DNA from: a virus
Length of the DNA: 64,000 nt
Virus record (IMG/VR): IMGVR_UViG_3300032163_000003
Location: 46,070 to 110,069 of that record
Reading direction: 5' to 3' (one strand)
Notes under the pieces: model-generated
What the model was told of the DNA's origin: nothing
Seen by the model: only the letters and a program-made list of their open reading frames with translations
Databases searched by the model: none
In this document: positions 1 through 64,000 of the stretch, one piece after another
Numbering within the stretch: the stretch's first letter is position 1
How the letters are laid out: each line of letters opens with the position of its first letter
Program-made: the position numbers and the translations under genes

Positions 1-62
1 GTAGAAAGAATTTCGACAAAAAAATTTACTTGGGAATTTTAATATCCAAGTAAATTTTTTTG

Positions 63-1307
63 CTAAATTGTATTATTGCTGCGGAATAAGTCTAGTTTGC
101 AAGTTGGAAACCACTCTCCAGCTTTTGTAAAAATGATATCACTGTTTTTGAGAATATATTTTCCCGCTAGATTTGTATACTGAAGATTCTTCGTTAACAA
201 TTTTACTGGTTCACCTACATTTAGAAGATTTAAGATTTTCAAGTTCTTTTCTATCTCAACTGAAATAGTAGTTATGTTGGATAGGTATTTTGATAACCTT
301 GAATTTATAAAAGTTTCATTCTCTTGATATCCAAGATGATCTGTGTAATACTTGGTTCGGTCTGTTATTGGATCAGTAGATACTTTATCATACTTATAAA
401 CTACTCCATAATCAGAAGTAACTTCATCTAGATCTTTATTAATTATATTATATAATGCATCTTTTGGTTTAACTAAGTGCTTTGTTTGTTTTGCTAAAAA
501 AGAAAACTTTGTATTTCCAGAGAAGTCACTTTTTATCGGGGCGTATGTGTAGAAATTTTTTCCTTCTTCACATCGTTTAAAAATTTCATCCATTTCCTCT
601 TTTGTAATATCTAAAGGAACTTGAAAAATTCCAAAAGTCTGATCTTTGTTTATTTCTTTTGATAGATTGTGTACACGAAACTCATTACTTAAGTTACAGT
701 GTACTTCTAACATTCCATCAAAAATTCCAAATGTTTCATCTAAATACAGAATTGCTTTGTATAAAGTGGTTGGAGGAATAACTACTTGATCTATCGTTTC
801 TGTATTTGCACCAGTATTTGTAAAATTCAAAGTAGCATCTGTTTTTCCAGTTAGTGCTTGAACTATATCTTTTACTGTTTGACCAATAAAAACATCGTTG
901 ACTAAAGTAGTAATGGTTTTGAATGGTTTTCTTGGAACAGTAATTATTCTAAACAGAGATCTATCTCTTTGAGAAGTAGCTGAAATTCGAACTTGTGGAG
1001 CAGCGGCATAACTGGTTTTAAGATACATCAAATCTAAATCTATTCGTTCTAAAGTTGCTTTCTCGGTTCCTCTTCCTTCTAGTTTAATACTTAGTTTTAG
1101 AGGATCTTTTGAAAAAACATTTTCTTTGAGAACTTGTTCTGGATCAATTAGAATATCTAAAGTGATTATCTGGTAAGGCGCAAATATTGAAGATGTAATT
1201 CTCACAGAAAGTAATTCTGGCGTATAATCATAATCCTTGATGATTAATTGCAGATCGTACCCTCTAGCGAGTACGTAACTTCTTGGGTCTTTTACTTGAT
1301 CAGCCAT
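63..1307 (-). CDS. Putative virion structural protein (possibly baseplate hub-like)
   Basis: 414-aa ORF downstream of a terminator and a candidate late promoter; fold guess only. Confidence 0.3.
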   Translation of the reverse strand: MADQVKDPRSYVLARGYDLQLIIKDYDYTPELLSVRITSSIFAPYQIITLDILIDPEQVLKENVFSKDPLKLSIKLEGRGTEKATLERIDLDLMYLKTSYAAAPQVRISATSQRDRSLFRIITVPRKPFKTITTLVNDVFIGQTVKDIVQALTGKTDATLNFTNTGANTETIDQVVIPPTTLYKAILYLDETFGIFDGMLEVHCNLSNEFRVHNLSKEINKDQTFGIFQVPLDITKEEMDEIFKRCEEGKNFYTYAPIKSDFSGNTKFSFLAKQTKHLVKPKDALYNIINKDLDEVTSDYGVVYKYDKVSTDPITDRTKYYTDHLGYQENETFINSRLSKYLSNITTISVEIEKNLKILNLLNVGEPVKLLTKNLQYTNLAGKYILKNSDIIFTKAGEWFPTCKLDLFRSNNTI

Positions 1308-2092
1308 TACTTTGTTTCCTCAAACAATCTAAAAAGTTGTTCTTTTGTTATCCAACTTTTGTTTTTCTTTTTATCATTTTCATCCCAAGGAATAAGTTGA
1401 AGATTACATTTGTGACCGATTATGTATGGAGGAATATTACTTAAAAATCCGTCCTTAATACTAAAGGTATGATCTGCTTGAAAAGAATCTTTTACTCCAC
1501 ACCGGCCGGTTTTAGACAACTCTTCTGCCGAGAATTTGTCTTTTATTGATTTTTGTGTAAAGAAATAAACTTTTCTACGATATAAGTTAAAAAGTGATAT
1601 TTTTTCATCTGGAAGCCATGTCCCATTTTTTATTTTTGTTTCTCTCCCTTTCCTAATTACTTTTTCCTTTATCTCTGGGACAAGCATATTATGTGAAACA
1701 CCATAATTTTTTAAGAAAGTTTTTACTTGTTTTTCTGTTATAAATTTGATTTCTTCTTCTGTCTTGTTCTTTTTGGTTTGTTTTATTTTTTCAGAAATCC
1801 AAGGAACTTGACTTATATTTTTTACACCGTATTTTTCTAAAGTTTTTTGAATGTATATTTTTGTAGTCCCATATTTCTTTAAAATGGATTCTTTTCTTTT
1901 CTTAAAGATTTCTTTCTTTTCTTCTTCTGATTTTCTTTTCCATTTTTCTCTTACTTTGGTTCTCCAGTTTTCTTTTTCTTTCTCATTTCTGGATAGTAAC
2001 GTTTCGCTGCATTTTCCTCTGTTGTTGTAAAACTCATTTCCATACTTTTCTAAACATGTATTTCTAGCTTTTTCTCTGTTTGTTTTACTCAC
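1307..2092 (-). CDS. Homing endonuclease-like protein (KYG repeats, C-terminal HNH-like domain)
   Basis: Repeated EKYG/KKYG/KNYG; C-terminal DH.FSI..GF...I...II.H..NL..IP...N..K shared with 44736..45908. Confidence 0.6.
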   Translation of the reverse strand: MSKTNREKARNTCLEKYGNEFYNNRGKCSETLLSRNEKEKENWRTKVREKWKRKSEEEKKEIFKKRKESILKKYGTTKIYIQKTLEKYGVKNISQVPWISEKIKQTKKNKTEEEIKFITEKQVKTFLKNYGVSHNMLVPEIKEKVIRKGRETKIKNGTWLPDEKISLFNLYRRKVYFFTQKSIKDKFSAEELSKTGRCGVKDSFQADHTFSIKDGFLSNIPPYIIGHKCNLQLIPWDENDKKKNKSWITKEQLFRLFEETK

Positions 2093-2502
2093 TTCTTCTT
2101 TGCCTCAGATTCCATTTTCTTTAATAAATCATAATAATTCCCTATTTCAGCAAGGTGGTCCTTTGCAATTTCTTTCGCTAGTTCTGGATCATCCGTATGC
2201 TCTTTTTCTACTTCGACTCCCATATTCAACTGCTCAGCATCAAACTGCTCATCTCCAATATCTCTATGTCTTCCAACTTGAAGAAGATTTGAGAGAAGAC
2301 CATACGCAATAGTTTCAAGTCTATCAACTGGCATTCCAATTTTATCTGAAAATTCATGCACGTCTTTATCGCTTGGTTCTGGGTGTTCTATAAAGAAATT
2401 CTTTACAATTTCAATCGTATGGGGATCTTCTAGAGTCTGTTCTACAACTCTATATCTTCGTAATTGTTTTTTTAACTGTTCAAAATAATACATATCTTCC
2501 AT
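2089..2502 (-). CDS. DUF5661-like phage protein
   Basis: QLNMGVEVEKEHTDDPELAKEIAKDHLAEIGNYY motif; start moved to MEDMYY behind a GGAGG SD. Confidence 0.65.
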   Translation of the reverse strand: MEDMYYFEQLKKQLRRYRVVEQTLEDPHTIEIVKNFFIEHPEPSDKDVHEFSDKIGMPVDRLETIAYGLLSNLLQVGRHRDIGDEQFDAEQLNMGVEVEKEHTDDPELAKEIAKDHLAEIGNYYDLLKKMESEAKKK

Positions 2503-2514
2503 AACGTTCCCTCC

Positions 2515-2530
2515 ATTATAATTTGTTCCC
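2515..2530 (-). promoter_or_regulatory. Candidate phage late promoter motif (GGGAACAAATTATAAT)
   Basis: GAAYAWAT motif recurs upstream of several endonuclease genes; here it follows a terminator. Confidence 0.4.
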
Positions 2531-2540
2531 AAAAATGTAC

Positions 2541-2573
2541 AAGAAAAGTGGGGGGTCATCCCCACCCACTTTT
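2541..2573 (-). terminator. Rho-independent terminator
   Basis: AAAAGTGGG...CCCACTTTT hairpin with U-tail after the 2573 stop. Confidence 0.7.
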
Positions 2574-3445
2574 TAGAAGGTTGATCCTCGGAGAGCTCTA
2601 ATCATGCGCGTTGGTACAACTAACAATCTTTCTGCTATGTCATCCAACATCAGCTTTGCGTTCAAGTTTCCCTCCTTTGAGCTGAATTTTGCAATGGCTA
2701 AAAACAGATTCCAGTTTGTTATTTGGCTTCCTGCGCAGAGCTCGGAAAGAAAGGCAGATATACTATTCCGTCTATTCTTACCGGCTTTTTCTTCTATCAT
2801 CGCAAGGGACTTTAAGATTTCTTCATCAGTAAGTATTTTAGAACTTGTCTCCGAAATTATGTCGACAATATTCTCATTGAAGATCTCAAAGAACGATCCG
2901 ATGACACCACTTAAAACTGTTTTACTTTTTGATGTGTGAATCTGATGGTAGGAACCCATCTTTTGTTTAAAGGTTACACGATACTCCCCCATTATGGAGA
3001 ATCCAAAAGATACTCTTGCAACACCTGTGCCATCATAGCTATTTTGCACAGTCAATTGTGGGACAACATCTCCGTCTCTTGGGGTAGTAACAACGTTTTC
3101 AATTTCAATTTCATGCCAAAAATGAGTAAACCGAGGAGCGTTTAAAAAAGTTCTTTCTCTTAAAATTGGTTTTCCAGTTCCAACAATTGACTCTTTGATC
3201 ATGCATACTACAATGTCATTACCAATGAACTTATAATCTTCTGATACAAATCCACCCATTCTTCCGAACGTTTGAGAAGTTGGTGAAGCAAAAACAGTGA
3301 AGTAGGGGATGGCTGTAAACTTGTCTGCGTCTTCAATGTATGACCCAATGTATCGAACTGCGCCATACTTGTCCTCATACAAAAAGGTTCTGTTGTTGAT
3401 TTTCTTTAATCCATCTCTCACAGCTCGTTGTTCAAATGTTTCCAT
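2573..3445 (-). CDS. DUF932-like protein
   Basis: QLTVQNSYDGT motif; likely start METFEQ with GGAGG SD. Confidence 0.45.
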   Translation of the reverse strand: METFEQRAVRDGLKKINNRTFLYEDKYGAVRYIGSYIEDADKFTAIPYFTVFASPTSQTFGRMGGFVSEDYKFIGNDIVVCMIKESIVGTGKPILRERTFLNAPRFTHFWHEIEIENVVTTPRDGDVVPQLTVQNSYDGTGVARVSFGFSIMGEYRVTFKQKMGSYHQIHTSKSKTVLSGVIGSFFEIFNENIVDIISETSSKILTDEEILKSLAMIEEKAGKNRRNSISAFLSELCAGSQITNWNLFLAIAKFSSKEGNLNAKLMLDDIAERLLVVPTRMIRALRGSTF

Positions 3446-3455
3446 TCTTCCTCCG

Positions 3456-3839
3456 TTAATCATTGTTGTTGCTTCCGGAATCTGAACTTCCACTACTGGA
3501 ATCAGATTCTAGGATTGATTCTTGTTCATGTAGATCACATGACTCACACTTCTTGTCGCAGTCATCAAAAGATCCACTTGCACCACCTCCGCCGCTTTCT
3601 CCACCTTTTCCAGAGAAAGCCTCTTCTGCTAAAAGATCTCCTGCGTTCGGTGGAACTTCATGAAGCATCTCCATCATTGAGAACATTAGTAAAAGAGATG
3701 ATTCATTTAAAGACTCAATTCTTTCAACTTCTTGAATCTTCGCTCTTACCAACTGGGGATGCATTACTCGGAGATGCGCCCGAAAGTCTTTCATAAAAAT
3801 TTCCTTCTTACAAAATCTACACTTTACCTTTCTGTCCAT
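3456..3839 (-). CDS. C2H2 zinc-finger protein with Gly/Ser-rich tail
   Basis: CRFC...H....H; GGESGGGGASGSF. Confidence 0.5.
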   Translation of the reverse strand: MDRKVKCRFCKKEIFMKDFRAHLRVMHPQLVRAKIQEVERIESLNESSLLLMFSMMEMLHEVPPNAGDLLAEEAFSGKGGESGGGGASGSFDDCDKKCESCDLHEQESILESDSSSGSSDSGSNNND

Positions 3840-4206
3840 TCCATAACTCCTTTGAATGATTTTGGTGTAACTTAAAATACATGCTTAGAAGATTTTCACA
3901 ATCTTTGGAACAGTTTATTATTATAATACAATCTTTACAAATCTCTTTTTTTGCTACTTTCCATATGATTACTTCTTGTGTTAAGTCTATCAACCGAACG
4001 TTTGTAAGATCTCCCTGGTATTTGTGTTCAAATTTCCAAGAACAACGTTTGTCAACTTTTTCAACATGTGCTATATTCTCCTTGAAGAATTTGAAAAGAA
4101 TCTTCCGGAAACCCAGTTGCTCCTTAGATGTCTTAGTAAGGGCTTCAGATATCTTTAAAGCAGTTTCATCTTTTATGGAAGGTAATTTTTCTTTACTCGA
4201 TTTCAT
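3817..4206 (-). CDS. CX2CX5CX3C-motif family protein
   Basis: CKDCIIIINCSKDC. Confidence 0.5.
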   Translation of the reverse strand: MKSSKEKLPSIKDETALKISEALTKTSKEQLGFRKILFKFFKENIAHVEKVDKRCSWKFEHKYQGDLTNVRLIDLTQEVIIWKVAKKEICKDCIIIINCSKDCENLLSMYFKLHQNHSKELWNGQKGKV

Positions 4207-4407
4207 GAACTCGACCTCCCATCGCCTTTACCCACGAAACCTGATCAGGAGTAGCCTCTTGAATGTAGGAACTCATAATAGTTCCAAACAATCTTAAAGC
4301 GTAAGTCTTTGCAAATTGTTTGGAACTAGATCTCACAATGGAACAATTTCCTCCATCCAGGGTCACATAATAGTCCTTCTTCCTGAGTAATGATAATTCT
4401 TCTTTCA

Positions 4408-5565
4408 TTATCTATGTTTCTCCTTTTCTTTAATTAGTCCGGCTTGCTTCAAAACTATTGTTCCTACCTTGGACATCATACCTTTGGGAAAGTAATTGCT
4501 CATGAACCGCATTGTTTGGTTTTTGTCCTTTGTTACATCAAATCCCTCAGCCTTTGCTTTAACCCAAACTTCGTTAACATTCTTTACTAGAAGCATGTGC
4601 TCATTCGCCCAATCCCAAATCTTTTTGATCTTTAGTCGAGACTTATTTATTATGTCTTGAGCAAACTCTTCCAGAAGAAGGGTTTCTAAATCATCAACAG
4701 TTGGATCTTCTTTGTCCTCAAAAACATTCAAGGCAGTATTTTTTAGAATCAGGATCGGAATAGAACCAGAAGCAGCCCAGTGAATCTTCTCAATCTCTTC
4801 TGGTTTACATTTGAACATTCTCCAAGAAGGTTCTCCAACATGGGCATATAAAACCATTCCTTCGACAAATAGATCTTCATTATTTATTGCTGACATAACT
4901 TCACGCAATTGGTTATATCCTTCTGTAAGTTTTTCCCTTGTAGGATTAACCATTTCTCCACCCTTTGTTGGAAGTTTTGCTCCATCTATAAGATTAACAA
5001 GATTTGGAGGTTTAATTGCTCCGTCTTTTCTTCTGACGCCAAACAAGAAGTTTACTTCTAGCGGAACTTGATACTTGATGGTTATTGGATTTCTGGAACC
5101 AAATAGTTCAAAAGAAAGATTGAAGTCTGGATTTGCTTTAATCAATTCTTTAATCCACTTGTTCTCACTCATATATTCTATCCACATGGACTTAAAGGAG
5201 ACCAAAGTTGAGTCTTTAACAATTTGAGTCAACCTTGTTTTGTATGTAATGAATTCTTGTTCTTTGTAAGAATATCTATATTCGAGAATGTTAGTTCCGT
5301 CAAGTTTATCCCAGACTCTTACTTCCTGAATATCTGGCCAGTTATAAGTTCCTTGCTTATCAAATGGATAGTGAAGCTTTGGTGTTCCAAATATTACTTG
5401 CTCACAAGGTTCATCGTTGACTTGAAAAATAACCAAAGCTCCATATCTATGGTCTGGCTTTACGCACATAAATCCAGACAGTTTGTTGTTATTGTTGAAT
5501 GAATCCTCAGATTCGAATGGACTAATTTCTTTTGTATCAAGTATTTCAATCGCTCTTTCTTTCAT
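4408..5565 (-). CDS. ATP-dependent RNA ligase-like protein (Rnl1/Rnl2-like)
   Basis: Motif I DKLDGT, FELFG, EGMVL, C-terminal FKCK. Confidence 0.7.
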   Translation of the reverse strand: MKERAIEILDTKEISPFESEDSFNNNNKLSGFMCVKPDHRYGALVIFQVNDEPCEQVIFGTPKLHYPFDKQGTYNWPDIQEVRVWDKLDGTNILEYRYSYKEQEFITYKTRLTQIVKDSTLVSFKSMWIEYMSENKWIKELIKANPDFNLSFELFGSRNPITIKYQVPLEVNFLFGVRRKDGAIKPPNLVNLIDGAKLPTKGGEMVNPTREKLTEGYNQLREVMSAINNEDLFVEGMVLYAHVGEPSWRMFKCKPEEIEKIHWAASGSIPILILKNTALNVFEDKEDPTVDDLETLLLEEFAQDIINKSRLKIKKIWDWANEHMLLVKNVNEVWVKAKAEGFDVTKDKNQTMRFMSNYFPKGMMSKVGTIVLKQAGLIKEKEKHR

Positions 5566-5575
5566 TATAAAACCC

Positions 5576-6079
5576 CTATAACAACTCGTTTAATTTTTCG
5601 ATCATATTATCTTTTATCTTCTGAAACAACCTAGATCTTTTAGTTGGTTTGGGTTCAGGTATAGAAACATTAGTAACTGGAGGCGAATACTGTGGAATAC
5701 TAATACTCGGTGGATGAATTATAGGAACTCCGTGTTGTATAGACGGTGGAGGACTAGGTCCAGACTGGAAAATATAAGATGAAAATCCACTAGTACCCTG
5801 ATATCCGCTTACACCAGTATGTCCAGAAACGCCCTGATATCCGCTTACACCAGTATGTCCAGAAACGCCCTGATATCCGCTTACTCCAAAGATACCATAC
5901 ATTGGTTTATAATCTTTAGATCCAGTTATATTTGAAACCCAGTCTGTCTTTCCTTTTCCCCAACAACGCGGACACATTATGTCTGAGTCACCTACAGAAA
6001 TTATTCCTTCTCCCTTGCACTTACTACACTGAACTAGAGCTTCCTCCGGACATTGCTGGTCCTGATTCGACATTATCAT
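5576..6079 (-). CDS. CxxCxGxG/DW family protein with collagen-like G-X-Y insert
   Basis: CSKCKGEG...CPRCWGKGKTDWV; GVSGYQGVSGHT repeats. Confidence 0.6.
   Translation of the reverse strand: MIMSNQDQQCPEEALVQCSKCKGEGIISVGDSDIMCPRCWGKGKTDWVSNITGSKDYKPMYGIFGVSGYQGVSGHTGVSGYQGVSGHTGVSGYQGTSGFSSYIFQSGPSPPPSIQHGVPIIHPPSISIPQYSPPVTNVSIPEPKPTKRSRLFQKIKDNMIEKLNELL
5796..5884. repeat. 36-bp tandem repeat (about 2.5 copies) encoding GVSGYQGVSGHT
   Basis: ccctgatatccgcttacaccagtatgtccagaaacg repeated. Confidence 0.85.
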
Positions 6080-6518
6080 TGCTAAATCCCTTTGATCCTC
6101 CCACTACGTTTTGGATCCAGTCGACATATCCACGGCCTCTACACCTCACACATGTTCCAGATGTATGATTTCTTTTGTGAATTCGAAGAAACCAATATCT
6201 ACTAGATTTTGGAGTCCAACCATTTCCGTTACAAGTTTTACATATAATGTTACCTTGTTTTTTGATTCTTCTTTTGATTAAAAAATCTCTGAAATATGAT
6301 TCTACGATTTCAAGAGTAATTTCACATATGATTCCAAGTGAAATAATTAGTATTGTTTTGAATGGAATTGTAAGGGAAATAAACTTTCCATTCAAATCAA
6401 AATTAACACTCATACCAATTATCAAAGCGACTAGTCCCCATCTTATAACTGCGGTGGTAATTCTTTCTCTTCTTGAAGGTATTCGGAAAGGTCTCATGTT
6501 GGCCCATTCAATTGGCAT
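6024..6518 (-). CDS. Membrane-anchored CxxCxGxG/DW family protein
   Basis: Two hydrophobic segments; CKTCNGNG...CVRCRGRGYVDWI. Confidence 0.6.
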   Translation of the reverse strand: MPIEWANMRPFRIPSRRERITTAVIRWGLVALIIGMSVNFDLNGKFISLTIPFKTILIISLGIICEITLEIVESYFRDFLIKRRIKKQGNIICKTCNGNGWTPKSSRYWFLRIHKRNHTSGTCVRCRGRGYVDWIQNVVGGSKGFSNDNVESGPAMSGGSSSSV

Positions 6519-7261
6519 ATTTTTCTCCTAATAAAAATTATTTATCTTTTCAATTAGAAATATATATATAGAATTTACAATCCATACCTTACGAACTTAA
6601 AATCTTCTTTTAAAATTTCTACCATCTGGTCATAGTCGCCAAATTTATAGAAATCTTTTACAACTGGATCCTTGATTCCACCGTATGACAACATATAGTC
6701 TGCGTCAAGAACAGTTTCAATTACTTCGTCTTTTTTCATGACTACTTTGTTAATATTTTTTCCCTCTGCTTCAGCAGTACATTGAAGACAATCATACGCA
6801 ATTGTTTGCCACGTTGCTTGTGCTGCTCTTTGAAATTCTTTTATTTGTTTTGGTGTAAGATTAAACCTTTTTCTTTCTTTCATTTTTCTCCTTTATACTT
6901 TTTAAGTCTTTAAGAGTTTCTTCAACAACAGTAATAATTTTACTTGGTCTAGTTTTTATAACTCTTCCTTTGACTTTACATTCTTTGACTTGATCCCAAA
7001 GGTGACTTCCAATAATACCAAGATCTTTCGCAGTTCCTTTTGCAACTTCTTTATACTTTCCTTTTTTAATCCGTAAACTTACAGTCCATACGTTTTCAGC
7101 GTTAATATTCCAGTCACCTTTTTCCAAAAACGCGCAGTATCCATTTCTCATTTTTCGTTTACCTTTTCGAATGGACCAGTATGGACAATTACCTTTGTCA
7201 CTATAACAATAGGATCCGCGGGGTATCAGTCTCTTATCTTTTTTCATTTTTTGATTTCCTT

Positions 7262-7897
7262 TTATAAATACCTGTAGCGGTATTTTCTCATAAATTTTCT
7301 GCCGTTTCCAGAGTTTTTAAACCTATAGTTTTTTGTTAGTGAGTGACAGTTTGGACAAACTAGTTCTAAATTTTCAGGACGATTGTGTTTCCAGATTCCA
7401 TCTTTGTGATGTAACTCAATAGGAATTGTTTTATAATATGGATTTTCTTTATTCCATCCACATTTCATACATTTGTTTCCATAAGTTTCAATAAAGTATC
7501 GTTTTATATGACTAGACGCTCCACCCTTCTTAGTTCCAGTTATCTTACCTTCAAACCACTGTTTAATAAAAACTTTGTATTTATAATCGTTAAAACAGTG
7601 AAGATTACAAAATTTCTTTTTACATGAGAGTTGTTTTCCACAAGATAAACAGTTTAAGAACTTTCTTTTTATTACGCCAGAACCGCCCAACGATTTACTT
7701 ATTTTTACTCTAGTTTCTCTTTTATGTTTTCTTCCTGGTGTATTGAATTTTGCAGCGCAAATTCTACTGCAGAACTTTGGATTTTTTGTTTCTTTTTTGC
7801 ATAACAAACATTTTCTGGTAGAGGTGCTTGGGCTCGAACCAAGAACCTGTTTCTTATAAGGAAACTGCTCTACCACCGTTGAGCTACACCTCCTCAT
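7262..7897 (-). CDS. HNH homing endonuclease with Zn-finger repeats; 5' end contains tRNA-Ile(UAU)
   Basis: ELHHKDG...N..ENLELVCPNCH; ATG at 7897 preceded by GGGAG. Confidence 0.85.
   Translation of the reverse strand: MRRCSSTVVEQFPYKKQVLGSSPSTSTRKCLLCKKETKNPKFCSRICAAKFNTPGRKHKRETRVKISKSLGGSGVIKRKFLNCLSCGKQLSCKKKFCNLHCFNDYKYKVFIKQWFEGKITGTKKGGASSHIKRYFIETYGNKCMKCGWNKENPYYKTIPIELHHKDGIWKHNRPENLELVCPNCHSLTKNYRFKNSGNGRKFMRKYRYRYL
7816..7893 (-). tRNA. tRNA-Ile(UAU)
   Basis: GGAGGTG/CACCTCT acceptor, GTTTC-CT TAT AA-GAAAC, TTCGA T-loop, ACCA. Confidence 0.9.
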
Positions 7898-7921
7898 TTT
7901 AGATCTCCCTTCTAATAGTCT

Positions 7922-8272
7922 TTAACCAAGGTTGTTTACATCTACGGCAAGTTTTTTGTTTGGAAGAACAACAGCTCTCATGTCATCTACGAATAATGTT
8001 CCGTGAACAATTTGTGCTATTTTTATTGTTTTTCTTTTTAGCTTCCTAAGATCTTCAAACTTTATATCTATTCCATCTAGACTTTGCCAAAAGTATTTTA
8101 ATAGTTCTCCTTTTGACACTCCATATTCTCCTTCTGCATCAAAATATGGATCGTCCTCAAATATCCAATTTATAACTTTCGTTCCATTTTTGACGATAGC
8201 AAGAGATTTGTAACATGGCTCAGAACAAATAGATTTTATTATACAGTTGTTACATATTTTAAGGTATTTCAT
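7922..8272 (-). CDS. CX2CX5CX3C-motif family protein
   Basis: CNNCIIKSICSEPC. Confidence 0.5.
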   Translation of the reverse strand: MKYLKICNNCIIKSICSEPCYKSLAIVKNGTKVINWIFEDDPYFDAEGEYGVSKGELLKYFWQSLDGIDIKFEDLRKLKRKTIKIAQIVHGTLFVDDMRAVVLPNKKLAVDVNNLG

Positions 8273-8462
8273 CTTCCGGAATCTCCTTCTGAAATATCTC
8301 TTCTATCCAAATGATTTTCCCCTCTCCTTGACATCTTGGACAATCACATCCTTCACAGCCAACACAACCCAAAGCCTCGGTTTTTGGCCTTAACTTTCCA
8401 GTACCTTTGCACATAGGGCAATCAATCATTCCTTCTTGTTTTTCAGTCATAAAAATCTCCAA
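8259..8462 (-). CDS. CxxCxGxG/DW family protein
   Basis: CPMCKGTG...CPRCQGEGKIIWI. Confidence 0.6.
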   Translation of the reverse strand: MEIFMTEKQEGMIDCPMCKGTGKLRPKTEALGCVGCEGCDCPRCQGEGKIIWIEEIFQKEIPEDEIP

Positions 8463-8728
8463 TCCATATAATCACTCGGTTCTTCAATTCTAACATTAAA
8501 AAAATTTCTATCGTAATATAGTTTTAATGTTTTTGGAATTATCATTGATTTTTTAACTCCAACTACTTTTTCAACCCAGTCAATTTCTTGATGTCCACGA
8601 CATTGTTTGCATAATATAATTTCTAAATCCACTTCATTAAGAATCCTAAATCCTCGTCCATTACATCTATTACACTTTTCCTTTATTCTCAATTTCTTCA
8701 TCGGTTCCTCGATTAGAAAGTATATCAT
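8447..8728 (-). CDS. CxxCxGxG/DW family protein
   Basis: CNRCNGRG...CKQCRGHQEIDWVEKVVG. Confidence 0.6.
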   Translation of the reverse strand: MIYFLIEEPMKKLRIKEKCNRCNGRGFRILNEVDLEIILCKQCRGHQEIDWVEKVVGVKKSMIIPKTLKLYYDRNFFNVRIEEPSDYMDWRFL

Positions 8729-9432
8729 AATCTCTCTTGGTTACAAAATATCTCCTAGCACTTTTGTATGCTATAATCTTTTTGGGATATAACTTTCCGT
8801 GTTTGATCACAGCGATATATACTTCTACTTCTTTGTAAGATTTCAAATTACTTTCTTCTGTCTCGGTATTGAAATCACTTGCTAACCAGAAAAGTTTTTC
8901 TAACTCAGCAGCGGGATAACCCAGTTTAACTTCCATGCTGGCTATCCCAGACCACCAACTATTCGCCTCTCTTTCCAGAACGTCATGTCCTCTTTCAATT
9001 GTAGAAATTAAGATTTTCATTTTCATCCATCTTTCTTAACAAAGGTTTTTCCTTCTTTTACATAGTACTGACCTAGTCCCATACCAAGTCCGACACCATG
9101 AGTCTTAAAACATTTTTTACATAATATTCCCCACCGCCACCACTTTCTACACGGATCCATTTTGGTTTTAGCGTCGTAGAATTGATGCAAATCTTTTCTA
9201 CCACATTCGTTGCATTTTGGGTCACTTCCTGACCATATTTTTGGCATTCTTTATTTCCTTCTTTCACACTTTATAGCCTCTCGTAAAACTTGTAATCCAT
9301 ATGGAAATCTCTCTTTATCGTTAATATCTAAAAGAATTGTTCTGTCCAGATTACCTATTACTGGAAAAGTTTTTCCTACTAAATCCTTAAAGTCCAAGCT
9401 TATATACTTTTCATTAACTATGGTTGCTTGTT

Positions 9433-9864
9433 TCATAGAGGTTCTTCTCCAGGATATTTCTTGAACATTTTTTTGTTTTGATTTCTTTTAGTTGGGATTG
9501 CATCTTCTGGATATACCTCGTCTCGATAGTAATTGTCAAAAACTGCCTCTAGTTTATCAATAGCTTTAAGTATTCTATTATAATCAGATTTTTTATTAGT
9601 TTCACACTTTCTATGAAATTTCGCGAACTTACAAATTTTGCAATCTCCATCAGTGTCAATGCAAAAGTAGCACGTATCTCCGTATAATGGAAATATTTCA
9701 TGCGCTAATTTTAAAAGAAGATCTTTTTTATGTTCCATTACTGACTCTACTGTTTTGCATTCTGAAATTTGTTCAATGTAAAAATCGAAAGTATTTTGCG
9801 CACACTCTTTACAATATTCAAGACCTCTTACCATTTGCTTAAGAACGTTTTTCTTTACTTCCAT
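9433..9864 (-). CDS. Hypothetical Cys-rich protein
   Basis: Start MEVKK with AAGGAG SD; the longer track N-terminus is tRNA sequence. Confidence 0.55.
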   Translation of the reverse strand: MEVKKNVLKQMVRGLEYCKECAQNTFDFYIEQISECKTVESVMEHKKDLLLKLAHEIFPLYGDTCYFCIDTDGDCKICKFAKFHRKCETNKKSDYNRILKAIDKLEAVFDNYYRDEVYPEDAIPTKRNQNKKMFKKYPGEEPL

Positions 9865-9881
9865 TTCTTCTCCTTTTGCGG

Positions 9882-9953
9882 AAGCGGGGAAGGGACTCGA
9901 ACCCTCGACTTCGTGGTTATGAGCCACGCGTTCTACCTCTGAACTACCCCGCA
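9882..9953 (-). tRNA. tRNA with CAU anticodon (Met or Ile2), U1:U72 mismatch, no encoded CCA
   Basis: CGTGG-CT CAT AA-CCACG; GAGGG TTCGAGT CCCTT; followed by CCG. Confidence 0.8.
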
Positions 9954-9958
9954 CATTT

Positions 9959-10321
9959 TTATTTCCTCTTCGCTAATTTTTTCTGACACACTTTACAATT
10001 GTCTGGACTATTGTCATTACCCTCTTCTAAATCTGGATTTCCAATAATCATCCACTTTTCACAGAGAGATATTTTCTTAACAAAGTAATGCCACTTTCTC
10101 GTATTAACTAACCAAGTCCATCCTTCTCTTACATTATTAGGCATGGGATATAAACAACCTCCTGCTGCGGTTTTTCTATGTTTAAATCTAGTTAGTATTT
10201 TGATATGCTTTGCTAGAAGTTTCAAATGATTGTTAAAGAAGGGACAGTTCATTCGTTTATTACAAATCATACCAACAATACAAGTCTTACATGGTTTAGT
10301 TGGATATTTTGAAGTTTTCAT
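9959..10321 (-). CDS. CX2CX5C-motif family protein
   Basis: CKTCIVGMICNKRMNC. Confidence 0.45.
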   Translation of the reverse strand: MKTSKYPTKPCKTCIVGMICNKRMNCPFFNNHLKLLAKHIKILTRFKHRKTAAGGCLYPMPNNVREGWTWLVNTRKWHYFVKKISLCEKWMIIGNPDLEEGNDNSPDNCKVCQKKLAKRK

Positions 10322-11013
10322 TTTTTCTTCTTTTTTGACTTAAGTATCTTCATCTCGTTATAGTTTTTTTCGTCTCTGATTTTTCTTTCTTCATGCATCT
10401 TATCGATTTCTTTTTGATGTTGTCTTTCTTTGAAGATTTTGTTATCTAACATTTTATCTCGCTCGTCTTCTGTAAAGTCATCAGAAAGAAACAATTGTAC
10501 AAAATAAGAAAGTTCTTTTGAATCTTGCGGTAACTCTGGAAATATGTTCGCGCCACATTTTTTACATTTATATTTTATGTTTAGAACTGCGTATGAACTA
10601 CAGGCACAATCGCCCTCCAACTCGGCGTCGATGTTAACTTCTATATCTCCATCGCATTCAACCATGTCTGGTTCTGGAGTAAACCTACCTAGTGATATAT
10701 AGTACCTCGGATAAATCTTTACTGCTTTTTGATAGGGCGCTCCAGATCCTTTTTTTCTGGCGGGAATAAATTTTACAAATGATTTACATTTCATATTACT
10801 TCCTCTTTTTCTTCTTGTCTTCTATAATTCCCCCATCTTTGATTTTTACGACTCTATCTTCCTTTAAAACTAAATGATCTTTTTTAACTTTGACACTATT
10901 AATAAAACAAGCTTCATCCCAACCTGAAGATAGATCTGTTCCTCTATAACGATCTTCGGATGTTTTTCCGCAAGCTAAACATACCCAGATAGTTTTCATA
11001 AAACTTTCTCCTT

Positions 11014-11202
11014 TTATTTTAATATGTTACTAGCGTATATTAGAAACAAGGTCGCGAATATGCCAACTATTTGAAAAAAAGCTTTTATATTATTTTTAAC
11101 ATTCTTTTTTCTTTCTAACTTAAAATAGAACTTAGTATAATCATTACAATCCTTACTACAAATCTTTTGAATTAAGCAAGTATTACAAGGATTTATTATC
11201 AT
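11014..11202 (-). CDS. CX2CX5CX3C family protein with C-terminal TM helix
   Basis: CNTCLIQKICSKDC; hydrophobic tail. Confidence 0.5.
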   Translation of the reverse strand: MIINPCNTCLIQKICSKDCNDYTKFYFKLERKKNVKNNIKAFFQIVGIFATLFLIYASNILK

Positions 11203-11434
11203 AAGACTTTTTCCTCTTTAATTGTAAAGTAATAAGGACCGGAGTCCCACTCAAGTATTTTTATCCCGTTCCATTTATCTGCTTTTCGTTTAGCGTACTT
11301 CTCGGCGTATGTTTTGGCTTTGTCTCTATCGCTAAATAGTTTAACCCACATAAAGTCAGTATGTTCGGAACCCATAGGACCGCCGAGAGAACCAGCGTTT
11401 TCACAGATTAGTAGATAGATTTTGTTCATTTCTT

Positions 11435-12058
11435 TCACCATGTTAAAGATTGTTCTTTCCGTTCTAATTTTCTTCCTAAGAAGAAGTTTGTAAATTCTAA
11501 CATTGGATGCATTTTTATGAAGTTAATTTCATAATTCCATTCATCTGTAATTAATTGTTTATTCTTTGATGTTCCTTTTGGTGTTCCTGGGGGTGTTGGT
11601 TTTCCTCTAACTCTTTTATATTCCTCTTCTGTTAACCAACCAAATAATTCAATTACTTTGTAGTCATCATAACATCCACCAAAAATCCAATAGTTTGGTT
11701 TCTGATCATATCCCCTTAGAGGTATTAAAATACTCCAATCTAACTGCTGGGAATAATAACCTCTTACTTTTTTCGAAAGAATATTTTTAGTTTTAACTTC
11801 AGTTTTAAATCCTTGAGTTATTACATCACAATCGTAATCCACTCGATCTTCGATAAAATCACAATGTCTAATTCCCATCTTTCTTACCCAGTCTTCGAAT
11901 CCAGTACATACATATGCATGTCTTTTGCTTTCACCAACTGGATCTTTTAAACCTTCTTTATTGAGAATGTTTTTTTGATACCGTCTTTCCGATATTTCTT
12001 GAATTTCTTTTGTAGTTGGGAAACGAATCATTTGGTTCACGGATTGTATGTAGGACAC
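11435..12058 (-). CDS. Putative PD-(D/E)XK nuclease
   Basis: YDCDV...TEVKTK spacing. Confidence 0.45.
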   Translation of the reverse strand: MSYIQSVNQMIRFPTTKEIQEISERRYQKNILNKEGLKDPVGESKRHAYVCTGFEDWVRKMGIRHCDFIEDRVDYDCDVITQGFKTEVKTKNILSKKVRGYYSQQLDWSILIPLRGYDQKPNYWIFGGCYDDYKVIELFGWLTEEEYKRVRGKPTPPGTPKGTSKNKQLITDEWNYEINFIKMHPMLEFTNFFLGRKLERKEQSLTW

Positions 12059-12078
12059 CTATTCTCCTTTCAAAGTTG

Positions 12079-12606
12079 TTAAAACGTCTGAATTCTATCC
12101 GCAGGCTCTAAAATCGAAGTCTTCAAACTTCCCGCTTCAGTTGCTTTTTTAACCCAGTCTAGATCCCGAACTTTTGCTTTTAACTCTGAGACATCATTTT
12201 CCAATTTATCAGTTGTGTCTTCTAAGTCGGTTGTTCTTGAATCTAGATCTTCTTCAACCGTTTCTCTATCATCTGCCGATCCTTCTAGTTTATCTACTTT
12301 TTCCTTGATCTCGTCTCCGTTACATTCCAGTTTATCTGTTTTTGATTCTAGATCATCTAGTCTGGAATCAAGGCTTTGAGTTGTTGTCTCAAGTTCTTCT
12401 ACTTTACTTTCAGCATCGTCTAATCCAGATTCCAGATCATCTAATCTGGTTTCTGAGTTTTCCGATGTTGGTTGAACTTCATCTAAGGTTGACTCTAAGT
12501 CACTTACTTTTGACTCAGCATCATCTACTCTAGATTCCATATCTTCAATTCTTTTTTCCAAAGTGTCGATTCTTTGGAATAGTTCTGTTTTTTCTTCGTC
12601 TGTCAT
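12079..12606 (-). CDS. Acidic heptad-repeat coiled-coil protein
   Basis: Repeating (R/K)(V/L)(D/S)(D/K)LE(S) heptads. Confidence 0.7.
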   Translation of the reverse strand: MTDEEKTELFQRIDTLEKRIEDMESRVDDAESKVSDLESTLDEVQPTSENSETRLDDLESGLDDAESKVEELETTTQSLDSRLDDLESKTDKLECNGDEIKEKVDKLEGSADDRETVEEDLDSRTTDLEDTTDKLENDVSELKAKVRDLDWVKKATEAGSLKTSILEPADRIQTF

Positions 12607-12809
12607 TGTTTCTCCTCAATCTTCTTGACCAGCTCTTCTGCTGTCAGCATATTTTACTGTTCCATGTTTTAAAGAAACTCGATATCCTCTCCATCTTAGT
12701 TCTTCAGCTACTTTTCTTGTGAAGTTTGGGGATAGACTTGTTTCAATTGGCGCAATAAGTTTCTTTAATTTTCTTGATTTCATTCTAGGAATACTTTGTT
12801 CTAAATTGT

Positions 12810-12932
12810 TCATTGTTTCTCCTTCTTCGGATACAGTATGGTTACCCAGTCGGAATATGCTTTGTTGAATCCAACCAGGTAACCGTACCAGTACCCGAAT
12901 AGTGCGATTACAAGTAGTAGGATAGGTAGCAT
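12810..12932 (-). CDS. Small membrane protein (40 aa; below the track cutoff)
   Basis: MLPILLLVIALFGYWYGYLVGFNKAYSDWVTILYPKKEKQ; ATGA overlap with the next ORF. Confidence 0.6.
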   Translation of the reverse strand: MLPILLLVIALFGYWYGYLVGFNKAYSDWVTILYPKKEKQ

Positions 12933-13294
12933 ATCAATTATTTTCTTGCTCTTCGAATATCAGTAAGAGAAAGCCCATCTAATTCAGTAAGATTTAATCT
13001 TTTGTTTATGTTAATTAAAGGTTCAATATTTGGATAATATGCAGCATTTTTTATCAACTGCTCAAGGAAGAACTTAGACTTGATTGGATCTGAAAGTCTA
13101 AAATTATCGACTGCGTCTTGAGTTCTTTGGTCTAAGTTTCCTTCTTTATTAGAGTCTCTAAATTCTCTATAAGTAGTTTCTAAAAATTCTTGTCTAAGTT
13201 TTTGAATATCCAGTCGAGGTGTTAAAAGGTCCTCTAAAAACTGACTAATTCTTTCCAGCTCTTTCTCTATTTTTTCACTCATTCTTCTTTCCTT

Positions 13295-15814
13295 TCATTT
13301 TAAGAATCCAAACTTATAAACTCCCTCTCTTAATCGTTCACTAAACTTTTTATATAACTCATTAAACGTTTTTAACTCTTCTGGATAAATCTTCTTTAAC
13401 ATTGGTTTTAACTGAGCCCATCCAGAATCCCACGCATTTAGGTGACACTCTTTATATTCTTCATGAAATGTTTGTCTTACAGACATAGACTTTCTAATTA
13501 ACTCTTTTGCGTATTCTAAAATTCTTTTTGCGTCATCTGAAATATGAACTGTTTCTAGAAGTTTATATACATACCTATCTTCTGGGAATTGTTTGGAATC
13601 TTGATACATTTCATTAAATCCGCATTTATTCGCTAATTCTGACATCTCTTTGTTTGACATAAAAAAGAACTGGTTAAAGACTTTCCATAAATTATTTCTG
13701 TATGAAATATTTCTTAAACTAGATTGTTGGCTAGCACTTTCAAAAAGAGAGTAAATTATACAATCTAAATTCCATTGTTGATAATCTTTGTGATTGACAT
13801 TTGGTTTTAAATATTCGTCATTAGAATTCGACCAGTTATAGTAGAATGTTGATAACTTTCTTGCTGAGAATGCCGCTACAGTTTTTAGAAAATTTTCTTC
13901 GGTAATTGGGAATCCATTATATTCAACTGAGCCGGTTGCTGTAAGCATTGAAACTCGTAAAATACTTTCATACATTACATTCCCTGAATAATATAAAAAT
14001 CCCAACTGATTTGGAAGACTTTTTCCTTTTCTTCCATCATCTGAAATAACTAAAGCACTTTTTAATCTTAAACCATCAGAAAACTTAAGACCTTTTATTT
14101 CTTCTCTAACCCAGTCAGCACAATTTTCTAGGGCATCAACATTGTATAAGATTTTCTTTCCTACGGTTTCTATTTCTCCAAATTTTGAAACGTCTTTTAG
14201 TTCAACCTCAAAAACGTTTTTTTCTTCACTATTTCCTGATTCCCATACTGAAAACATTAATCCCCAATTTCCAGACACGTCGGCAAAATGGGAAGCATTG
14301 AATACCATTCCCCCTAAAAATTTAAACTTACTTAAAAACTTACTTCTAAAATCTTTAAATGATCTGGTTGTTAGAAACGACGTTGGAGAAAAGAAAGCTA
14401 TTTTTATATTTTCATTTTTGTACTGTTCTGGTAACTGTAGAATTCTGTATAAGAATTGAGCATATAGTTGAGAAGATGGAAGACCAAGTTTTTCTCTTAA
14501 CATGCATTCATTTATTTTGTTTCTTGATATTCCAGATCTAGATTTTTTACTAATATTTTTACTTTTTAGCTCTCCGGCGGTTCCATACGGCGGATTCATT
14601 ATTACTATAACAGATTTATTATCTTCTAAATTTTTAACTAAACTTCCTGCAAATTTTCTCAACTTTTCTTCTTCAAATGTTGGTCTACCTTGATCCCAAA
14701 CATCATCGTTTAAAAAGTCGTATTGAAAAGCTGGGGTTTTTTTATAATATCCCATATCATTAATTGTATCTACATCTCCATGCTCAAGAGTACATAGAAA
14801 TAAATTTTCAATTGGATAATCTTTAGAAAGATTTGCTGTTCCGCATCCAGGATAAAACCAAGTAAGATCGGTATAACAAGTTGATCCAAAAATTTTTGAA
14901 ATCATTTTATGAATTTCATCTGCCCAGATCTTAGGTGTAAAGAAAGCTCCAGTTCGACGTCTATACAACTCTTCTAAAACTCTATCTTTACAAGAAGTTA
15001 GAATTCTCAACTCTTCAGATGTATAATCTTGTTTGAACTGAGAAAAGAAAGAAACAAACAGATTTGCGTTTACTTTAAATGAATCTCCTCTACAGATTAA
15101 TGTATTCGCCTTTTTTGGATGCAAGAATACATTATCTTTATCTGTTAAACAACTAAAGAAAATATCAACCAATCTACTTATTCTTTTATTTTCTTTAATC
15201 TCAGTTGGTGCTTTTCTTTCTGTAATAACGTTATCCTTAAAGTATGTGAAAATTGGGACAATATTAGTTGGGCTAATACTAATAGAAAACGTTTCACCAG
15301 AATAGATTGCTTTCATTTTTTCTACCACCTGAGAGAAATCAAAATTTTTATCAATATCATAAATAAATGGTTGAATTTCAATGTCCGTAGAAAGTTCTTT
15401 TACTAGATCTGGATACTTACCTGGAGCTTTTGATGGTGCTATGTTCCAATCTAAGTTTCTAGACAAATACTTAAAAATGGACTTGACTGAATTACAAAAA
15501 CAACCGAACATATCACCTGCAAAAACTGAAGATGGAAATCCAGTACCTTTCTCTTCTAGTTTCTTTAAGTAAAACAGAAGTTGAACAAGAATTTCTGCTT
15601 GGTTGATTTTTTCTTTTAAGTTAAATTTGTGTTTAAATTCCATTAAAAATACATAAGGCTCGGATTCGAGAAGTCCATCAACTTTATTTGGGGATGATAT
15701 TGTTGATGGAAAGTAATGACTAAATGCTTGTCTATAAGCATTTTCTACATCTTTTTCACTCTTAGCTATTGACAAAGACTTAGCTAAATTTTTGTTCATA
15801 CTTTTCTTTGTCAT
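13295..15814 (-). CDS. Restriction endonuclease-amino-methyltransferase fusion (type IIG-like)
   Basis: N-terminal VDG...MEFK nuclease motif; GAFFTP, PGCGTANL (motif I), NPPY (motif IV). Confidence 0.75.
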   Translation of the reverse strand: MTKKSMNKNLAKSLSIAKSEKDVENAYRQAFSHYFPSTISSPNKVDGLLESEPYVFLMEFKHKFNLKEKINQAEILVQLLFYLKKLEEKGTGFPSSVFAGDMFGCFCNSVKSIFKYLSRNLDWNIAPSKAPGKYPDLVKELSTDIEIQPFIYDIDKNFDFSQVVEKMKAIYSGETFSISISPTNIVPIFTYFKDNVITERKAPTEIKENKRISRLVDIFFSCLTDKDNVFLHPKKANTLICRGDSFKVNANLFVSFFSQFKQDYTSEELRILTSCKDRVLEELYRRRTGAFFTPKIWADEIHKMISKIFGSTCYTDLTWFYPGCGTANLSKDYPIENLFLCTLEHGDVDTINDMGYYKKTPAFQYDFLNDDVWDQGRPTFEEEKLRKFAGSLVKNLEDNKSVIVIMNPPYGTAGELKSKNISKKSRSGISRNKINECMLREKLGLPSSQLYAQFLYRILQLPEQYKNENIKIAFFSPTSFLTTRSFKDFRSKFLSKFKFLGGMVFNASHFADVSGNWGLMFSVWESGNSEEKNVFEVELKDVSKFGEIETVGKKILYNVDALENCADWVREEIKGLKFSDGLRLKSALVISDDGRKGKSLPNQLGFLYYSGNVMYESILRVSMLTATGSVEYNGFPITEENFLKTVAAFSARKLSTFYYNWSNSNDEYLKPNVNHKDYQQWNLDCIIYSLFESASQQSSLRNISYRNNLWKVFNQFFFMSNKEMSELANKCGFNEMYQDSKQFPEDRYVYKLLETVHISDDAKRILEYAKELIRKSMSVRQTFHEEYKECHLNAWDSGWAQLKPMLKKIYPEELKTFNELYKKFSERLREGVYKFGFLK

Positions 15815-15845
15815 TTCTCCTCCTTTGTGGTAAGATTATTTCTTA

Positions 15846-16568
15846 TCAAATGAATTCCTTGACTATACTCTTCGCAAATCCCTCAAAGTAAAACTTCCAA
15901 TAATGGTCACGATCTATATCGCCAGCATCCATCACTCTCGCCATCGTCTTAGAGATCCTCGTGGGTCCATATCCTTTTAACATCACAGATCCTTCTTTGT
16001 CATCCTCCGGTACATAGTACAATAGAGAATTTTTAGAAGTAAAAACCTCTTCTCGGATCTTCTGTAATGACTCAAATACCGCCCACTTACTCAGAAAGTT
16101 TATTTTAAGAATTTTGGCAAAAATTTCATCAATCATTTCATACCTTTGGGGTACCCCTTTTATGGAGATCTCACTGTTCTGGTAAAGTGCCAAGAACTTA
16201 TCTCGGTTAAAGGACGACAGAAAAGTTTGAATGATTCCCCGCAGTTCCAAAGGTAAAAATTCGTCAGTTCCAACCATCGGTTTCGACACGATTATACCAT
16301 CATACTGTCTTAAGATCACCGACGATTCATCAATATTATTTCTCGTCAGATACTCGTTTATTGTTGATTCCGTTATTGTCCTCAGCATGGATGTTAGATT
16401 TGGATTGTCTCGCATTAGTAGCCCGATTCGAATATTTCTTTGCTCTTTATTATTCGGGTCAAGACCAGATAAGTCTACTCCAAGTCCTTTTAGAATATTG
16501 TAGTGACAAGATGATACGTCGTATAGAAATAAATCTCTTAAGAAAAGTTTCTCACTATTTATTTTCAT
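15846..16568 (-). CDS. Short DNA polymerase palm-like protein
   Basis: YDVSSCHYNIL and RQYDGII resemble polymerase motifs A and C; IKGV follows. Confidence 0.45.
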   Translation of the reverse strand: MKINSEKLFLRDLFLYDVSSCHYNILKGLGVDLSGLDPNNKEQRNIRIGLLMRDNPNLTSMLRTITESTINEYLTRNNIDESSVILRQYDGIIVSKPMVGTDEFLPLELRGIIQTFLSSFNRDKFLALYQNSEISIKGVPQRYEMIDEIFAKILKINFLSKWAVFESLQKIREEVFTSKNSLLYYVPEDDKEGSVMLKGYGPTRISKTMARVMDAGDIDRDHYWKFYFEGFAKSIVKEFI

Positions 16569-16748
16569 TTCGGTTTTGGATCCAGTGTTCTTGCAAATTC
16601 TGGTGTATGACCATACCAATTTTCTCGACGACTTACTGCTACATCAAAGGATTTTAAGCAACCCGTTAAAAATTGAGCAAGAATAAAATCTGGAGTGTCT
16701 GATCCATTTTCCTTGCTATATCTATTAATTAAAAACTCCAGTTCCTTT

Positions 16749-17096
16749 TTAAACGTTACTTTCATTTTTCTTGTCCTCTATTCGTCTCAAAAGTTTCCTA
16801 CGTTTTTGTTCCATCACAATTCCATCTGTTCCAAAAATATTACCTTCTGTGATTAATTTTCGAACTAGTTCTGTTAGTTGTCCTAGAAATGGAAGATCAC
16901 AACCAGCAGGTCGAGAACCGGTAATTCTACTTACCCAGTCTATCTTTCCTGTTCCTTTACATTTTGGGCATAGAAGGTAGTAGTATTCTTTCTTTTCTTT
17001 CTCTTTTTTTCTGCTGTCCCAACCTAGTACAGTCATTCGTCCAGGACCACATCCTTCCCCAGAACATAGATTACATTCTTCAGTATTGATTTTCAT
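16749..17096 (-). CDS. CxxCxGxG/DW family protein (tandem copy)
   Basis: MKINTEECNLCSGEG...CPKCKGTGKIDWVSRITG. Confidence 0.65.
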   Translation of the reverse strand: MKINTEECNLCSGEGCGPGRMTVLGWDSRKKEKEKKEYYYLLCPKCKGTGKIDWVSRITGSRPAGCDLPFLGQLTELVRKLITEGNIFGTDGIVMEQKRRKLLRRIEDKKNESNV

Positions 17097-17346
17097 ATGG
17101 TTCACCAAATGCCCAGTCATTTCCTGTACTCATAATGAAAAAACCATACCCAGTTTCCTTTTCCCACCTTTTAACTAATGTTGTCATAAACGGAACTTCT
17201 CTTGGATCAAAAGATCTGGTAACTTTCTTTACCCAATCTATTTCACCAAAACCACAGCAACTCTTACATCTATAGATTGTACGTTCTTTTTTGAATACAT
17301 ATCCTCTGCCGTTACATTCTTTACAATCTTCAGTATTTATTTCCAT
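17080..17346 (-). CDS. CxxCxGxG/DW family protein (tandem copy)
   Basis: MEINTEDCKECNGRG...CKSCCGFGEIDWV. Confidence 0.65.
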   Translation of the reverse strand: MEINTEDCKECNGRGYVFKKERTIYRCKSCCGFGEIDWVKKVTRSFDPREVPFMTTLVKRWEKETGYGFFIMSTGNDWAFGEPYENQY

Positions 17347-17573
17347 TTTGTTTTCTTCCAGTCGTAAAGCGTTATTGTATTAGTTTCATAATACCTATCA
17401 AGTAACTGAGAATCGGATGGAAATCTTCTTTCTCTATTTGGTCCAACAACATTTTCTAACCAATCTAATCCTCCGCAGCCAAGACATTTTGGACATCTTC
17501 GAAGAACTTTCTTGCGACTTAACAAATACCCTTTTCCGTTACATTTTTCACAGTCTTCAGTGTTTATTTTCAT
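17337..17573 (-). CDS. CxxCxGxG/DW family protein (tandem copy)
   Basis: MKINTEDCEKCNGKG...CPKCLGCGGLDWL. Confidence 0.65.
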   Translation of the reverse strand: MKINTEDCEKCNGKGYLLSRKKVLRRCPKCLGCGGLDWLENVVGPNRERRFPSDSQLLDRYYETNTITLYDWKKTKWK

Positions 17574-17576
17574 TTC

Positions 17577-17837
17577 TCACTCATATTTACTTACTCGGTA
17601 AGTAACTACTTTTCTAAGGAACTTTTCTTCTCCACCATTGTCTATTTCATATAGTCTAATTAACTGATCCGAACTTGGTATTCTTCCGGTTCTTTTTGGT
17701 CCAACAACTACTTCTACCCAATCCAGCTCTCTCTTTCCATAACATTTTGAACAACGAGTAATAGTATTTTCTTTAACTATTAAATATCCTTTTCCGTTGC
17801 ATTTTCTACACTTTTCTCTTTCTTCGTAATTTTTCAT
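17577..17837 (-). CDS. CxxCxGxG/DW family protein (tandem copy)
   Basis: CRKCNGKG...CSKCYGKRELDWVEVVVG. Confidence 0.65.
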   Translation of the reverse strand: MKNYEEREKCRKCNGKGYLIVKENTITRCSKCYGKRELDWVEVVVGPKRTGRIPSSDQLIRLYEIDNGGEEKFLRKVVTYRVSKYE

Positions 17838-17846
17838 ATCTTCTCC

Positions 17847-17879
17847 AAAAGTGGACGTCCAGATTTCTCCAGACGCCCA
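17847..17879 (-). terminator. Probable intrinsic terminator
   Basis: TGGGCGTCTGGA/TCTGGACGTCCA hairpin followed by CTTTT. Confidence 0.55.
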
Positions 17880-17885
17880 ACTCGG

Positions 17886-18641
17886 TTATTGTTTTGTCAA
17901 CATAAAGATAATTACTGAATCTATCATAACAAGATGATTTGTATCCCTTGTAATTTTAATTCTTTCTGCAAACCAGTCAAACAAGTCTTTCTTTGTTTTG
18001 ATCTTACTTACATCCGCTTTCATTAGTTGTCTATATAAAATTTGTATTCCTTCAATATCGACGGGTTTTTCCAGTTCCTTCGCAATACGTTCAGGATCTG
18101 TGAAAACATATTTAATTCCTTTATCTTTATTCTTAATCTTTGTTTGAAAATAAGGAATTAATTTACCTTCAATATTGAGGCAGTATGATATAATGAGTCC
18201 AGTTTTAATTCGATAAACTTTTAATGTAACTCCTTGAACTTCAGTCTCCATAATCGTAGTGTAAATACCGTCATTGAAAACATCGAAATACATTGGTTTG
18301 CTATCGAGAATTGGAACGTGAGATGCATTCCTAAATAAGAATAAATCTCTAGTTGTTTCGTTCTTTTCTACTGATACGCAAATTGTATTTCTTGAATTTA
18401 CTTTGTCAATGACCATTTTTACAGATTTGACTCTTGGAGCAATTTCGTTCTTGTACTTCTCAATCCAATCAACAAACGGAACTGTTCGAAGATCATAACC
18501 TAATTGTCGAACCTCTTCTTCCATCTTTATTTGTTCCTCTTTTGGAAGTTCTGGTTCTTTTGGAGTTAGATCTTCTTTTGGTTTAGATTTGTGTTTGATT
18601 GATGTGTCTTTAATCAACTCAGATAAATTTTCTGTCATCAA
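17886..18641 (-). CDS. Hypothetical protein
   Basis: 251-aa ORF with GGAGG SD. Confidence 0.6.
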   Translation of the reverse strand: MMTENLSELIKDTSIKHKSKPKEDLTPKEPELPKEEQIKMEEEVRQLGYDLRTVPFVDWIEKYKNEIAPRVKSVKMVIDKVNSRNTICVSVEKNETTRDLFLFRNASHVPILDSKPMYFDVFNDGIYTTIMETEVQGVTLKVYRIKTGLIISYCLNIEGKLIPYFQTKIKNKDKGIKYVFTDPERIAKELEKPVDIEGIQILYRQLMKADVSKIKTKKDLFDWFAERIKITRDTNHLVMIDSVIIFMLTKQ

Positions 18642-18659
18642 CGGAATACCTCCAACTGT

Positions 18660-19031
18660 TTAGTTATCGTCTGTCACTTTTATCCTGATCTTTTTAAATC
18701 CGTGGCTTATTTCTACATTCTCTGAATCTACTAACCAATGAAGATATAGAGCTTGCATATAGTGAGGAATATCATCAACAGCATAATTAAACATAGAAGT
18801 GTAATCTTCTACTTGGAACCAACCATCACTTGTCTTTGTCATTTTGCATCCATCCCAAAAATGCATTGACTGAGATGTTCCCCATTCCCCAGCTTTGTAC
18901 TCCTCTATGTACTTATTAAACTCTTCTCTAAATTCTTCAACTGTTTTATGTTTGGATTTAATAATTAAGAAGATAGACGCAGAAGAACTATTTGTCACAA
19001 AATCTAATTTGCTTTTCATCCGTCCATCCAA
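18660..19031 (-). CDS. DFVTNSSS-motif protein
   Basis: MKSKLDFVTNSSS. Confidence 0.6.
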   Translation of the reverse strand: MDGRMKSKLDFVTNSSSASIFLIIKSKHKTVEEFREEFNKYIEEYKAGEWGTSQSMHFWDGCKMTKTSDGWFQVEDYTSMFNYAVDDIPHYMQALYLHWLVDSENVEISHGFKKIRIKVTDDN

Positions 19032-19402
19032 CTTTCAACGATTGATTCAATTTGGTTATTTATCCCAAGTTCTTTAAATTTGACTTGAAGATTTTCTTTA
19101 AACTGTTTTAATGTTTCATCTTCTTTCATTGAGAAGGGAGACCTGCCAATATAAATTCCACTCCCATCGTAGTCAGAATGGGTATCAAGATCAAACTTTG
19201 ATAGTAGCTCACCTATTACATATGTGAGACCTTCTTCCAAATCTTCTGTTACGTCTTCTGTTACGTCTTCTTTTTCTGCCAATTCTTTTATTTTTGTCAT
19301 CAATGTTTCATTTTCACGAATCTGCGACTCGTCTAAATAAGTTCCCCACATTACTACGCTTGTAGATGAACTATTCGTTACAAAATCCAACTTATGTTTC
19401 AT
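19016..19402 (-). CDS. DFVTNSSS-motif protein (paralog)
   Basis: MKHKLDFVTNSSS. Confidence 0.6.
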   Translation of the reverse strand: MKHKLDFVTNSSSTSVVMWGTYLDESQIRENETLMTKIKELAEKEDVTEDVTEDLEEGLTYVIGELLSKFDLDTHSDYDGSGIYIGRSPFSMKEDETLKQFKENLQVKFKELGINNQIESIVESWMDG

Positions 19403-19917
19403 TAAATCCTCCTAGCTTTGAAATACAGTTTGTGCATAATGGATAAAAAATTGTAGATGTTAACGGGGAAGAAAGCTTTTCAATACAATGAAGTTTGTTT
19501 GGTTTTATTTCATTCCCGCACATAAAACATAAAATTCCTTCCAATTCTATTGAAGGAAATAACAGTATCTCACCCTGGCTATCAGTCTGTTTTTGTGTCT
19601 CTGCTATCATCTTTTCCTCCATAGGGTTCGAAAGTGAATTTTTTCTTTTTCATGTCAAGGTATGTAACTAAGTATTCTGTTCCCTTGAACATGAAAGTTC
19701 TTCCGATTAGAGGAAGGTCAGAATCAGTTAAACACTTACATGTGAATCTTAGCTTCCCAATATTAATATATATAACTTCATACTCATTTCTTTCGATTAG
19801 AAATTTTTCTCCGATCAAGGGGATTTCAATCTTTTCTTCTGGTGGTCTAAGATCAATTCCTTTTCTCTTTATATCTTCCATAACATGTTCAGAAACAATG
19901 TCGCTATAACTTTTTGT

Positions 19918-20283
19918 TCATTCATTTTTCTCTTCTTTCTTAATCCACTTTTCTTTAACTCCTTCGGACCTCCACTCTTCTGGATTCATTGCTAAGAAAA
20001 TTTCTAAAGCAGCTCCTGTTAACGCAAAAACTTTTATCAAATGTTCATACGTTCTAATTGGAAAAGAACTCATAACCGTAGATTCATTACAATGTTCGAA
20101 CCAAGGAGGTTTATTCGGAGTCCAATCATATACATACGCTTTCTTTGCTTTCTCTAAATATTCTTCTATGAAAGTTAAGAAACTAGCAATATTTAAAGTA
20201 TAATTTAATCTGTAATCACCGAAGGCTTCTCTTTGATATTCCCTTTCTTTCTTGTACACTTCAAATAGTTCTTCTACTGTCAT
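19918..20283 (-). CDS. Possible MazG-like all-alpha protein
   Basis: ER.YQ...IEEY..KA...LIKV.AL..AALE helical pattern. Confidence 0.35.
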   Translation of the reverse strand: MTVEELFEVYKKEREYQREAFGDYRLNYTLNIASFLTFIEEYLEKAKKAYVYDWTPNKPPWFEHCNESTVMSSFPIRTYEHLIKVFALTGAALEIFLAMNPEEWRSEGVKEKWIKKEEKNE

Positions 20284-20629
20284 CTACACCTCCACCCGTT
20301 TTTCATTTTCTTTCTTTCGTTCTAAGTAATATTCTAAACCACCCCAAAACTTCAACCATCCCATCGGTTTTTTTGGACTTGCAAAATCGTCCATCAATGT
20401 TAACGATACATTTGGAATTTCTTTTATTACTTGATATCTTCCTCTTCCTATCGTTTTTAGATATCCAGCTTTTTGTAGAATCAGTCTATAAGTGTCTCTT
20501 GAATCTAATCTATACCTTCCAAATCGTTTAACATTATTAAAAAACCCTTTTCTGGTTACTTCTTGATTTACTTTAGTATTAAAGAATTTGATAGTTTCTC
20601 GCCATATGTTGTAAGGATTCTTTTTCTTT

Positions 20630-21490
20630 TTATAAGAACTTACTTCCGTTGAATCCACCTTGTACTCCTTTCCAGCATGTAGCTATAGCATTTGAAGTAT
20701 GAATATTTTCTTCATGCACACATCGAATAATCCAATCAAAGATTAATTCTTCTTGATTCAAAGCATTACATATTCTTCTTATTGAATCTTCTACAAATTG
20801 CATATTTGATGCAGCGATCCTAGCCACATCTTGTTCGTCCATTCTTCTCAATAGAGGATAAACTTTATTAGATACAGAATTTTCAACTAATTCTATTAGA
20901 GTTTCTAACCAAACAGTATGTTCTGGTTTAACTTCGACTAGTAATTCTGCATAAGCTCTTTGAGCATGAGGTATCCCATTTAGTCCTTTCTCTTTCAAAT
21001 CGTTACATAATGAAAAACTACAAGGACAATATGATGCATAAGGAACACGAACCTTTTGGGTAAATCGAAAATCATCGTAATCTAATCTTCCTGTAAAAGA
21101 ACATTGATAATATTGTGGAAATACTAAATTAGATTTGGGTGCTTTTTTATTTAAGGGCATTTCAAATTCGAATTTGATTAGACTGTGATTAGAATTAGTT
21201 TCTACAGCCGTTTTAAATTCTTTGAGAATATGTTTAATCAAATTATGTTTTAAAGGTTTATCTAAGTAGTTAGAAAGAGTTCTTAGAAGTTGAGACATCG
21301 AGATTCCTTTTATCTTAGGATCTAAGTCAGTTACCATTTCAACTTTAGATACCATTTCATGTGTTCCACCATATAAAGAATCAAGTTTAAAAGGGACTGA
21401 TACATTAGAAACGCCTACTTGGTTGATGTAAATTGGATAGTTTGAAGTTTCTGAATGTTGGATATCTGGAAGATTATCAATATCATTCAT
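20630..21490 (-). CDS. folE2: GTP cyclohydrolase IB (FolE2)
   Basis: LPDIQ, I.QVGV, KGISMS, YCPCS, HAQR, FVED..R, EENIH. Confidence 0.9.
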   Translation of the reverse strand: MNDIDNLPDIQHSETSNYPIYINQVGVSNVSVPFKLDSLYGGTHEMVSKVEMVTDLDPKIKGISMSQLLRTLSNYLDKPLKHNLIKHILKEFKTAVETNSNHSLIKFEFEMPLNKKAPKSNLVFPQYYQCSFTGRLDYDDFRFTQKVRVPYASYCPCSFSLCNDLKEKGLNGIPHAQRAYAELLVEVKPEHTVWLETLIELVENSVSNKVYPLLRRMDEQDVARIAASNMQFVEDSIRRICNALNQEELIFDWIIRCVHEENIHTSNAIATCWKGVQGGFNGSKFL

Positions 21491-21494
21491 TTTT

Positions 21495-22208
21495 TTAACT
21501 CCTCATTAAAATTTCTATATCTTTTTTTAGTTGTTCTAACGACGGGACTATATCCCGATTTTTTAGGCCTCCATATCTTATAAATTTCCATCCTTGCTCT
21601 TCACATCTTTTCTGTCTTTCTATATCTTTTTTGGGGTCTCCCAATGGACCTTCATGATAATACCACCCATCATACTCAACTACAATTTTATGTTCAAGAA
21701 TCACAGTATCTAAACTATAATTTAAAAATGGATAATTGATAATTATAGTTAGGTTAGGAAATAATAATTCAACGTTCTTACAAATTGTAGATTGTGGAAT
21801 AGAAGGATTTTTAATAAAACTAAGAGCATGTGAAGCTCCACCATTTTTCATCCGATGTCTTAGATTTTCTTTTCTTTTTTGGTTGATTCTCCAAGATTTT
21901 ATTTGACTATCTATACATCTGTTCCTTACCTCAAGATCTTTCCAAGACTTCTTATGTGATTTTGATTGTTTTTCTTTTACATCCAGTTTATTTTGAATTT
22001 TTCTTTGTATTTTAGACATTTTTCTTTTCATTTTTGGAGTATTAAGAAACTTCTTTCTGATTTTAGATAACTTATCTTTTACTTTATTCAAAGATTTTGA
22101 ATTCTTTTTCCTTAAAACTGGACAAGAATTTTTACTCTCGCTGCAGCACCACTTACCATTCCCAAACTGTTTTATTGCTTCTTGACCACAACCATAATTA
22201 CATAACAC
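21495..22208 (-). CDS. Homing-type endonuclease: CxYGCG module + Vsr/DUF559-like domain
   Basis: MLCNYGCGQEA...CCS...CP; YSLD...VEYDGWYYH...GWKFIRY. Confidence 0.75.
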   Translation of the reverse strand: MLCNYGCGQEAIKQFGNGKWCCSESKNSCPVLRKKNSKSLNKVKDKLSKIRKKFLNTPKMKRKMSKIQRKIQNKLDVKEKQSKSHKKSWKDLEVRNRCIDSQIKSWRINQKRKENLRHRMKNGGASHALSFIKNPSIPQSTICKNVELLFPNLTIIINYPFLNYSLDTVILEHKIVVEYDGWYYHEGPLGDPKKDIERQKRCEEQGWKFIRYGGLKNRDIVPSLEQLKKDIEILMRS

Positions 22209-22266
22209 TTTTCTTCCTCCAATATACTAGTTTATTATTTATTCCCATTATCGATTTTTCTTTCTT

Positions 22267-22542
22267 TTAAAAAATCCCCAACCAAGGTCTCTCGTCAACA
22301 TATCTTCCTCCGCCCATCATATTATCTAACCAGTTTAACTTTCCAGCTCCATGACATTTTGTGCATTCTGCAAGTGCCTTATCTTGGATTGTTTTTATAG
22401 TAACTCTCCACAAAACACCTTCTCCATGACAATTGTTATATAAAACTTCTTCCTCTTCTAGAACTACTAGTTGACATGTAAATTGATTGAATGTTCCTTT
22501 TATCTTTTTCTTTTTAGTCGTTTGTATCGAGGGAAAAGATAG
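22267..22542 (-). pseudogene. Start-less or decayed CxxCxGxG/DW family copy
   Basis: YNNCHGEG...CTKCHGAGKLNWLDNMMG, in frame after the TAA of 22543..23292. Confidence 0.5.
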
Positions 22543-23292
22543 TTAGTTTTCTCCTTTTGTTTGGTCCATCCCACAGACATTTTCTTTATCCTCTAGCAAC
22601 TTTTTAATATCTTCTTTTACTTGATCTAGAGTTGGAAATTTCTGAAAAATATTGTATCTTAAGAACTTCCATCCCTCTTCTTCAATTTCTTGTTGTCTTC
22701 TCTTATCGTATTCTTTTCGATCTTCTTTGTAAAAATGATACCAACCATCAAATTCTAAAATAATTCCTAAACTAGAATCAGCTATATCTACAACATAATT
22801 TCTTTTTCCTTTTCCTCTATAAATAGGAAATTTATGAATTGGTCGTGGAAGAAGTGTACAAGTCATATAGAAAAGTTCGTTTTCTGGTTTAGAATCATCT
22901 GAAATACAAGAACACATATAGACCGCTTGCCAATCCTTCATTCGTTTTGATTGTCTCTTCCTGCTTTCTTTCGTTACGAAACTAGCTGTGTAACTCGCTC
23001 CTCCATTTTTCATATATTCTGATTGAATTCTACATTCCTCGTGAGTTTCTTTAGTTCTACCAGTTATTTTTTCTGCTTGAATTCTTCTTCCTTCATGGTT
23101 CTCTTTTGTTCTTCCTATAAGTTTTTCTGCTTGTTTCTTTCGTCCTTCGTTATTTTCTTTCGTTCTTCCTCTTTTTGGGTCTCCTGTTCTTTTCTTTATT
23201 ACTGGACAAGAATTCTGACTCTCACTACAACATCGTTTGCCATTCTTTAACGTATGCTTCCCTTCTTGTCCACAACCATATTCACAAAGCAT
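22543..23292 (-). CDS. Homing-type endonuclease: CxYGCG module + GRTKE repeats + Vsr/DUF559-like domain
   Basis: MLCEYGCGQEG; three GRTKE..E repeats; LEFDGWYH...GWKFLRY. Confidence 0.75.
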   Translation of the reverse strand: MLCEYGCGQEGKHTLKNGKRCCSESQNSCPVIKKRTGDPKRGRTKENNEGRKKQAEKLIGRTKENHEGRRIQAEKITGRTKETHEECRIQSEYMKNGGASYTASFVTKESRKRQSKRMKDWQAVYMCSCISDDSKPENELFYMTCTLLPRPIHKFPIYRGKGKRNYVVDIADSSLGIILEFDGWYHFYKEDRKEYDKRRQQEIEEEGWKFLRYNIFQKFPTLDQVKEDIKKLLEDKENVCGMDQTKGEN

Positions 23293-23603
23293 TTTAAGAT
23301 TCCTCTGATAAGTATCTAATAATTTCTTCTTCTACTTTATCCATATATGAAATATCAATATCTCCAATTTCATGTTCTCTATCTTCTGAACAATAGAAGA
23401 CTACATATGGACCATCTCCTCTGGGCTCCCAGGAATCGTTATTGTCATCTCGAACTATTTCTCCATCTTCAATCCTAAATGACATACAAGGTTTAATATA
23501 GTCCACTGCAACGTCCGCGCCACATTCTTTACATTTCTTTGTTTCTATCATTTTTTACTACTCCTTACTACTAGTTTTGTTTGTGTTCTCATCTTCCCTT
23601 CAG

Positions 23604-23678
23604 AGGCGGCAGAGGGACTCGAACCCCCGATGTCGGTTTTGCAGACCGATGCTTTAAAACCACCTTAGCTATACCGCC
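23604..23678 (-). tRNA. tRNA-Cys(GCA)
   Basis: TCGGT-CT GCA AA-ACCGA; U73; CCA not encoded. Confidence 0.9.
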
Positions 23679-23962
23679 ACATCCTTTACATTTTCCATTC
23701 TTTTTCCAACAATTCTTTCAACCCAGTCAAGACGTCCATCTCCCAAACATTTTGGACAACGTCTTTTAAAGATTAATTCAGTTGAAGACAATTGGATCCA
23801 CTCTCGTTCTATTTCTATAAATTCAGTTGTAGTAACAAGATCTTGAGATTTTACATATATATATCTCCACTCCTTTCCTCTATATATTTCTAGAATCTTA
23901 TCAAATGTTGTAAGTGGACCAAACGTTCCTGCGCCTTCACAATATTCGCATATATAATCCAT
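23669..23962 (-). CDS. CxxCxGxG/DW family protein; stop codon inside tRNA-Cys
   Basis: CEYCEGAG...CPKCLGDGRLDWVERIVG. Confidence 0.65.
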   Translation of the reverse strand: MDYICEYCEGAGTFGPLTTFDKILEIYRGKEWRYIYVKSQDLVTTTEFIEIEREWIQLSSTELIFKRRCPKCLGDGRLDWVERIVGKRMENVKDVAV

Positions 23963-23971
23963 TTTAAACTC

Positions 23972-24298
23972 CTACCTATGAAAACTAATATTTAAAGTAC
24001 CACTTAGATCACCTCCATCTACTAATTTAAATTCTTCTAATATTTCTTTTAATTGTAATTGTATATAAGATTTTTCCTTTTCCATCATTCTCAGGTCCCC
24101 CCAATAAATTTCTTTACGTATTATTCTATCTATCCATAAAACTTGTCCAAGTCCTCCACATACTGGGCAAATATCTATTAGTATATTTTTACATGAACCC
24201 GGATGGTCACATCTTTTATTGCCTATCCAATGATTTCTTAATGTATTGAGTAAAACTCCTCTACCGTTGCATTTATCACATGTATAATATCCTTCCAT
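23972..24298 (-). CDS. CxxCxGxG/DW family protein
   Basis: CDKCNGRG...CPVCGGLGQVLWIDRII; start MEGYY with AAGGA SD. Confidence 0.6.
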   Translation of the reverse strand: MEGYYTCDKCNGRGVLLNTLRNHWIGNKRCDHPGSCKNILIDICPVCGGLGQVLWIDRIIRKEIYWGDLRMMEKEKSYIQLQLKEILEEFKLVDGGDLSGTLNISFHR

Positions 24299-24323
24299 TT
24301 TTTGTCCTTTTATTTGTAAGTTT

Positions 24324-24400
24324 TGGGGCGATCGATGAGATTCGAACTCATAACTCCTTGGGCCACAACCAAGTGTGGTAACCATTCCACTACGACCGCC
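24324..24400 (-). tRNA. tRNA-His(GUG)
   Basis: G-1:C73; CTTGG-TT GTG GC-CCAAG; CCA. Confidence 0.9.
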
Positions 24401-24723
24401 GTTTTTATTTTCTCTAACCATTTTTTTCTCTCATGTTTTTATTAAGTTTGAAAACTCTCAACATATAATCATACTTCTTTTTTGGGAGACGACTTTTAAG
24501 AGGAATAAAATCTCCAACAAAAGTATGCCATGCCTTTCCTGTTCTTAAATTATAAGTTACATAATAGTAATCCATCTCATCTTCTTCAAAACCCAAAACC
24601 ATTTCAACTTCGAAGAAGTTAAGAACCAGTTGTCCCTTATATTTCTTACATCTTTTTTGAAAAAGTTTTTTATTATCCATTCACACTTCCTTAACAATTT
24701 TTTACTTCTCCATTCTTTTGTTT

Positions 24724-24800
24724 TGGCTGCCACAGCAGGATTCGAACCTGCGCATAATTCGGTTAACAGCCGAATGCCTTACCAGCTTGGCTATGTGGCA
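24724..24800 (-). tRNA. tRNA-Asn(GUU)
   Basis: TTCGG-CT GTT AA-CCGAA; GCCA. Confidence 0.92.
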
Positions 24801-24804
24801 ACAT

Positions 24805-25383
24805 CTATTTTTCTCGTAGGTTAAATTTATAATTGGGTGTTAGCGAGTGACAGTTTGGGCACAGAAGTTCTAAATTTCCTTCTTTCGAATTAAATTTGTT
24901 TCCATCAATATGATGAAGATCTATTGGAACTTTCCCTGTAAATTGATTGATTTCTTCCCACCCGCATTTAGAACATTTGTTCCTGTGTTTTTCAATCATG
25001 TATCTTTTAACCATTCCGCTTGTACCATTTTTTACAGTTCCTGAAATTTCTCCGCTCAACCACTTTTTTATAAAATCATTATATCTAAATATTTCGTAAC
25101 ACTCATAACTACAAAATTTTGGATAGCTTATTTCTTTTCCGCAATTTTTACAGAAATACTTTCCTTTTATTTTATTTGGTTTCTTACTATTGGAATAGAT
25201 TCCTGCGCATGACCTATTACAAAAGTTACTAGTTTTACTTATTACTTTCTTTCCACAGTGTAGACAAAATCTTTCATTAATAGGATTTAAAACGCAGAAT
25301 TTTTCGTGAGATCTTATAGTTTGTGGGGTAGTTTTCCTTCCACAAAATCTACATACTGATTTAATTTTTGGTTGAGCTCTCAT
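24805..25383 (-). CDS. HNH homing endonuclease, ending 4 nt before tRNA-Asn
   Basis: IDLHHIDGN..N....NLELLCPNCH. Confidence 0.85.
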   Translation of the reverse strand: MRAQPKIKSVCRFCGRKTTPQTIRSHEKFCVLNPINERFCLHCGKKVISKTSNFCNRSCAGIYSNSKKPNKIKGKYFCKNCGKEISYPKFCSYECYEIFRYNDFIKKWLSGEISGTVKNGTSGMVKRYMIEKHRNKCSKCGWEEINQFTGKVPIDLHHIDGNKFNSKEGNLELLCPNCHSLTPNYKFNLREK

Positions 25384-25966
25384 ATTTTCACCACCACAAA
25401 TTTTGAAAATACTTTCCGAACAACCTGAATCCTTTACTAATTCTTTTCCAATCCTTTTTGGTTAGAACACATCCATAGTACAACTCTTCGTTTGAACAAA
25501 CTTCCATAGAATATATTATATGGTCTAATATTTCGTTCCATTCTTCTATAGAAGATAGAAAACCAGGATAACCACAATTTACTTCTTTGAATCTTTTCAA
25601 TCGCGGAAGAACAAATCTAGCTATTGTTGAATCCAAAGACCAAGTGTCGCTATCATCCCAACCTCTTTCCTTTCTTTGTTTTCTAAATAATCTTGCTCTT
25701 TTTGCTAGATCTCGTTTTTCTTTTTTATTCATTCTTTCTTTTCCTTTTATCTTTTAATAGACACCAGTTTGGTATTCCTTCTCCTTCCCGAGAATCAAGA
25801 ACTTTATTTTCCCAACTATCTACTCTTTTTTCTTCATCTAGTTCTTCTACTCTAGAACAAAAAGAATGAAATTCAGTCTCAAATTTACTATGACATTCCC
25901 AACAATTTGATATTAGAAGTAGTTTTATTCTTCCAGTTCTTATTCCCATTGATTCTCCTTTTTGTT

Positions 25967-26097
25967 TGGTGGCGGCGGGTGATTTCGAACCACCATTACC
26001 TAACTGAGGATTTCACTTCACAGTTCCAGAAGTACCGCGAATCCTCCATGTCTATCCCAACTAGGTAGGCTTGTTACCCCCTTAGCCGACAACCGCC
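25967..26097 (-). ncRNA. tRNA-like RNA (131 nt) with a greatly extended anticodon arm
   Basis: GGCGGT/GCCGCC-ACCA acceptor, GGCT/AGCC D-like stem, GGTGG TTCGAAA TCACC T arm, long inserted arm. Confidence 0.7.
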
Positions 26098-26104
26098 TTT
26101 AGTT

Positions 26105-26182
26105 TGGTAGCCCATGCAGGACTCGAACCTGCGACCTAGGACTTAGAAGGACCTTGCTCTATTCCACCTGAGCTAATGGGTC
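26105..26182 (-). tRNA. tRNA-Arg(UCU), with stem mismatches
   Basis: AGGTC-CT TCT AA-GTCCT; acceptor GACCCAT/ATGGGCT; ACCA. Confidence 0.8.
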
Positions 26183-26863
26183 TTTTCTATGAGTCTTTAA
26201 GTTAAACTTATAGTTCTTAGTTAAAGAATGATGATTTGGACACAAAAGTTCTAAATTTTCTTCTATTGAACTAAATCTATTTCCATCTATATGATGTAGT
26301 TCTAGAGGAATTAGATTAGTAAATTGATTTACTTCTGACCATCCACATACAGAACATTTATTGTTGTATTTTTTTAGGATGTACTTCCTTATAAGAGTAG
26401 AAGCACCACCTGATGTATTTCCAGAAATTTTTCCGTCTTTCCATTTACTTATATATTCTTTATATTTATACTCACTATGACAAAAACCATTGCAAAACTG
26501 TTTCATCCACTTAATAACTTTCCCGCAATTTTTACAGTAGCTTATTCTAAAAAATTTTGGTATTCTATTTTTGTTGTTATAGAAAGCAGCACATGTACTA
26601 TTACAAAATTTTTTATTGTGGTTTATTTCCTTGTTACACCATAGGCAATATTCTATCGTACATGTTTTTTTATGAAGAGGAAAAGCCATTGATCCAACTG
26701 TCTTATTACACACCGGACATAAAACTCTAGGTTTGGATTTAAGCGAGATTGAACTTCGATTTCTTTTTCCTGGACATTTATTAATACTATTACTACAACA
26801 TCGTTTCTTTCCAATTTTAAACTTTGATTCTTGACCACATCCGTATTCGCATAACATATACAT
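26159..26863 (-). CDS. HNH homing endonuclease with CxYGCG module; stop inside tRNA-Arg D-loop
   Basis: MLCEYGCGQES; LELHHIDGN...NLELLCPNHH; ends DPLAQVE*. Confidence 0.85.
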   Translation of the reverse strand: MYMLCEYGCGQESKFKIGKKRCCSNSINKCPGKRNRSSISLKSKPRVLCPVCNKTVGSMAFPLHKKTCTIEYCLWCNKEINHNKKFCNSTCAAFYNNKNRIPKFFRISYCKNCGKVIKWMKQFCNGFCHSEYKYKEYISKWKDGKISGNTSGGASTLIRKYILKKYNNKCSVCGWSEVNQFTNLIPLELHHIDGNRFSSIEENLELLCPNHHSLTKNYKFNLKTHRKDPLAQVE

Positions 26864-26914
26864 ATCTCCTTTTAGTATATGTTCTATATACGAATACGAA
26901 TGGGAACACTCCTT

Positions 26915-26992
26915 TGGTCGGGGCGAAGAGATTTGAACTCTCGACTTGCAGTTTAAAAGACTGCTACTCTAAACCATCTGAGTTACGCCCCA
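26915..26992 (-). tRNA. tRNA-Lys(UUU)
   Basis: GCAGT-CT TTT AA-ACTGC; ACCA. Confidence 0.9.
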
Positions 26993-27231
26993 ATTTTCTT
27001 TACATAGACTACTGATCCATCATGCCATATTTCTCTGTTAAATATTTCAATATCTCTTTCTGGAATATAACCTTTAGGTTTAATTACATTAGTAACCCAA
27101 TCTACCTTTTTCTTTCCATAACAAACTGTACATGTTGCTATTCCTGTTGTTGTGAGAGTAGAAGCATTATACGGGTCGGTAAAAAATATACTCCCCTTTC
27201 CATTACAGAATTCGCATTTGTAGAATTCCAT
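26983..27231 (-). CDS. CxxCxGxG/DW family protein; stop codon inside tRNA-Lys
   Basis: CEFCNGKG...CTVCYGKKKVDWV. Confidence 0.65.
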   Translation of the reverse strand: MEFYKCEFCNGKGSIFFTDPYNASTLTTTGIATCTVCYGKKKVDWVTNVIKPKGYIPERDIEIFNREIWHDGSVVYVKKIGA

Positions 27232-27247
27232 TTATTTCTCCCAAGAG

Positions 27248-27319
27248 TGTTCCCAGCGGGATTTGAACCCGCGTTGCCGAATTGAAAGTCCGGTATCCTG
27301 GCCTCTAGATGATGGGAAC
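27248..27319 (-). tRNA. tRNA-Glu(UUC)
   Basis: GTTCCCA/TGGGAAC; CCGGA-CT TTC AA-TTCGG; CCA not encoded. Confidence 0.88.
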
Positions 27320-27326
27320 ATTTGGC

Positions 27327-27755
27327 TTATAGTTCTCTATTAGGAATTTCTTCTACGCATTCATATGGATATACAATCCAATCTGTGTTCAGACATTGGT
27401 CAACAAAGTAAGTTGGTCTAACAGGTGACCTTGGTTTGTAATGGATTGTTGCTATACCATGATTTCCCCTTGTGTAGTAAGGATCTTTGAAATCATATAT
27501 ACTTACCAATTCTTGTAACGTCTTTCCTGTATCAGTTATATCATCTACTATTAGCATATCTTTGTCTAAAGAATTTAAAAAGTTAGTTGTCAAGGTCAGA
27601 TTACAATAATGACTCAAGTAGACAGCCACAATCAATCCGCCTCTTGGAATTCCATATACATGAGTGTACTTACCTTTTGGAATCATTGCTACTAACTTCA
27701 AAATCTTATCATGAAACTCTTGTGGAGATAAAATAATTTTATTCCATTCGTGCAT
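27327..27755 (-). CDS. Purine phosphoribosyltransferase-like protein
   Basis: GIPRGG, LIVDDITDTGKT, WIVYPY. Confidence 0.85.
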   Translation of the reverse strand: MHEWNKIILSPQEFHDKILKLVAMIPKGKYTHVYGIPRGGLIVAVYLSHYCNLTLTTNFLNSLDKDMLIVDDITDTGKTLQELVSIYDFKDPYYTRGNHGIATIHYKPRSPVRPTYFVDQCLNTDWIVYPYECVEEIPNREL

Positions 27756-28326
27756 TGTTCTCTCCTCTATTGTTCATACTTCTTTTTTAACTTTTCTAAT
27801 TGTTTCCTTTCTTCTTTCTCTAAACTTTTTGATATCCATTCGGACCTCCTTTTAAACAATTAAATCTAACTCAATTTTTTCTAGTTCATAATATTTCTTG
27901 TACGCATCAACGAAAGTTTTAAGACTGCTGATAAATTCCTTACCGCGTCCACGATCGTCGTCTTGTACTGCCCACGGTAGAGAAATGCGAATATGAGGAT
28001 CTTCCGAGTTTACTGCTTTATTCAGTTTCTCCAAAGCATCGTGAATCTTTACTATTTTTGACTTCTTTATTCTTTTCATTAACAACTCCTTTGTGCTATT
28101 TCCTGTGTAAAAAGATTAAAGAAACGACCAGGTATGACTTTTTTAGCACACGGATCACACAAGTATTTGTCTACCCCACCAACTCGTCGATTGAAAGTAA
28201 TTCGAATCAAACTTCGTTGTATGTGTAAGCACTTGTTACACTTTCCATCAAATCCACTACGTTTTATATCTGTGATAAGGTTGGAATAAATTGTTGACAT
28301 TATTTACCTCTTTTCAAACTGACAAA

Positions 28327-28411
28327 TGGTGCCCAAGGAGGGATTCGAACCCTCACAGGTTTCCCCACCGCTTTTTGAAAACGGCGCGTTTGCCAGTTAC
28401 GCCACCTGGGC
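28327..28411 (-). tRNA. tRNA-Leu(CAA)
   Basis: CCGTT-TT CAA AA-AGCGG; long variable arm; ACCA. Confidence 0.9.
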
Positions 28412-28817
28412 TAAATTAATGTTTCTACAAATTTTAAAACCTTAATTTTTCTTTCTTTACACTCTTTTTCCCAAGAAGAAATCCTTTCTTTAAACACATC
28501 TCTTAAAGCTGCTTTCGCTTCTCCCACAGAAGAGAATTGATATTTATATGCATTTCCCCTACCGTTTGACAAAATAAATACTTTTTGTTTAGTAATTTTA
28601 TTTGTCGCTTCTATTATGTCAAAATATTCAAGACCATTATTGCAAACATTCGGTGCTCTTATTTCTTCAACTTCTTTTACTTCTAAACATTCTTCTACTT
28701 TTCTCGATTACATGCTGGAAGAACTAAGCAGTTGGTGCATAGTCTTTTTGGGATAATAGGTTTGTCACCATATCGTGCTCTGAAATAAGAATCAGAGAAC
28801 GGAATCTTTTTCTTCAT
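28411..28817 (-). pseudogene. Frameshifted CX2CX5C family gene
   Basis: MKKKIP...CTNCLVLPACNREK*; a second frame continues VEECLEV...ETLI* from the A-run near 28700. Confidence 0.55.
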
Positions 28818-28836
28818 TGATATTTCTCCATTATCA

Positions 28837-28912
28837 TGGTGGAACCGGAAGGTATCGATCCTTCGACCTCTTGCTCTTCAGGCAAGCGCTCTACCAGCTG
28901 AGCTACAGTTCC
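28837..28912 (-). tRNA. tRNA-Phe(GAA), A54 in T-loop
   Basis: CTTGC-CT GAA GA-GCAAG; T-loop ATCGATA; ACCA. Confidence 0.88.
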
Positions 28913-28919
28913 ATTTAAT

Positions 28920-29050
28920 TACATGTGATAGGGAGTCCCGATTCTCCACCCCACTCTTTCTACCTTAACAGGTCCGTTCATCCTGTTTATTCTGGATTGC
29001 TTACCAAGCAGACGTGCAATTTATTGATCGTCTCGTACACCACACATGTA
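28920..29050 (-). ncRNA. Candidate structured RNA (131 nt) between tRNA-Val and tRNA-Phe
   Basis: TACATGTG/CACATGTA terminal stem; internal AGACG/CGTCT, TGCTT/AAGCA, AACAGG/CCTGTT; GC-richer than flanks. Confidence 0.55.
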
Positions 29051-29056
29051 AAGATT

Positions 29057-29135
29057 TGGTGCACCCTGCAGGATTCGAACCTGCGAAACCTTTCGGATGT
29101 AAGCCGAATGCTCTACGCAACTGAGCTAAGGGTGC
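29057..29135 (-). tRNA. tRNA-Val(UAC)
   Basis: TTCGG-CT TAC AT-CCGAA; ACCA. Confidence 0.9.
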
Positions 29136-29142
29136 AGTGCTC

Positions 29143-29229
29143 TGGCGGAGAGAGAAGGATTCGAACCTTCGGTTCTTTCGAACGCCGACTTAGCAGATCG
29201 GTACCTTTTAGCCTCTCGGTCATCTCTCC
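29143..29229 (-). tRNA. tRNA-Ser(GCU)
   Basis: CCGAT-CT GCT AA-GTCGG; long variable arm; GCCA. Confidence 0.9.
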
Positions 29230-29462
29230 GGTTTATTTTTTCTATCTAAGCATTCCTCATTCTTCTCAACCTTCAAGTCTTGCATACATATACCAAGATG
29301 GTGTTTCTTTCTTGGGTGGATTATATTCATTATTGTAATCTCTACAATACTTCTCAGCTTCTGCTTTAGTTTTAAACTCTATAGTTTCGTCAACTCTTTG
29401 TCCCAACCAGCTTCAGATTCGATGATAAATACTTTTACCTTTTTCAATATTCCCCTTTGAGA

Positions 29463-29592
29463 TATAGCCTCAAACCCTAATAGTCTTTTGGGCGTCCTTT
29501 GTTAAGGTCTACTTTCTTAAACCGACCCTGCGCAAGGTGTCAGCAAAATACTATTTCGAACCTACTCAGAGTGTTTGGCGTCTGAGGCTATA
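29463..29592 (-). ncRNA. Candidate structured RNA (130 nt) downstream of tRNA-Ala
   Basis: 13-bp terminal stem TATAGCCTCAGAC/GTTTGAGGCTATA; inner AATAGT.TTTTG/CAAAA.ACTATT; two apical hairpins. Confidence 0.7.
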
Positions 29593-29604
29593 CAATATTT
29601 TCGA

Positions 29605-29680
29605 TGGTGGAGGCGGACGGGGTCGAACCGTCGCTTTCTTGCGTGCAAGACAAGTGTTTTCCCAGTTAAACTACGCCCCC
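29605..29680 (-). tRNA. tRNA-Ala(UGC)
   Basis: G3:U70; CT TGC AC loop; ACCA. Confidence 0.92.
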
Positions 29681-29690
29681 GTTTTATTTT

Positions 29691-29765
29691 TGGCTGAGGG
29701 AGAAGGGGTCGAACCTTCAATTTCTCGGGTCAAAGCCGGGCGTCTTTCCATTAGACAATCCCTCA
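29691..29765 (-). tRNA. tRNA-Gln(UUG)
   Basis: U1:A72; CT TTG AC loop; GCCA. Confidence 0.9.
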
Positions 29766-29794
29766 ATAAATTTTTAACATAGTTATCTACTTGT

Positions 29795-29818
29795 TCTTTC
29801 CCATTAGACGACCGGTCA
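29795..29818 (-). pseudogene. Orphan 5' fragment of a tRNA-Gln-like gene
   Basis: TGACCGG TC GTCT AATGGGAA AGA versus intact TGAGGGA TT GTCT AATGGAA AGAC about 30 nt downstream. Confidence 0.55.
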
Positions 29819-30319
29819 GTGAGCGGTTAAGAAGAATTCTGCAAACTCTTCCTTACCAAATCCGTCAAGAAGTTCCCAAAGTTCTGTTCTTGTAATAGAA
29901 TTTTCTTTATCGGTTGCCACAGAACCATATGAAGATTTTCCAGTAGAAAGATCTAAAAGAGTCATCTCTTTTGGATCAGTAGAGATCAACATAACTTCCT
30001 GCTTTCTATCAAAGAACTTTGTTTTGAGGATATATGATTCTTCTCCAAGTTCTTTAATAAACTTTTGTGTTGTCAACCATTTAAAGTTTTCACTCCAGTC
30101 ATTCCATTCATAATCCTCTAAGAAACTTACAACATTTTTAAGAGGAATATCTTTGTCTGTTCCAAATTCTATTGCAAAGTCAGTAAGAAGACCCTTTATG
30201 TCGTCACATAAATCATGAACTTTAATAAGATTTTGAAATGTAATGGGTTTTATTTTTACAAATTCTTGACTTCCGTGGGCGTATCTTTCACCTTGAATTT
30301 CCTTCTTCGCTTTTGCCAT
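29816..30319 (-). CDS. Hypothetical protein
   Basis: 167-aa ORF with AGGAG SD; its TGA is the first 3 nt of the Gln stub. Confidence 0.6.
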   Translation of the reverse strand: MAKAKKEIQGERYAHGSQEFVKIKPITFQNLIKVHDLCDDIKGLLTDFAIEFGTDKDIPLKNVVSFLEDYEWNDWSENFKWLTTQKFIKELGEESYILKTKFFDRKQEVMLISTDPKEMTLLDLSTGKSSYGSVATDKENSITRTELWELLDGFGKEEFAEFFLTAH

Positions 30320-30347
30320 TCTTATTCTCCTTTTGTTTCTTCCTGTG

Positions 30348-30554
30348 TCAATTTCTTTTCATGGATAGAAGAAAAATAACCGCGTAATCGCATGAATATT
30401 TACTAGATCTTAACCAGTTCTCCCTATTTAATCCACTAAGATAATTACTAACTTCGTCAAAATAAGTTGTACATATTGTAGAACATACGGGAAAAACTAT
30501 ACAATTAGAGCAAATTTTATTAATTATTTCCTTTGCTTGTCTTTCGATGTCCAT
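30348..30554 (-). CDS. CX2CX5CX3C-motif family protein
   Basis: CSNCIVFPVCSTIC. Confidence 0.5.
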   Translation of the reverse strand: MDIERQAKEIINKICSNCIVFPVCSTICTTYFDEVSNYLSGLNRENWLRSSKYSCDYAVIFLLSMKRN

Positions 30555-30562
30555 AAATATAC

Positions 30563-31666
30563 CTATTCATAATCTCTAATGGCAATTCCTACTCCAAAAA
30601 TAGGAACTCCTTCTTCGCTAAGTTCTTGATATCTAACAGTTAGTTCTTTACCGATGATATTATTTAAATCTTTCAACCACTCTCTTCTAAGCTCTCTAGA
30701 ACCTCTGGGTCGGACTTTAAGAGTTTTTCCATTTTCAAGATCACACACAAAAATTACACAACCTTCTTCTAATCCTTCTCCCTCACAACCGCCCACGATT
30801 TTGAACTCTTTATCTTCAAAGGTTTTGTATTTTTGTAAGTCTTTTGATCTATGATCAAAGATATATTTTCCATTTGCATTTCTTATAATTATTCCTTCAA
30901 ATCCTTGACTAACAAAAGCTTTATGCCAACCATATATTTCTTTTTCATTTTGAATTTCGACTGTAGGAACTCTTACTATATTAGCTTGATATCCATGAAT
31001 AGCAGTTGAGAACCAGTCATACCTCTCTCGAAAAGTCATACTAGGATCTGCCTTATCATATACCCAGTATTGTAATTGTTTTGTTGTTTCTCTCTCTTTT
31101 TTTAGATTTCTAATTATCTCTTGAAACGACCACCCAAATACAAAAATTTCACCATCCAAAATATCTTCTATATTTGCTGCTTTTGATATATCTGTAGTTA
31201 AGTGTCTTAGAGTAGTAAATTCTTTTCCCCCGCGACTTATGTATTTTATTTTATCTTCAGAAATTTTCTGAGCTAAACATCTCACTCCGTTTAATTTTGG
31301 TTGAGCGAAACATGGATATTTAATTTCACGTTTTCTATCTTGGAACTTTTGAGCAAGCATAGGAAGAATAATATCAGACTTTGTTTCCTCAGTTGGAATA
31401 GTTTCTATGTACTTTTGATCCTTCTTTGAAGTCCATAGAGATTTCGCGTCTGCACAAGCTTGTTCAAATGATGTTGTTTCATTTGACTTACCAATATTTT
31501 TTCCAGACTTTATATCTTTTGCTGATACTATAACTTTTCCATCTACATAACCATGACTTATTTCAATTGCAGGAGTCCCGTAATTATCTATTACTCGGAC
31601 TTTCCATTGTTTTAATTTTTTTGTAGAGCTTATTCCATACAACGTAGGAAATTCTTTTGTTTGCAT
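30563..31666 (-). CDS. lig: ATP-dependent DNA ligase
   Basis: PMLA, QPKLNGVRC, LDGEI, FEGIIIR, LQKYK, C-terminal OB fold ending IRDYE. Confidence 0.92.
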   Translation of the reverse strand: MQTKEFPTLYGISSTKKLKQWKVRVIDNYGTPAIEISHGYVDGKVIVSAKDIKSGKNIGKSNETTSFEQACADAKSLWTSKKDQKYIETIPTEETKSDIILPMLAQKFQDRKREIKYPCFAQPKLNGVRCLAQKISEDKIKYISRGGKEFTTLRHLTTDISKAANIEDILDGEIFVFGWSFQEIIRNLKKERETTKQLQYWVYDKADPSMTFRERYDWFSTAIHGYQANIVRVPTVEIQNEKEIYGWHKAFVSQGFEGIIIRNANGKYIFDHRSKDLQKYKTFEDKEFKIVGGCEGEGLEEGCVIFVCDLENGKTLKVRPRGSRELRREWLKDLNNIIGKELTVRYQELSEEGVPIFGVGIAIRDYE

Positions 31667-31933
31667 ATTATCCTTTCAATATAAACTACGAATAACAGTA
31701 CTGATCTTTTTTCCAATTATAGATTGATCTATTCTACAATTTGCTCTTACATTTTCCCAATCTCTATTTTTTTCTTCGATATATCCACAAGAAGTACATA
31801 CTATTACTTTATCGACTAAATTATTATGTAACCACACCTCTGTAGTTTTTCCACAGTTAGGGCATTCTATGTTATTAATCATCCATCCCATCTTTATCCT
31901 CCACACCACAAGTACAAACAGCCATTTTCACCT

Positions 31934-32119
31934 CTACTTATTCTTATGGTCAGTAGCGTACCAACCAGAACCTTTTAAATGGAAGGTACTTTTAGAAATG
32001 ATTTTCTTCATGTTTCCTAAACAGACTGGACAACATTTCTCACATGTTCCATTTGAATCTTTTTCTAACTTTTCTATAATCTTTCCACATTTAATGCATT
32101 CATATTCGTAAACTGGCAT
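31934..32119 (-). CDS. FmdB-family zinc ribbon protein
   Basis: MPVYEYECIKCG...CPVC...FHLKGSGWYATD. Confidence 0.85.
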   Translation of the reverse strand: MPVYEYECIKCGKIIEKLEKDSNGTCEKCCPVCLGNMKKIISKSTFHLKGSGWYATDHKNK

Positions 32120-32387
32120 TACACCTCCATAAATCTGGAGAATGATTCTAGCATGTTACTTTTATTTTTATCCAATTGAAACTTAGTACAATATCCAAAA
32201 ATAGAAACGCTTAGTTTTCTTACTTGGTTGTGCTTTATATGTAAATATGAATTACTTGAACAAGTTCCAAAAACGCTGTTTTCGACATTTCCTTTTTCAA
32301 AGAAAGAACACAAAGCACAACAATTTAAAACTTTATATCCAATTAGATTTAGTTCTTTTAGTTTATTCTCATCCATTTATAACCTCT

Positions 32388-32470
32388 TGGTGCCGAAGAG
32401 GAGACTCGAACTCCTATGGTTTCCCGCTACTTTCTAAGAGTAGTATGTATACCAATTCCATCACTCCGGC
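32388..32470 (-). tRNA. tRNA-Leu(UAG)
   Basis: CTACT-CT TAG AA-AGTAG; ACCA. Confidence 0.9.
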
Positions 32471-33061
32471 ATCTTAATTTAACATACTCTTTTTATTAAC
32501 CGAACTTTCTTAGCCATTTTAGTGCCTTTTGGCCAAGTGCCACTTGACTTAAAAATAATTTTTCCATACTTCAAATCATTATAACCAAACTTTTGTTCAG
32601 AAGAAGGTTTAAAAACGTCCAGAACTTGAACTGACCAAATTTGCTCATCTTCTGTGTATAATTTAAAAATTTTTGCTGAACGAAGACTAGTAAAAAATGT
32701 TAAATAGTTTCCCATTTTTACTAGCCACTTCGGAGCGGTATTAAATCTATTTCGTCTATATCTTACTAGAGCTTTTCCTTCAACTATACAAGATTTTAAA
32801 CCACCTTTCGGTCCTACTTTTACAACTTTGTATCCTTTCATTATTCACCTCAAACCTGTTATTGTTACATTATCAGCTAAACCAACGTTATCAAATATTT
32901 CTGTGAGTGTTCCTTCAACAGTAATCAGTTTTCTTTCGTTATTTGGAAGTAGTTCACCTGTTAAAGTTTCAAGCAGTTCTATAACTTTGTCTTCATCTTT
33001 CTTGTTTTTTAAAGTCAGTTCTATAATATACTTTCTAATCATTTTTCCTCCATAAAAAATT

Positions 33062-33149
33062 TGGTGCCCGAGACCGGACTCGAACCGGTATGGCGTTTAA
33101 CGCCGAGGAGTTTTAAGCCCCTTGTGCAAACCAATTCCACCACTCGGGC
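33062..33149 (-). tRNA. tRNA-Leu(UAA)
   Basis: AGGGG-CT TAA AA-CTCCT; long variable arm; ACCA. Confidence 0.9.
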
Positions 33150-33490
33150 ATATTTACTACCTACAGTCCCATATTCGATATTGATATTTTTTATCTTTCT
33201 TTTGAAGTTTCTGCGCTTCTAACATAGCATTTTCATATGTTCCCTCTACTTCTTTAATAAATGTCCACTCTTTGTCTTTTCCTTGTTTGCTGATCGGAAA
33301 TTTTTTCATATTATTCTCCTTCAGTAGTTTTTCTACATGTCTAAAAGAAAGCAGAACACAATCCGGATCACAAGAAAACCCATCGCATTCTGTAACGTGT
33401 CCAACAAACTTATAATCCGGACATACTTTCTCTGCAAATTCAACAAATATTTTACATACTGGAGTTTCCATGATATTCTCCTTTTATTTT

Positions 33491-33568
<78 letters not shown>

Positions 33569-33723
33569 ATTTTATGCTTCAAACACATGTTTACATTCAG
33601 GACACGTTCGTTTTTCTTTTATCCCATTATCAACAGCTTTGAATTTATAACCGCATTTAGGACATTGCACCCTACTTATATCAAAACCATTCATTATTCT
33701 ATCTCCTCTTCTTATAAAGTTAG

Positions 33724-33797
33724 TAGCAGTGGGTGGAGTCGAACCATCTACCTAAGCCTTATCAGGACTTTGCTCTAACCAGTTGAGCTACACTGCT
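33724..33797 (-). tRNA. tRNA-Ile(GAU)
   Basis: AAGTC-CT GAT AA-GGCTT; ends A-CTA. Confidence 0.88.
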
Positions 33798-34330
33798 AAT
33801 TTCCTTTCTTCTTTCGCCATCCTGTCATACAAAACTATATAAACTGCTGCTGACAAGTTCGTACAATGGATACTAGGAATAACTATAAATCTATGACAAT
33901 GCCTCAAGAAAGTTTGCGGTATTCCCCCATCTTCAGGACCAAAAACATACACAGCATTTTTTGGATGCTCAAAGTGTACTAGATTTTCAGAATTTTCTCT
34001 TACTTCGACTGCTACAGGAACAATACCTTTTGGAAAACGATTGAAGGGATATTCGTCGCTAATGATTTGTATTTCCTTATAATCCTTCATTCTCTCTTCT
34101 CTTGGTAATCGATACTTTCCATTTTCTGTTTCTAAGTTTAATCTGTTCCCAGTAAAAATCACTGCCTTCGCACCAAAACAAGAACAAGCTCTTACTACAT
34201 TTCCCAAGTTATGAATGTATTTTGGATTGTAGAGAATAATAGAGGGGGCTATATCTTCTTCAAATAGTTCACCTTCTTTTTTAACTTTAATCAAATCGCC
34301 GAACGTAAAATCTTGTAACGTTGCTTTCAT
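33788..34330 (-). CDS. SpoU/TrmH-family RNA 2'-O-methyltransferase; stop inside tRNA-Ile
   Basis: NLGNVVRAC..FG, YVFGPEDGG, TNLSAAV. Confidence 0.85.
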   Translation of the reverse strand: MKATLQDFTFGDLIKVKKEGELFEEDIAPSIILYNPKYIHNLGNVVRACSCFGAKAVIFTGNRLNLETENGKYRLPREERMKDYKEIQIISDEYPFNRFPKGIVPVAVEVRENSENLVHFEHPKNAVYVFGPEDGGIPQTFLRHCHRFIVIPSIHCTNLSAAVYIVLYDRMAKEERKLAV

Positions 34331-34341
34331 TATTCACCCCA

Positions 34342-34773
34342 CTATTTATTAACAAGTATTATCGTTCCGCCATAGTCAATACAAACTTTATTTTCGTATA
34401 TGAAAGAATCATCTTCATCTTTACTATTTCCAACAACATAATGATTCAGAACTTTTCTAAGATTATAATCTTCATCGGGTTTGTGAATCATCTTTTTTAA
34501 CCAGTCTTTCTTTATAACTGAACTAAGTTTATTAATTTCATGATCAACTTCGTCAGTTATAATTTCTATAAATTTTTTTCCTTTATCTATTAAGATATAT
34601 TCGAATGACATAGTAGAAGATGATCGATCAGTACTACCAGAAATCCACATTACTTCTGGATCTTTTAAACATATTTCATTAATTAAGGTATCTTCTTTGC
34701 AATCTTTTGATGAGCAACATGGTTTGACTAAACATGTTTTGCAAACTAAAGTCTTTTTCACTTTTTTCTCCAT
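34342..34773 (-). CDS. CX2CX5C-motif family protein
   Basis: CKTCLVKPCCSSKDC. Confidence 0.45.
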   Translation of the reverse strand: MEKKVKKTLVCKTCLVKPCCSSKDCKEDTLINEICLKDPEVMWISGSTDRSSSTMSFEYILIDKGKKFIEIITDEVDHEINKLSSVIKKDWLKKMIHKPDEDYNLRKVLNHYVVGNSKDEDDSFIYENKVCIDYGGTIILVNK

Positions 34774-34779
34774 TCTTGT

Positions 34780-34855
34780 TGGAGCGGGTAACGAGATTTG
34801 AACTCGTAAGCAACCAGTTTGGAAAACTGGCGTTCTACCATTGAACTATACCCGC
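34780..34855 (-). tRNA. tRNA-Gly(UCC)
   Basis: CCAGT-TT TCC AA-ACTGG; U73 CCA. Confidence 0.9.
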
Positions 34856-34866
34856 TTTAGTTTGTC

Positions 34867-34953
34867 TGGCGGAGGGTGCAAGACTCGAACTCGCAAGTCT
34901 GTTACAACGGTGGGGTTCAGACCCACTCCCTTACCAATTAGGGTTAACCCTCC
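34867..34953 (-). tRNA. tRNA-Ser(UGA) with C33
   Basis: GGAGGGT/ACCCTCC GCCA; GTGGG-TC TGA AC-CCCAC; long variable arm. Confidence 0.82.
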
Positions 34954-35660
34954 TCATATAATTTAATAAAATCTTTTCCATATGTGTCTATTACATACGA
35001 AAATATATTTTTCATTTCTTCTTTCATTAATACTACTAATTTTCCTGGAAATTGTTTAATCTTTTCGTTAGTTTGCTCACATAGAAATGATTTTACTTCT
35101 ATATAGGTATCATCAGGATATTTATAGTCTGGAACATATTTATAAACTTTTCCGTTCCAAAAGTAATCAAACTTTTTAGAATTTCTTTTAAACTGAATTT
35201 TGTTATCTAAATGATAGATAACAAAAGCCAATTCCCAAGATGAGTCACACCAGAATCCTTTGTACCAGCCTTTCTTCCCGATTCCAGATCCTTGTCTGTA
35301 TCCTCCATTATTAGATATTAAAGCTTTCTCTTTTATTTTTCTTCTTCGCTCTTTCTCTTTCTCTTCAGTTTTGGCCATTCCAGTAAGATGTAAACTAGAG
35401 ATTGACTTAGAAAGTTTCTTTTTAACTTCTATACTTCTTTCTTTTCCAAATATCTCCTCGTAATTTTTTCCTTTAAGTGGAGACAATTTTCCTAACCATG
35501 GTTTTGGATGCCCATTTTTCCACTTTGGACATTTTCCTTTTTTCTTTAAACTATCAAGTCTTCGTTTTTCTGGACATTTATTCATACTATTAGAACAGCA
35601 CCACTTTCCGTTCTTAAACTGATATTTTGCTTCTTTTTTACAACCATATAAACATAACAT
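34944..35660 (-). CDS. Homing-type endonuclease: CxYGC module + PD-(D/E)XK domain; stop inside tRNA-Ser
   Basis: MLCLYGCKKEAKYQFKNGKWCCS; DSSWE...YVPDY...YIEVKS; ends LYEEG*. Confidence 0.8.
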   Translation of the reverse strand: MLCLYGCKKEAKYQFKNGKWCCSNSMNKCPEKRRLDSLKKKGKCPKWKNGHPKPWLGKLSPLKGKNYEEIFGKERSIEVKKKLSKSISSLHLTGMAKTEEKEKERRRKIKEKALISNNGGYRQGSGIGKKGWYKGFWCDSSWELAFVIYHLDNKIQFKRNSKKFDYFWNGKVYKYVPDYKYPDDTYIEVKSFLCEQTNEKIKQFPGKLVVLMKEEMKNIFSYVIDTYGKDFIKLYEEG

Positions 35661-35661
35661 A

Positions 35662-35699
35662 TTTTGATCTCCTATTTATTTGTTCTAAGAAGATCAAAA
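35662..35699 (-). promoter_or_regulatory. SD-occluding hairpin with promoter-like motif in the loop
   Basis: TTTTGATCTTCT/AGGAGATCAAAA 12-bp stem; loop contains AGAACAAATAAAT. Confidence 0.65.
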
Positions 35700-35732
35700 C
35701 TTGCGCCATAAACCAGACTCGGCCAACTCTCC
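35694..35732 (-). pseudogene. Orphan 5' half of tRNA-Ser(UGA), broken just after the anticodon
   Basis: GGAGAGT TG GCCGAGTCTGGTTTATGGC G CAAGT TT TGA. Confidence 0.8.
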
Positions 35733-35740
35733 GTTTTCTT

Positions 35741-36058
35741 TTAAGAACTTATAGCTCCTGGTTGTCCTTCTACTGCAGGACCTACAGGTTCATATAAATA
35801 CCAACCAATTAAAATTATCGGAACAACTACTGTTTCAAAAAGAATTACACTCCAGATTATGTTTCCAACAATAACTCTGTACTCGACTTTTGGATTTCTT
35901 TTGTCTATATTAAAAAGACCGTATTGCTGAAACTTATATGTTTTTACAATCTCTTCTTCTCCTTCTTTAACCTTAACCGAAATATTCCTATCAAATCCAC
36001 AAGAAATCGTAGCAAGTAAAAACACTACCATTATTAAACAACAAATAATCTTTTTCAT
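35741..36058 (-). CDS. Putative lipoprotein / membrane protein
   Basis: Signal peptide ending TISC; second hydrophobic segment. Confidence 0.55.
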   Translation of the reverse strand: MKKIICCLIMVVFLLATISCGFDRNISVKVKEGEEEIVKTYKFQQYGLFNIDKRNPKVEYRVIVGNIIWSVILFETVVVPIILIGWYLYEPVGPAVEGQPGAISS

Positions 36059-36395
36059 AATTCTCCTTTCAGATCTTCATCTAAAATTTTGCTTCTTGTT
36101 TTATATCCATACTCGCAAAGCATATTTATTCTACTTTCCATACTTTAACTGAGAAGTTATCGTGAGGATAATTGTGCCATTCTCTCCAGTCGTTTGAACT
36201 AAGATTTTTGATCATTCTCTCATACATTTCAGAAGAAGAATGTTCTTCTTTACAAAAATCAACCATTCTTTTCCATTCAGAAACTAAACGATCTCTCTCT
36301 TCTAGAATAGCTTTTTCAGCTTTTTCTTGCGACGACAAAATTCTTACTACGTGTCCACTCTCACAGTCATATTCTTGAATAATCCAAACTTCCAT

Positions 36396-36827
36396 TTAGT
36401 TTCTCCTCAGTTCTTCTCTTACTTTCATCAAAATTTTTCCTAAATTATTCTCTCCTTTTCCTGTTCTTAAGTCTATTCCCCAATATGTATCATTCCAATA
36501 GTTTCCTTCTTGGAGAATAGAATCTCCAGTGTTTAGAAGCATCTGTTTTAGAACTAGGTTGTTCATAAACTTCTTACGAACTAATTCGTACATAATCCCA
36601 TACTTTATCTCGTTCCATCCGTTTCTTAGTTTTACTTTCTTTCCTAGTCTTTTTGTGTCACCTGGAGTTTCACAAACTAGAATTTGTTGTCTATAATTCT
36701 TGTCAAGAGATTTTGCTGCTTGATATGCGTGTTCCAAAGTTTTATATACAACCTCGTCATAGCTTACCAAAGAAGGATAGAAGTTTGAAAGGAACCTAAA
36801 CTCTTTCTGAAACTCTTTTACTATCAT
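36396..36827 (-). CDS. NADAR (YbiA-like) family protein
   Basis: FLSNFY, EHAYQAAK, LLNTGD..L.EGN.W.D.YWG, G.N.LGKILM.VRE. Confidence 0.92.
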   Translation of the reverse strand: MIVKEFQKEFRFLSNFYPSLVSYDEVVYKTLEHAYQAAKSLDKNYRQQILVCETPGDTKRLGKKVKLRNGWNEIKYGIMYELVRKKFMNNLVLKQMLLNTGDSILQEGNYWNDTYWGIDLRTGKGENNLGKILMKVREELRRN

Positions 36828-37798
36828 TATTTCTCCTTTAACAAATACTTATTCGAAAGCCTCTTCAACCACTTTCTTCCCACATAGTTGTCTAACTGTT
36901 CCTTCTCAGACCTAATCACAATGCCTTCTCGAATGTGACAGCCGTTCCCAAGAACAGTTAATCCATCTGCTAGTTCTTCAATTACTTTTAATGAAAAAGG
37001 TCCTCTATATAGAACCGGAGGTGTCTTGAAATCTAGTTCCTTACAAATAGACTCTACCTCATCCCAGTCAAGAAACTTTCCATTTACCTGAATATCGAAA
37101 ACTATGAAGTTCTGGTTAGTAAGACCATATGTAAGATTCTGTACTGACTTTCCGTAAATCTCTGCGTATGGGATTGCGTCTTCCGAACGCCATTTATTTA
37201 GAACTTTGTCTTCTAATCCATACTTTGTAGCTATTAAAGAATATATGCTTCCACCCGGATGTTTCTTGATATTGAAATGACTTCCAACGTAAAAAACATT
37301 TTCGACAACACCAAATCTAAAGTTGGTTCCATGAATCTTTTCTGTTATGAAAACCTCTTCTCCAACCTTGAAAACGTCTGGAAAGTTTTGAATTCTTTCA
37401 ATGTCTGTCTTGTATGAAAATCCAGCTACGTTAGGAGCATTATCTCCACCAAAACTAACTGGATCTGGTGGTTCGTATTTTTTAACTCCTAATTCTTCTG
37501 TGACATCTTGTCCTTCTATCCAACCTTCCTTAGATGGAACTAGAAGACCCTGACTAAGAATCTTTCTTAGTTTAATAGTTTTGATTCTAAAGTGTCTATC
37601 TCTCAAAAACTCCCATTCAGAAGTTTCAGGAAGGATAGAATCAATTGGTATATAAGCGCCCAAACTTTTTCCTTCGAAGTCAGTTGTTTTTACTACACAC
37701 TGCCATTGTGTTTCACCTACAGTTGCTATAGATAGGGTATCAGCGTTTGGATGCTTTTCAAGTTTGAAAGAAACAACTTTAACTGAAAATTGACTCAT
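36827..37798 (-). CDS. RNA ligase, DRB0094 (Rnl5) family
   Basis: N-terminal HPNAD.L OB domain, SQGLL, TEKIHGTN, REGIVIR. Confidence 0.88.
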   Translation of the reverse strand: MSQFSVKVVSFKLEKHPNADTLSIATVGETQWQCVVKTTDFEGKSLGAYIPIDSILPETSEWEFLRDRHFRIKTIKLRKILSQGLLVPSKEGWIEGQDVTEELGVKKYEPPDPVSFGGDNAPNVAGFSYKTDIERIQNFPDVFKVGEEVFITEKIHGTNFRFGVVENVFYVGSHFNIKKHPGGSIYSLIATKYGLEDKVLNKWRSEDAIPYAEIYGKSVQNLTYGLTNQNFIVFDIQVNGKFLDWDEVESICKELDFKTPPVLYRGPFSLKVIEELADGLTVLGNGCHIREGIVIRSEKEQLDNYVGRKWLKRLSNKYLLKEK

Positions 37799-38297
37799 TG
37801 ATTTTTTCCTCCTTTTTACTTCCCGAATCTAGTCTCATTCTGTGACATTTAGCGCAAGTAGTTATCCAATTTGATTGTTCCATCAAAGTATAATCTTTTG
37901 CGATAGATGTACAATGCATTGATAAAGACTGTTGTGTGTCTTGAATTTCTTCTTCATTTATTTTTCCACATAATTCACAGTTTTGTTTCCCAAACAACTC
38001 TTTAGCTTTGTCATGCTAGTAAAGACTACATCCTCCTTTCCATGACGAATGACTTTCTCCATATTTTCCAAATAAATAGTTATTTTTTCCAGAATTAGAT
38101 AGATTTTTTCTTCCAAGTTTTAATTCTCTAATCCTTCTTCTAACTTCTAATCTTTTAGTTGGGTTATTTTCCCCAGAAAAAGCTTTCCTTCTTTCTGAAC
38201 ATTTTTTGTAATGATCTGAACAGCATAACCTTCCATTCTTAAATTGATATTTTGCTTCTTGTCCACAACCATAATCACACAATCTCATTAAAGTCAC
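37779..38297 (-). pseudogene. CxYGCG-module HNH-like endonuclease interrupted by an in-frame TAG
   Basis: 38016..38297 and 37779..37997 share a frame: SLY*HDKAKELFGK...NWITTCAKCH. Confidence 0.65.
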
Positions 38298-38299
38298 CT

Positions 38300-38779
38300 T
38301 TACATAAAACTTTCTACCATCGATGGTCTATTACTTTTTAAATAATGAGCGATGAGTTTTCCAATTTCCTTCGCTTCAGCTTCAACATATCCGTCTTTTA
38401 TTAAATCTTGTTGAAATCTCAATACCGTCAGATATAAAGCATCTTGACTAATCCACTCTCTTCCAAGACTAGCTAAGAACATTTGAAAGATTTTTGGAAT
38501 TACTACGCCCTTATGCTTCCATTCAATCTCTCTTCTCTTTTGTACGTCTTTTCTCCAGCTGTTTAGATTCATACAACATCCTTCTTCAGCATAGAGTTCC
38601 TTTCGATAGATCTCTCCAAGATTTCCTGGAAGTTGCATGAGCATACATATATATCTTTTTCTATCTTCGTTCCATTCTAAAGCCGGACAAACTTCAGCTG
38701 AAGTATAAAGTCTAACTGCTGCTCCGCATTTAGCTTTGAAGCAGCAGAATCCACATCCAATACATTCATCTATTTTCAT
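38300..38779 (-). CDS. CxxCxxCC (YkgJ-like) Cys-cluster protein
   Basis: CIGCGFCC...CPAL...YIC. Confidence 0.45.
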   Translation of the reverse strand: MKIDECIGCGFCCFKAKCGAAVRLYTSAEVCPALEWNEDRKRYICMLMQLPGNLGEIYRKELYAEEGCCMNLNSWRKDVQKRREIEWKHKGVVIPKIFQMFLASLGREWISQDALYLTVLRFQQDLIKDGYVEAEAKEIGKLIAHYLKSNRPSMVESFM

Positions 38780-38991
38780 TTTTTACCTACGACTTTCTCA
38801 ACCCAGTCCAAGTGTCCGGTCCCATTACATTTTTCACAAAACACCTCTGCTTTCCAAGAAATGTACCCAGAAAATCCAACAATATCAAAATCATGTTTTG
38901 TGTATCTTCCTTTTCCTTTACATCTTGGGCAGTTGTACTTGGGTTCTCCAATAAGAACATCGCACAACCAGAAAATTATTCTCTCTAACAT
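38776..38991 (-). CDS. CxxCxGxG/DW family protein
   Basis: CPRCKGKG...CEKCNGTGHLDWVEKVVG. Confidence 0.65.
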   Translation of the reverse strand: MLERIIFWLCDVLIGEPKYNCPRCKGKGRYTKHDFDIVGFSGYISWKAEVFCEKCNGTGHLDWVEKVVGKK

Positions 38992-39014
38992 TTTCTCCCC
39001 CCTTAGTAATTTTT

Positions 39015-39089
39015 TGGAGCCACCAGAAGGATTCGAACCCTCGAAAGTTGATTACAGGTCAACCATTTTTCCATCTAAATTATAGTGGC
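39015..39089 (-). tRNA. tRNA-Thr(UGU) with C33
   Basis: GCCACTA/TGGTGGC TCCA; GTTGA-CC TGT AA-TCAAC. Confidence 0.8.
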
Positions 39090-39684
39090 TAAACTTTTCT
39101 AAGAATTCTTTTTCATATTTTTCTACTTTTTCAATTATTACTTCTTTAAACTTACAATGTATATACTTATGATGAGTTGGACAAAGAGGAATCAAATTTT
39201 CCGGATTTATATTTTGTTTATTTTCGTCTAAGTGATGAACATCAACAATAAGATTCTCTTCACATATTATGCATTTTTTTTCATGAAATTGAAAGCAAAC
39301 TTCTCTATACTTATACTTTCCATTATCCTCTTCATAGTTTTTGTTGAAAAACCTCCTGGCGCATCTATTAGAACATGTTTCAGTTAAAGTATAATATTTT
39401 ATAGGTTTTTCACAAATTGGGCAAAGTTTTAAATTTTTAGGGTTTAAGTAGCATGTTTCAGAATGTTTACTAATATTGGATGAAGTTTTTTCTTTTTTAC
39501 AAAATTCACACGGAACTTTTTTATATTGTCCATTGCTTTTAGTCCCATTCTTATACATTTGAAACTGACGTTCTGAATTCTTTTTTCTTAAAGATGGACA
39601 TCGTTGATAAATTTCATTACAACACATCTTTCCACTTTTTAGTTGATAAATCCCTTCTCTTCCACACCCATATTGACATAACAT
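39052..39684 (-). CDS. HNH homing endonuclease with CxYGCG module; stop in tRNA-Thr anticodon loop
   Basis: MLCQYGCGREG; VDVHHLDEN..N....NLIPLCPTHH. Confidence 0.85.
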   Translation of the reverse strand: MLCQYGCGREGIYQLKSGKMCCNEIYQRCPSLRKKNSERQFQMYKNGTKSNGQYKKVPCEFCKKEKTSSNISKHSETCYLNPKNLKLCPICEKPIKYYTLTETCSNRCARRFFNKNYEEDNGKYKYREVCFQFHEKKCIICEENLIVDVHHLDENKQNINPENLIPLCPTHHKYIHCKFKEVIIEKVEKYEKEFLEKFSHYNLDGKMVDL

Positions 39685-39763
39685 GGTGTATTCCTCTCTA
39701 TTTAGATCTTTATTATATGTTCTAACTTAAGGAGAAATTGGTAGAGTGCCAGATCTTCAACTC

Positions 39764-39800
39764 TACCAATCAACCGTTCCTATCATTAGACAATTCGGGC
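39764..39800 (-). pseudogene. Orphan 5' half of tRNA-Thr(GGU), broken after position 37
   Basis: GCCCGAA TT GTCTAATGATAGGAAC G GTTGA TT GGT A, overlapping an 11-bp inverted repeat (39737..39770). Confidence 0.7.
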
Positions 39801-40056
39801 TTTTATCTTTTAATTCTTTCAGAAGCATCCAACACTTCTGACAATTCTTTTCCGATTAAGTCACTCGAACTTTTATCTTTTACTTCTGCTAGAGGTTTTG
39901 CGCACCAAGGACAAAACTTAAAAACTTTTCCTGTGTACTTTGTTCCCCAAGAATGAATAGTTGGAGACACCATTACTTGAGCTGATATTATCTGGGGCAT
40001 TCCAATTTTAAAATCTTTACAATCACATTCCATACCCACAGTTTTCTCCTTTTAGA

Positions 40057-40124
40057 AAAGGGTGGGGAGATTTTACTCCCATCTTCTCATCTACCAGATG
40101 AGGCTTTAATTAAGCTACACCCTT
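40057..40124 (-). tRNA. Minimal non-canonical tRNA-like gene, GGU (Thr) anticodon
   Basis: AAGGGTG/CACCCTT, GCTT/AAGC, CTCAT-CT GGT AG-ATGAG, GGGAG TAAAAT CTCCC. Confidence 0.6.
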
Positions 40125-40126
40125 GT

Positions 40127-40202
40127 TGGTCGGGGTGGCAGGACTTGAACCTGCGACATCTCGGTCCCAGGCCGAGGACTCTACCAACTGAGCTACACCC
40201 CG
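40127..40202 (-). tRNA. tRNA-Pro(UGG) with C33
   Basis: C1:G72, A73 CCA; CTCGG-CC TGG GA-CCGAG. Confidence 0.88.
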
Positions 40203-40207
40203 ATAGT

Positions 40208-40675
40208 TTAACAAATCTTAAATCCACCACAATCCAAAAGAAAGTTTCGAAACTCCTTTACATTTTCCTCGCTGAATGGATATTCAACATCGAGAGCCTC
40301 CCTTTTCCCTTTTCCTTTACACCCGTTACATTCCATATCTCCTGGACCAATATTTGGTGGGGGTTGTCTCTTTCCTGTACCTCCACAAACAGTACAATCT
40401 TCTAGAGGAATCTCCTCTAACATTTTGATATACTCTACCTCATACTTTTTCACTTCACCTGAATCTAAAAGTTCTGTGAGTCTTTTACTCAGTGCGAGAG
40501 ACCTAGTGCAATTTAGACCCCACCCATCATTACTATGTCCACCGTTGTCTTTTGAAATTAAGTCTGGTGCTGCTTGTACACAATAGTTCCATAAAGGTCT
40601 CCACCACCAAACATTGTTTCTAAAATATTCTCCAGTCTTAGATTTTGGTTTTCTTCCGTAAACATCCATTCCCAT
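40208..40675 (-). CDS. Conserved-looking phage protein with inserted DnaJ-type Zn finger
   Basis: MGMDVYG...YFRNNVWWWRPLW; CTVCGGTG...CNGCKGKG. Confidence 0.55.
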   Translation of the reverse strand: MGMDVYGRKPKSKTGEYFRNNVWWWRPLWNYCVQAAPDLISKDNGGHSNDGWGLNCTRSLALSKRLTELLDSGEVKKYEVEYIKMLEEIPLEDCTVCGGTGKRQPPPNIGPGDMECNGCKGKGKREALDVEYPFSEENVKEFRNFLLDCGGFKIC

Positions 40676-41099
40676 TATTCATCATCCTCTTTTCTATCAG
40701 TTAAAAGTTCAAAAGATTTGGCGTTCTCCAACGAAGAAGGGTATGAACCACCAAGACGCCTAAAAAATATCTGCTCTCCTTTGATGTTATATTGATACTC
40801 TGCCCAATCTCCGTAATGTTCTATATCACCAATTTCATAATCATCTGAGCAAATTATATTACCTCTTCTAGTACCATTTTTAATTTCTTGTTCTGTCAAT
40901 GAATGTTTTTTAGTTAATTCTTCTACACGTTCTTTATTTAATTCTTCCCTAATGGTTTTGTCTGCGAAATCGATTGAATGTTTCTTAGCAACAACAATGA
41001 TACTTTTCAGACTTTTGTCACATTCAAGAAGATCTATTCCTAACGAGCCAGGATATCCATCCCAGTGGGTAGCAATCATTAGTTTATCATCTATTGAAA

Positions 41100-41336
41100 T
41101 TATTGCTCTTGTTCCAATATCCACGGAATTCCTTTCTTCTCAAACTCTCTAATATTCTTGACTCGACTTTCAATAATATCATAAGAAAATCTAGCTCCAA
41201 AAATTTTTTGAATCCAGTCAAGACTTCCTACACCCCAACAAGTTTGACAAAGGATTCCCATTGGTTTGTTTTCATAACTTTTCAATAAGAATCCTTTGCC
41301 ATTACATCTTTCACAAATTTGCTCGTAGATTTCCAT
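41100..41336 (-). CDS. CxxCxGxG/DW family protein
   Basis: MEIYEQICERCNGKG...CQTCWGVGSLDWI. Confidence 0.65.
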   Translation of the reverse strand: MEIYEQICERCNGKGFLLKSYENKPMGILCQTCWGVGSLDWIQKIFGARFSYDIIESRVKNIREFEKKGIPWILEQEQ

Positions 41337-41341
41337 TATAT

Positions 41342-41695
41342 CTACTCCATAATCTTTTTCACTATCTCGATTGGATCTCCAAGAGTTTTTCTTAGTTCTT
41401 TTGCTCTTTCTTGTTTCTCTTTGTACTTCTTTCTCAGTTCATCTAATCTTTCCTCTTTGGTTCTAGGATATGAATTAAAGACAGGAATTCCTTCTAAGTT
41501 CAGTTTCCATGAATTCCGACGTCTCTTTTTAAGAACATCAAAAGACCACTTTACACCCATAACTCTTTGAACCCAATCAATACTTCCAGCACCAAGACAA
41601 ACTTTGCAGAGGACACCTATCTTTTCGCCTTTACAGTCTTGAATTAGGTATCCTCTGCCATTACATTTATCACAAATTTGGTCATAAATTTCCAT
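41342..41695 (-). CDS. CxxCxGxG/DW family protein
   Basis: MEIYDQICDKCNGRG...CKVCLGAGSIDWV. Confidence 0.65.
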   Translation of the reverse strand: MEIYDQICDKCNGRGYLIQDCKGEKIGVLCKVCLGAGSIDWVQRVMGVKWSFDVLKKRRRNSWKLNLEGIPVFNSYPRTKEERLDELRKKYKEKQERAKELRKTLGDPIEIVKKIME

Positions 41696-41698
41696 GAG

Positions 41699-44600
41699 TT
41701 AATCCTTACTATCTAACCCGATTACTTGTAAATACTTGTCAAATAATTTCACAGATTCGGGCACTTTATCTAAAGTTTCTGGTTTCCTGATAAACTCAGA
41801 TTCAACTACAGAACGTATATAGTCATTCTTTAAGTCTGTGCAATCTGACTTGGTAGTTAAAAACTCATGTAAGTTATATGTTGAGCCATGCGCAATCAAA
41901 CATGCTGTTTCCATTTCACCGCATCTTTGTCCACCTCGATTTTTTCTACCACCAAGAGGTTGTAGGGTTCTTTTATTGTAAACTCCAATTCCTCTTCCTG
42001 CTAATTTGGTCTCAGCAATATGGATCATTTTGAAGAAATACATATATCCGACTGCTATTGGATTTAAGACCCAACGATTAGAAATCGAGTCAAACATCTT
42101 ATACTCTGACGGTGTATTTGTATACTCCAATGCTTTCAAAACCATCTCTGCTGTGGTAGATTCAAACGGTGGTTCTACAACTGACAATTTATAAATGAAT
42201 GTTTCATCCACAGTGGTTTTATTTAATTGTTCTTCGAACTGCTTATAGTACCAGTTATCTTCTGTATTATCAATAATTTTTATGTAATCTAAGATGTATT
42301 TCTTTAATTCTTCTTGAGTCTTTTCTTCTGTTAACATAGTAACCAACTGCCGTTTCAAATCAACCAAAGACATCCCAAGATGTAGTTCAAAGATCTGACC
42401 TAAGTTCATTCTGGATATAACACTCAATGGACTGATGCAAATATCTACATATTTTCCATCTTCCATTCGTGGCATTTTTTCTTTTGGAAGAATTTTAACT
42501 ACACCTTTATTTCCGTGACGATTCCCAATTTTATCGCCAACTTCAATCTTTCTCATGTAGATTCCATACATCTCTACATAAACACCTTTAACTTCTTCTC
42601 CTTTGATTTTGTATTTTCTTCCTTTTTCTGTCTTAGAGAACATATTCAAATTATTCTCTTTTAGGAATTTTTTTACATCTTCTGGTGGTAAATGTTCCAA
42701 CAGAGTTTCTTCAATTTTCTTTTCTTCCTCTAGTTGTTTTTCTTTTATCTGTTCCACCCACTTATTATACTCTGGAATTGACCTGTTCCAATTATTTGGA
42801 TAAACTTTTAAATGAAATACGTACGCTGGTTTGTTAAATGAGTGTTTCGTTTCTTCTTCAAAAATAGACGAAAAGTTAACTGGTCCATCTGGTATTTCTT
42901 TCATGACTGCGTATGGAATATTTTCTTGGATGGCTGCTAGTTTAACTCTTTCGTTCTTATTATCTTCTCGATCTAGAATAGGAAGAGGTGTATACTTCTT
43001 TCTGTCAACACTCAAATCTAGAAGAACTTTATTCGGTGGTATTTCAAAAGACAAGTCAACAAAGTGCACGGAAGTAAACATTTGTTCTTGGACTCGTTCG
43101 GAAATGATAATTGAGTCCTCATAATTAAGTCCATGATATGGCATTACCGCTGTTAAATAGTTTCTTCCAAACTTTATTTGACCATTCTCGCAGAAGTTAC
43201 TTTCCGCTAGAATTTGTCCAGCTTTAACTCTTTCTCCAAGTTTAACATATGATGTCATGTAGTCTATATTTTCTACATGTGTATTTCTTATCGATATGTC
43301 AAAGGTATCATAGTCTTTATCGTCATATAAAAGAACTAAAAATTCGTCGTTCAAGAAGATAACTTGCCCATCTTTTCTAGCTACTTTTATGAACTGAGTC
43401 TTGTCAGTATATAACCGCTCGCAACCAGACTCAACCAATGGAAGTTCCGGTTTTTCTAACATAATCGCCTGTCTCATTTGAGAAGACGCCATTTGTAATC
43501 TGGTCTGGTCGTCATGTTCAGAAAATGGAACCATCGAAACCGGAATGGAGATAGTAGATTTCTCTTCTAGTTCTTCAGAAAATCTAAGATTAGGATCTAG
43601 TTTCGTATTAACTAAAAGGTTCTGCAGAACTCCACAGTTTTCCCTATCTGGTGTATCTACTGGACAAATTCTTCCAAACATTGATGGCCACAAGTCCCGT
43701 AAATGAACCGGAACATTTTCTTTTGTAAAACCATCTGGACCAACTAAACTTATTCTAGTTAGTTTAGATAACTCGTCAATCGGATTGATTGAAAAATCAA
43801 ACTGAATTATATTTGAGACGTTACAATCTTGGATGATTTGCTTTGAATTTACATTAAATTTTGGACTGCTTGATTTGAAGCACGCCAAACATAAGTTAAA
43901 CAAGTTCTTTGCAATTTTGGATAAAACTACATACTCAAAGCATCTAATTCTTTTATTTCTATAATCTTTATCGTCAACTGGATTTGAAATCGCATATAAC
44001 AGTTCTTCTATAACAGAATCTTTATGGAAAAACTGACTGCTCATTAAGTCAATTCTAGGAAGAAGATCTAAGGAGTATATTATTTTCTCCCCCCTTGTTA
44101 GGGGATCGATCGTTGAGTAATTTTTTCCTACATCGGTAATGAAATCTTCTTTACTATATCCAACTGATGATTCGTGATAAACTTTTAAGTCATATAAAAG
44201 TTTATCAGCGATGGAACTAGAATCTGTAATTATTGGCGCCTCAATTTTGTCTAATTCAAATCTTTTTTCAATTTCTTCGTATCCATAATATGCGAATAGA
44301 AGAATTGCAAAAGGAATTTTCTTACCCAAAATTGTTACATAGACGTAATCTACAAAAGTTGAGTCTGGCTCTTTTCTATGAGAAACCATTATAGTTCCAA
44401 CATTCGTTCTTAGTTTAATATCAGCTCCTCTTGTAACAATTGGAATATCAAACAACTGGAAAATTGGAACCTTCTTCTTTCCAGAAACTTTGATATAGTT
44501 TCCATCAACCAGTTTTGGAATCGCCATGGACAAATCAAAGTCGTGATTCCCTTTGCCAAGTAAAATAACTATACTTTTCTTTAAAGTTTTTTCAAGTTCG

Positions 44601-44773
44601 TCTGTTGATGGTCTTAAATCTTTAATCTCAAACTCTTTAATTACAAAACCAGAATCTTCTACTGGTCTTAGCATTTCTCGAATCTTGTCTTTTAGCTCGA
44701 GATATTCCTGTTCTCTAATTTTGAAAATATCTAAACTATTTTTTATTACAAAATTTGGATTTACTATTTTCAA
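41699..44773 (-). CDS. rpoB: Phage multisubunit RNA polymerase beta subunit
   Basis: GRICPVDTPDRENCG, PFSEHDD.TR..MASSQMRQA, NYEDSI, GDKIGNRHGNKG, GGQRCGEME. Confidence 0.95.
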   Translation of the reverse strand: MKIVNPNFVIKNSLDIFKIREQEYLELKDKIREMLRPVEDSGFVIKEFEIKDLRPSTDELEKTLKKSIVILLGKGNHDFDLSMAIPKLVDGNYIKVSGKKKVPIFQLFDIPIVTRGADIKLRTNVGTIMVSHRKEPDSTFVDYVYVTILGKKIPFAILLFAYYGYEEIEKRFELDKIEAPIITDSSSIADKLLYDLKVYHESSVGYSKEDFITDVGKNYSTIDPLTRGEKIIYSLDLLPRIDLMSSQFFHKDSVIEELLYAISNPVDDKDYRNKRIRCFEYVVLSKIAKNLFNLCLACFKSSSPKFNVNSKQIIQDCNVSNIIQFDFSINPIDELSKLTRISLVGPDGFTKENVPVHLRDLWPSMFGRICPVDTPDRENCGVLQNLLVNTKLDPNLRFSEELEEKSTISIPVSMVPFSEHDDQTRLQMASSQMRQAIMLEKPELPLVESGCERLYTDKTQFIKVARKDGQVIFLNDEFLVLLYDDKDYDTFDISIRNTHVENIDYMTSYVKLGERVKAGQILAESNFCENGQIKFGRNYLTAVMPYHGLNYEDSIIISERVQEQMFTSVHFVDLSFEIPPNKVLLDLSVDRKKYTPLPILDREDNKNERVKLAAIQENIPYAVMKEIPDGPVNFSSIFEEETKHSFNKPAYVFHLKVYPNNWNRSIPEYNKWVEQIKEKQLEEEKKIEETLLEHLPPEDVKKFLKENNLNMFSKTEKGRKYKIKGEEVKGVYVEMYGIYMRKIEVGDKIGNRHGNKGVVKILPKEKMPRMEDGKYVDICISPLSVISRMNLGQIFELHLGMSLVDLKRQLVTMLTEEKTQEELKKYILDYIKIIDNTEDNWYYKQFEEQLNKTTVDETFIYKLSVVEPPFESTTAEMVLKALEYTNTPSEYKMFDSISNRWVLNPIAVGYMYFFKMIHIAETKLAGRGIGVYNKRTLQPLGGRKNRGGQRCGEMETACLIAHGSTYNLHEFLTTKSDCTDLKNDYIRSVVESEFIRKPETLDKVPESVKLFDKYLQVIGLDSKD

Positions 44774-45908
44774 TAGTTGAGTCTCCTTTCTGGAGAAGAG
44801 TTGTTAGTTCTAATTTACTACTAACAACTCTTTTTTGTTTTACAATATTTTTAAAGAAACTTTCTAATTCTACTGATTTTATTTCTTTAATTAACTTTTT
44901 AAGAGAAATTGAGCAATTCTCTCGCTTACTTTTATTAGATAATTCTGGTATTACTTCTAAATTCTTCCAGTGACTTATTATTTTAGGGTGTACCTTATTT
45001 TTGAATCCCTGAAATATTGAGAATTTGTGGTCCAAGTTGTTGGTTTTACTTCGTAAACTAGAATGTGGAATTTTATCTTTATGTAGTTTGAAAGAGATAT
45101 AAGTTTCTTTTTCTACATCTTGTTTATATCTTGCGTAGATAGATAGTATTTCTGGATCTTTCTTTCTATAGTACTGAGGACAGGTTTTCTTACAAATATT
45201 TGAGCAATACATAAATCCATGTCCATATCGTTTATCTTTTACTTGTAAGGTTTTAGCTCTCCAGTAAATTTGATATGATGCTGGTTCAAACCAAGTTCTA
45301 CACACTTTACATCTAACTAAGATCTTTCCGTTTTCTTCTTTAATCTCCTCAAATTCAGAAAACCATGGATATCGTTTTGAGAACCTTTTGAATGTAAGTT
45401 TTGCTTGTTTCTTTCCCTTCATTCTAATGCTAATAGAAAGTTTAATCTCATCAGTATGTGTTTTATTAAACATTGGATGATTAAATCCAACCATTTTTCC
45501 TTTAACTCCAGCACCAATCTTTAATTTAATTATTGGGCATGAATTCTGAATTTCTGAACAACACAATTTTTCATTTTTTAGTTTGTATTTGGCAACATTT
45601 CCACAACCATAAAAACATAATATATTTTCTGTATTTTCGAGCTTGCAGCTTTTGTGTCGATTCCCTGTTTTCTTTCCTTCATGTTTTTCTCGATTTTTCT
45701 TTTTTGATTCTTTAGTGTGGTGCTTTCCATACATTGAATTCTTAGACCCTGGATTTCCGTATAACTTTCTAACAGATGAACATTTTCTGTAACTTTCACT
45801 GCAGCAAAATTTCTCTTGTAGTCCAACTTTAAACTTTGCCAACTGTCCACACCCATATCCACAGTAAATAGTTCCATCATTTTCAATTTTATAACTAATT
45901 TCCTTCAT
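44736..45908 (-). CDS. Homing endonuclease between the RNAP genes (two CxYGCG modules, NUMOD3-like repeats, HNH-like domain)
   Basis: CGYGCGQ and CFYGCGN; N.MYGKHHT.ESK; LDHKFSI...NL..IP...N..K. Confidence 0.75.
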   Translation of the reverse strand: MKEISYKIENDGTIYCGYGCGQLAKFKVGLQEKFCCSESYRKCSSVRKLYGNPGSKNSMYGKHHTKESKKKNREKHEGKKTGNRHKSCKLENTENILCFYGCGNVAKYKLKNEKLCCSEIQNSCPIIKLKIGAGVKGKMVGFNHPMFNKTHTDEIKLSISIRMKGKKQAKLTFKRFSKRYPWFSEFEEIKEENGKILVRCKVCRTWFEPASYQIYWRAKTLQVKDKRYGHGFMYCSNICKKTCPQYYRKKDPEILSIYARYKQDVEKETYISFKLHKDKIPHSSLRSKTNNLDHKFSIFQGFKNKVHPKIISHWKNLEVIPELSNKSKRENCSISLKKLIKEIKSVELESFFKNIVKQKRVVSSKLELTTLLQKGDSTIENSKSKFCNKK

Positions 45909-48628
45909 TAAATTATCTCTCCACGAAGGATTTTATTTAGAATACCTTTATATTCTCCAGAATAAAGAATTCCTTGTAGAATATGTTTCTTTGGGTCAGA
46001 AAATCCAACACCGAGAAGCCAGTTTTCTTTTTCTGGAACGCTTTGTACACTATAAAAGATCGGTGCTACTGTATCTCTAACTTCTAGTAATCTCCACTTC
46101 TTATGACCAACCCACATCATCTGCGCAACAATGCATTCAAAATGAACATGGTAAATAGCTCGTTTATCGTTATACACTTTAAATAATTTCGCAACTGTTT
46201 CATGGGGTTTGTGCTTTCCACCAGATTGATGTAATAAATTTGACGCTTCTGACAAATCTGCTACGATATCTTTCTGGACCATTTCACCGTCTTCATCATC
46301 TTCTTTTGTTTGTCCTTTTGTTTTTGCTGCACCGCTTGTGTGGAATGTGCGCAGGATCAACTGCGTATTGGCTTCTCCAAGGCTCTGCGCTGCAATAATC
46401 CCAATATACTTACTATGTAAATTCTTTAGATCGCCATAACACTTTTTACAGACTTCTGGCGATTTACAAAAGATCGGACTTCGAACATAGATAAGTTTGT
46501 TAACGAAAGATACACAATTCTCAGGAGTTATTAGTTCTAACTTTTTATCTTTTGTTATATGGTATTTATAAACTAGCATTTTTGCTTTTCTCTCATCATT
46601 AACATAAACTTCGAGGGTATCTTCAGTTTCACAATCATCTAATGTTTCACTCATCTGCAAATTGGCGCAGGTAAATATTAGTTTTCTAGAAAGATATCCA
46701 GATGCTCCAGTTTTTAAAGCAACATCAAGAAGACCTTTTCTAGACCCATAAGAAGACGTAAAAAATTCTCTTTGAGTAAGTCCGTCTAAATAACTATTCT
46801 TAATTGGAATTGGAACAATCTGACAATCATAATTAGAAACAAATCCTCTAGTTAGAACTATCTGTCGAACTTGTTCCCAACTACCTCTAGCACCAGATTC
46901 TACCATATAAGAATAAGCAAAGTTCTTTTTCAGAAGATTCTCAATTTCCTTACTTTCGATAAGTTGCTGTTGTCCGAACATGTCATCAGCTTCGTATATT
47001 TTATCTCGAATTTTATCATGATCTTTAATTCTACAAGACGCTAGAGACAACGTTGTTCCGAATAATGTCGCATACTCAAAACCAAGTTGTTTGATATTGT
47101 CTAAAACAATTTTAGTAACATCTTCATTGTATTTTTCTTTAACATCAGTAAGGATAGAAATCAACTCTTTCTTTCTTACTGGTTTGTTAACTAAAGGATA
47201 ATCTTTTGGAAGATACTCATTAAACGTATAAATTCCTTCTGTAACTTCTTCCCCTTTATACATTAGTTTTTTCTGTAAGTGCGGAAATTTATTTGCTGTT
47301 AAAGCATAAACTCCAAGAATAATATCTTGACTTGGAAGCGTAGATAACTCTCCATTCGCTGGATTTGTAAGATTTTTAGTAATTAGAAATTTATCTGTTA
47401 TTTCTTGTTTTGCTTCTTGAGTAATTGGAATGTATACGGCCATCTGATCGCCGTCAAAGTCCGCATTATATCCGCTACAAACTAAAGGATGAATTTTAAT
47501 TACGTCATCCATTGTAACTTTAATTTTAAATCCAATCATGCTTAGTCTGTGTAGAGATGGTTGTCTATTTAGTAAACAAACTTCTGTCTCAGCCATCTTT
47601 TCACAAGTTTGAAACAAATCCAAGTTTTTAGAATTTATGGATTCATCGATAAAATCCACCGCTTCATTTAAAAGTTTAAATCTTCCCTGTTCAATTAACT
47701 TTTGTGCAATTGGGAGTTTATAAATCTCCAAGAAAACTAAATACGGTATGTAACACTCATCCAGATTAAGAGTTGGATCTGGTGTAATAATCGCTCTACC
47801 AGAAAAGTCAATTCTTTTACCTAGAATATTTTTCCTAATTAATCCTTCTTTTTTAGAAAGTTTTGAGATAATAAAATCATACAAAGTATCTACTACTTTT
47901 TGAAGCTTACTATAATACGCATAGAATAACTGTGGGCTATTCAATACGTTTACAGCTGTTCGCGCCATAGTAACTTTATTTTGTAGAATGTACATATAGC
48001 ACTGATTGATTGTATCTGCTCTCCAAAAACTTTTCTCAATATCTTTTGTTGTTGGTCTTAAATCTGGTGGTAACACTATGATATAATTAATAATTAACTT
48101 ATCAATATTATTCTTGATGATTCTCCAGTTTCTATCAATTTGTCCTAGTTTAGTAGATGAATCCTTAATCAGTTCATAAACAGCTTCTAATTTATCCCAA
48201 CTTCTTTGCGCCTGTGATGGCACACTTCCGCGATTTGTAATTACCAGTTCTCCATTTGTATCCAAATACAAAACTTTGTCTTCATTTTTCAAAAGACTAT
48301 CAATCATTTCTCTTAACTGGGATTTACTAACACTCATAATCAAATCATAAAACAATGGATTGATTACTGGGATTGGAAGTACAATTCTAGCAAATCTTTT
48401 CCTTCTTTCATCTGCACTTACAATATCTACATGACAGATGCTACAAGTTCCACCCGATTTTGAAATTCCATGATATGTACCGCATTGACAAGTATAATTT
48501 TTTAATGGTCCAAAAATCTGCTCAGAAAATAATCCTTCTGGGTGGAACTTCTTTTTATTCATGACTTTTTCTGTAGTGACTTCTTTTAAGTCTTTACAAA
48601 ATTCATTAATATCAAGAAGTTTTGGCAT
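45908..48628 (-). CDS. rpoC: Phage multisubunit RNA polymerase beta' subunit
   Basis: GLFSEQIFGP, Zn finger, LPPDLRP, LGKRIDFSGRA, LNRQPSLHR, NADFDGDQM, SGYLSRKL, LRTFHT. Confidence 0.96.
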   Translation of the reverse strand: MPKLLDINEFCKDLKEVTTEKVMNKKKFHPEGLFSEQIFGPLKNYTCQCGTYHGISKSGGTCSICHVDIVSADERRKRFARIVLPIPVINPLFYDLIMSVSKSQLREMIDSLLKNEDKVLYLDTNGELVITNRGSVPSQAQRSWDKLEAVYELIKDSSTKLGQIDRNWRIIKNNIDKLIINYIIVLPPDLRPTTKDIEKSFWRADTINQCYMYILQNKVTMARTAVNVLNSPQLFYAYYSKLQKVVDTLYDFIISKLSKKEGLIRKNILGKRIDFSGRAIITPDPTLNLDECYIPYLVFLEIYKLPIAQKLIEQGRFKLLNEAVDFIDESINSKNLDLFQTCEKMAETEVCLLNRQPSLHRLSMIGFKIKVTMDDVIKIHPLVCSGYNADFDGDQMAVYIPITQEAKQEITDKFLITKNLTNPANGELSTLPSQDIILGVYALTANKFPHLQKKLMYKGEEVTEGIYTFNEYLPKDYPLVNKPVRKKELISILTDVKEKYNEDVTKIVLDNIKQLGFEYATLFGTTLSLASCRIKDHDKIRDKIYEADDMFGQQQLIESKEIENLLKKNFAYSYMVESGARGSWEQVRQIVLTRGFVSNYDCQIVPIPIKNSYLDGLTQREFFTSSYGSRKGLLDVALKTGASGYLSRKLIFTCANLQMSETLDDCETEDTLEVYVNDERKAKMLVYKYHITKDKKLELITPENCVSFVNKLIYVRSPIFCKSPEVCKKCYGDLKNLHSKYIGIIAAQSLGEANTQLILRTFHTSGAAKTKGQTKEDDEDGEMVQKDIVADLSEASNLLHQSGGKHKPHETVAKLFKVYNDKRAIYHVHFECIVAQMMWVGHKKWRLLEVRDTVAPIFYSVQSVPEKENWLLGVGFSDPKKHILQGILYSGEYKGILNKILRGEII

Positions 48629-48664
48629 TAAGCACTCTCCTTTAGGTTGTTGGTTTATCGTCTG

Positions 48665-48952
48665 TTATTGGTCCAAATCTTCTCTTCTCTGGTTCTCTAC
48701 ATCTTTAAAACTAGATGTGATAACGATTGGTCCTTCTTCTGTTTCTTTTACTAAGTCCCAAGAAATTACATCCATCGCTAATCTTCTTACGAGTTTGTTA
48801 ACTTTGGCTGTAACTATCCTATCAATTTCTGGCAATAAAACTTGCGCAATAATTTTTGCGTCTTCTAACTTAACTTGATTCACATCTTTCGAAACTTCTT
48901 CTTTGATAATTTGCTTTATCTCTTCAAGAACCACGTCATTAAGAAGTGACAT
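48665..48952 (-). CDS. Hypothetical protein
   Basis: Start MSLLND with AGGAGG SD. Confidence 0.55.
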   Translation of the reverse strand: MSLLNDVVLEEIKQIIKEEVSKDVNQVKLEDAKIIAQVLLPEIDRIVTAKVNKLVRRLAMDVISWDLVKETEEGPIVITSSFKDVENQRREDLDQ

Positions 48953-49181
48953 TCTGTTTCTCCTCCTGTTTAGTCTTAATTCTTTTTCTCTTCTTCTCAA
49001 TTTGTTTTGTAAGATCTTCTTGAATTGCCTCTCCAAGAGACTTTGTAAATCCCAAAACAATCTTATTAATTCCATCAGTTATTGTTGGAATTGTTTTATC
49101 TATTACTTCTTTTGTAGTATTTAATAGTTCATTTTTTACCCTATCCATTTCTTTGTGGATTCCTCTTCTTTTTTTTGCCAT
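48939..49181 (-). CDS. Hypothetical basic helical protein
   Basis: 80-aa ORF with AAGGA SD. Confidence 0.55.
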   Translation of the reverse strand: MAKKRRGIHKEMDRVKNELLNTTKEVIDKTIPTITDGINKIVLGFTKSLGEAIQEDLTKQIEKKRKRIKTKQEEKQNVTS

Positions 49182-49193
49182 AAACGATCCTTT

Positions 49194-49517
49194 CTACTTT
49201 ACTATTTTAAATTTTTCCCACGGTTTAAAGTAAGAGTAAGTTAAGTTATAAGTACAAATCAACGAAACTATCATTGGAAGTCCATCAACTTCGAACGGTC
49301 TTCCAACTACCTTATCAGATAAACAAAGAACATTCGTACCAGGATCTGCGTTTGGATGTTTCCCGTCTATAACTACTTTTTCAATATTTCTATTTTCATC
49401 CAGGTATACTTCAAATCCTTTGATCCAAAGACTCTTGTCTAGTTCTATCATTTCATAAATTTCGCCGGCGAATATTATCTTATCTGGAATCATTTTCATT
49501 TTCTTTTTTATTATCAT
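49194..49517 (-). CDS. Minimal E2/UBC-like protein
   Basis: HPNADPGTNVLCL matches the UBC HPN...(I/L)CL catalytic motif; follows a ThiF gene. Confidence 0.6.
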   Translation of the reverse strand: MIIKKKMKMIPDKIIFAGEIYEMIELDKSLWIKGFEVYLDENRNIEKVVIDGKHPNADPGTNVLCLSDKVVGRPFEVDGLPMIVSLICTYNLTYSYFKPWEKFKIVK

Positions 49518-49525
49518 AACTTCCC

Positions 49526-50401
49526 CTACGCTACTGCTTGTTCTGCGATCAATTCAATGGTCCTACTTCTTTCGTTTATCAGGATTACATAATTTTTGTA
49601 ATCAAGTGGATTAATCATTGTTATGAGACTTGAGATAACATCATTAAAAGACTTGAGAGCATTTTTTGGAAAGGGTTTCTGTGAGACAGGAAACTTTTTA
49701 TTTCCAACGTATATAATCACTCTAGATAATTTATTCATAAAAATAATTGGATCGATACAATCCAGTAGATTTGAAAATCTTTCTATCTCTTTTGAAGAAA
49801 CGTCGAATAAAATATCTTTTCTTTTAGTTAGTTGATTTAGACTTCTAGACATCATTGTTTCCAGGTAGTCTAACTCAATCGCGTAAACTTTCTGTTTTTC
49901 AACCATCTTTTCAATTAGGTTCTTTCTTACCAAAGACCCAGCAAATTCTGCTGCATCAATTACGTCTTTTCTCTCTATACTTAGAGGATATGTTCCAACG
50001 TAGTTCCTTCTATATTCCACAGATTTTCTACAATCCACCAACAAATATCTTGAAGAGATAGACAATCTGGCGTCAATTGAATCTTTTCTATCATATGTAA
50101 AATCTCTACAATCAACAACTAAATCTGTCTTTGGTAATTTAGTTACTCCCTCTTCAAATTTCTTATTGAATTTTACTACTTTAATATCTGTATTTCTTTC
50201 TTTAATCAGTTTTTCTAAAGCGTCAACTTTTGCTTTTCCTACATCCTCCTTTCTATATGGTGACAATTTTAGATTTTTTTGTTGTACCGTATCATAATCT
50301 ACAATAACTAGTTTCTTAATATTTTCTAGTTTAGATAGATTATCACAAAAATAACTTCCTAATGATCCTAATCCAACTACAGTCACGTTTTGGATCAACA
50401 C
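49526..50401 (-). CDS. ThiF/E1-family adenylyltransferase (second copy)
   Basis: VVGLGSLGS, VDYDTV..KNL, DVGKAKV, DLVVDC.D. Confidence 0.8.
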   Translation of the reverse strand: MLIQNVTVVGLGSLGSYFCDNLSKLENIKKLVIVDYDTVQQKNLKLSPYRKEDVGKAKVDALEKLIKERNTDIKVVKFNKKFEEGVTKLPKTDLVVDCRDFTYDRKDSIDARLSISSRYLLVDCRKSVEYRRNYVGTYPLSIERKDVIDAAEFAGSLVRKNLIEKMVEKQKVYAIELDYLETMMSRSLNQLTKRKDILFDVSSKEIERFSNLLDCIDPIIFMNKLSRVIIYVGNKKFPVSQKPFPKNALKSFNDVISSLITMINPLDYKNYVILINERSRTIELIAEQAVA

Positions 50402-50488
50402 TGCACCTACCTTTCTTTCTTGAATTTTGTCGTAAGATAGTTTGGTAGAAAATAACTGAATTACTTTTTAGTATATAATATGTAGATG

Positions 50489-50521
50489 TGAGAGACAAGA
50501 ACTTTTTGTCCTTGTCTCTCA
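50489..50521. terminator. Strong intergenic hairpin (terminator-like)
   Basis: TGAGAGACAAG/CTTGTCTCTCA inverted repeat after the 50528 stop. Confidence 0.55.
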
Positions 50522-50527
50522 TTTTAT

Positions 50528-50989
50528 TTATGCTGCGATTTTCTTTGGTGTTAGAATGTTAACTTCTTTTTCAGTTGGGGTTGGGTTGAACTCCGATTTG
50601 TATATGAATAACTTTACAGCTTCTTTAAGAGGATAATTTAAAGGAATTCTCACCCCATTCTTTCTTACGAGAATTGTTTCTAAAGAAACATCTCCAATCG
50701 TTATAGTAAAGCGGTCTGGATTAATTTCGTCGGCAGATTTCGATGAAAGAACTGCTTTTAGAGCTCTCCCAAAGGATCTGTCTCTAGCATCTTTTTTATT
50801 GTGCATATCCATAACTGAACAAATAGATACTCCTCTCGAAAGAATTTTTCCTTCTTTTGAAAGAAGCAAGCAAACAGTAAAGACGTTTCCAACTATAGGA
50901 TCTTTATCACTATAGTAGAATTTAATTTTGTCTACTCCCGTTGCTTTTAATTTTGAAACAACTTCCGGCTTCATATTTGTCGTAAACAT
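50528..50989 (-). CDS. Conserved-looking phage protein (G.S.C...D....K..AR....GRA motif)
   Basis: GVSICSVMDMHNKKDARDRSFGRALKA. Confidence 0.45.
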   Translation of the reverse strand: MFTTNMKPEVVSKLKATGVDKIKFYYSDKDPIVGNVFTVCLLLSKEGKILSRGVSICSVMDMHNKKDARDRSFGRALKAVLSSKSADEINPDRFTITIGDVSLETILVRKNGVRIPLNYPLKEAVKLFIYKSEFNPTPTEKEVNILTPKKIAA

Positions 50990-51013
50990 TTTGTTATCCT
51001 CTTTTTTCTTTTC

Positions 51014-51484
51014 TCACCCCTTGTCACCAGCGGGCTTCAAGAATTCTAGGTTGTCTCCAGATTTAAGAATATACTCTCCGTTAACGCTCTTCCCATTAAC
51101 CAACCCAGTTGTCAGGTCGCTAATGCTGAATGCGTCTTTTAGGAGAGCAGCCACTGCCGCCACACTCTTTCCAGCAACGTTAAAGAAGTCACTAGAAGCA
51201 CCGCAAGAAACTCTCACTGTGGTAGTAGTTCTCTGACCCGCCGGAGCTTTAGGATCAGTTAAAGTTGTGAAGAATGTTCCCGATACTCCCTTTGCTCCAC
51301 CAACTACTGGACCTGGTTCAGGAAGTTCATCTTCTTCTACTTCTTCTACTTCCTGTCCATCTATAAGAGCTGCGATGACGTCGTCTTTTCTCCGCTTGCT
51401 CATTCCGAGAATACCTTCATCCCGGCACATTTCACGTAATTCAATCAGTGTGTATGCTTCCAGCTGCTCGTACGTATAAGACAT
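51014..51484 (-). CDS. Ubiquitin-like protein with N-terminal HeH/Rho-N module
   Basis: LEAYTLIELREMCRDEGI.GMSKRRKDDVIAAL; acidic linker; beta-grasp LVNG...EYILKSGDNLEF; C-terminus AGDKG. Confidence 0.8.
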   Translation of the reverse strand: MSYTYEQLEAYTLIELREMCRDEGILGMSKRRKDDVIAALIDGQEVEEVEEDELPEPGPVVGGAKGVSGTFFTTLTDPKAPAGQRTTTTVRVSCGASSDFFNVAGKSVAAVAALLKDAFSISDLTTGLVNGKSVNGEYILKSGDNLEFLKPAGDKG

Positions 51485-52212
51485 TACATCCTCCTACTTT
51501 TGTTTTTTGTTGTTCTGACTTTTGCGTCCGACTTCATTTTTTCAATGTCAAAATATACTTCACATGGTACTACAGGTTTGTCCTCTGCAACTGAATTATA
51601 GAATGACCAGCACATTATTGTTGCAGCAGTAAGATTTGCGAAAAACAACTGGGGAGTTGAAGATGCAGCAAGTTCTTCACAACTCATTTCGTCTGGTGAT
51701 TTGTCTTTTGGAGTTTCAATTTCAGGATGGTAGTCAGTTAGACTTGGGGTTATATCCTTTCCATCTTTGCGGATATATGTTTGTACATTCCCGTCTATAA
51801 AGTCATTCCCTCCAGAAATTAAGATAACATTCTGCAGTTCTTCAGCGAAGTCAGATACTAACTTCCTAGTTTTATGGTTATCAACGCATAAAAAGATAAC
51901 ATCTTCACCATTTAAAACTTCGCGAATGTTTGAGAAGTTAACGTACTCTCCAAAAGTTTCGAAATCTAAGTTTGGATATTCTCTTTTCAAATCAGTGCTT
52001 TTTACAACTGCTTTGTTTCCAAATGTTCCAAACTCTTGTCTTTGCAAGTTCTTCTCTTCGTACTCATCCCCATCAATTAATTTAATCCTACTTCCATGAA
52101 AACTTGGAGCGTAGTTTAAGAATCTGCTTATCTTCTCAGATAAGATACTTCCGATACCACCTAGACCAACTATTGATATATTTCGTTTCTTTCTTGAGTA
52201 ACTAGGTTCCAT
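51484..52212 (-). CDS. ThiF/E1 activating enzyme
   Basis: IVGLGGIGS, IDGD.YE.KNLQRQ, LCVDN..TR, SGGN, SCEE...PQLFFAN. Confidence 0.9.
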   Translation of the reverse strand: MEPSYSRKKRNISIVGLGGIGSILSEKISRFLNYAPSFHGSRIKLIDGDEYEEKNLQRQEFGTFGNKAVVKSTDLKREYPNLDFETFGEYVNFSNIREVLNGEDVIFLCVDNHKTRKLVSDFAEELQNVILISGGNDFIDGNVQTYIRKDGKDITPSLTDYHPEIETPKDKSPDEMSCEELAASSTPQLFFANLTAATIMCWSFYNSVAEDKPVVPCEVYFDIEKMKSDAKVRTTKNKSRRM

Positions 52213-53179
52213 GTGATTCCCCTATCAATTTCTTTTCTTCTGTTGGCTTAAAAGACTTGAACGCACACGTACCGCAAGGATTAAATTCTTTTATCACTCT
52301 CCTTTCTTGTTTTATATCTCCAGGCTTAGGAAGAATGTCCCGGAGAGTTGTTATATTTTCACCGAATGTTCCTAGTTCTTCATCCCACCTCCCATAGTCA
52401 AATGTAACTATTTCTTGTTTGGCTGGTTTAACTGAACCTATCCAGTTTGGATTATATCTTTCGAACTTCTTAGACCATTTAACAAATTTGTATCCCTCTT
52501 CATAACTCGGTTGTGTAAACAACGGAATATTTTCCAAGTCTTTAAACAAGTGAGTATAGTAGGGACTTCGATATATCGTTATTTCTGGTTTCTGAACTTC
52601 TTCTTGGACTTTTTGAATTCCATCGATATAATTCTGTGGTTCAACTTTAAATCTAGTTCCACCAACTACAATAGAAGCAACTATTTCAAATATAGGTTTC
52701 TTAATATTTCCAACTGTGATATGCAGACCGTCAGAATCTTTCTCATCCCCAACATCAATACTAGAATGTGACGCTGAAAAACTAGGATGACTATGGATAG
52801 TTGATAATCTTACATATCCTTCCATTGATGGGATTCTTATGTACTTTACGCTTGCTCCAGATACTTCCTGGGGAGGAATTATTATACGAAACTTTTTCTT
52901 TGTCTCGTTATAGTAAAGTATCGCATTACATTCTGAATGATACATATCATAAATTTTTCTGAAGAAAGTTATAATTCTTCCAAAAGTTCTTAGAGGAATT
53001 TTTGGAATATGTAACTTGGCGTATGGTTTTATTTCTTGTAGAAAAGATACCCCACTAACTTTTGTTATACTTTCAACTATTCCAACTTTCTTCTTTAGAA
53101 ATAATCCATTCTTCGAAATAATGTAAAGAATCTTATCATCTGGCAAGTTTGAACCATCATTTAAAACTACTTTAAACAT
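52202..53179 (-). CDS. Prokaryotic JAB/MPN+ isopeptidase
   Basis: Upstream E, then IHSHPSFSASHSSIDVGDE and GLHITVG. Confidence 0.88.
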   Translation of the reverse strand: MFKVVLNDGSNLPDDKILYIISKNGLFLKKKVGIVESITKVSGVSFLQEIKPYAKLHIPKIPLRTFGRIITFFRKIYDMYHSECNAILYYNETKKKFRIIIPPQEVSGASVKYIRIPSMEGYVRLSTIHSHPSFSASHSSIDVGDEKDSDGLHITVGNIKKPIFEIVASIVVGGTRFKVEPQNYIDGIQKVQEEVQKPEITIYRSPYYTHLFKDLENIPLFTQPSYEEGYKFVKWSKKFERYNPNWIGSVKPAKQEIVTFDYGRWDEELGTFGENITTLRDILPKPGDIKQERRVIKEFNPCGTCAFKSFKPTEEKKLIGESHGT

Positions 53180-53190
53180 TTCACCTCCGA

Positions 53191-55752
53191 TCATAGTATG
53201 ATGTTTTTTGATACTTCTGGATTTGAGTACCAACTGAACATATCTGGTACTACGTCTTGGGGTATATTCTTCATTCTTTGTGGTATAAGACCGTAGAAGT
53301 AGAAGTTTTGATACTTAGGAAATCCAGGTGTATTATACTTAACCCATTTTGTATTTGTGGAAAATAGTACTCGTTTCCATGTTCTTCTCCCATCAAAGAA
53401 AGTATGATACATTAAATCATAAGTGTCGTAATCGTAAGTAGAATTTCCCAGAACGTCTCCAAACTGTGGTGTAAACTTTGGAGTAAATTCATATCCAGAA
53501 GTGAGAGGCGGAGACGCATTAAACGCAAACAATCTCCTATTGCTTTCAGTTAACCAGAACGTATGAAAGTTACTACACAAAACTAAAGGAACATCAGTAT
53601 CCACTATAAAAGCGGAAATCCTACAAGGTTTCGATTTTAAGAAACCCGCCACCCTTTGTTTTGGAGTTACTTCCATTCCGATGGTTAAACCATCAACTGA
53701 GTAACTAGCTTTTCTAATACATCCTACTGATACTACTCCATGATATGCTTCAAAGATTGGAAATGTTTGCTCTGTATTCTTATCATCTCCAATTGTAGTA
53801 GTTACTTCAATTTTCCTTCCAGTCGCATTGAATATAAATCCAGTAATTTTTCTAATCTTTAAAAGATCTCGTGGAGAATTCCACGAAGTAGCAATTACAT
53901 TATCACCAACTCTTAAATCAATATCTACATCACAAGACGGAAGAAAAAATCTTTTTCCGTCTTCAAGAAGCATCTTTGGAATATGGCTTGCCCAGTTATA
54001 GTATTCAGTACTAAAGTAATTAACACGGTTAGGAATAATAACATCTCGATTTTTTGTAATAAAGATTATCTGTGAATCGTCCGATACTACAACTTTGTTT
54101 CCAATCCGAACTGCTGGAATAGGCAGAAGTTCTTCTTCAATCTTTTTAATTGTATCAGAAATTTTTCCTAAAACATTAATTTTTATATTACTTTTTGTAG
54201 TATCTATTTTTGTAAAACAAAGCTTTCCCTCTTTAAAGTCTTCAAATGTGCACATACTACCCATAAATATTTTTCTTGGAAGATGATCAGATGCTTTAAT
54301 TAAGAATTTATCCCCTTTTTGAAACTTAATTCCTTCAAATTCTAATTTGTCTTTATCAATAATATCGAAATCTACAAAGTCCATTAGGTATACAACTTGT
54401 CCACACTTCATCTCTGAAAGACCATCCCTTGATATTCTTACTTCATCAGCGCTCAGAAGTTTTTCGTATCCAGGAACTTTAAACGCTATTAGATCTCCTT
54501 GTTTAATTGTCTTTCCGTTCTTAGTAACTATAGAATTAAGAGGTTTCTTTTTCAAAAAGTTAATTATTTTTCTCTTTAACCTAACATCGATCTTATGTTC
54601 CGATTTACTTCCCTCTTCATCTTCTAGTTCTAGCTGATCAATATAATCTTTTGTAGATTTCAAAGCACTGATGTAGTAATTCTTCTTGTCAATGACTAGT
54701 TGATCTCCTACACTAATGGTGAAAGTCTGTGAACTGTCATTGACTGAGTCCTCATGATTCAACTCTTCATCTTCTTCCTCATAAGATTTAAGTTCCTTAG
54801 ATTTAAGATTTCTATCATCTAAGAAAAAACTTTCTGCCATTGATCTTTCAATACCTAATTTTTTACCTCTTTGACCAGAAATAATTTGTTGTATCTTCTT
54901 AATGACTGGTTCATCTAAACCATCTTCATTTTTGGAAGAATTCATACCAATTTCTACAAACAGATTTCTTTCATGCTGAAACCATGGAACTTTAAAAACA
55001 AACATTGGATCTACTTTTGAGAAGTACTGCCATTCAAGTAAATTTCCAATTTGTGGAACATCTTTATACATCATGTGAGATGAATGATAGTCACGATTAA
55101 AGTTATTAAGCCACACCCTATTCAGTACATGGTCAATTCTTTCTGATAGAGTAACTTTTTCTTGAAGAGGTCCAAGAGATTCTATAGCTTTATCTGACTC
55201 ATGCCCTCGTATGCACATAGTTCCATTAGCTTCTACATTCAACATATTGGATTTTAACAGAAAATCATGAACACTTGTTAGAGGAGCAGTTCTGTAGAAT
55301 ACCCTGCATCTGCCGTATCTTAGATCAAACGTAAGGTCAATGATAAAAATTACATATGGAAAAGCAAGTCTCAAAACATGTGGTGGTTTTCCAAGTTTGT
55401 AATTTTTGTATCCGTACGCTTCTACCTTTCCTTCTTGCTTTAACGACTCAAGAGAAAAAGATAGGTCTAGATCAACTCGTACTGATCTAGTAACTGGGCT
55501 TTGTTCAATTACTAAACAAACATTATTATTCCACGGAGTAAAAGAAAAGTGACGACAATTTTTTGGAAGAACATCTGGACAATTAAAACCAATAAAACTT
55601 TCTGATAGAAGATTAATCAATGTCTCAGACTCAACCATCGATTGTCTTCTAAATGGGAGTACTTTATTTGTTTTATCTGTTATGAATTCTATTGAGCTAG
55701 TGTATTTGTCCAACAAAAGTACGCCGCTCTTTAACTGAGTTTCTTCATTCAT
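53191..55752 (-). CDS. Large protein with N-terminal prokaryotic E2-like domain
   Basis: LAFPYVIF...VFYRTAPL...LNVEANGTMC...NNFNRD; operon with JAB, E1 and Ubl. Confidence 0.6.
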   Translation of the reverse strand: MNEETQLKSGVLLLDKYTSSIEFITDKTNKVLPFRRQSMVESETLINLLSESFIGFNCPDVLPKNCRHFSFTPWNNNVCLVIEQSPVTRSVRVDLDLSFSLESLKQEGKVEAYGYKNYKLGKPPHVLRLAFPYVIFIIDLTFDLRYGRCRVFYRTAPLTSVHDFLLKSNMLNVEANGTMCIRGHESDKAIESLGPLQEKVTLSERIDHVLNRVWLNNFNRDYHSSHMMYKDVPQIGNLLEWQYFSKVDPMFVFKVPWFQHERNLFVEIGMNSSKNEDGLDEPVIKKIQQIISGQRGKKLGIERSMAESFFLDDRNLKSKELKSYEEEDEELNHEDSVNDSSQTFTISVGDQLVIDKKNYYISALKSTKDYIDQLELEDEEGSKSEHKIDVRLKRKIINFLKKKPLNSIVTKNGKTIKQGDLIAFKVPGYEKLLSADEVRISRDGLSEMKCGQVVYLMDFVDFDIIDKDKLEFEGIKFQKGDKFLIKASDHLPRKIFMGSMCTFEDFKEGKLCFTKIDTTKSNIKINVLGKISDTIKKIEEELLPIPAVRIGNKVVVSDDSQIIFITKNRDVIIPNRVNYFSTEYYNWASHIPKMLLEDGKRFFLPSCDVDIDLRVGDNVIATSWNSPRDLLKIRKITGFIFNATGRKIEVTTTIGDDKNTEQTFPIFEAYHGVVSVGCIRKASYSVDGLTIGMEVTPKQRVAGFLKSKPCRISAFIVDTDVPLVLCSNFHTFWLTESNRRLFAFNASPPLTSGYEFTPKFTPQFGDVLGNSTYDYDTYDLMYHTFFDGRRTWKRVLFSTNTKWVKYNTPGFPKYQNFYFYGLIPQRMKNIPQDVVPDMFSWYSNPEVSKNIIL

Positions 55753-56090
55753 TTCTCCTCCTGAATATACTTCTTTAAATTATCTAAAACACCTGTTAAT
55801 AATTTTGAATATTCTGTCGTTGGTTTTGTAGTTAGTTTCTGAAAAACAATGTCAAGAGTAGATTCTAAAAAGTTTGAAATTAGATCTTCTTTTTCATTCT
55901 TTGCAAGTGGATACATCATTACTTTATCTTTGGTAATATCTATCCCTTCAAATTTTTCTTCGATGTTTTCGAACTTCAATCCACAAATTCTTAGAATACA
56001 ATATCCGTCACAAGTATTTATCCATATTGCGCCATTCTCCTGATCTACTTTGATTTCCATTATTCCATGAATGGGTTTAGAGATTGTCAT

Positions 56091-56381
56091 TTATTTCACC
56101 GCAGTTCTTACTTCTCCCTTATACACAAGGGATTTGAATGGAAGACTTCTCCAATCGTTTTTCTCTGTATCAAAAACGCGAAGAATTTCATTCTTTGTCA
56201 TTTGTTTTAGAATTTCTTGAAGACTAGTTTTCTTCGGTTTCTTATCTGGAGGAATTTTGTTAAAGTTTAGAGTACATTTCATTACTCTTCTTTCGCCATT
56301 TTTCTTGATAAACTCCACTTCAACTAAGTCATTCTTTTGGAGTTTATCTAAAAAGTACATCGCTGCGCCTAAAGTAGACAC
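56091..56381 (-). CDS. WYL/SH3-like small phage protein
   Basis: VEFIKKNGERRVMKCTL...VFDTEKNDWRS. Confidence 0.7.
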   Translation of the reverse strand: MSTLGAAMYFLDKLQKNDLVEVEFIKKNGERRVMKCTLNFNKIPPDKKPKKTSLQEILKQMTKNEILRVFDTEKNDWRSLPFKSLVYKGEVRTAVK

Positions 56382-57407
56382 TTACTTTCTCCTTTCTGAA
56401 TGAGTTAAATCATTAAACAAATTTGGATTTTCATTCGTCAATTTACTCATGCACATACACGTCCAGTTACAAAGTTTACAATATTTCTTTTTATCTTCTT
56501 CTAAATTTTCTTTAAGATTTGAATTTAATTTTCCACATTCATCTAAATAGTCTACTAATCTAAAAGATGGCGTTTTACTCCCGCGAATTCTCAAGCAAAG
56601 TCTCACGGTCCCATTAGAATCAATAGTCAAATTATGGACGCCTTTTTCAATTTCGCAATCCAAATCAGAAGGAAGACTTTGATATATCTTAGGTAGTAAC
56701 AAAGTTTTCATATGAATATTAACTTCGTCGTCATCGTCTAAAACGTTTAAAATTGGTAGTGCTTCTTCTTTACTTACTAACATACTCTCATCTGTTACAT
56801 TTGAAAAATCATAGTGCTGAGATTTTGCAATATCAAGAAAAGTTATAGAACTACTTATTCCTCGTTTGGTTAATTCTTGAACTAAAGGATATAAATATTT
56901 TATGTTATATTTGTCTACTGTTATTTCCGCAACAAGATCCTTTACTTTATCTCGATATTGATACAGTCTTTCTAGACCCGCCAAACTCTTTTTCACAATA
57001 TCTCCAGTAGTCTCTTTATCAAAAATTATTGGATCAACAGACGAAGTTAATCCTTCGAGATAACCTACTTTGTCAAACAGATTAGCAATTCTCTTTTGGA
57101 CTTGCTCTGAGTTATTCGTTATGACTGTATAGAAAATTTTATTGTCATGACAATACTGAATAATTTCTGACAAGTCATCTCGAAGTGTTGGTTCTCCCCC
57201 ATAGAATATCATAAAGCAATCTGGATTATGTAACTTTAATCTTTTTAAACTTTCTAATATAAAGTCTAGAGACATTTCATTCTTTAAATAATAATCATAT
57301 GGGGGATATTCTTTTGGTTGATTATAGGAGGACGCTATTCTACAATAAGAACATTTCAAATTACATTTTCTCGTAACAATCCAATTAACAATTCGAACTT
57401 TTCCCAT
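56382..57407 (-). CDS. Radical SAM enzyme with C-terminal Cys (twitch/SPASM-like) extension
   Basis: CNLKCSYC, GGEPTL, ITN, IDSNG.V.LC...CKLC. Confidence 0.9.
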   Translation of the reverse strand: MGKVRIVNWIVTRKCNLKCSYCRIASSYNQPKEYPPYDYYLKNEMSLDFILESLKRLKLHNPDCFMIFYGGEPTLRDDLSEIIQYCHDNKIFYTVITNNSEQVQKRIANLFDKVGYLEGLTSSVDPIIFDKETTGDIVKKSLAGLERLYQYRDKVKDLVAEITVDKYNIKYLYPLVQELTKRGISSSITFLDIAKSQHYDFSNVTDESMLVSKEEALPILNVLDDDDEVNIHMKTLLLPKIYQSLPSDLDCEIEKGVHNLTIDSNGTVRLCLRIRGSKTPSFRLVDYLDECGKLNSNLKENLEEDKKKYCKLCNWTCMCMSKLTNENPNLFNDLTHSERRK

Positions 57408-58299
57408 CCTAATACCCTCATCATACTTTTTTAAGAAGAGTTACTGAATTCGCAACTAATGTTCCCTTCGGAGCTATTTGAAATTCATCTCCTTTCAACT
57501 CTCCCTTTAGCGACTTTTTAGTTTTTGCCTTCCACCAACGATGCATAAATATCCAGAACATAATTGAATTTTTAATCTCAACTAAGTTATTGATTATAGG
57601 GATATATTTGGGTACATTCTCAACCCCAGTAGCTTTACATTCGTAGATTTCTCCTCTGCTAGAGCCAAGTTGGTTATACATCCATTTACTAGCTTCGTCA
57701 CAACTATCGAATATGAATAACTTAGTCCCCCGGCCTTTTGTTTGTTTTCCAACTGCATATTCTTTTACACATCTGTTTAATCTTTGACATTTTGTCCATG
57801 CAGAATACAACTTGCCATCTTCTTTAACTACAACTTTATAGTACGTTTTTTCCATAATTTCCTCCACAGTTTACTGGAACTACATAAAAATCCATCTGTT
57901 TGTTTGGAACTGCAACAACCACATGTAATCTTCCATTTTTGTAAGTAGAAGATACTCTATTCCACTTCTTAGAAGGTCTAAGAATTTGTTTAACATTTGA
58001 ACTAATCTTTCTTAAGTTCACAACATCAAATATTTCTTCCTGCAAATATTCTCCTATTTTTTTTCTGATACCTTTTCATTCTTCCTCCTCTTCAAATTCT
58101 TCCTTATTTTCATCTTTCTTTTCGTCAAATATCCATGTTATCTTAACTGGTTTTCCTTTATGTTTAAAATTTTCTTCGTGGAGACCAGTGTGGTTAGGAG
58201 ATAATTGACAACGAATAGTACAATCATTGTCGCCATAGTCGTCACTAAGAAATAACCGAGCATTACATTGACCATCTACATCCTTAGGTTCACCAAACA

Positions 58300-58983
58300 T
58301 TATTTCTCCTTTCTAACTTCTATAAACTTTCTTATTTTATTTTCTATTTCTTTCATGTTTTTAAGTTCTTCTTCCCAAATAACTAAAGTACTATATCCGA
58401 ACTTAGAAAATATTTTCTTTCGTTCTTCTGGATCTTTTCCTCTATGCCAATAAGTTCCAAAGTGTTCTATTAATAATTTCTTTCCGTTTATACAAGTAAA
58501 ATCTGGATTCTTTCCGTTAATCCAAAAGGAATAATTTCCTGTATATTTCCATTCTCCTGGAAAAAGTTTATCTAGAATATTCAGAATCAAAGTTTCTGGT
58601 TTATTAGGTTTAACACGAAACCTCTTCCAAAATTCTTTACAAAATTCTGGGTCTTTAAAATTTTCTTTTGCTGACTTACTTTCTTTCCTTCTTTGTTCTA
58701 TTGTTTGTTTTCTTCCTCTTTGACCATCTCCAATTTTTGCTCTCCAGTCTTCTGAGTATGGTGGTCTTTTTCTTCCCATTAGTGGAGCAATTCTTTTCTC
58801 AATTATTTCTTTGGGTTGTACCTTTCCTGTATGTGAAATACATGATTTTTCCTTTATCTCTTTTGCTCTTTCTTCTCCATAAATATCTTCCCACGTTCTA
58901 CCTTTTTTGTTAGAAGTTTGGAGTCCTAATTTTCCTTTATTCCACGGAATATATCCTTTCTGAAATCCATTTCTATTTTTCAT
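58300..58983 (-). CDS. Homing-type endonuclease (NUMOD3-like repeats + Vsr-like domain)
   Basis: PWNKG, basic repeats, NPDF...IEHFGTYWH...LVIWE. Confidence 0.75.
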   Translation of the reverse strand: MKNRNGFQKGYIPWNKGKLGLQTSNKKGRTWEDIYGEERAKEIKEKSCISHTGKVQPKEIIEKRIAPLMGRKRPPYSEDWRAKIGDGQRGRKQTIEQRRKESKSAKENFKDPEFCKEFWKRFRVKPNKPETLILNILDKLFPGEWKYTGNYSFWINGKNPDFTCINGKKLLIEHFGTYWHRGKDPEERKKIFSKFGYSTLVIWEEELKNMKEIENKIRKFIEVRKEK

Positions 58984-58998
58984 ATAATAGATATTTCC

Positions 58999-61188
58999 TT
59001 AATAAAACCTTAGATTTTCATCTGCTTCAATTGAGTCGATTTGTCTATGTGAAATTATATAAATCGACTTATCGCAAATTAGAGATCTTAAAAGATTAGA
59101 GATATATCCAATGTTTTCATCATCCAATGAATCGAAAATTTCATCAAACAGAAGAATATTGAATTTAATATTTTGTATATTACTTTGTAAATCACAGAGA
59201 GTTAAGATCATACAAATATCTATAACTCTAGTTTGACCTCCAGATAATTTTTTTCTAGAATTTGCTTTCGTTTTACTGTCTAGTACATGTACAGAGATCT
59301 TATCTCTAAATTCTCCAGCCTTCGTTTCAGCTTGCGTATCTACAGAAGCTATATACCTCCCCCCTATTTTTTCTAAGTAGTTAGAAATTGTCAAATTCAT
59401 AAACGGAATTGCGTCGTCGATTAGCATACTTGGAATACCTGAAGAAGAAAAAGCATTTTTCCAGAAACTAATTATTTCTATCTCGACCTGTACAGATTCT
59501 CCAACCTCTTTCAAAGACAGAATTTCTTTCTCTATTTTTTCCTTTCTCTTTCCAAAGTCTTCCAATATTGTGCCATTAAATTCTTCAGCAGTTTTTCCCT
59601 CAACTAACTTATTTCCCATTTCAAGATCGTGTTCTAACTTCTTTCTCTCATCTAAATAATCTTTAACTTTCTGAATTGTGTCCTTTAACTGTTTTTGTAG
59701 TTGGGTAAGCTCATTACCCCTTTTGTATAAATCTGCTGTCTGTTCTTCGTTTCTCTTTTTCACTTCATTAATCTTCTTTGATTCTAACTCAGAAAGATCA
59801 GAGAGTTTCTTATTTAGTTCTTCTGTAATCTGTTTACTTTTAACACCATATTCCTCAAGAATCTTTCCTTTCTCAGACTGTAGTATTTCTTTGTTCTTTT
59901 GGACAACTTTTCTGGATCTTTCTAACTGAGGCACTAAAGGTTTGATTTGTTCCTTAACTACTTCAATTTCTACTAGAATTGCTTCTGCTTTATTCTCAAT
60001 CTCACTTTTGTGCTTCTTCAGTTCCTCTACAACGTCAAGATTAATTGGTTGCTTACAAGTTGGACAGATAGTTTTCTTCGAATCCAAATTTCCAAGTTTT
60101 GAAAGATCTTTTTCTAAAGATTCTTTTTTACTTTCAAGAACATTAATTCTTCCTTCTTGACTTGTTATAGATTTATCTAAAGCTGCGATTTCTTCCTCTA
60201 ACATACTTATAACATTTCCCAACTCGTCAGTAACTTTTATTGTTTCTAAATCTCTTTGTTGAGAACATTTTGATAATTGTCCTTGTGCTTCCTTTTGATA
60301 CTCTGATTCTACTAACTTTTTTTGACTTTTAATTCCTTCAATAATTGAGTTTAAAGAATTCATTAAAGTTGCTACTTCATGCTTACAAGATAATATTTCT
60401 TCACCAACTTTTCTTTCTCGAGACTCCAGATCTTCTAGGGGTTGTTCGGAATCAATTTTTGCTTTTATAAGTTGGAGAGACATTTCTAACTTTTGAATTT
60501 TTTCAGAAAGTAAAGATAGTTGCTCTTCTTTATCTTTATAAAACTTGACTTTTTCAACTAGTATCTTATCAATAGACTCAGTTGTCTGTTCTAGAAGCTT
60601 AGTTTGAACATCATATTTATTATGTAAGTCTGTAACTTTATCTCCAATCTTCTTCAAAACTTCATTAGATTCATTATACCACAGAACAAAATCATCTAAC
60701 TGTAAAACTTTCCTAAAGATATCTTTTTGTTCCGCGTCAGTCAAATCTGTGAAGAATGTTTTTACTTTCTGAGAGAATAGTAGCGTATTCATAAATAATT
60801 TTTGAGGAACTAGAATTCTCTCAACTTCTGGAAGTACTTCTGTATGTCCTTTCTTTGTTATTTGTCCATTTTTAGTTAGAAGAACACTGTTTCCATGCTT
60901 AGAATGTTTGCAATATCTATCGACTCGATATTCATCTTCGTCAATATCAAACAATAGCCAAACATGACAGTTCTTTTCAACTTCATCATTAACTACATCA
61001 TCTCCTCGCAATCCCTTACTCCCGACCCCGTAGAGAGCGTAAGGTATTGCGTCAAACATTGTAGACTTTCCACTCCCATTAGGACCGGTTACAAGAACTA
61101 CTTTATTGTTTTCAAATGTTAATTCCATGGGGTCTTTGAAGCAACAAAAGTTTACCATTCCAACTGACCTAAAGACCACATTTCTCAT
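58999..61188 (-). CDS. sbcC: SbcC/Rad50-like ATPase
   Basis: GPNGSGKS, coiled coils, CPTC hook, LSGGQ, LLFDEIFD, IISH. Confidence 0.93.
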   Translation of the reverse strand: MRNVVFRSVGMVNFCCFKDPMELTFENNKVVLVTGPNGSGKSTMFDAIPYALYGVGSKGLRGDDVVNDEVEKNCHVWLLFDIDEDEYRVDRYCKHSKHGNSVLLTKNGQITKKGHTEVLPEVERILVPQKLFMNTLLFSQKVKTFFTDLTDAEQKDIFRKVLQLDDFVLWYNESNEVLKKIGDKVTDLHNKYDVQTKLLEQTTESIDKILVEKVKFYKDKEEQLSLLSEKIQKLEMSLQLIKAKIDSEQPLEDLESRERKVGEEILSCKHEVATLMNSLNSIIEGIKSQKKLVESEYQKEAQGQLSKCSQQRDLETIKVTDELGNVISMLEEEIAALDKSITSQEGRINVLESKKESLEKDLSKLGNLDSKKTICPTCKQPINLDVVEELKKHKSEIENKAEAILVEIEVVKEQIKPLVPQLERSRKVVQKNKEILQSEKGKILEEYGVKSKQITEELNKKLSDLSELESKKINEVKKRNEEQTADLYKRGNELTQLQKQLKDTIQKVKDYLDERKKLEHDLEMGNKLVEGKTAEEFNGTILEDFGKRKEKIEKEILSLKEVGESVQVEIEIISFWKNAFSSSGIPSMLIDDAIPFMNLTISNYLEKIGGRYIASVDTQAETKAGEFRDKISVHVLDSKTKANSRKKLSGGQTRVIDICMILTLCDLQSNIQNIKFNILLFDEIFDSLDDENIGYISNLLRSLICDKSIYIISHRQIDSIEADENLRFY

Positions 61189-61919
61189 TTTGTTTTCTCC
61201 AATATCATTTGCATATCTTCTTTTACTTTTTCTTTCGACGGAAATTTATCGAACATAGTATATCTTATAAATTTCCATCCTTCTTGTTCTATTTCTTTTT
61301 GTCTTTTTTCATGATACTTTCTATGATCTTCTGTATCAAAGTGATAATAACCATCAAACTCTATTGCGATCTTATATTCTGGAATAACAACGTCTACATC
61401 ATAGTTAAGAATTTGATAAGTATATTCTGAAGTTGGATAAAGTTCTTTGACTATCATTCTAAGAGTTAGTTCATCTTTAGATACTCTCTTGATAAGTTTA
61501 TGGATTCGTGTCACTTCACGTTTCATAACTTCTGATTTCTTTTTTCTACCCTCTTCTGTAAGAAAGCATTTTCCTCTCAATTTATAATATCTTCTCTTTT
61601 TACCTTCTTCTGTTACGAAACTAGAAACGTAGAGAGCTCCACCATTTTTCATCCATTCAGACTGTCTTCTTACTCCTTCGTGTGTTTCTTTAGTAAATCC
61701 TTTAATAGAAGGGGATCTTCCTTTTAATTTCTCTGATACTTTCTTAAATCTCTCGTCATTCTCTTTAGTTCGTCCGATCATTTGTTTAGATAACTTTTTT
61801 GCTTGTCTCTTAACTCCTTCATTGTTTTCCTTGGTTTTTCCTCTTTGATTATGTCCATTGATATATTTATTTCCTTCTTTTATAACTCTTTGACCACACC
61901 CGCATAGACATAAATTCAT
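61185..61919 (-). CDS. Homing-type endonuclease (CxCGCG, TKE repeats, Vsr/DUF559-like domain)
   Basis: CLCGCGQ; IEFDGYYH...GWKFIRY. Confidence 0.75.
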   Translation of the reverse strand: MNLCLCGCGQRVIKEGNKYINGHNQRGKTKENNEGVKRQAKKLSKQMIGRTKENDERFKKVSEKLKGRSPSIKGFTKETHEGVRRQSEWMKNGGALYVSSFVTEEGKKRRYYKLRGKCFLTEEGRKKKSEVMKREVTRIHKLIKRVSKDELTLRMIVKELYPTSEYTYQILNYDVDVVIPEYKIAIEFDGYYHFDTEDHRKYHEKRQKEIEQEGWKFIRYTMFDKFPSKEKVKEDMQMILEKTK

Positions 61920-61921
61920 AG

Positions 61922-62530
61922 TTAAGTCCTCTCTACTACAAACTTTAGATAAATGTCTCTACTATCAAACAAATACGGAGTTACAAGCTGAACTATTTTA
62001 AACCTCCCTTCATATTCAAAGAAGTATTTTACTCTGTCTACTGTCCATATACTGGAGTGGGGGGAGTCGGGTTCATTTACAAGTTCTGTAGTAGTAATAA
62101 TATCTTCTTTGTCAAAATCTTTACTATTTACATCTTCTTGTAAGATTCTTTCTGCTAAAAGTTTATAGTCGGGAACAATCACTTCTACTTTCCCTCCTGG
62201 AACTATTGCAGAAGAAAGAAGATAGATAAAGTATAGAACGTCTGTTCTTTTTACATGCTCTAAGAATCTATAGATTACGATTCTATCAAACTGGATAATA
62301 CTTCTAGACAAAAAGTCAAAACAATCTTGGTTTATATAGCAAACTCTTCTTCCCTTCTTTCCTCCCTTTAGCCAACTGTGGTATTCAGACTCCAAAAGTT
62401 CGGGAGACGCAGTTGTGTAGTACATTTTATCCAAGTTTACTAGAAAGAAATCTTCTGGAAGTTCTTCCGGAAAAATCTTTCCGGCTGCTATGTTTAGAAT
62501 TATCTGGCTCTCTTGATTTGTTTTTTCCAT
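61922..62530 (-). CDS. Class I SAM-dependent methyltransferase-like protein
   Basis: ILNIAAG, FLEHV, PGGKVEVIVPD. Confidence 0.65.
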   Translation of the reverse strand: MEKTNQESQIILNIAAGKIFPEELPEDFFLVNLDKMYYTTASPELLESEYHSWLKGGKKGRRVCYINQDCFDFLSRSIIQFDRIVIYRFLEHVKRTDVLYFIYLLSSAIVPGGKVEVIVPDYKLLAERILQEDVNSKDFDKEDIITTTELVNEPDSPHSSIWTVDRVKYFFEYEGRFKIVQLVTPYLFDSRDIYLKFVVERT

Positions 62531-62672
62531 TTAAACTTCTCCATTCTTCTACAAAGTTCTTTACAAAGTTCGATACTGGTTCACACTGCTCACTACATAT
62601 TGATGCAACAATACATTGATAACATCTACTAAAATGAGCATTCTTTGGGATTGAAATGTTCTTCTTATCCAT
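62427..62672 (-). CDS. CX2CX5CX3C-motif family protein
   Basis: CYQCIVASICSEQC. Confidence 0.45.
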   Translation of the reverse strand: MDKKNISIPKNAHFSRCYQCIVASICSEQCEPVSNFVKNFVEEWRSLNGKNKSREPDNSKHSSRKDFSGRTSRRFLSSKLG

Positions 62673-62890
62673 CTTCTTTCATCCTTGGATCTTTTTTCTG
62701 ATTAGCTTGCCAAATAATAGTTCCATTATTACAAAAGTTCATCTTTTGAAGACAGTCCATACAGTAGACATTCATTTTATTATCCCAGTGAAAAATATTT
62801 TCTAAGGTTCCCGGACCATATTTTTTCTTACACCAATTACAAGTAAAATCGTCATTACTGAAACAAATAATATCATTGATCATTTTTCAC

Positions 62891-63937
62891 CTACTTTGTC
62901 TTTTCAGCAGTTGATAAAATTATCCCAAACGCTTTTTCCTTATAAATTCCCCATTTCTCTTTTGGAATTTCTTTAATTTCCAAAAATCTATTTAGTTTGT
63001 CTTCAGTAGACATGGAAGAAGTTATTCCTCTATTTGTTATATCTACTTCAGATTTATCGGAAAAACTTATTGAAGTTCTTTCCTTGGTGTCTAAACTTTT
63101 ACTAATCTCATTCCAATCAGTAGCTTTATCCTTAGTTACAAGTTTAACATAATGACCTTCAACTGAAAGTTCTTTTGCCTTTTCAAACATTTCTTGTTTG
63201 TTTTCTTTGGTTACAATAAGTTCAAAATGTTTCTTGTAACCCACTGTCGGAATGCTTTTAATAACACTAGTATCAGTATCAACTACCAAGAATCTTTTCT
63301 CTTCATGTTTTTCTCCCCAATCTTTCTGTGTTGGAGAACCCACATAATATATTTTGATTTTTTCATTCTCTAGTAATTGTGGTTTGTGGTAATGTGCTAG
63401 TAGACACACTTTGTACCTTCCAATTAGATCTTTTGCTCTAATGTCTGATACAATACTCACCCCCGAATTTAGAGTTGCTTCGCTAAGTCCAAAGTGTGCT
63501 ACTAGATATTCTGCTGAGTTCTTTTTGATTTCTTCTACCATCTTAGTAGAATAAGGTACAAATAATATCTTTTCAGAAAGTTCATTTGACACTTCGGGGA
63601 ACCTAAATACATTCTTTTCATTGAATACTCTTAGAGAAGAAAATACATTCTCTCCCTTTCCAGAAAGATCGTGATTTCCATCAATCATGAAGAAGTTAAG
63701 TTTTGGGAAATCCCTAAAGAAATCAAGTAAGATGTTTTGTGCTAAACTATAAATTAACGACTTGTTATGTAGCAAATCCCCTCCAATTATTATTTTATCT
63801 ATCTCATTTTGAATACAGTAATTAGCGAGTTCATAAACAGAAGTTTTAATTTCGTAAACTCTTTCTGGGAGATTGCTTACAATTTTATCTTGAGAATAAC
63901 CACTTAAGTGAAGATCTGCAGTATAAGCAAATCGCAT
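62891..63937 (-). CDS. sbcD: SbcD/Mre11-like nuclease
   Basis: ADLH, GGDLLH, GNHD, HYHKPQ, YVGSP. Confidence 0.92.
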   Translation of the reverse strand: MRFAYTADLHLSGYSQDKIVSNLPERVYEIKTSVYELANYCIQNEIDKIIIGGDLLHNKSLIYSLAQNILLDFFRDFPKLNFFMIDGNHDLSGKGENVFSSLRVFNEKNVFRFPEVSNELSEKILFVPYSTKMVEEIKKNSAEYLVAHFGLSEATLNSGVSIVSDIRAKDLIGRYKVCLLAHYHKPQLLENEKIKIYYVGSPTQKDWGEKHEEKRFLVVDTDTSVIKSIPTVGYKKHFELIVTKENKQEMFEKAKELSVEGHYVKLVTKDKATDWNEISKSLDTKERTSISFSDKSEVDITNRGITSSMSTEDKLNRFLEIKEIPKEKWGIYKEKAFGIILSTAEKTK

Positions 63938-64000
63938 TCTGTTCTCCTATGACATTCTTGCTGTAGAAATAAGTTTAGGTTTTAAGTTATCGGGAAGTTT

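Follow-up and report, generated by a model that had tools for sequence, protein, structure and literature searches.

A candidate HNH homing-endonuclease gene with a complete tRNA-Ile gene in frame at its 5′ end in a phage genome

We describe a phage locus at which a free-standing HNH homing-endonuclease gene probably has its reading frame wrapped around a complete tRNA-Ile(UAU) gene. In the reading that we favour, to which we assign a probability of about 60%, translation would start at an ATG at position 7897, the tRNA would be read through, and tRNA maturation and nuclease synthesis would compete for the same transcript. The anatomy of the unit can be seen directly in the sequences compared, as can the boundaries of the apparent cassette, against one HNH-less relative, and the recurrence of the layout in other members of the nuclease family, one of them as DNA and others as predicted proteins.

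The window, by which we mean the whole stretch of 64,000 nucleotides analysed here, covers positions 46070-110069 of an IMG/VR virus record of 110 kb, whose completeness of ~35% (CheckV) suggests a large phage. Its GC content is ~33% and its best DNA matches are sediment metagenomes. Nearly all genes of the window, together with all 22 tRNA genes detected by ARAGORN, are carried on the minus strand.

Layout of the locus

From the ATG at 7897, ORF 7262..7897 remains open for 211 codons until the TAA at 7264-7262, and it encloses the whole tRNA-Ile gene (Table 1). The initial annotation of this DNA had placed an entire tRNA-Ile gene inside the 5′ end of an HNH gene, behind a GGGAG-N7-ATG start and read without a stop into the first zinc module; sequence, ARAGORN and Rfam bear out each element of this description at its place. 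It had also claimed that no in-frame start equipped with a Shine-Dalgarno (SD) motif lies between the CCA and the first Cys codon, and in fact there is no in-frame start of any kind in that interval. The in-frame starts of the ORF are the ATG at 7897, a GTG at 7876 and a TTG at 7807, the latter coming one codon past the first Cys codon (7810-7808). With a whole tRNA in frame and free of stops, in an ORF that has no alternative start, ORF 7262..7897 shows nesting of the selB/selC type, which is discussed below. The leader, the tRNA and the nuclease together form a block of ~660 nt (7921..7262).

The 116-aa gene upstream of this block has no match in Pfam or among the PHROGs. In a minus-strand scan, no promoter-like or terminator-like site above the shuffled background was found between the leader, the tRNA and the HNH gene. 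Compared with the 5′ regions of the three paralogous genes, the leader shows no similarity, and no tRNA-Ile fragments marking a split target were found in the window.

Table 1. Features of the nested locus, in window coordinates
Feature	Coordinates	Strand	Evidence or remark
116-aa gene, no assigned function	7922..8272	-	TAA stop at 7924-7922, in the same frame as the HNH ORF
24-nt leader with Shine-Dalgarno GGGAG (7909-7905), 7 nt ahead of the ATG	7898..7921	-	sequence
Proposed nuclease start codon ATG, one A between ATG and tRNA	7895..7897	-	sequence, ORF listing
tRNA-Ile(UAU), 78 nt, CCA encoded	7816..7893	-	ARAGORN and Rfam
In-frame GTG within the tRNA D loop, possible secondary start	7874..7876	-	10-12 nt past the acceptor-stem bases GGAGG
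TTG, start picked by the automatic gene caller (181-aa product P0001); no SD	7805..7807	-	drops Cys30
First four-Cys module (C30, C33, C43, C47)	7757..7810	-	alignment A1, predicted structure
Second four-Cys module (C83, C86, C97, C101)	7595..7651	-	invariant columns of A1
HNH catalytic core (C143, C146, H164, N176, C181, C184, H185)	7343..7471	-	invariant in A1; PHROG 1271
HNH nuclease body with TAA stop (7264-7262)	7262..7815	-	ORF; comparison with L085
128-aa downstream gene with its own SD and ATG	6861..7247	-	ORF; L085 homolog at 86% DNA identity

Start signals and the role of chance

An open frame across a tRNA is by itself unremarkable: across the 22 tRNAs of the window, 21 of the 66 same-strand frames are free of stops (p ~0.32). 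It is the combination of features at this locus that chance does not explain. The SD and ATG of the leader sit in the single open frame of the tRNA-Ile. On the minus strand, 35% of the first ATGs of long ORFs are preceded by the strict SD motif, as against 4.5% of ATGs as a whole, an enrichment of ~8-fold at real starts, and the spacer ahead of the tRNA resembles the start region of an ordinary gene. Other protein genes downstream of tRNAs in the window have their SD and ATG 10-30 nt past the tRNA, the nested HNH gene being the sole exception among the 22 tRNAs. The observation of the initial annotation that other ORF/tRNA overlaps have their own downstream SD and ATG holds for the two cases that it had named, tRNA-Met with ORF 9433.. 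and tRNA-His with ORF 23972...

The only AUG near the 3′-processed end of the tRNA (7811-7809) is out of frame and its frame stops after 15 codons. Initiation at this ATG followed by a +1 frameshift was considered and rejected, given the absence of a slippery site, the stop after 15 codons and the loss of both first Cys residues.

The nested tRNA-Ile(UAU)

The tRNA-Ile has the anticodon TAT and an encoded CCA (ARAGORN), and it scores 64.1 bits against Rfam RF00005, for which the gathering score is 29, over the full model (1-71). Its first pair is G1-U72 and the cloverleaf is its minimum-energy fold. A pseudo-tRNA acting purely as coding sequence was considered and rejected on the high Rfam score. 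Paired changes in the acceptor stem and in the anticodon stem separate the window allele from that of the HNH-less relative described below, which fits a tRNA kept under structural constraint. It is the single tRNA-Ile(UAU) copy in the 110-kb record, and AUA codons are used at 25.6 per 1000, both of which would indirectly favour a tRNA that is matured and aminoacylated. The 23-mer of its anticodon arm has zero exact matches in IMG/VR.

Within the ORF, the tRNA makes up codons 2-28, with codon 28 opening on the last A of the CCA. In the centroid fold both the SD and the AUG are unpaired and the helix begins at +2 after the AUG; the SD is not paired in a stable local structure, as it would be in a hairpin that sequesters the ribosome binding site.

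The HNH nuclease

The part of the protein from residue 28 to residue 211 falls within a very large HNH family, of which a library of 1.84 billion proteins contains 8,932 representatives at E values up to 0.001. The protein matches PHROG 1271 “HNH endonuclease” with an E value of 3.9e-18 and does not reach Pfam HNH and HNH_3, with 17.5 bits against cut-offs of 21.4 and 24.8. Structural and PDB matches, including those of a Foldseek search against the PDB, were to HNH enzymes only and all weak, among them McrA and PacI. The nuclease is, by these comparisons, a putative member of a divergent HNH subfamily. It has the catalytic His, Asn and His with two flanking CxxC pairs of HNH (His-Me finger) enzymes, and in an alignment with 27 relatives (A1) the residues C143, C146, H164, N176, C181, C184 and H185 are invariant.

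In the first zinc module, C33, C43 and C47 are likewise invariant in A1, and C30 is found in all rows save that of P0001, the TTG-started automatic call of the same gene. Homology to other HNH members starts at residue 27-30, and in many minimal homologs Met1 aligns with residue 27 of the query, exactly at the end of the tRNA. The AlphaFold model (mean pLDDT 81) is disordered over residues 1-24 and confidently folded from about residue 28, reaching a pLDDT of 91 for residues 31-40; the N-terminus encoded by the tRNA would thus be a floppy tail. Because C30 is nearly invariant and its module is folded in the model, a product started at the TTG would be without a conserved zinc ligand.

All 184 codons that follow the tRNA are intact, and they include all residues that are invariant in the family. 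The closest relatives, P0002 and a paralog within the window (26159..26863), have an N-terminal domain of ~70 aa that is absent from the nested HNH protein, from which it follows that a 5′ truncation occurred in the lineage of the latter. Elsewhere in the window, a 249-aa gene (22543-23292) has a Cys-rich N-terminal domain in common with this paralog and with P0002 and differs from them in its C-terminal half, which points to domain shuffling among the nuclease-like genes of the phage.

A relative without the nuclease and polymorphism of the locus

A 1.8-kb metagenome contig, L085, was reached via the downstream neighbour gene. It is collinear with the window: genes homologous to those at 8670.., 8259.. 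and 7922.. are followed by a tRNA-Ile(UAU), and this in turn by a homolog of 6861..7247. The homolog of the 116-aa gene (L085, 613..969) has 88% DNA identity overall and 94% over its last 120 nt. Beyond its stop, the gap to the tRNA is 6 nt, as against 28 nt in the window, and the leader with its SD and ATG is absent. After the tRNA, 24 nt lead directly to the ATG of the next gene with no HNH gene in between, and similarity to the window restarts within ~3 nt of the HNH stop codon, which marks the apparent right end of an inserted block. The HNH gene is therefore present in one genome and missing in the other between the same two genes, the pattern expected of a free-standing homing endonuclease gene.

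The flanking genes of L085 and the window have 82-94% DNA identity, and the two tRNA-Ile alleles are only 72.7% identical, the whole acceptor stem having been exchanged. tRNAs normally evolve slower than adjoining small phage genes. Since here the tRNA is less alike than its flanks, we read the block 7921..7262 as one incoming unit: compared with this one HNH-less relative, the leader, tRNA and HNH gene look like a single cassette that replaced the resident tRNA-Ile. The low identity of the tRNA between flanks of higher identity fits co-conversion, with import of the tRNA alongside the nuclease, as far as one pair of genomes can indicate.

Contigs from three other sediment studies agree with a locus that is polymorphic. 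An X3 contig joins 7250 to 8263, X2 and X4 contigs hold HNH copies at 96-98% identity, and other contigs have the leader region at ~95% identity. The contigs from other samples break at the tRNA and none of them spans both tRNA and HNH gene; close relatives of the two neighbour genes were not found in IMG/VR. A 93-aa zinc-finger gene upstream (8447-8728) is absent from L085 and skipped by an X2 contig (joint 8435 to 8713) and is, judging from these contigs, another small indel gene in this variable stretch.

The HNH family in tRNA arrays and recurrence of the layout

Members of this HNH family are commonly found among tRNA genes. Of the 60 IMG/VR loci with an HNH relative (L004-L063), 58 have same-strand tRNA genes no more than 3 kb away, and the gene next to the relative is often a tRNA-Thr(UGU). 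Genes for tRNA-Thr, or the sequences flanking them, may be what the family targets. Within the window itself, one HNH copy (24805..25383) ends 4 nt before a tRNA-Asn and another (26159..26863) ends 24 nt inside a tRNA-Arg. Nearly every gene at the ~115 distinct family loci examined in IMG/VR is equipped with its own ATG, in many cases 0-8 nt from an upstream tRNA. The combination of a gene without its own start and a closed tRNA frame was found in 0 of these ~115 loci.

The nested layout is repeated, with another tRNA, on a 231-kb phage contig (L046). There, a tRNA-Thr(UGU) at 2975..3046 (Rfam 52.6 bits) is followed, 2 nt past its end and with no start in between, by the first Cys codon at 3049; there is an ATG 19 nt ahead of the tRNA, and the HNH ORF is intact over 230 aa. 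No SD is visible at this upstream ATG. About 70 nt upstream of the nested tRNA-Thr, the same contig has a 35-nt 5′ tRNA fragment (2871-2905) comprising the acceptor strand, the D arm and the start of the anticodon stem, and the fragment and the nested tRNA-Thr have an 8-nt upstream flank in common. The fragment seems to be what is left of a resident tRNA gene that an incoming cassette disrupted, and a fragment of this kind would be expected where a tRNA gene has taken up an insertion.

Similar cases are met among proteins. P0298 begins with Met and two residues, followed by 25 tRNA-like residues and then the first Cys, and its residues 6-28 match the frame-0 translation of tRNA-Thr(UGU) genes with an E value of 2e-6. 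P0338 is 67% identical to P0298 over its full length and has the same layout without gaps. P0236 and P0337 look similar, with a weak tRNA match (E about 0.02). These four are known only as predicted proteins, and cases of this kind are biased towards open frames. Neither L046 nor P0298 has close relatives in IMG/VR, and P0337 could not be found in the genome collection. In a FastTree phylogeny of 270 members the nested cases do not group together; the tree is poorly supported and too weak for counting origins. In P0337 (NCBI, 240 aa), the ORF reaches back beyond the tRNA-like stretch and there encodes ~35 Cys-rich residues with two CxxC pairs, which would place that stretch between two protein domains.

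Several otherwise intact HNH genes of the family have in-frame stops at conserved positions, for example where Trp or Gln is expected (L062:3001-3558, L070:3001-3378, and also L058 and L052), which suggests a reassigned stop codon rather than pseudogenes.

Alternative explanations

The HNH gene could instead be a 5′-truncated, untranslated or decaying homing endonuclease which lost its N-terminal domain and its start on landing against the tRNA, the open frame and the SD with its ATG being coincidental or leftovers of the donor. This would agree with the chance-level openness of the tRNA frame (p ~0.32), with the extra N-terminal domain of ~70 aa in the nearest relatives, and with the high plasticity of the locus among relatives; moreover, homing-endonuclease genes often decay and several loci of this family contain in-frame stops. 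We nevertheless regard it as unlikely, as the 184 codons after the tRNA are intact with all invariant family residues retained, a ~96% identical copy persists in an independent sediment sample from 2025, and P0298 and P0338, which are 67% identical, have both kept their layout. Neither does decay account for an SD and ATG leader that is specific to the HNH-bearing allele and that lies in the one open frame of the tRNA.

That specific leader would also be left unexplained if translation started after the tRNA, at the TTG at 7807 or at an unconventional codon, perhaps on an mRNA that is nearly leaderless after 3′ processing of the tRNA. The product would then be a nuclease of 181 aa without the first Cys, and the tRNA would be a mere upstream neighbour. 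The automatic gene caller did choose this start (P0001), some family members have a single zinc module, so that a crippled first module might be tolerated, and relatives with an ATG 0-2 nt past a tRNA suggest that processed leaderless mRNAs exist in the family. Leaderless initiation, however, normally requires a 5′ AUG, and the only one close to the processed end, at 7811-7809, is in the wrong frame; no SD precedes the TTG in a genome that otherwise uses SD and ATG, and Cys30 would be lost, all of which makes such a start quite improbable. Even less credit can be given to a variant of our main reading, initiation at the in-frame GTG at 7876 in the D loop, with GGAGG of the acceptor stem as SD and both start signals within the tRNA. 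The 5′ strand of the acceptor stem is a good match to the SD consensus, with the GTG 10-12 nt downstream. This is a long spacing, however, the cloverleaf has both elements base-paired, and an ATG with an ideal spacing of 7 nt is available in unpaired RNA just upstream, which leaves the GTG a highly improbable start.

Proposed mechanism

In the favoured reading, with translation from the ATG at 7897 and read-through of the tRNA, a mobile unit consisting of the 24-nt leader with SD and ATG, a tRNA-Ile allele and the nuclease body would have displaced the resident tRNA-Ile of the phage. On a polycistronic minus-strand transcript, a ribosome would initiate at the ATG, perhaps aided by a ribosome that terminates 24 nt upstream. 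It would melt the 78-nt tRNA and read 26 codons into a disordered N-terminal tail, followed by the two zinc modules and the HNH core, and an intact first zinc module would be attainable only by such read-through. If the cloverleaf folds first, its acceptor stem, beginning 2 nt after the AUG, would hinder initiation; the need to initiate 2 nt before a stable cloverleaf in fact counts against our main reading.

RNase P cuts at tRNA position 1. At this locus the cut would fall between 7894 and 7893 and would sever the start codon from the body of the gene, and after 3′ processing the RNA would offer only the out-of-frame AUG at 7811-7809. Because the start codon would be severed in this way, tRNA maturation and nuclease synthesis are expected to compete on each transcript. 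Both the use of the ATG and the competition with RNase P are what we infer from this arrangement. A transcript would give rise either to the nuclease, possibly with the tRNA afterwards, or to the tRNA alone, the reverse order being impossible. The outcome would be a low output of nuclease and a selfish gene that is physically tied to a useful tRNA. The nuclease would probably target HNH-less tRNA alleles or their 3′ flank.

The upstream start with in-frame read-through, as put forward in the initial annotation, has gained from the comparisons: the leader is found only in the HNH allele, the TTG start would lose a zinc ligand, and the layout recurs. The annotation had further proposed that maturation and translation exclude each other and so throttle a toxic enzyme. 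Such exclusion would follow from the geometry and the regulatory reading is plausible, but it would be better described as kinetic competition than as strict exclusion, because translation of a transcript could precede its processing. The mobile cassette, in which a foreign tRNA allele would have arrived together with the nuclease, is an aspect that fits the comparison with L085 and adds to that earlier reading.

Tentatively, this may be extended to a subset of the HNH family, although we consider the extension possible rather than probable. This subset may have evolved a mobile “tRNA-in-ORF” cassette whose nuclease cuts tRNA alleles that lack it and which brings, within its own frame, a functional replacement tRNA immune to cleavage. 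Loss of the nuclease would then mean loss of the tRNA, and processing by RNase P would act as an irreversible switch confining nuclease synthesis to the first moments of the transcript.

Comparison with known systems

The idea of a nested tRNA is already known: a bioinformatic study predicted that in Alphaproteobacteria the selB ORF contains a nested tRNA-Sec gene, selC (Mukai 2021, PMC8124441). The author termed it the first nested tRNA in a bacterial ORF and hypothesized that either the protein or the tRNA is made (PMC8124441). Both arrangements have a complete tRNA in frame inside a protein ORF, with tRNA processing and the full-length protein as alternatives. As read here, our case differs in its 5′ position, in the selfish nature of the host gene, in the removal of the start and in its mobility. 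Whereas the tRNA of selB lies at the 3′ end of the gene as a C-terminal extension, that of the nested HNH gene lies at the 5′ end, directly past the start codon, so that processing removes the stop in the former and would remove the start codon in the latter. selB is a cellular housekeeping gene functionally linked to its tRNA, whereas the gene in the window is a selfish phage nuclease, which, unlike selB, seems to move as one unit with its tRNA.

Homing endonucleases in phage tRNA clusters have a precedent in SegB of T4, which recognises a tRNA T-arm sequence (PMC2330249). Like the window gene, SegB is a free-standing endonuclease among phage tRNAs that some related phages have and others lack; in the case of SegB, the tRNA genes beside it are co-converted (PMC2330249). 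Unlike the window HNH, it is a GIY-YIG enzyme encoded between tRNA genes, with its own start and no tRNA in frame.

Low expression by means of RNA structure is also established for such genes, since translation of I-TevI, I-TevII, I-TevIII, segB and mobE is held low by an RNA hairpin at the start, and in an I-TevI hairpin mutant the splicing of the td intron is reduced, translation disturbing the folding of the host RNA (PMC2988022). The likeness would lie in a stable RNA structure at the start and in the interference between translation and the folding of a functional RNA. However, those systems use a dedicated hairpin that sequesters the SD, whereas the SD and AUG of the nested HNH gene are predicted to be free. 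Here the structure is a tRNA that starts 2 nt past the AUG and is itself a substrate for cleavage, so that repression would be irreversible.

In mitochondria, tRNAs punctuate transcripts, their excision setting the ends of mRNAs, and coding and tRNA sequence can overlap, a point that PMC8124441 also cites. These overlaps are of a few nt, or else processing creates the mRNA, whereas processing at the nested HNH locus would destroy the start of the mRNA.

If the reading of the locus is confirmed, a single stretch of RNA would serve both as translated coding sequence and as functional tRNA, and RNase P would decide which of the two prevails. It would represent a new means for homing endonucleases to limit their own expression and to hitch themselves to a beneficial gene, as well as a route for swapping phage tRNA alleles between genomes. 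The idea of nested tRNAs has so far been based on one bioinformatic report, that on selB. In practical terms, annotation pipelines that mask tRNAs ahead of gene calling will mis-start or miss nested genes, as happened with the TTG call of P0001.

Other gene borders at tRNAs

In several unrelated phage contigs, the ATG of an HNH family gene lies 0-2 nt past the 3′ end of a tRNA, leaving no room for an SD (L008:2997-2998; L068:2803-2806; L121:1352-1354; L125:1424-1426; L130:1439-1441). At such a distance, 3′ processing would leave an mRNA that starts at the AUG or 1-2 nt before it. This suggests that leaderless mRNAs are made by tRNA excision, as in mitochondria, at several loci of the family.

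Genes that end inside tRNAs are found in the window as well. The stop of the HNH paralog falls inside a tRNA-Arg (26159-26182), and those of two other genes fall inside a tRNA-Cys and a tRNA-Lys (23669-23678 and 26983-26992), in each case within the first 10-24 nt of the next tRNA. Cleavage by RNase P would leave mRNAs that end inside these tRNAs without a stop codon. With the stops of upstream genes lying inside tRNAs, translation of unprocessed tRNA precursors seems to be routine in this phage.

Follow-up and report, generated by a model that had tools for sequence, protein, structure and literature searches.

In a sediment phage, a nuclease gene and the complete tRNA-Ser gene joined to it probably form a homing endonuclease cassette of the free-standing, intron-less kind, directed at the anticodon region of tRNA-Ser genes and supplying a replacement tRNA of its own. 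The window, by which we mean the whole stretch of 64,000 nucleotides that was analysed, forms the terminal 64 kb of one 110,069-bp contig, and the sole run found to contain it in full is a sediment metagenome. The cassette is surrounded by a cluster of 22 tRNA genes, which lie on the minus strand throughout (identified with ARAGORN and Rfam).

In the direction of transcription, the cassette begins at an orphan 5' half of a tRNA-Ser(UGA) gene (35732..35694, minus strand; hereafter, the stub), which was read from the sequence, matched by an nhmmer profile and corresponds to tRNA positions 1-36. A 13-bp hairpin predicted by RNA folding spans the junction between the stub and the rest of the cassette (35700..35661, minus strand). 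This is followed by an ORF of 238 aa (35660..34944, minus strand) whose product resembles free-standing homing endonucleases and contains the residues E143, P177-D178, E188 and K190, as judged from the ORF list, an alignment and a structural model. The last element is a complete tRNA-Ser(UGA) gene with an encoded CCA (34953..34867, minus strand; ARAGORN and Rfam RF00005), and a tRNA-Gly(UCC) gene lies 11 nt further downstream (34780..34855, minus strand; ARAGORN and Rfam). The stub is separated from the ATG of the ORF by 33 nt, and there is no spacing at all between the ORF and the complete tRNA. An earlier note on this DNA had listed the stub, the hairpin, the ORF and the complete tRNA, and all of them are found where it placed them, on the minus strand, including the overlap by which the final three codons of the ORF and its TAA stop form positions 1-10 of the tRNA-Ser(UGA) (34953..34944).

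The stub is 39 nt long and consists of an acceptor strand (GGAGAGT), a D-arm of the GGCCGAG...GGC type, an anticodon-stem strand (CAAGT) and the loop bases UU-UGA. Under serine-tRNA numbering it ends at A36, with the UGA anticodon as its last bases. A profile of tRNA-Ser 5' halves, built from 56 phage tRNA-Ser genes, matched the stub in nhmmer searches, giving E 1.1e-5 when the 150 nt before the ORF were searched and E 6.2e-4 for a set of 63 comparable upstream regions, in agreement with the clean 5' half ending at the anticodon that had been described from the letters of the DNA. An intact phage tRNA-Ser gene at another locus (L182) is identical to the stub over the stub's first 30 nt and ends in ACTCTCC, which is complementary to the acceptor strand GGAGAGT. 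A 20-nt string from the D-arm of the stub occurs in 34 viral contigs, and it sits inside an intact tRNA-Ser gene in all 18 of the 18 distinct loci examined. By these matches, the stub is a genuine fragment of a tRNA gene and chance is ruled out. The exact 39-mer has no match in the viral contigs collection, and the Infernal tRNA model called no truncated tRNA in a slice ending at the stub end, half a tRNA offering that model too few pairs. No 3' remnant of the resident gene was found in the window, in which the sole complement of the stub acceptor beside a T-arm is the new tRNA itself; the resident 3' half has here been lost, or else a crossover inside or past the new tRNA has replaced it.

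The new tRNA-Ser(UGA) has a full cloverleaf whose four stems consist of standard pairs throughout; it also has a long variable arm and G73, next to the encoded CCA. It scores 41.7 bits against Rfam RF00005 (gathering score 29), the lowest value among the 22 tRNAs of the window. A search at the Rfam gathering threshold missed this tRNA in a slice of 121 nt, as against the 41.7 bits scored in larger slices, and this is taken as an effect of the search filter. The gene is the only tRNA-Ser(UGA) of the 110-kb genome. At position 33 of the anticodon loop, the new tRNA has C where the stub has U. C33 is present in both the new Ser and the new Thr tRNAs here, and neither of the two stub-like 5' halves has it. 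A profile of tRNA-Thr 5' halves did not match the 'Thr stub' in the cassette next to this one. A special, immune D-arm in the new tRNA was considered and rejected, as the D-arm types of the stub and of the new tRNA are both common in intact phage tRNA-Ser genes that have no nuclease gene.

The genomic position of the nuclease family was examined in 80 viral loci encoding relatives and three GenBank phage loci, which reduce to 61 distinct 3' contexts. In 35 of these contexts, the start of a tRNA gene falls within -10 to +45 nt of the codons of a conserved KLY motif, against a background of 7.7% in the same loci; adjacency to the 5' end of a tRNA is thus seven times that expected by chance. Most of the adjoining tRNAs are for serine (25 of 35, comprising 19 UGA, five GGA and one GCU), with serine accounting for 11.7% of all tRNAs in the loci. 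The remainder are for Phe, Ile, Asp, Asn and Glu, together with a single doubtful Ala and a single doubtful Gln that appear at relaxed thresholds only. These non-serine neighbours mostly accompany relatives that differ in their N-terminal and linker parts. No tRNA adjoins the nuclease gene in the other 26 of the 61 contexts. The link to tRNA genes extends to megaphages, as in L002, where tRNA-Ser genes lie around the nuclease gene. In another locus (L003), the homologue has an in-frame TGA aligned with W, and its stop overlaps a tRNA-Ser-like gene. The family is present in unrelated phages, from phages of 100 kb to megaphages. No close relative of the locus was found in the phage collection, none of the fetched loci is close to this genome by tblastx, and the neighbouring RNA ligase has no match in the viral contigs collection.

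The earlier note had suggested a search of phage genomes for a 5' half, a nuclease gene and a tRNA for the same amino acid; upstream of the relatives, a 5' half recurs in six other loci. Orphan tRNA-Ser 5' halves ending in TGA lie directly upstream of the nuclease gene in L038, L039, L018, L043 and L071/L075, and the E-values of these six against the profile range from 2e-5 to 6e-3. Pieces that are shorter and decayed, with GTCTTGA at their end, can be seen in several further loci, and a junction-like motif is found in 20 of 63 upstream regions against a background of 12%. The serine tRNAs are not alone in this, as a tRNA-Phe stub lies upstream of a relative that adjoins tRNA-Phe (L054). In three of the loci, a 3' remnant composed of a T-arm and an acceptor strand remains beyond the new tRNA, and its acceptor strand pairs 7/7 with that of the local stub (GGAAGTA/TACTTCC, AGCGAGT/ACTCGCT and GGGTCGT/ATGGCCC for L038, L043 and L018). 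On the evidence of these remnants, the inserted block at the three loci is the nuclease gene together with a whole tRNA, placed into a resident tRNA-Ser gene. Moreover, the three acceptor pairs differ from each other and are complementary within each locus, so that there were at least three separate insertions, each made after the resident genes had diverged. In two of these loci (L038 and L043), the tRNA of the cassette is Ser(GGA) and the broken gene is of the UGA type. The proposal that a cassette compensates for the damage by means of a replacement tRNA accordingly stands in part: a whole tRNA is carried in the relatives, but at L038 and L043 it does not have the anticodon of the gene that was broken, and compensation of this kind is not general.

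The same loci bear on a different origin for the arrangement, in which the nuclease gene landed or recombined between pre-existing tandem tRNA-Ser genes and an unrelated deletion later caused the upstream gene to decay. The stub would in that case say nothing about the target of the enzyme. Tandem tRNA-Ser genes do flank the nuclease gene in two loci (L002 and L005), the first of which belongs to a 485-kb megaphage and has the nuclease gene between four tRNA-Ser genes, and the window itself is without a 3' remnant. However, the point of truncation is the anticodon in at least seven loci whose stubs differ, and three loci have the nuclease gene and the new tRNA enclosed between the two halves of a single gene. 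The UGA anticodon is, moreover, common to the stub and the new tRNA here, and it is not repeated in tandem sets such as that of L002. We regard an origin from tandem genes as unlikely.

The locus was also compared with contigs from three metagenome runs, one of which is the probable source sample and is not independent. Most of the nuclease gene was without cover in all three runs, which was not taken as absence, and only two joints that bridge the locus were used. The first is on a contig of depth 51 from another sediment sample. After the end of the NADAR gene it has 12 other letters and then continues at position 35732, where the stub begins; the NADAR contigs of that run are 97.5% identical to the window, and the match at the joint extends for at least 29 nt on its shorter side. 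This joint places the stub in DNA that is, on the contig's evidence, the lineage's own, with the two small ORFs found upstream of it here being an indel. The second joint is on a contig of depth 5, about 82% identical to the window in the RNA ligase gene, which runs from the ligase through 265 other letters to position 34955 and continues through a tRNA-Ser of the new type into the tRNA-Gly. The nuclease gene is absent from this contig. The new type of tRNA can thus exist without the nuclease gene, whether the gene was lost or was never present, and the tRNA need not have arrived together with it. Taken with the frequency of the new D-arm type in nuclease-free genes, this contig also means that the new tRNA bears no mark of a special resistant design. 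NADAR homologues at 74-87% identity were found. A metagenome scan for an empty-site allele gave relatives at 57% identity or less and missed close relatives, and an intact stub-type tRNA-Ser allele of this locus was recovered neither from the viral contigs nor from the metagenome scan.

From these two joints, the window appears to combine two types of the locus by recombination, the nuclease gene lying where they meet. Such a layout would be the expected product of nuclease-triggered repair between related phages. It could conceivably also be produced by illegitimate or homeologous recombination at the tRNA-Ser of two related phages, which would have made the stub with the nuclease gene as a passenger. 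tRNA genes are recombination hot spots, and in another sample each of the two tRNA-Ser types is present at this locus in one of two relatives, as recombination of this kind would have it. A passenger, however, leaves unexplained why unrelated phages have this one family at junctions of one kind, and it leaves the sevenfold excess of tRNA 5'-end adjacency equally without a cause. We therefore consider it improbable that the nuclease gene is a bystander.

The protein itself has no match in Pfam (0 families at E<=1) or among the PHROGs. It has 749 homologues at E<=1e-3, and the family is large and unnamed. An alignment of 42 relatives shows E143, P177-D178, E188 and K190 to be invariant, along with several N-terminal cysteines, and the catalytic residues are all present in the window protein. 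Weak matches to PF05367 (Phage_endo_I, the family of T7 endonuclease I) were obtained for 19 of the 42 relatives, the best with E 4.9e-6; the window protein does not match PF05367 at E<=1 and is treated as a distant relative, not counted as a member. The NUMOD3 motif is matched by seven of the 42 relatives. The protein appears to be built from an N-terminal cysteine/zinc module, a helical linker of the kind that bears NUMOD3 motifs in relatives, and a C-terminal PD-(D/E)xK domain. The N-terminal cysteine module heads at least eight other ORFs of the genome, the bodies of which are HNH, DUF559 or NUMOD3-bearing. To judge from these sequences, the shared module is a case of the modular build that is typical of homing endonucleases.

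The AlphaFold model of the 238-aa protein has a pLDDT of 87.8. A Foldseek search against the PDB gave no match at E<=0.001 (E-values were 0.05 or greater), with top rows that were all PD-(D/E)xK nucleases. In structural alignments of residues 119-226 against representatives, TnsA was matched with Z 6.3 over 111 residues and the homing endonuclease I-Bth0305I (PDB code: 3r3p) with Z 5.5; other matches were to Bax1, VRR_NUC, Vsr and Hjc, the range of scores being 3.5-6.7. TnsA, I-Bth0305I, Bax1, VRR_NUC and Vsr are all restriction-endonuclease-like, and the part aligned is an alpha/beta core. These Z scores are middling and below 8 throughout. The invariant motif and the consistent theme of the fold support assignment of the modelled protein as a PD-(D/E)xK nuclease, with nothing closer assignable, and the endonuclease call made from the translation alone is upheld at that level. 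No GIY-YIG domain was matched by Pfam in the window protein, the motif and the fold being those of PD-(D/E)xK enzymes. As in a free-standing homing endonuclease, the catalytic residues are intact, the gene lies outside any intron or intein, and its distribution is patchy with repeated insertion.

The fold comparison also bears on an enzyme that acts on RNA, namely a phage anticodon nuclease directed against the tRNA-Ser of a host or rival, with the C33 tRNA-Ser as a resistant antidote. The top single structural match of the model is an RNA-associated RAP domain (Z 6.7), and tRNA-splicing endonucleases are matched with Z 3.5-4.2. The exchange of U33 in the stub for C33 in the new tRNA would suit such an antidote, and a published study describes phage tRNAs that evade host nucleases through changes in the anticodon loop (PMC10264068). 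DNA and RNA substrates are, however, not distinguishable from the fold. The stubs and 3' remnants are present at the level of DNA and require a DNA event, relatives carry NUMOD3 motifs, which are DNA-binding, and most of the cassette tRNAs of relatives retain U33. We consider an RNA target very improbable.

Finally, an interrupted tRNA gene with the stub as exon 1, the ORF within an intron and the 3' half of the downstream tRNA as exon 2 can be dismissed, in line with the earlier note's view that this is not a simple intron: group I introns with nuclease ORFs are known from bacterial tRNA anticodon loops, but here no intron model matches (no group I intron at E<=10 in an RNA model search of 22000-42000), the short flanks leave too little space for a ribozyme core, the putative exon halves are not complementary (the anticodon-stem strands CAAGT and CCCAC form 0/5 Watson-Crick pairs and one G.U, and the stub acceptor pairs with the new 3' end at 6/7 positions with an A5.C mismatch), and the downstream tRNA is complete by itself.

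The hairpin at the junction of the stub and the cassette has a predicted energy of -13.3 kcal/mol over its 13 bp (z -4.1), and one of 200 shuffled sequences folds equally well. Its 5' arm takes in the last 7 nt of the stub, and its 3' arm contains the ribosome-binding site AGGAG (35673..35669), as expected from the earlier description of a hairpin that occludes the Shine-Dalgarno sequence. The loop contains AAATAAATA. The heptamer ATAAATA is found upstream of five of 22 distinct family members, and 2.7% of 90-nt background windows contain it; this enrichment hints weakly at a T4-type late promoter in the hairpin loop, yet the motif is found in just five of the 22 upstream regions. In phage T4, hairpins limit the translation of homing endonuclease genes from read-through transcripts, and by analogy the hairpin here may hide the ribosome-binding site in transcripts that read through from upstream. 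A second restraint on expression may come from the other end of the gene, where the stop codon lies inside the tRNA, so that processing of the tRNA by RNase P would strip the stop codon from the ORF.

Returning to the homing endonuclease cassette as the preferred reading, we infer that the enzyme cleaves DNA, where it cuts, that the new tRNA is immune and how the cassette is regulated, and propose the following course of events. The family would target phage tRNA genes, chiefly those for tRNA-Ser(UGA), at or beside the bases that encode the anticodon, and the enzyme would cut the DNA of the tRNA-Ser gene near positions 36/37. The break would then be repaired from a donor in which the nuclease gene directly precedes that donor's own tRNA-Ser(UGA). 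In the repaired product, the nuclease gene and a whole foreign tRNA-Ser would have entered, the resident 3' half would have been lost, and the resident 5' half would remain as a dead stub ending at A36. The phage would in this way retain a decoder of the serine UCN codons. The new tRNA may itself escape cutting, as the old site is split and the two tRNAs differ in the D-arm, the anticodon stem and position 33.

The cassette may conceivably make further use of the stub. If repair synthesis proceeds leftward from the shared 3' half, the 5' half of the recipient could capture the new strand at the new tRNA or at the stub only. Capture at the new tRNA would leave the nuclease gene behind, and capture at the stub would transfer it. 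Given these two capture points, the stub may act as a homology arm that is carried with the cassette. We put forward only tentatively, as rather doubtful, the stronger form of this idea, in which the stub is a working part, serving as the left homology arm with the 3' half of the new tRNA as the right arm, and the element homes into any phage tRNA-Ser(UGA) gene, with no need of further sequence in common, as a natural 'cleave-and-rescue' drive. Were it true, tRNA genes in phages would turn over at a rate set by such drives, which could also spread anticodon-loop variants, for example C33, that escape host defences which cut tRNA.

Homing endonucleases usually spare the gene of their host by residing in a self-splicing intron or intein or by using an intergenic site; here, the target gene would be permanently broken, and the nuclease gene is accompanied by a complete spare tRNA gene. 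Such a 'break and replace' layout may be one route for the spread and turnover of phage tRNA genes. If the preferred reading is correct, it defines a large uncharacterised nuclease family, with hundreds of members, that has specificity for tRNA genes, and it supplies a concrete account of how phage clusters rapidly gain, lose and exchange tRNA genes. It would also explain the tRNA gene fragments that litter these clusters and would provide a natural counterpart of synthetic cleave-and-rescue drives. The family is, in addition, a source of testable candidates for new sequence-specific nucleases.

A full-text literature search, which cannot prove absence, found no published description of a stub, nuclease gene and replacement tRNA in this order, or of the nuclease family. 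The closest phage system is SegB of T4 and T6, a GIY-YIG homing endonuclease that is free-standing and lies in the tRNA gene cluster; it cuts the tRNA-region DNA of related phages and drives the inheritance or amplification of tRNA genes near it, and a statistical link to tRNA genes holds for its homologues (PMC2330249; PMC13096335). The available parts of these papers describe neither a stub-plus-replacement layout nor an overlap of ORF and tRNA (PMC2330249; PMC13096335), both of which are present here. The cassette resembles SegB in being a free-standing nuclease gene within a phage tRNA cluster, and differs in the enzyme, which is PD-(D/E)xK and not GIY-YIG.

The mORFs of fungal mitochondria, such as that in Allomyces atp6, carry a foreign end of the gene that they interrupt. 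As in the cassette, the nuclease gene brings a substitute for the displaced part and the resident part is left dead. The mORFs, however, have a protein gene as their target and the substitute is fused in frame at its 3' end, whereas in the cassette the target is an RNA gene, the replacement is a whole gene, and it is the 5' part that is left behind.

I-Ssp6803I is a PD-(D/E)xK enzyme encoded in the group I intron of a tRNA-fMet gene of Synechocystis, and it targets the tRNA gene at the anticodon loop. Both I-Ssp6803I and I-Bth0305I are, like the protein described here, homing endonucleases with a restriction-endonuclease-like core, but a sequence relationship is undetectable and the structural Z, for I-Bth0305I, is only 5.5. 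These two enzymes reside in self-splicing introns and the RNA is restored by splicing; in the cassette there is no intron, and a spare gene restores function. The synthetic 'cleave and rescue' drives (ClvR/TARE) are engineered with Cas9 in animals and kill non-carriers. They share with the cassette a nuclease that breaks a needed gene and is tightly linked to a recoded copy, and they differ in that the cassette would spread by repair-mediated copying between co-infecting phages. Set against these systems, the cassette is probably a case of intronless homing by an element that brings along a substitute for whatever it breaks.

A second cassette lies at tRNA-Thr(UGU) (window 39015-39089, minus strand) and comprises this tRNA gene together with an HNH ORF (39684..39052, minus strand), the whole spanning 39015-39830. 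The HNH ORF ends inside the tRNA gene, its final 12 codons and TAA stop falling in the tRNA's 5' half and its anticodon loop. On the 5' side of the ORF, a Thr(GGU)-like 5' half can be recognized by eye at approximately 39819..39782 (minus strand); it has the stem strand GTTGA in common with the new tRNA-Thr(UGU) and is followed by a 10-bp inverted repeat. This half gave no match with the tRNA-Thr 5'-half profile.

A third HNH ORF (26863..26159, minus strand) begins with the same N-terminal Cys module as the PD-(D/E)xK nuclease of the main cassette and is associated with tRNA-Arg(UCU), the pair occupying 26105-26863 on the minus strand. The TAG stop of the ORF falls within the D-loop of the tRNA, the acceptor stem of which has an A2.C71 mismatch and a G1.U72 pair. 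No stub is visible for this ORF across the 51 nt back to tRNA-Lys.

The same module of roughly 35 amino acids also heads further ORFs with different bodies, located in the window at 21495-22208, 22543-23292, 38016-38297 and 44736-45908 (all on the minus strand) and, in the separately numbered whole phage genome, near 19754 and 43002. Two of these carry DUF559 (Vsr-like) domains, one is a 93-aa fragment, and a 390-aa ORF with NUMOD3 is flanked by both large RNA-polymerase-like ORFs.

Directly upstream of the main cassette (36396-37798, minus strand) are a NADAR/YbiA-family gene, assigned to PF08719 from the precomputed domains, and a 323-aa ORF that, as read by eye, is a putative RNA ligase; a SpoU-type RNA methylase is found downstream. 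Genes of RNA repair or modification are therefore interspersed in the tRNA cluster.

In another viral locus, L216, a tRNA-Ser 5' half with the D-arm of the new type (TAACCCTAATTGGTAAGGGAG) occupies approximately 2495-2531 in the orientation used for the analysis, breaking off at ..TTGA, after which unrelated AT-rich DNA follows. Because no homologue of the main-cassette nuclease is present near this half, a different nuclease family may break the new-type tRNA-Ser at the same place. In LR756508.1, an uncultured phage of 484 kb, the nuclease homologue contains an in-frame TGA (within 2620-2650) aligned with a conserved tryptophan, which suggests that this phage translates TGA into an amino acid.

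Two nucleotides past tRNA-Pro lies an extra tRNA-like gene (40057-40124, minus strand; Rfam 42 bits, no ARAGORN call), whose anticodon loop includes GGU and whose T-loop is unusual. The near-universal U33 is replaced by C33 in three minus-strand window tRNAs with UGN anticodons, namely Ser (34867-34953), the Thr of the second cassette and Pro (40127-40202); U33 is retained in the orphan tRNA-Ser 5' half of the main cassette and in the Thr-like one. Among tRNA-Ser(UGA) genes of other phages, too, CCUGAAA loops are found.

Follow-up and report, generated by a model that had tools for sequence, protein, structure and literature searches.

Organization of the locus

The window, the whole stretch of 64,000 nucleotides that was analyzed, belongs to a virus contig of 110 kb (G+C content of 35%). 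All 22 tRNA genes that ARAGORN identified in the window are located on the minus strand. Along this strand, the locus is organized in the order tRNA-Pro, a tRNA with the anticodon GGU, ORF78, a short tRNA-like segment (hereafter the stub), an inverted repeat, the leader of an HNH endonuclease gene, the HNH gene itself, and tRNA-Thr(UGU). The individual features and the evidence for them are:

40202-40127, minus strand: tRNA-Pro(UGG), part of the tRNA cluster
40124-40057, minus strand: tRNA with the anticodon GGU according to the Rfam alignment (Rfam, 42 bits; missed by ARAGORN)
40039-39803, minus strand: ORF78, 78 amino acids
39800-39775, minus strand: the stub, probably the decayed 5' end of a former tRNA gene (global alignment)
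39736-39771, no strand assigned: 34-bp near-palindrome with 11-bp arms (repeat search, RNA fold, identity to tRNA-His)
39692-39733, minus strand: leader of the HNH gene (RNA fold and motif search)
39052-39684, minus strand: HNH endonuclease gene, very probably of the homing type, 210 amino acids (ORF list, homologs, profile matches)
39015-39089, minus strand: complete tRNA-Thr(UGU) (ARAGORN; Rfam tRNA model, 56.4 bits, E-value 5e-11)

HNH endonuclease

The gene located upstream of tRNA-Thr(UGU) is intact and encodes an HNH (His-Me finger) endonuclease. The ORF matches PHROG 1271, annotated as HNH endonuclease, with an E-value of 3e-9, and a profile that combines the ORF with 24 of its relatives can be aligned to IscB (9nvu) over the HNH domain, with an E-value of 5e-4. 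Residues Cys138, Cys141, His150, His151, Asp153, Asn163, and Cys168 are invariant in the alignment of homologs, and His171 and His172 are nearly invariant, so that the columns of the HNH pattern CxxC...HH...N...CxxHH are all present. In the Pfam search, the ORF did not reach a curated cut-off; the best model was HNH_3, with a score of 19.1 bits against the required 24.8 bits and an E-value of 0.001. The domain PF13391 is among the precomputed annotations of some of the homologs.

The protein can be divided into an N-terminal cysteine-rich module with the signature CxYGCG, cysteine-rich repeats in the middle, and the C-terminal HNH domain. The N-terminal module, with the extended pattern CxYGCG...CC...CP, is common to six ORFs of the genome, in which it is joined to nuclease domains of different kinds: HNH, DUF559, and an unnamed domain that belongs to a second tRNA-associated nuclease of the window, the product of cassette 1.

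Overlap of the HNH gene with tRNA-Thr(UGU)

The anticodon loop of tRNA-Thr(UGU) has the sequence CC-UGU-AA, with a cytosine at position 33. The HNH ORF and the tRNA overlap by 38 nucleotides, and the first 38 nucleotides of the tRNA thus double as the last codons of the ORF and its TAA, which corresponds to U36-A37-A38 of the anticodon loop. The first-pass annotation of the stretch, made from its letters and a list of ORFs, had recognized both the HNH ORF and the stop codon inside the anticodon loop of a tRNA-Thr(UGU), and the profile matches, the Rfam score, and the nucleotide sequence itself bear it out on both points.

The homologs show no conservation of the C-terminal tail for which the tRNA sequence codes, and the overlap therefore has no function in the protein. 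Other ORFs of the cluster that do not encode nucleases, including one for a SpoU methylase, also extend into the next tRNA, and where their frame permits they stop exactly 10 nucleotides into it, at U8-A9-G10. The frame of the HNH gene misses this stop codon, and the next one is by chance that of the anticodon loop. We take the position of the stop codon to be a matter of reading frame rather than a device. The distance from tRNA-Thr(UGU) to the next ORF is only 23 nucleotides. The tRNA-Thr of the window and the HNH-linked tRNA-Thr of locus L003, one of the closest homologous loci, share 53 of 74 positions, which is no special likeness, and the comparison thus lends no support to the transfer of the HNH gene and tRNA-Thr as a pair.

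Leader of the HNH gene

The leader is predicted to fold into a stem in which the segment UUCUCC pairs with the ribosome-binding site GAGAGG. The loop of this stem contains a promoter-like motif, TTAGAACATATAATA, at positions 39711-39725. The shorter motif GAACATATA, which the first-pass annotation had pointed out and which is indeed present, occupies positions 39714-39722; its one other copy in the window, at 26876-26884, precedes another HNH gene. The tRNA region contains two more CxYGC nuclease genes, and the motif precedes both of them (26886 and 35687), often within such a hairpin; the closest homologs of the HNH gene (loci L002-L006) also have a leader with the motif in a hairpin. The TAGAACA motif is additionally found before a few ORFs of the genome that do not encode nucleases, one of which we take, from its N-terminus, to be possibly a terminase. 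Because genes other than those of nucleases carry it, the motif more likely represents a promoter of the phage than a portion of the nuclease target.

HNH relatives in tRNA clusters

Homologs of the HNH protein number 152. Gene contexts were compared in 80 viral loci that were collected by a profile search and encode 68 distinct proteins. The family is found almost exclusively in tRNA clusters in these loci. The stop codon of the ORF lies inside a tRNA of the same strand, or within about 15 nucleotides of one, for 44 of the 68 distinct proteins, and this tRNA is tRNA-Pro(UGG) in 37 of the 44 cases. About a dozen more HNH proteins have a complete tRNA-Pro 4-95 nucleotides upstream of their genes, and a clade of 24 proteins (support of 96) is linked almost purely to tRNA-Pro. 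With this context, the gene in the window is very probably a tRNA-linked homing gene, and we consider its membership in the tRNA-linked HNH family to be genuine.

Fragments of tRNA genes accompany many of the relatives. Stubs of tRNA-Pro that comprise positions 1-39 of the tRNA model are located 22-51 nucleotides before the start of the HNH gene in L014, L015, L017, L020, L022, L023, L038, and L046, and the stub of L055 reaches position 46. Beyond the tRNA of the cassette, 3' fragments that comprise positions 52-77, corresponding to the T arm and the acceptor strand, are present in L017, L019, L020, L022, L025, L030, and L055. The acceptor strands of stub and 3' fragment are complementary to each other (CGGAGTA and TACTCCG, CGGAATG and CATTCCG, CGGAACG and CGTTCCG) and do not pair with the cassette tRNA; the two fragments therefore represent the two ends of a single resident gene. 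In these relatives, the stub is a tRNA-Pro(UGG), and so is the spare copy. Across at least four distinct resident sequences, the ends of the stubs cluster at the border of the cassette (positions 38-39). Internal deletions in the stubs of L013, L025, and L030 indicate that the stubs in the relatives are dead remnants rather than exons.

Over 584 nucleotides, the cassettes of L017, L022, and L023 show 96-97% identity, and their HNH proteins form near-identical tips of the tree; the adjoining stubs are only 81-84% identical. The closest homologs of the HNH protein from the window, those of L002-L006, are encoded between complete tRNA genes and have no stubs, which counts against the reading of the window's stub as a relic. 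In L021, L041, and L065, the HNH gene is surrounded by two complete tRNA-Pro genes.

Filled and empty sites

A search of viral contigs with the 34-nucleotide stub of L017 identified three interrupted copies and 12 intact tRNA-Pro genes. Among them, the contig of L017 (L132) is colinear with contig L120, with 94% identity on both sides of the site. At the site itself, the two differ in a single respect: 739 nucleotides in L132 (2938-3676) take the place of 14 nucleotides in L120 (2200-2213). The 14 nucleotides are positions 39-52 of an intact tRNA-Pro, and the 739 nucleotides contain the leader, the HNH gene, and a complete tRNA-Pro that is distinct from this one, along with about 170 additional nucleotides. 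The insertion point follows tRNA position 38 in L132 and approximately position 46 in L055. In the relatives, the leader, the HNH gene, and a complete tRNA thus form a mobile cassette whose insertion site is a resident gene for the same tRNA isotype. The alignments show that the cassette destroys the resident tRNA gene, leaves a 5' stub and sometimes a 3' remnant, and supplies a complete, presumably working copy of the tRNA.

The comparison of filled and empty sites, which the first-pass annotation had proposed, was thus possible in the relatives; it did not extend to the site in the window itself. A search of a phage collection matched the window through tRNA-Pro only. Searches with the beta subunit of RNA polymerase yielded one viral contig with 54% identity, which contains no tRNAs; the ORF at 38300-38779 had no match in viral contigs, and the RNA polymerase subunit reached only 27-30% identity in metagenome contigs. 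Contigs from four sediment runs match the flanks of the locus at 38300-38887 and 40059-40680 with about 88-90% identity, and none of them bridges the segment 39191-40000. No relative of the window's phage that lacks the HNH gene was found in the viral contigs, the metagenome contigs, or the four sediment runs.

Stub upstream of the HNH gene

The stub is located on the same strand as the tRNAs and starts two nucleotides past the stop codon of ORF78; the real tRNAs of this cluster likewise follow the stop codons of ORFs. The sequence GCCCGAA takes the place of the acceptor strand and is followed by UU and a D arm that has one mismatch and lacks G18-G19. In a global alignment to the 5' halves of about 550 phage tRNAs, the 39-nucleotide stub has a score of 12, compared to a null of 2.9 +/- 2.3, and 2 of 2500 windows score as high. 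The first 26 nucleotides have a score of 11 against a null of 3.4 +/- 2.0, matched by 2 of 3000 random genome windows. The likeness to the acceptor strand and D arm of a tRNA corresponds to a P of about 7e-4 per window, which becomes a borderline value of only about 0.05 after allowing for the approximately 80 possible starts in the spacer. The best matches of the stub are tRNAs for Thr, Asp, and Leu, from which the isotype is not readable.

Other searches did not distinguish the stub from its background. The Rfam tRNA model gave no match at E-values of up to 10, with the stub either in its context or cut at position 37. In controls with the same cut, the half of the real tRNA-Thr reached 14.4 bits and the tRNA-Pro stub of L020 reached 18.3 bits. 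The clear tRNA-Ser stub of cassette 1 fails the truncated Rfam test as well, and the test is therefore of low power. The lack of a covariance-model score had been named beforehand as grounds for giving up the stub; the score is indeed lacking, in a test that a clear stub also fails. The stub was not found with 20 purpose-built isotype HMMs in nhmmer, which counts for little because the Rfam-positive tRNA at 40057-40124 was missed, too. BLAST of the stub against phage records returned matches at chance level only, and local alignment to 690 tRNAs gave a score of 24, not above that of shuffled controls (23 +/- 2.2). Direct reading of the sequence that follows the cassette in the window revealed no 3' tRNA remnant.

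The first-pass annotation had described the stub as the 5' half of a tRNA-Thr(GGU) that ends at position 37. What remains of this description is the tRNA-like character of the first 26 nucleotides. The stub may extend to approximately position 39762, the earlier 'anticodon loop', where the sequence TTGGTAG fits a GGU anticodon loop and is equally the classic motif of a D loop. Since the region past position 26 is ambiguous in this way, it is not possible to read which anticodon the lost gene had, and the identification of this gene as Thr(GGU) is doubtful. The stub and tRNA-Thr(UGU) do share GTTGA and differ in their acceptor strands (GCCCGAA and GCCACTA), as had been noted. The proposal that the cassette swapped the anticodon finds no support: the anticodon of the stub is unreadable, and an Rfam-positive tRNA with the anticodon GGU is still present at 40057-40124. 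The stub is at best a decayed relic and not a well-formed Thr(GGU) half; we consider it probable that it derives from a broken tRNA gene.

Palindrome between the stub and the leader

The perfect 11-bp inverted repeat reported in the first-pass annotation is present at 39737-39747 and 39760-39770, with 12 nucleotides between the arms. The arms, ATTGGTAGAGT and ACTCTACCAAT, flank a central AGATCT and form with it a 34-bp near-palindrome, which folds as RNA into a predicted 12-bp hairpin. Inverted repeats of at least 10 nucleotides are not rare in the window, with 32 occurrences in 64 kb, or about one per 2 kb. A terminator scan found nothing at the hairpin.

Both arms of the palindrome read as the D-loop motif of a tRNA, and ATTGGTAGAGT is the standard form of this motif. 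On the plus strand, nucleotides 39736-39754 match a tRNA-His from L071 (positions 14-32) with 19 of 19 identities and a score of 38 compared to 22.7 +/- 1.9 for shuffled sequences. This likeness suggests that the palindrome could be tRNA debris, with two D-arm-like pieces arranged head to head. A hairpin arm placed over the anticodon had also been considered as a design common to both cassettes. The correspondence is loose: the arm of cassette 1 is part of the hairpin in which the ribosome-binding site is hidden, and the one here is part of a separate palindrome.

Nuclease of cassette 1

Next to the nuclease gene of cassette 1 is a tRNA-Ser stub (35695-35732) that corresponds to positions 1-36 of the tRNA, with an E-value of 0.004, and is the best nhmmer match in the 64 kb apart from the tRNAs. 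Homologs of the C-terminal domain of this nuclease are located in tRNA clusters. A tRNA-Ser directly follows the gene of the homolog in L086-L089, and a 5' stub of tRNA-Ser precedes the ORF in L085. Proteins that match only the N-terminal module (L093-L117) are not encoded near tRNAs, which indicates that the link to tRNAs goes with the nuclease domain.

Origin of the locus

The explanation that we consider probable, including an old break of a tRNA gene and the control of expression, is that a free-standing HNH homing gene became lodged in the tRNA cluster directly upstream of tRNA-Thr(UGU). An old insertion event between ORF78 and tRNA-Thr would have left a decayed 5' relic of 26-38 nucleotides and the tRNA debris that forms the palindrome, and nothing of the 3' part. 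The enzyme is predicted to cut or nick the tRNA gene of a co-infecting phage that does not carry the cassette, after which repair would copy the HNH gene together with the linked tRNA. The cassette tRNA might be spared from cutting because its anticodon stem and its variable loop are different. An illegitimate join on the upstream side only, made without homology, would leave the 5' part of the resident gene as a stub, and we propose it as the reason why some stubs, such as that in the window, have no 3' counterpart. Expression of the nuclease is probably low, with the promoter-like motif placed inside the hairpin that hides the ribosome-binding site. Furthermore, the cut of RNase P at the 5' end of the tRNA would strip the last 38 nucleotides and the stop codon from the HNH message, comparable to what is proposed for segB and tRNA-Arg in phage T4.

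The HNH gene could instead be an ordinary intergenic homing endonuclease gene that broke no tRNA, next to which the stub is a chance likeness and the hairpin acts in termination, in processing, or as an operator. We regard this as unlikely, and several observations speak for it: the stub has no tRNA score in Rfam or nhmmer, its D loop and D stem are defective, inverted repeats of this size are frequent, the nearest homologs have no stubs, and overlaps with tRNAs also occur in ORFs of this cluster that do not encode nucleases. Chance does not readily account, however, for a segment whose first 26 nucleotides match tRNA 5' ends better than 2998 of 3000 random genome windows and which lies on the tRNA strand at the distance from an ORF stop that is usual for tRNAs here. 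The 19-of-19 match of the palindrome, the frequency of stubs in the HNH family, and the undoubted tRNA-Ser stub at the other nuclease gene of the window point in the same direction. A local duplication of a tRNA followed by decay through a 3' deletion, with the separate arrival of the HNH gene, is a more remote prospect. Duplicates do occur in phage tRNA clusters, as illustrated by the paired tRNA-Pro genes around the HNH gene in three of the relatives, and the odd second gene resembling tRNA-Thr(GGU) at 40057-40124 lies nearby. Decay by deletion is made less likely by the stub ends of the relatives, which cluster at the cassette border in several resident sequences, and by the pair of L132 and L120, in which insertion and loss are a single difference. 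A tRNA-Ser half also accompanies the nuclease of cassette 1 as the top non-tRNA match of nhmmer; the stub here is detected by global alignment only.

The possibility that the HNH gene is encoded in a self-splicing intron, with the stub as the 5' exon, was rejected as practically negligible. Group I introns that contain endonuclease genes are known from the anticodon loops of bacterial tRNAs, and the stub ends near the anticodon. Nevertheless, neither group I introns nor any other family of ribozymes matched the segment 38500-40400 at E-values of up to 10. The acceptor strand GCCCGAA of the stub has three mismatches in seven positions with the 3' strand UGGUGGC and does not pair with it; the downstream tRNA is complete by itself, and stubs of the relatives contain deletions.

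The wider proposal is that cassettes widespread in phages, with HNH nucleases or, as at cassette 1, a PD-(D/E)XK-like nuclease, break a resident tRNA gene and deliver a spare that is resistant to cleavage, and that they may be a main driver of the turnover, duplication, and horizontal spread of phage tRNAs. We put this forward tentatively. A general tRNA-targeting homing strategy had been suggested in the first-pass annotation, and it gains from the tRNA linkage of the relatives, their split tRNA-Pro genes, the break in identity between cassettes and stubs, the filled and empty sites of L132 and L120, and the tRNA-Ser stub of cassette 1 with the tRNA-Ser neighbors of its relatives. The presumed Thr(GGU) stub of the window is the weak part of the case.

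Discussion

The closest known cases are SegB of phage T4 and the F-Tfl enzymes of phage T5 (F-TflI-IV), the genes of which are free-standing and located between phage tRNA genes, as is the HNH gene here. SegB recognizes the T-psi-C motif of tRNA genes and drives the inheritance of the tRNA region, and the processing of tRNA-Arg makes a cut beside the stop codon of segB, which was proposed to damp the expression of segB (PMC2330249). The linkage of SegB to phage tRNAs is wide (PMC13096335), and SegB homologs are able to amplify phage tRNAs. The HNH gene is similar to segB in that it would spread together with neighboring tRNA genes, in that the end of its ORF adjoins a tRNA so that processing would cut the message near the stop codon, and in that its predicted target is the DNA of a tRNA gene, which for SegB is the T-psi-C stem-loop. 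Unlike the HNH enzyme, SegB belongs to the GIY-YIG group, and its gene is placed between whole tRNA genes. The HNH family also differs from SegB in its CxYGCG N-terminal module and its linkage mostly to tRNA-Pro.

Free-standing endonuclease genes that carry a partial duplicate of a neighboring gene (atp6, cox1, or atp9) occur in fungal mitochondria (PMC7487136). As in the cassettes described here, the endonuclease element brings along a copy, or part of a copy, of its target gene, and the displaced piece remains as a pseudogene without splicing. The Allomyces atp6 element was reportedly described by Paquin, Laforest and Lang in 1994. The fungal elements differ in that they affect protein genes of an organelle, encode GIY-YIG or LAGLIDADG enzymes, and usually duplicate only the end of the gene, whereas the phage cassettes contain a whole tRNA.

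Intron-encoded and free-standing endonuclease genes of phage T4 are regulated by a hairpin that contains a late promoter and sequesters the ribosome-binding site, as reportedly described by Gott et al. in 1988 and by Gibb and Edgell in 2010. The leader of the HNH gene, like those of L002-L006, is organized similarly: the stem that is predicted to form with the Shine-Dalgarno sequence before the start codon has a promoter-like motif in its loop. The motif (A/T)TAGAACA(A/T)A is unlike the late promoter of T4, and its role is read here from the nucleotide sequence and the predicted fold.

Phage tRNA clusters are now regarded as tools against host defenses that target tRNAs. To our knowledge, the gain, loss, and exchange of the genes in these clusters are poorly understood. 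A literature search identified no description of a phage tRNA gene split by a cassette that combines a nuclease with a spare tRNA. The window alone is a weaker, decayed example, in which the tRNA relic is probable, and it adds a second class of nuclease. The pair of L132 and L120 provides a concrete substrate and enzyme. If the proposed mechanism is correct, a homing element that breaks the tRNA gene of a competitor and puts its own copy in place would have a third means of avoiding harm to its carrier, besides splicing and placement between genes. The debris of tRNA genes and the palindromes would then be readable footprints of the sites cut by the enzymes, and the spread of a selfish element would be tied to the flow of tRNA genes among phages.

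Cassette insertion into a tRNA-Pro gene

The contig L132, which carries an HNH and tRNA-Pro cassette, and the colinear phage L120, in which tRNA-Pro is intact, form a clean filled/empty pair (L132 2938–3676 versus L120 2200–2213). The 739-nt cassette of L132 takes the place of 14 nt of the L120 gene, which correspond to tRNA-Pro positions 39–52. The flanks of the site are 94% identical, and a 12-nt direct repeat, CGAATCCCACCA, is located near the right junction.

Additional tRNAs and C33 in anticodon loops

The following tRNAs and tRNA-like sequences were detected:

40057–40124, minus strand: tRNA, anticodon GGU (Thr) by alignment, Rfam 42 bits
25967–26012, minus strand: tRNA 3′-half-like stretch, nhmmer, Tyr model positions 39–87, E 0.022
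L086 101–174: tRNA, anticodon CUA, labelled Pyl by ARAGORN
L092 839–916: tRNA, anticodon CUA, labelled Pyl by ARAGORN

The GGU tRNA, located 2 nt after a tRNA-Pro, exceeds the Rfam tRNA gathering score of 29; despite this match, it was not called by ARAGORN. Its T loop is short and unusual (UAAAAUC versus UUCGAAU), and the tRNA is kept in sediment-metagenome relatives, in contigs spanning 40059–40282. The 3′-half-like stretch overlaps no called tRNA. The two phage contigs with CUA tRNAs, which are possible amber suppressors, also encode relatives of the cassette-1 nuclease, the second nuclease class of the window.

The near-universal U33 is replaced by C33 in three tRNAs of the window:

39015–39089, minus strand: anticodon loop CC-UGU-AA
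34867–34953, minus strand: anticodon loop UC-UGA-AC
40127–40202, minus strand: anticodon loop CC-UGG-GA

The tRNA-Thr of a related phage in sequencing run X4 retains CCTGTAA despite a different anticodon stem. C33 could be a consequence of evading either an anticodon nuclease or the homing enzyme.

Shared module and upstream motif of the nuclease genes

Six ORFs of the virus genome share an N-terminal CxYGCG...KNGK.CCS...CP module, which is fused to differing nuclease domains (DUF559, HNH, and an unnamed domain):

22543–23292, minus strand
26159–26863, minus strand
34944–35660, minus strand: cassette-1 nuclease
38016–38297, minus strand: 93 residues
39052–39684, minus strand: HNH ORF
genome position 43008, minus strand

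The 93-residue ORF looks like a truncated copy of this type with a NUMOD3-like piece. Loci L093–L117, which match the module only, have no tRNAs nearby.

The motif (A/T)TAGAACA(A/T)A, with a TATAA-like box after it, is positioned 24–87 nt upstream of ORF starts:

window 39725, 35688, and 26887
genome 12044 (plus strand); 45693, 30616, and 7720 (minus strand)
upstream regions in L002–L006, the loci with the closest homologs of the HNH protein

The ORFs preceded by the motif include three nuclease genes and one that, from the appearance of its N-terminus, we take to be a possible terminase. The motif often occupies a hairpin loop, and the hairpin in question pairs with the ribosome-binding site. 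We regard the motif as a candidate promoter in this group of phages.

ORFs ending inside tRNA genes

Four minus-strand ORFs, including that of a SpoU methylase, lack a stop codon of their own (ORF ends at window positions 23669, 26983, 33788, and 34944) and terminate exactly 10 nt into the next tRNA, whose U8-A9-G10 serves as the stop. Therefore, tRNA processing would sever the messages upstream of their stop codons.
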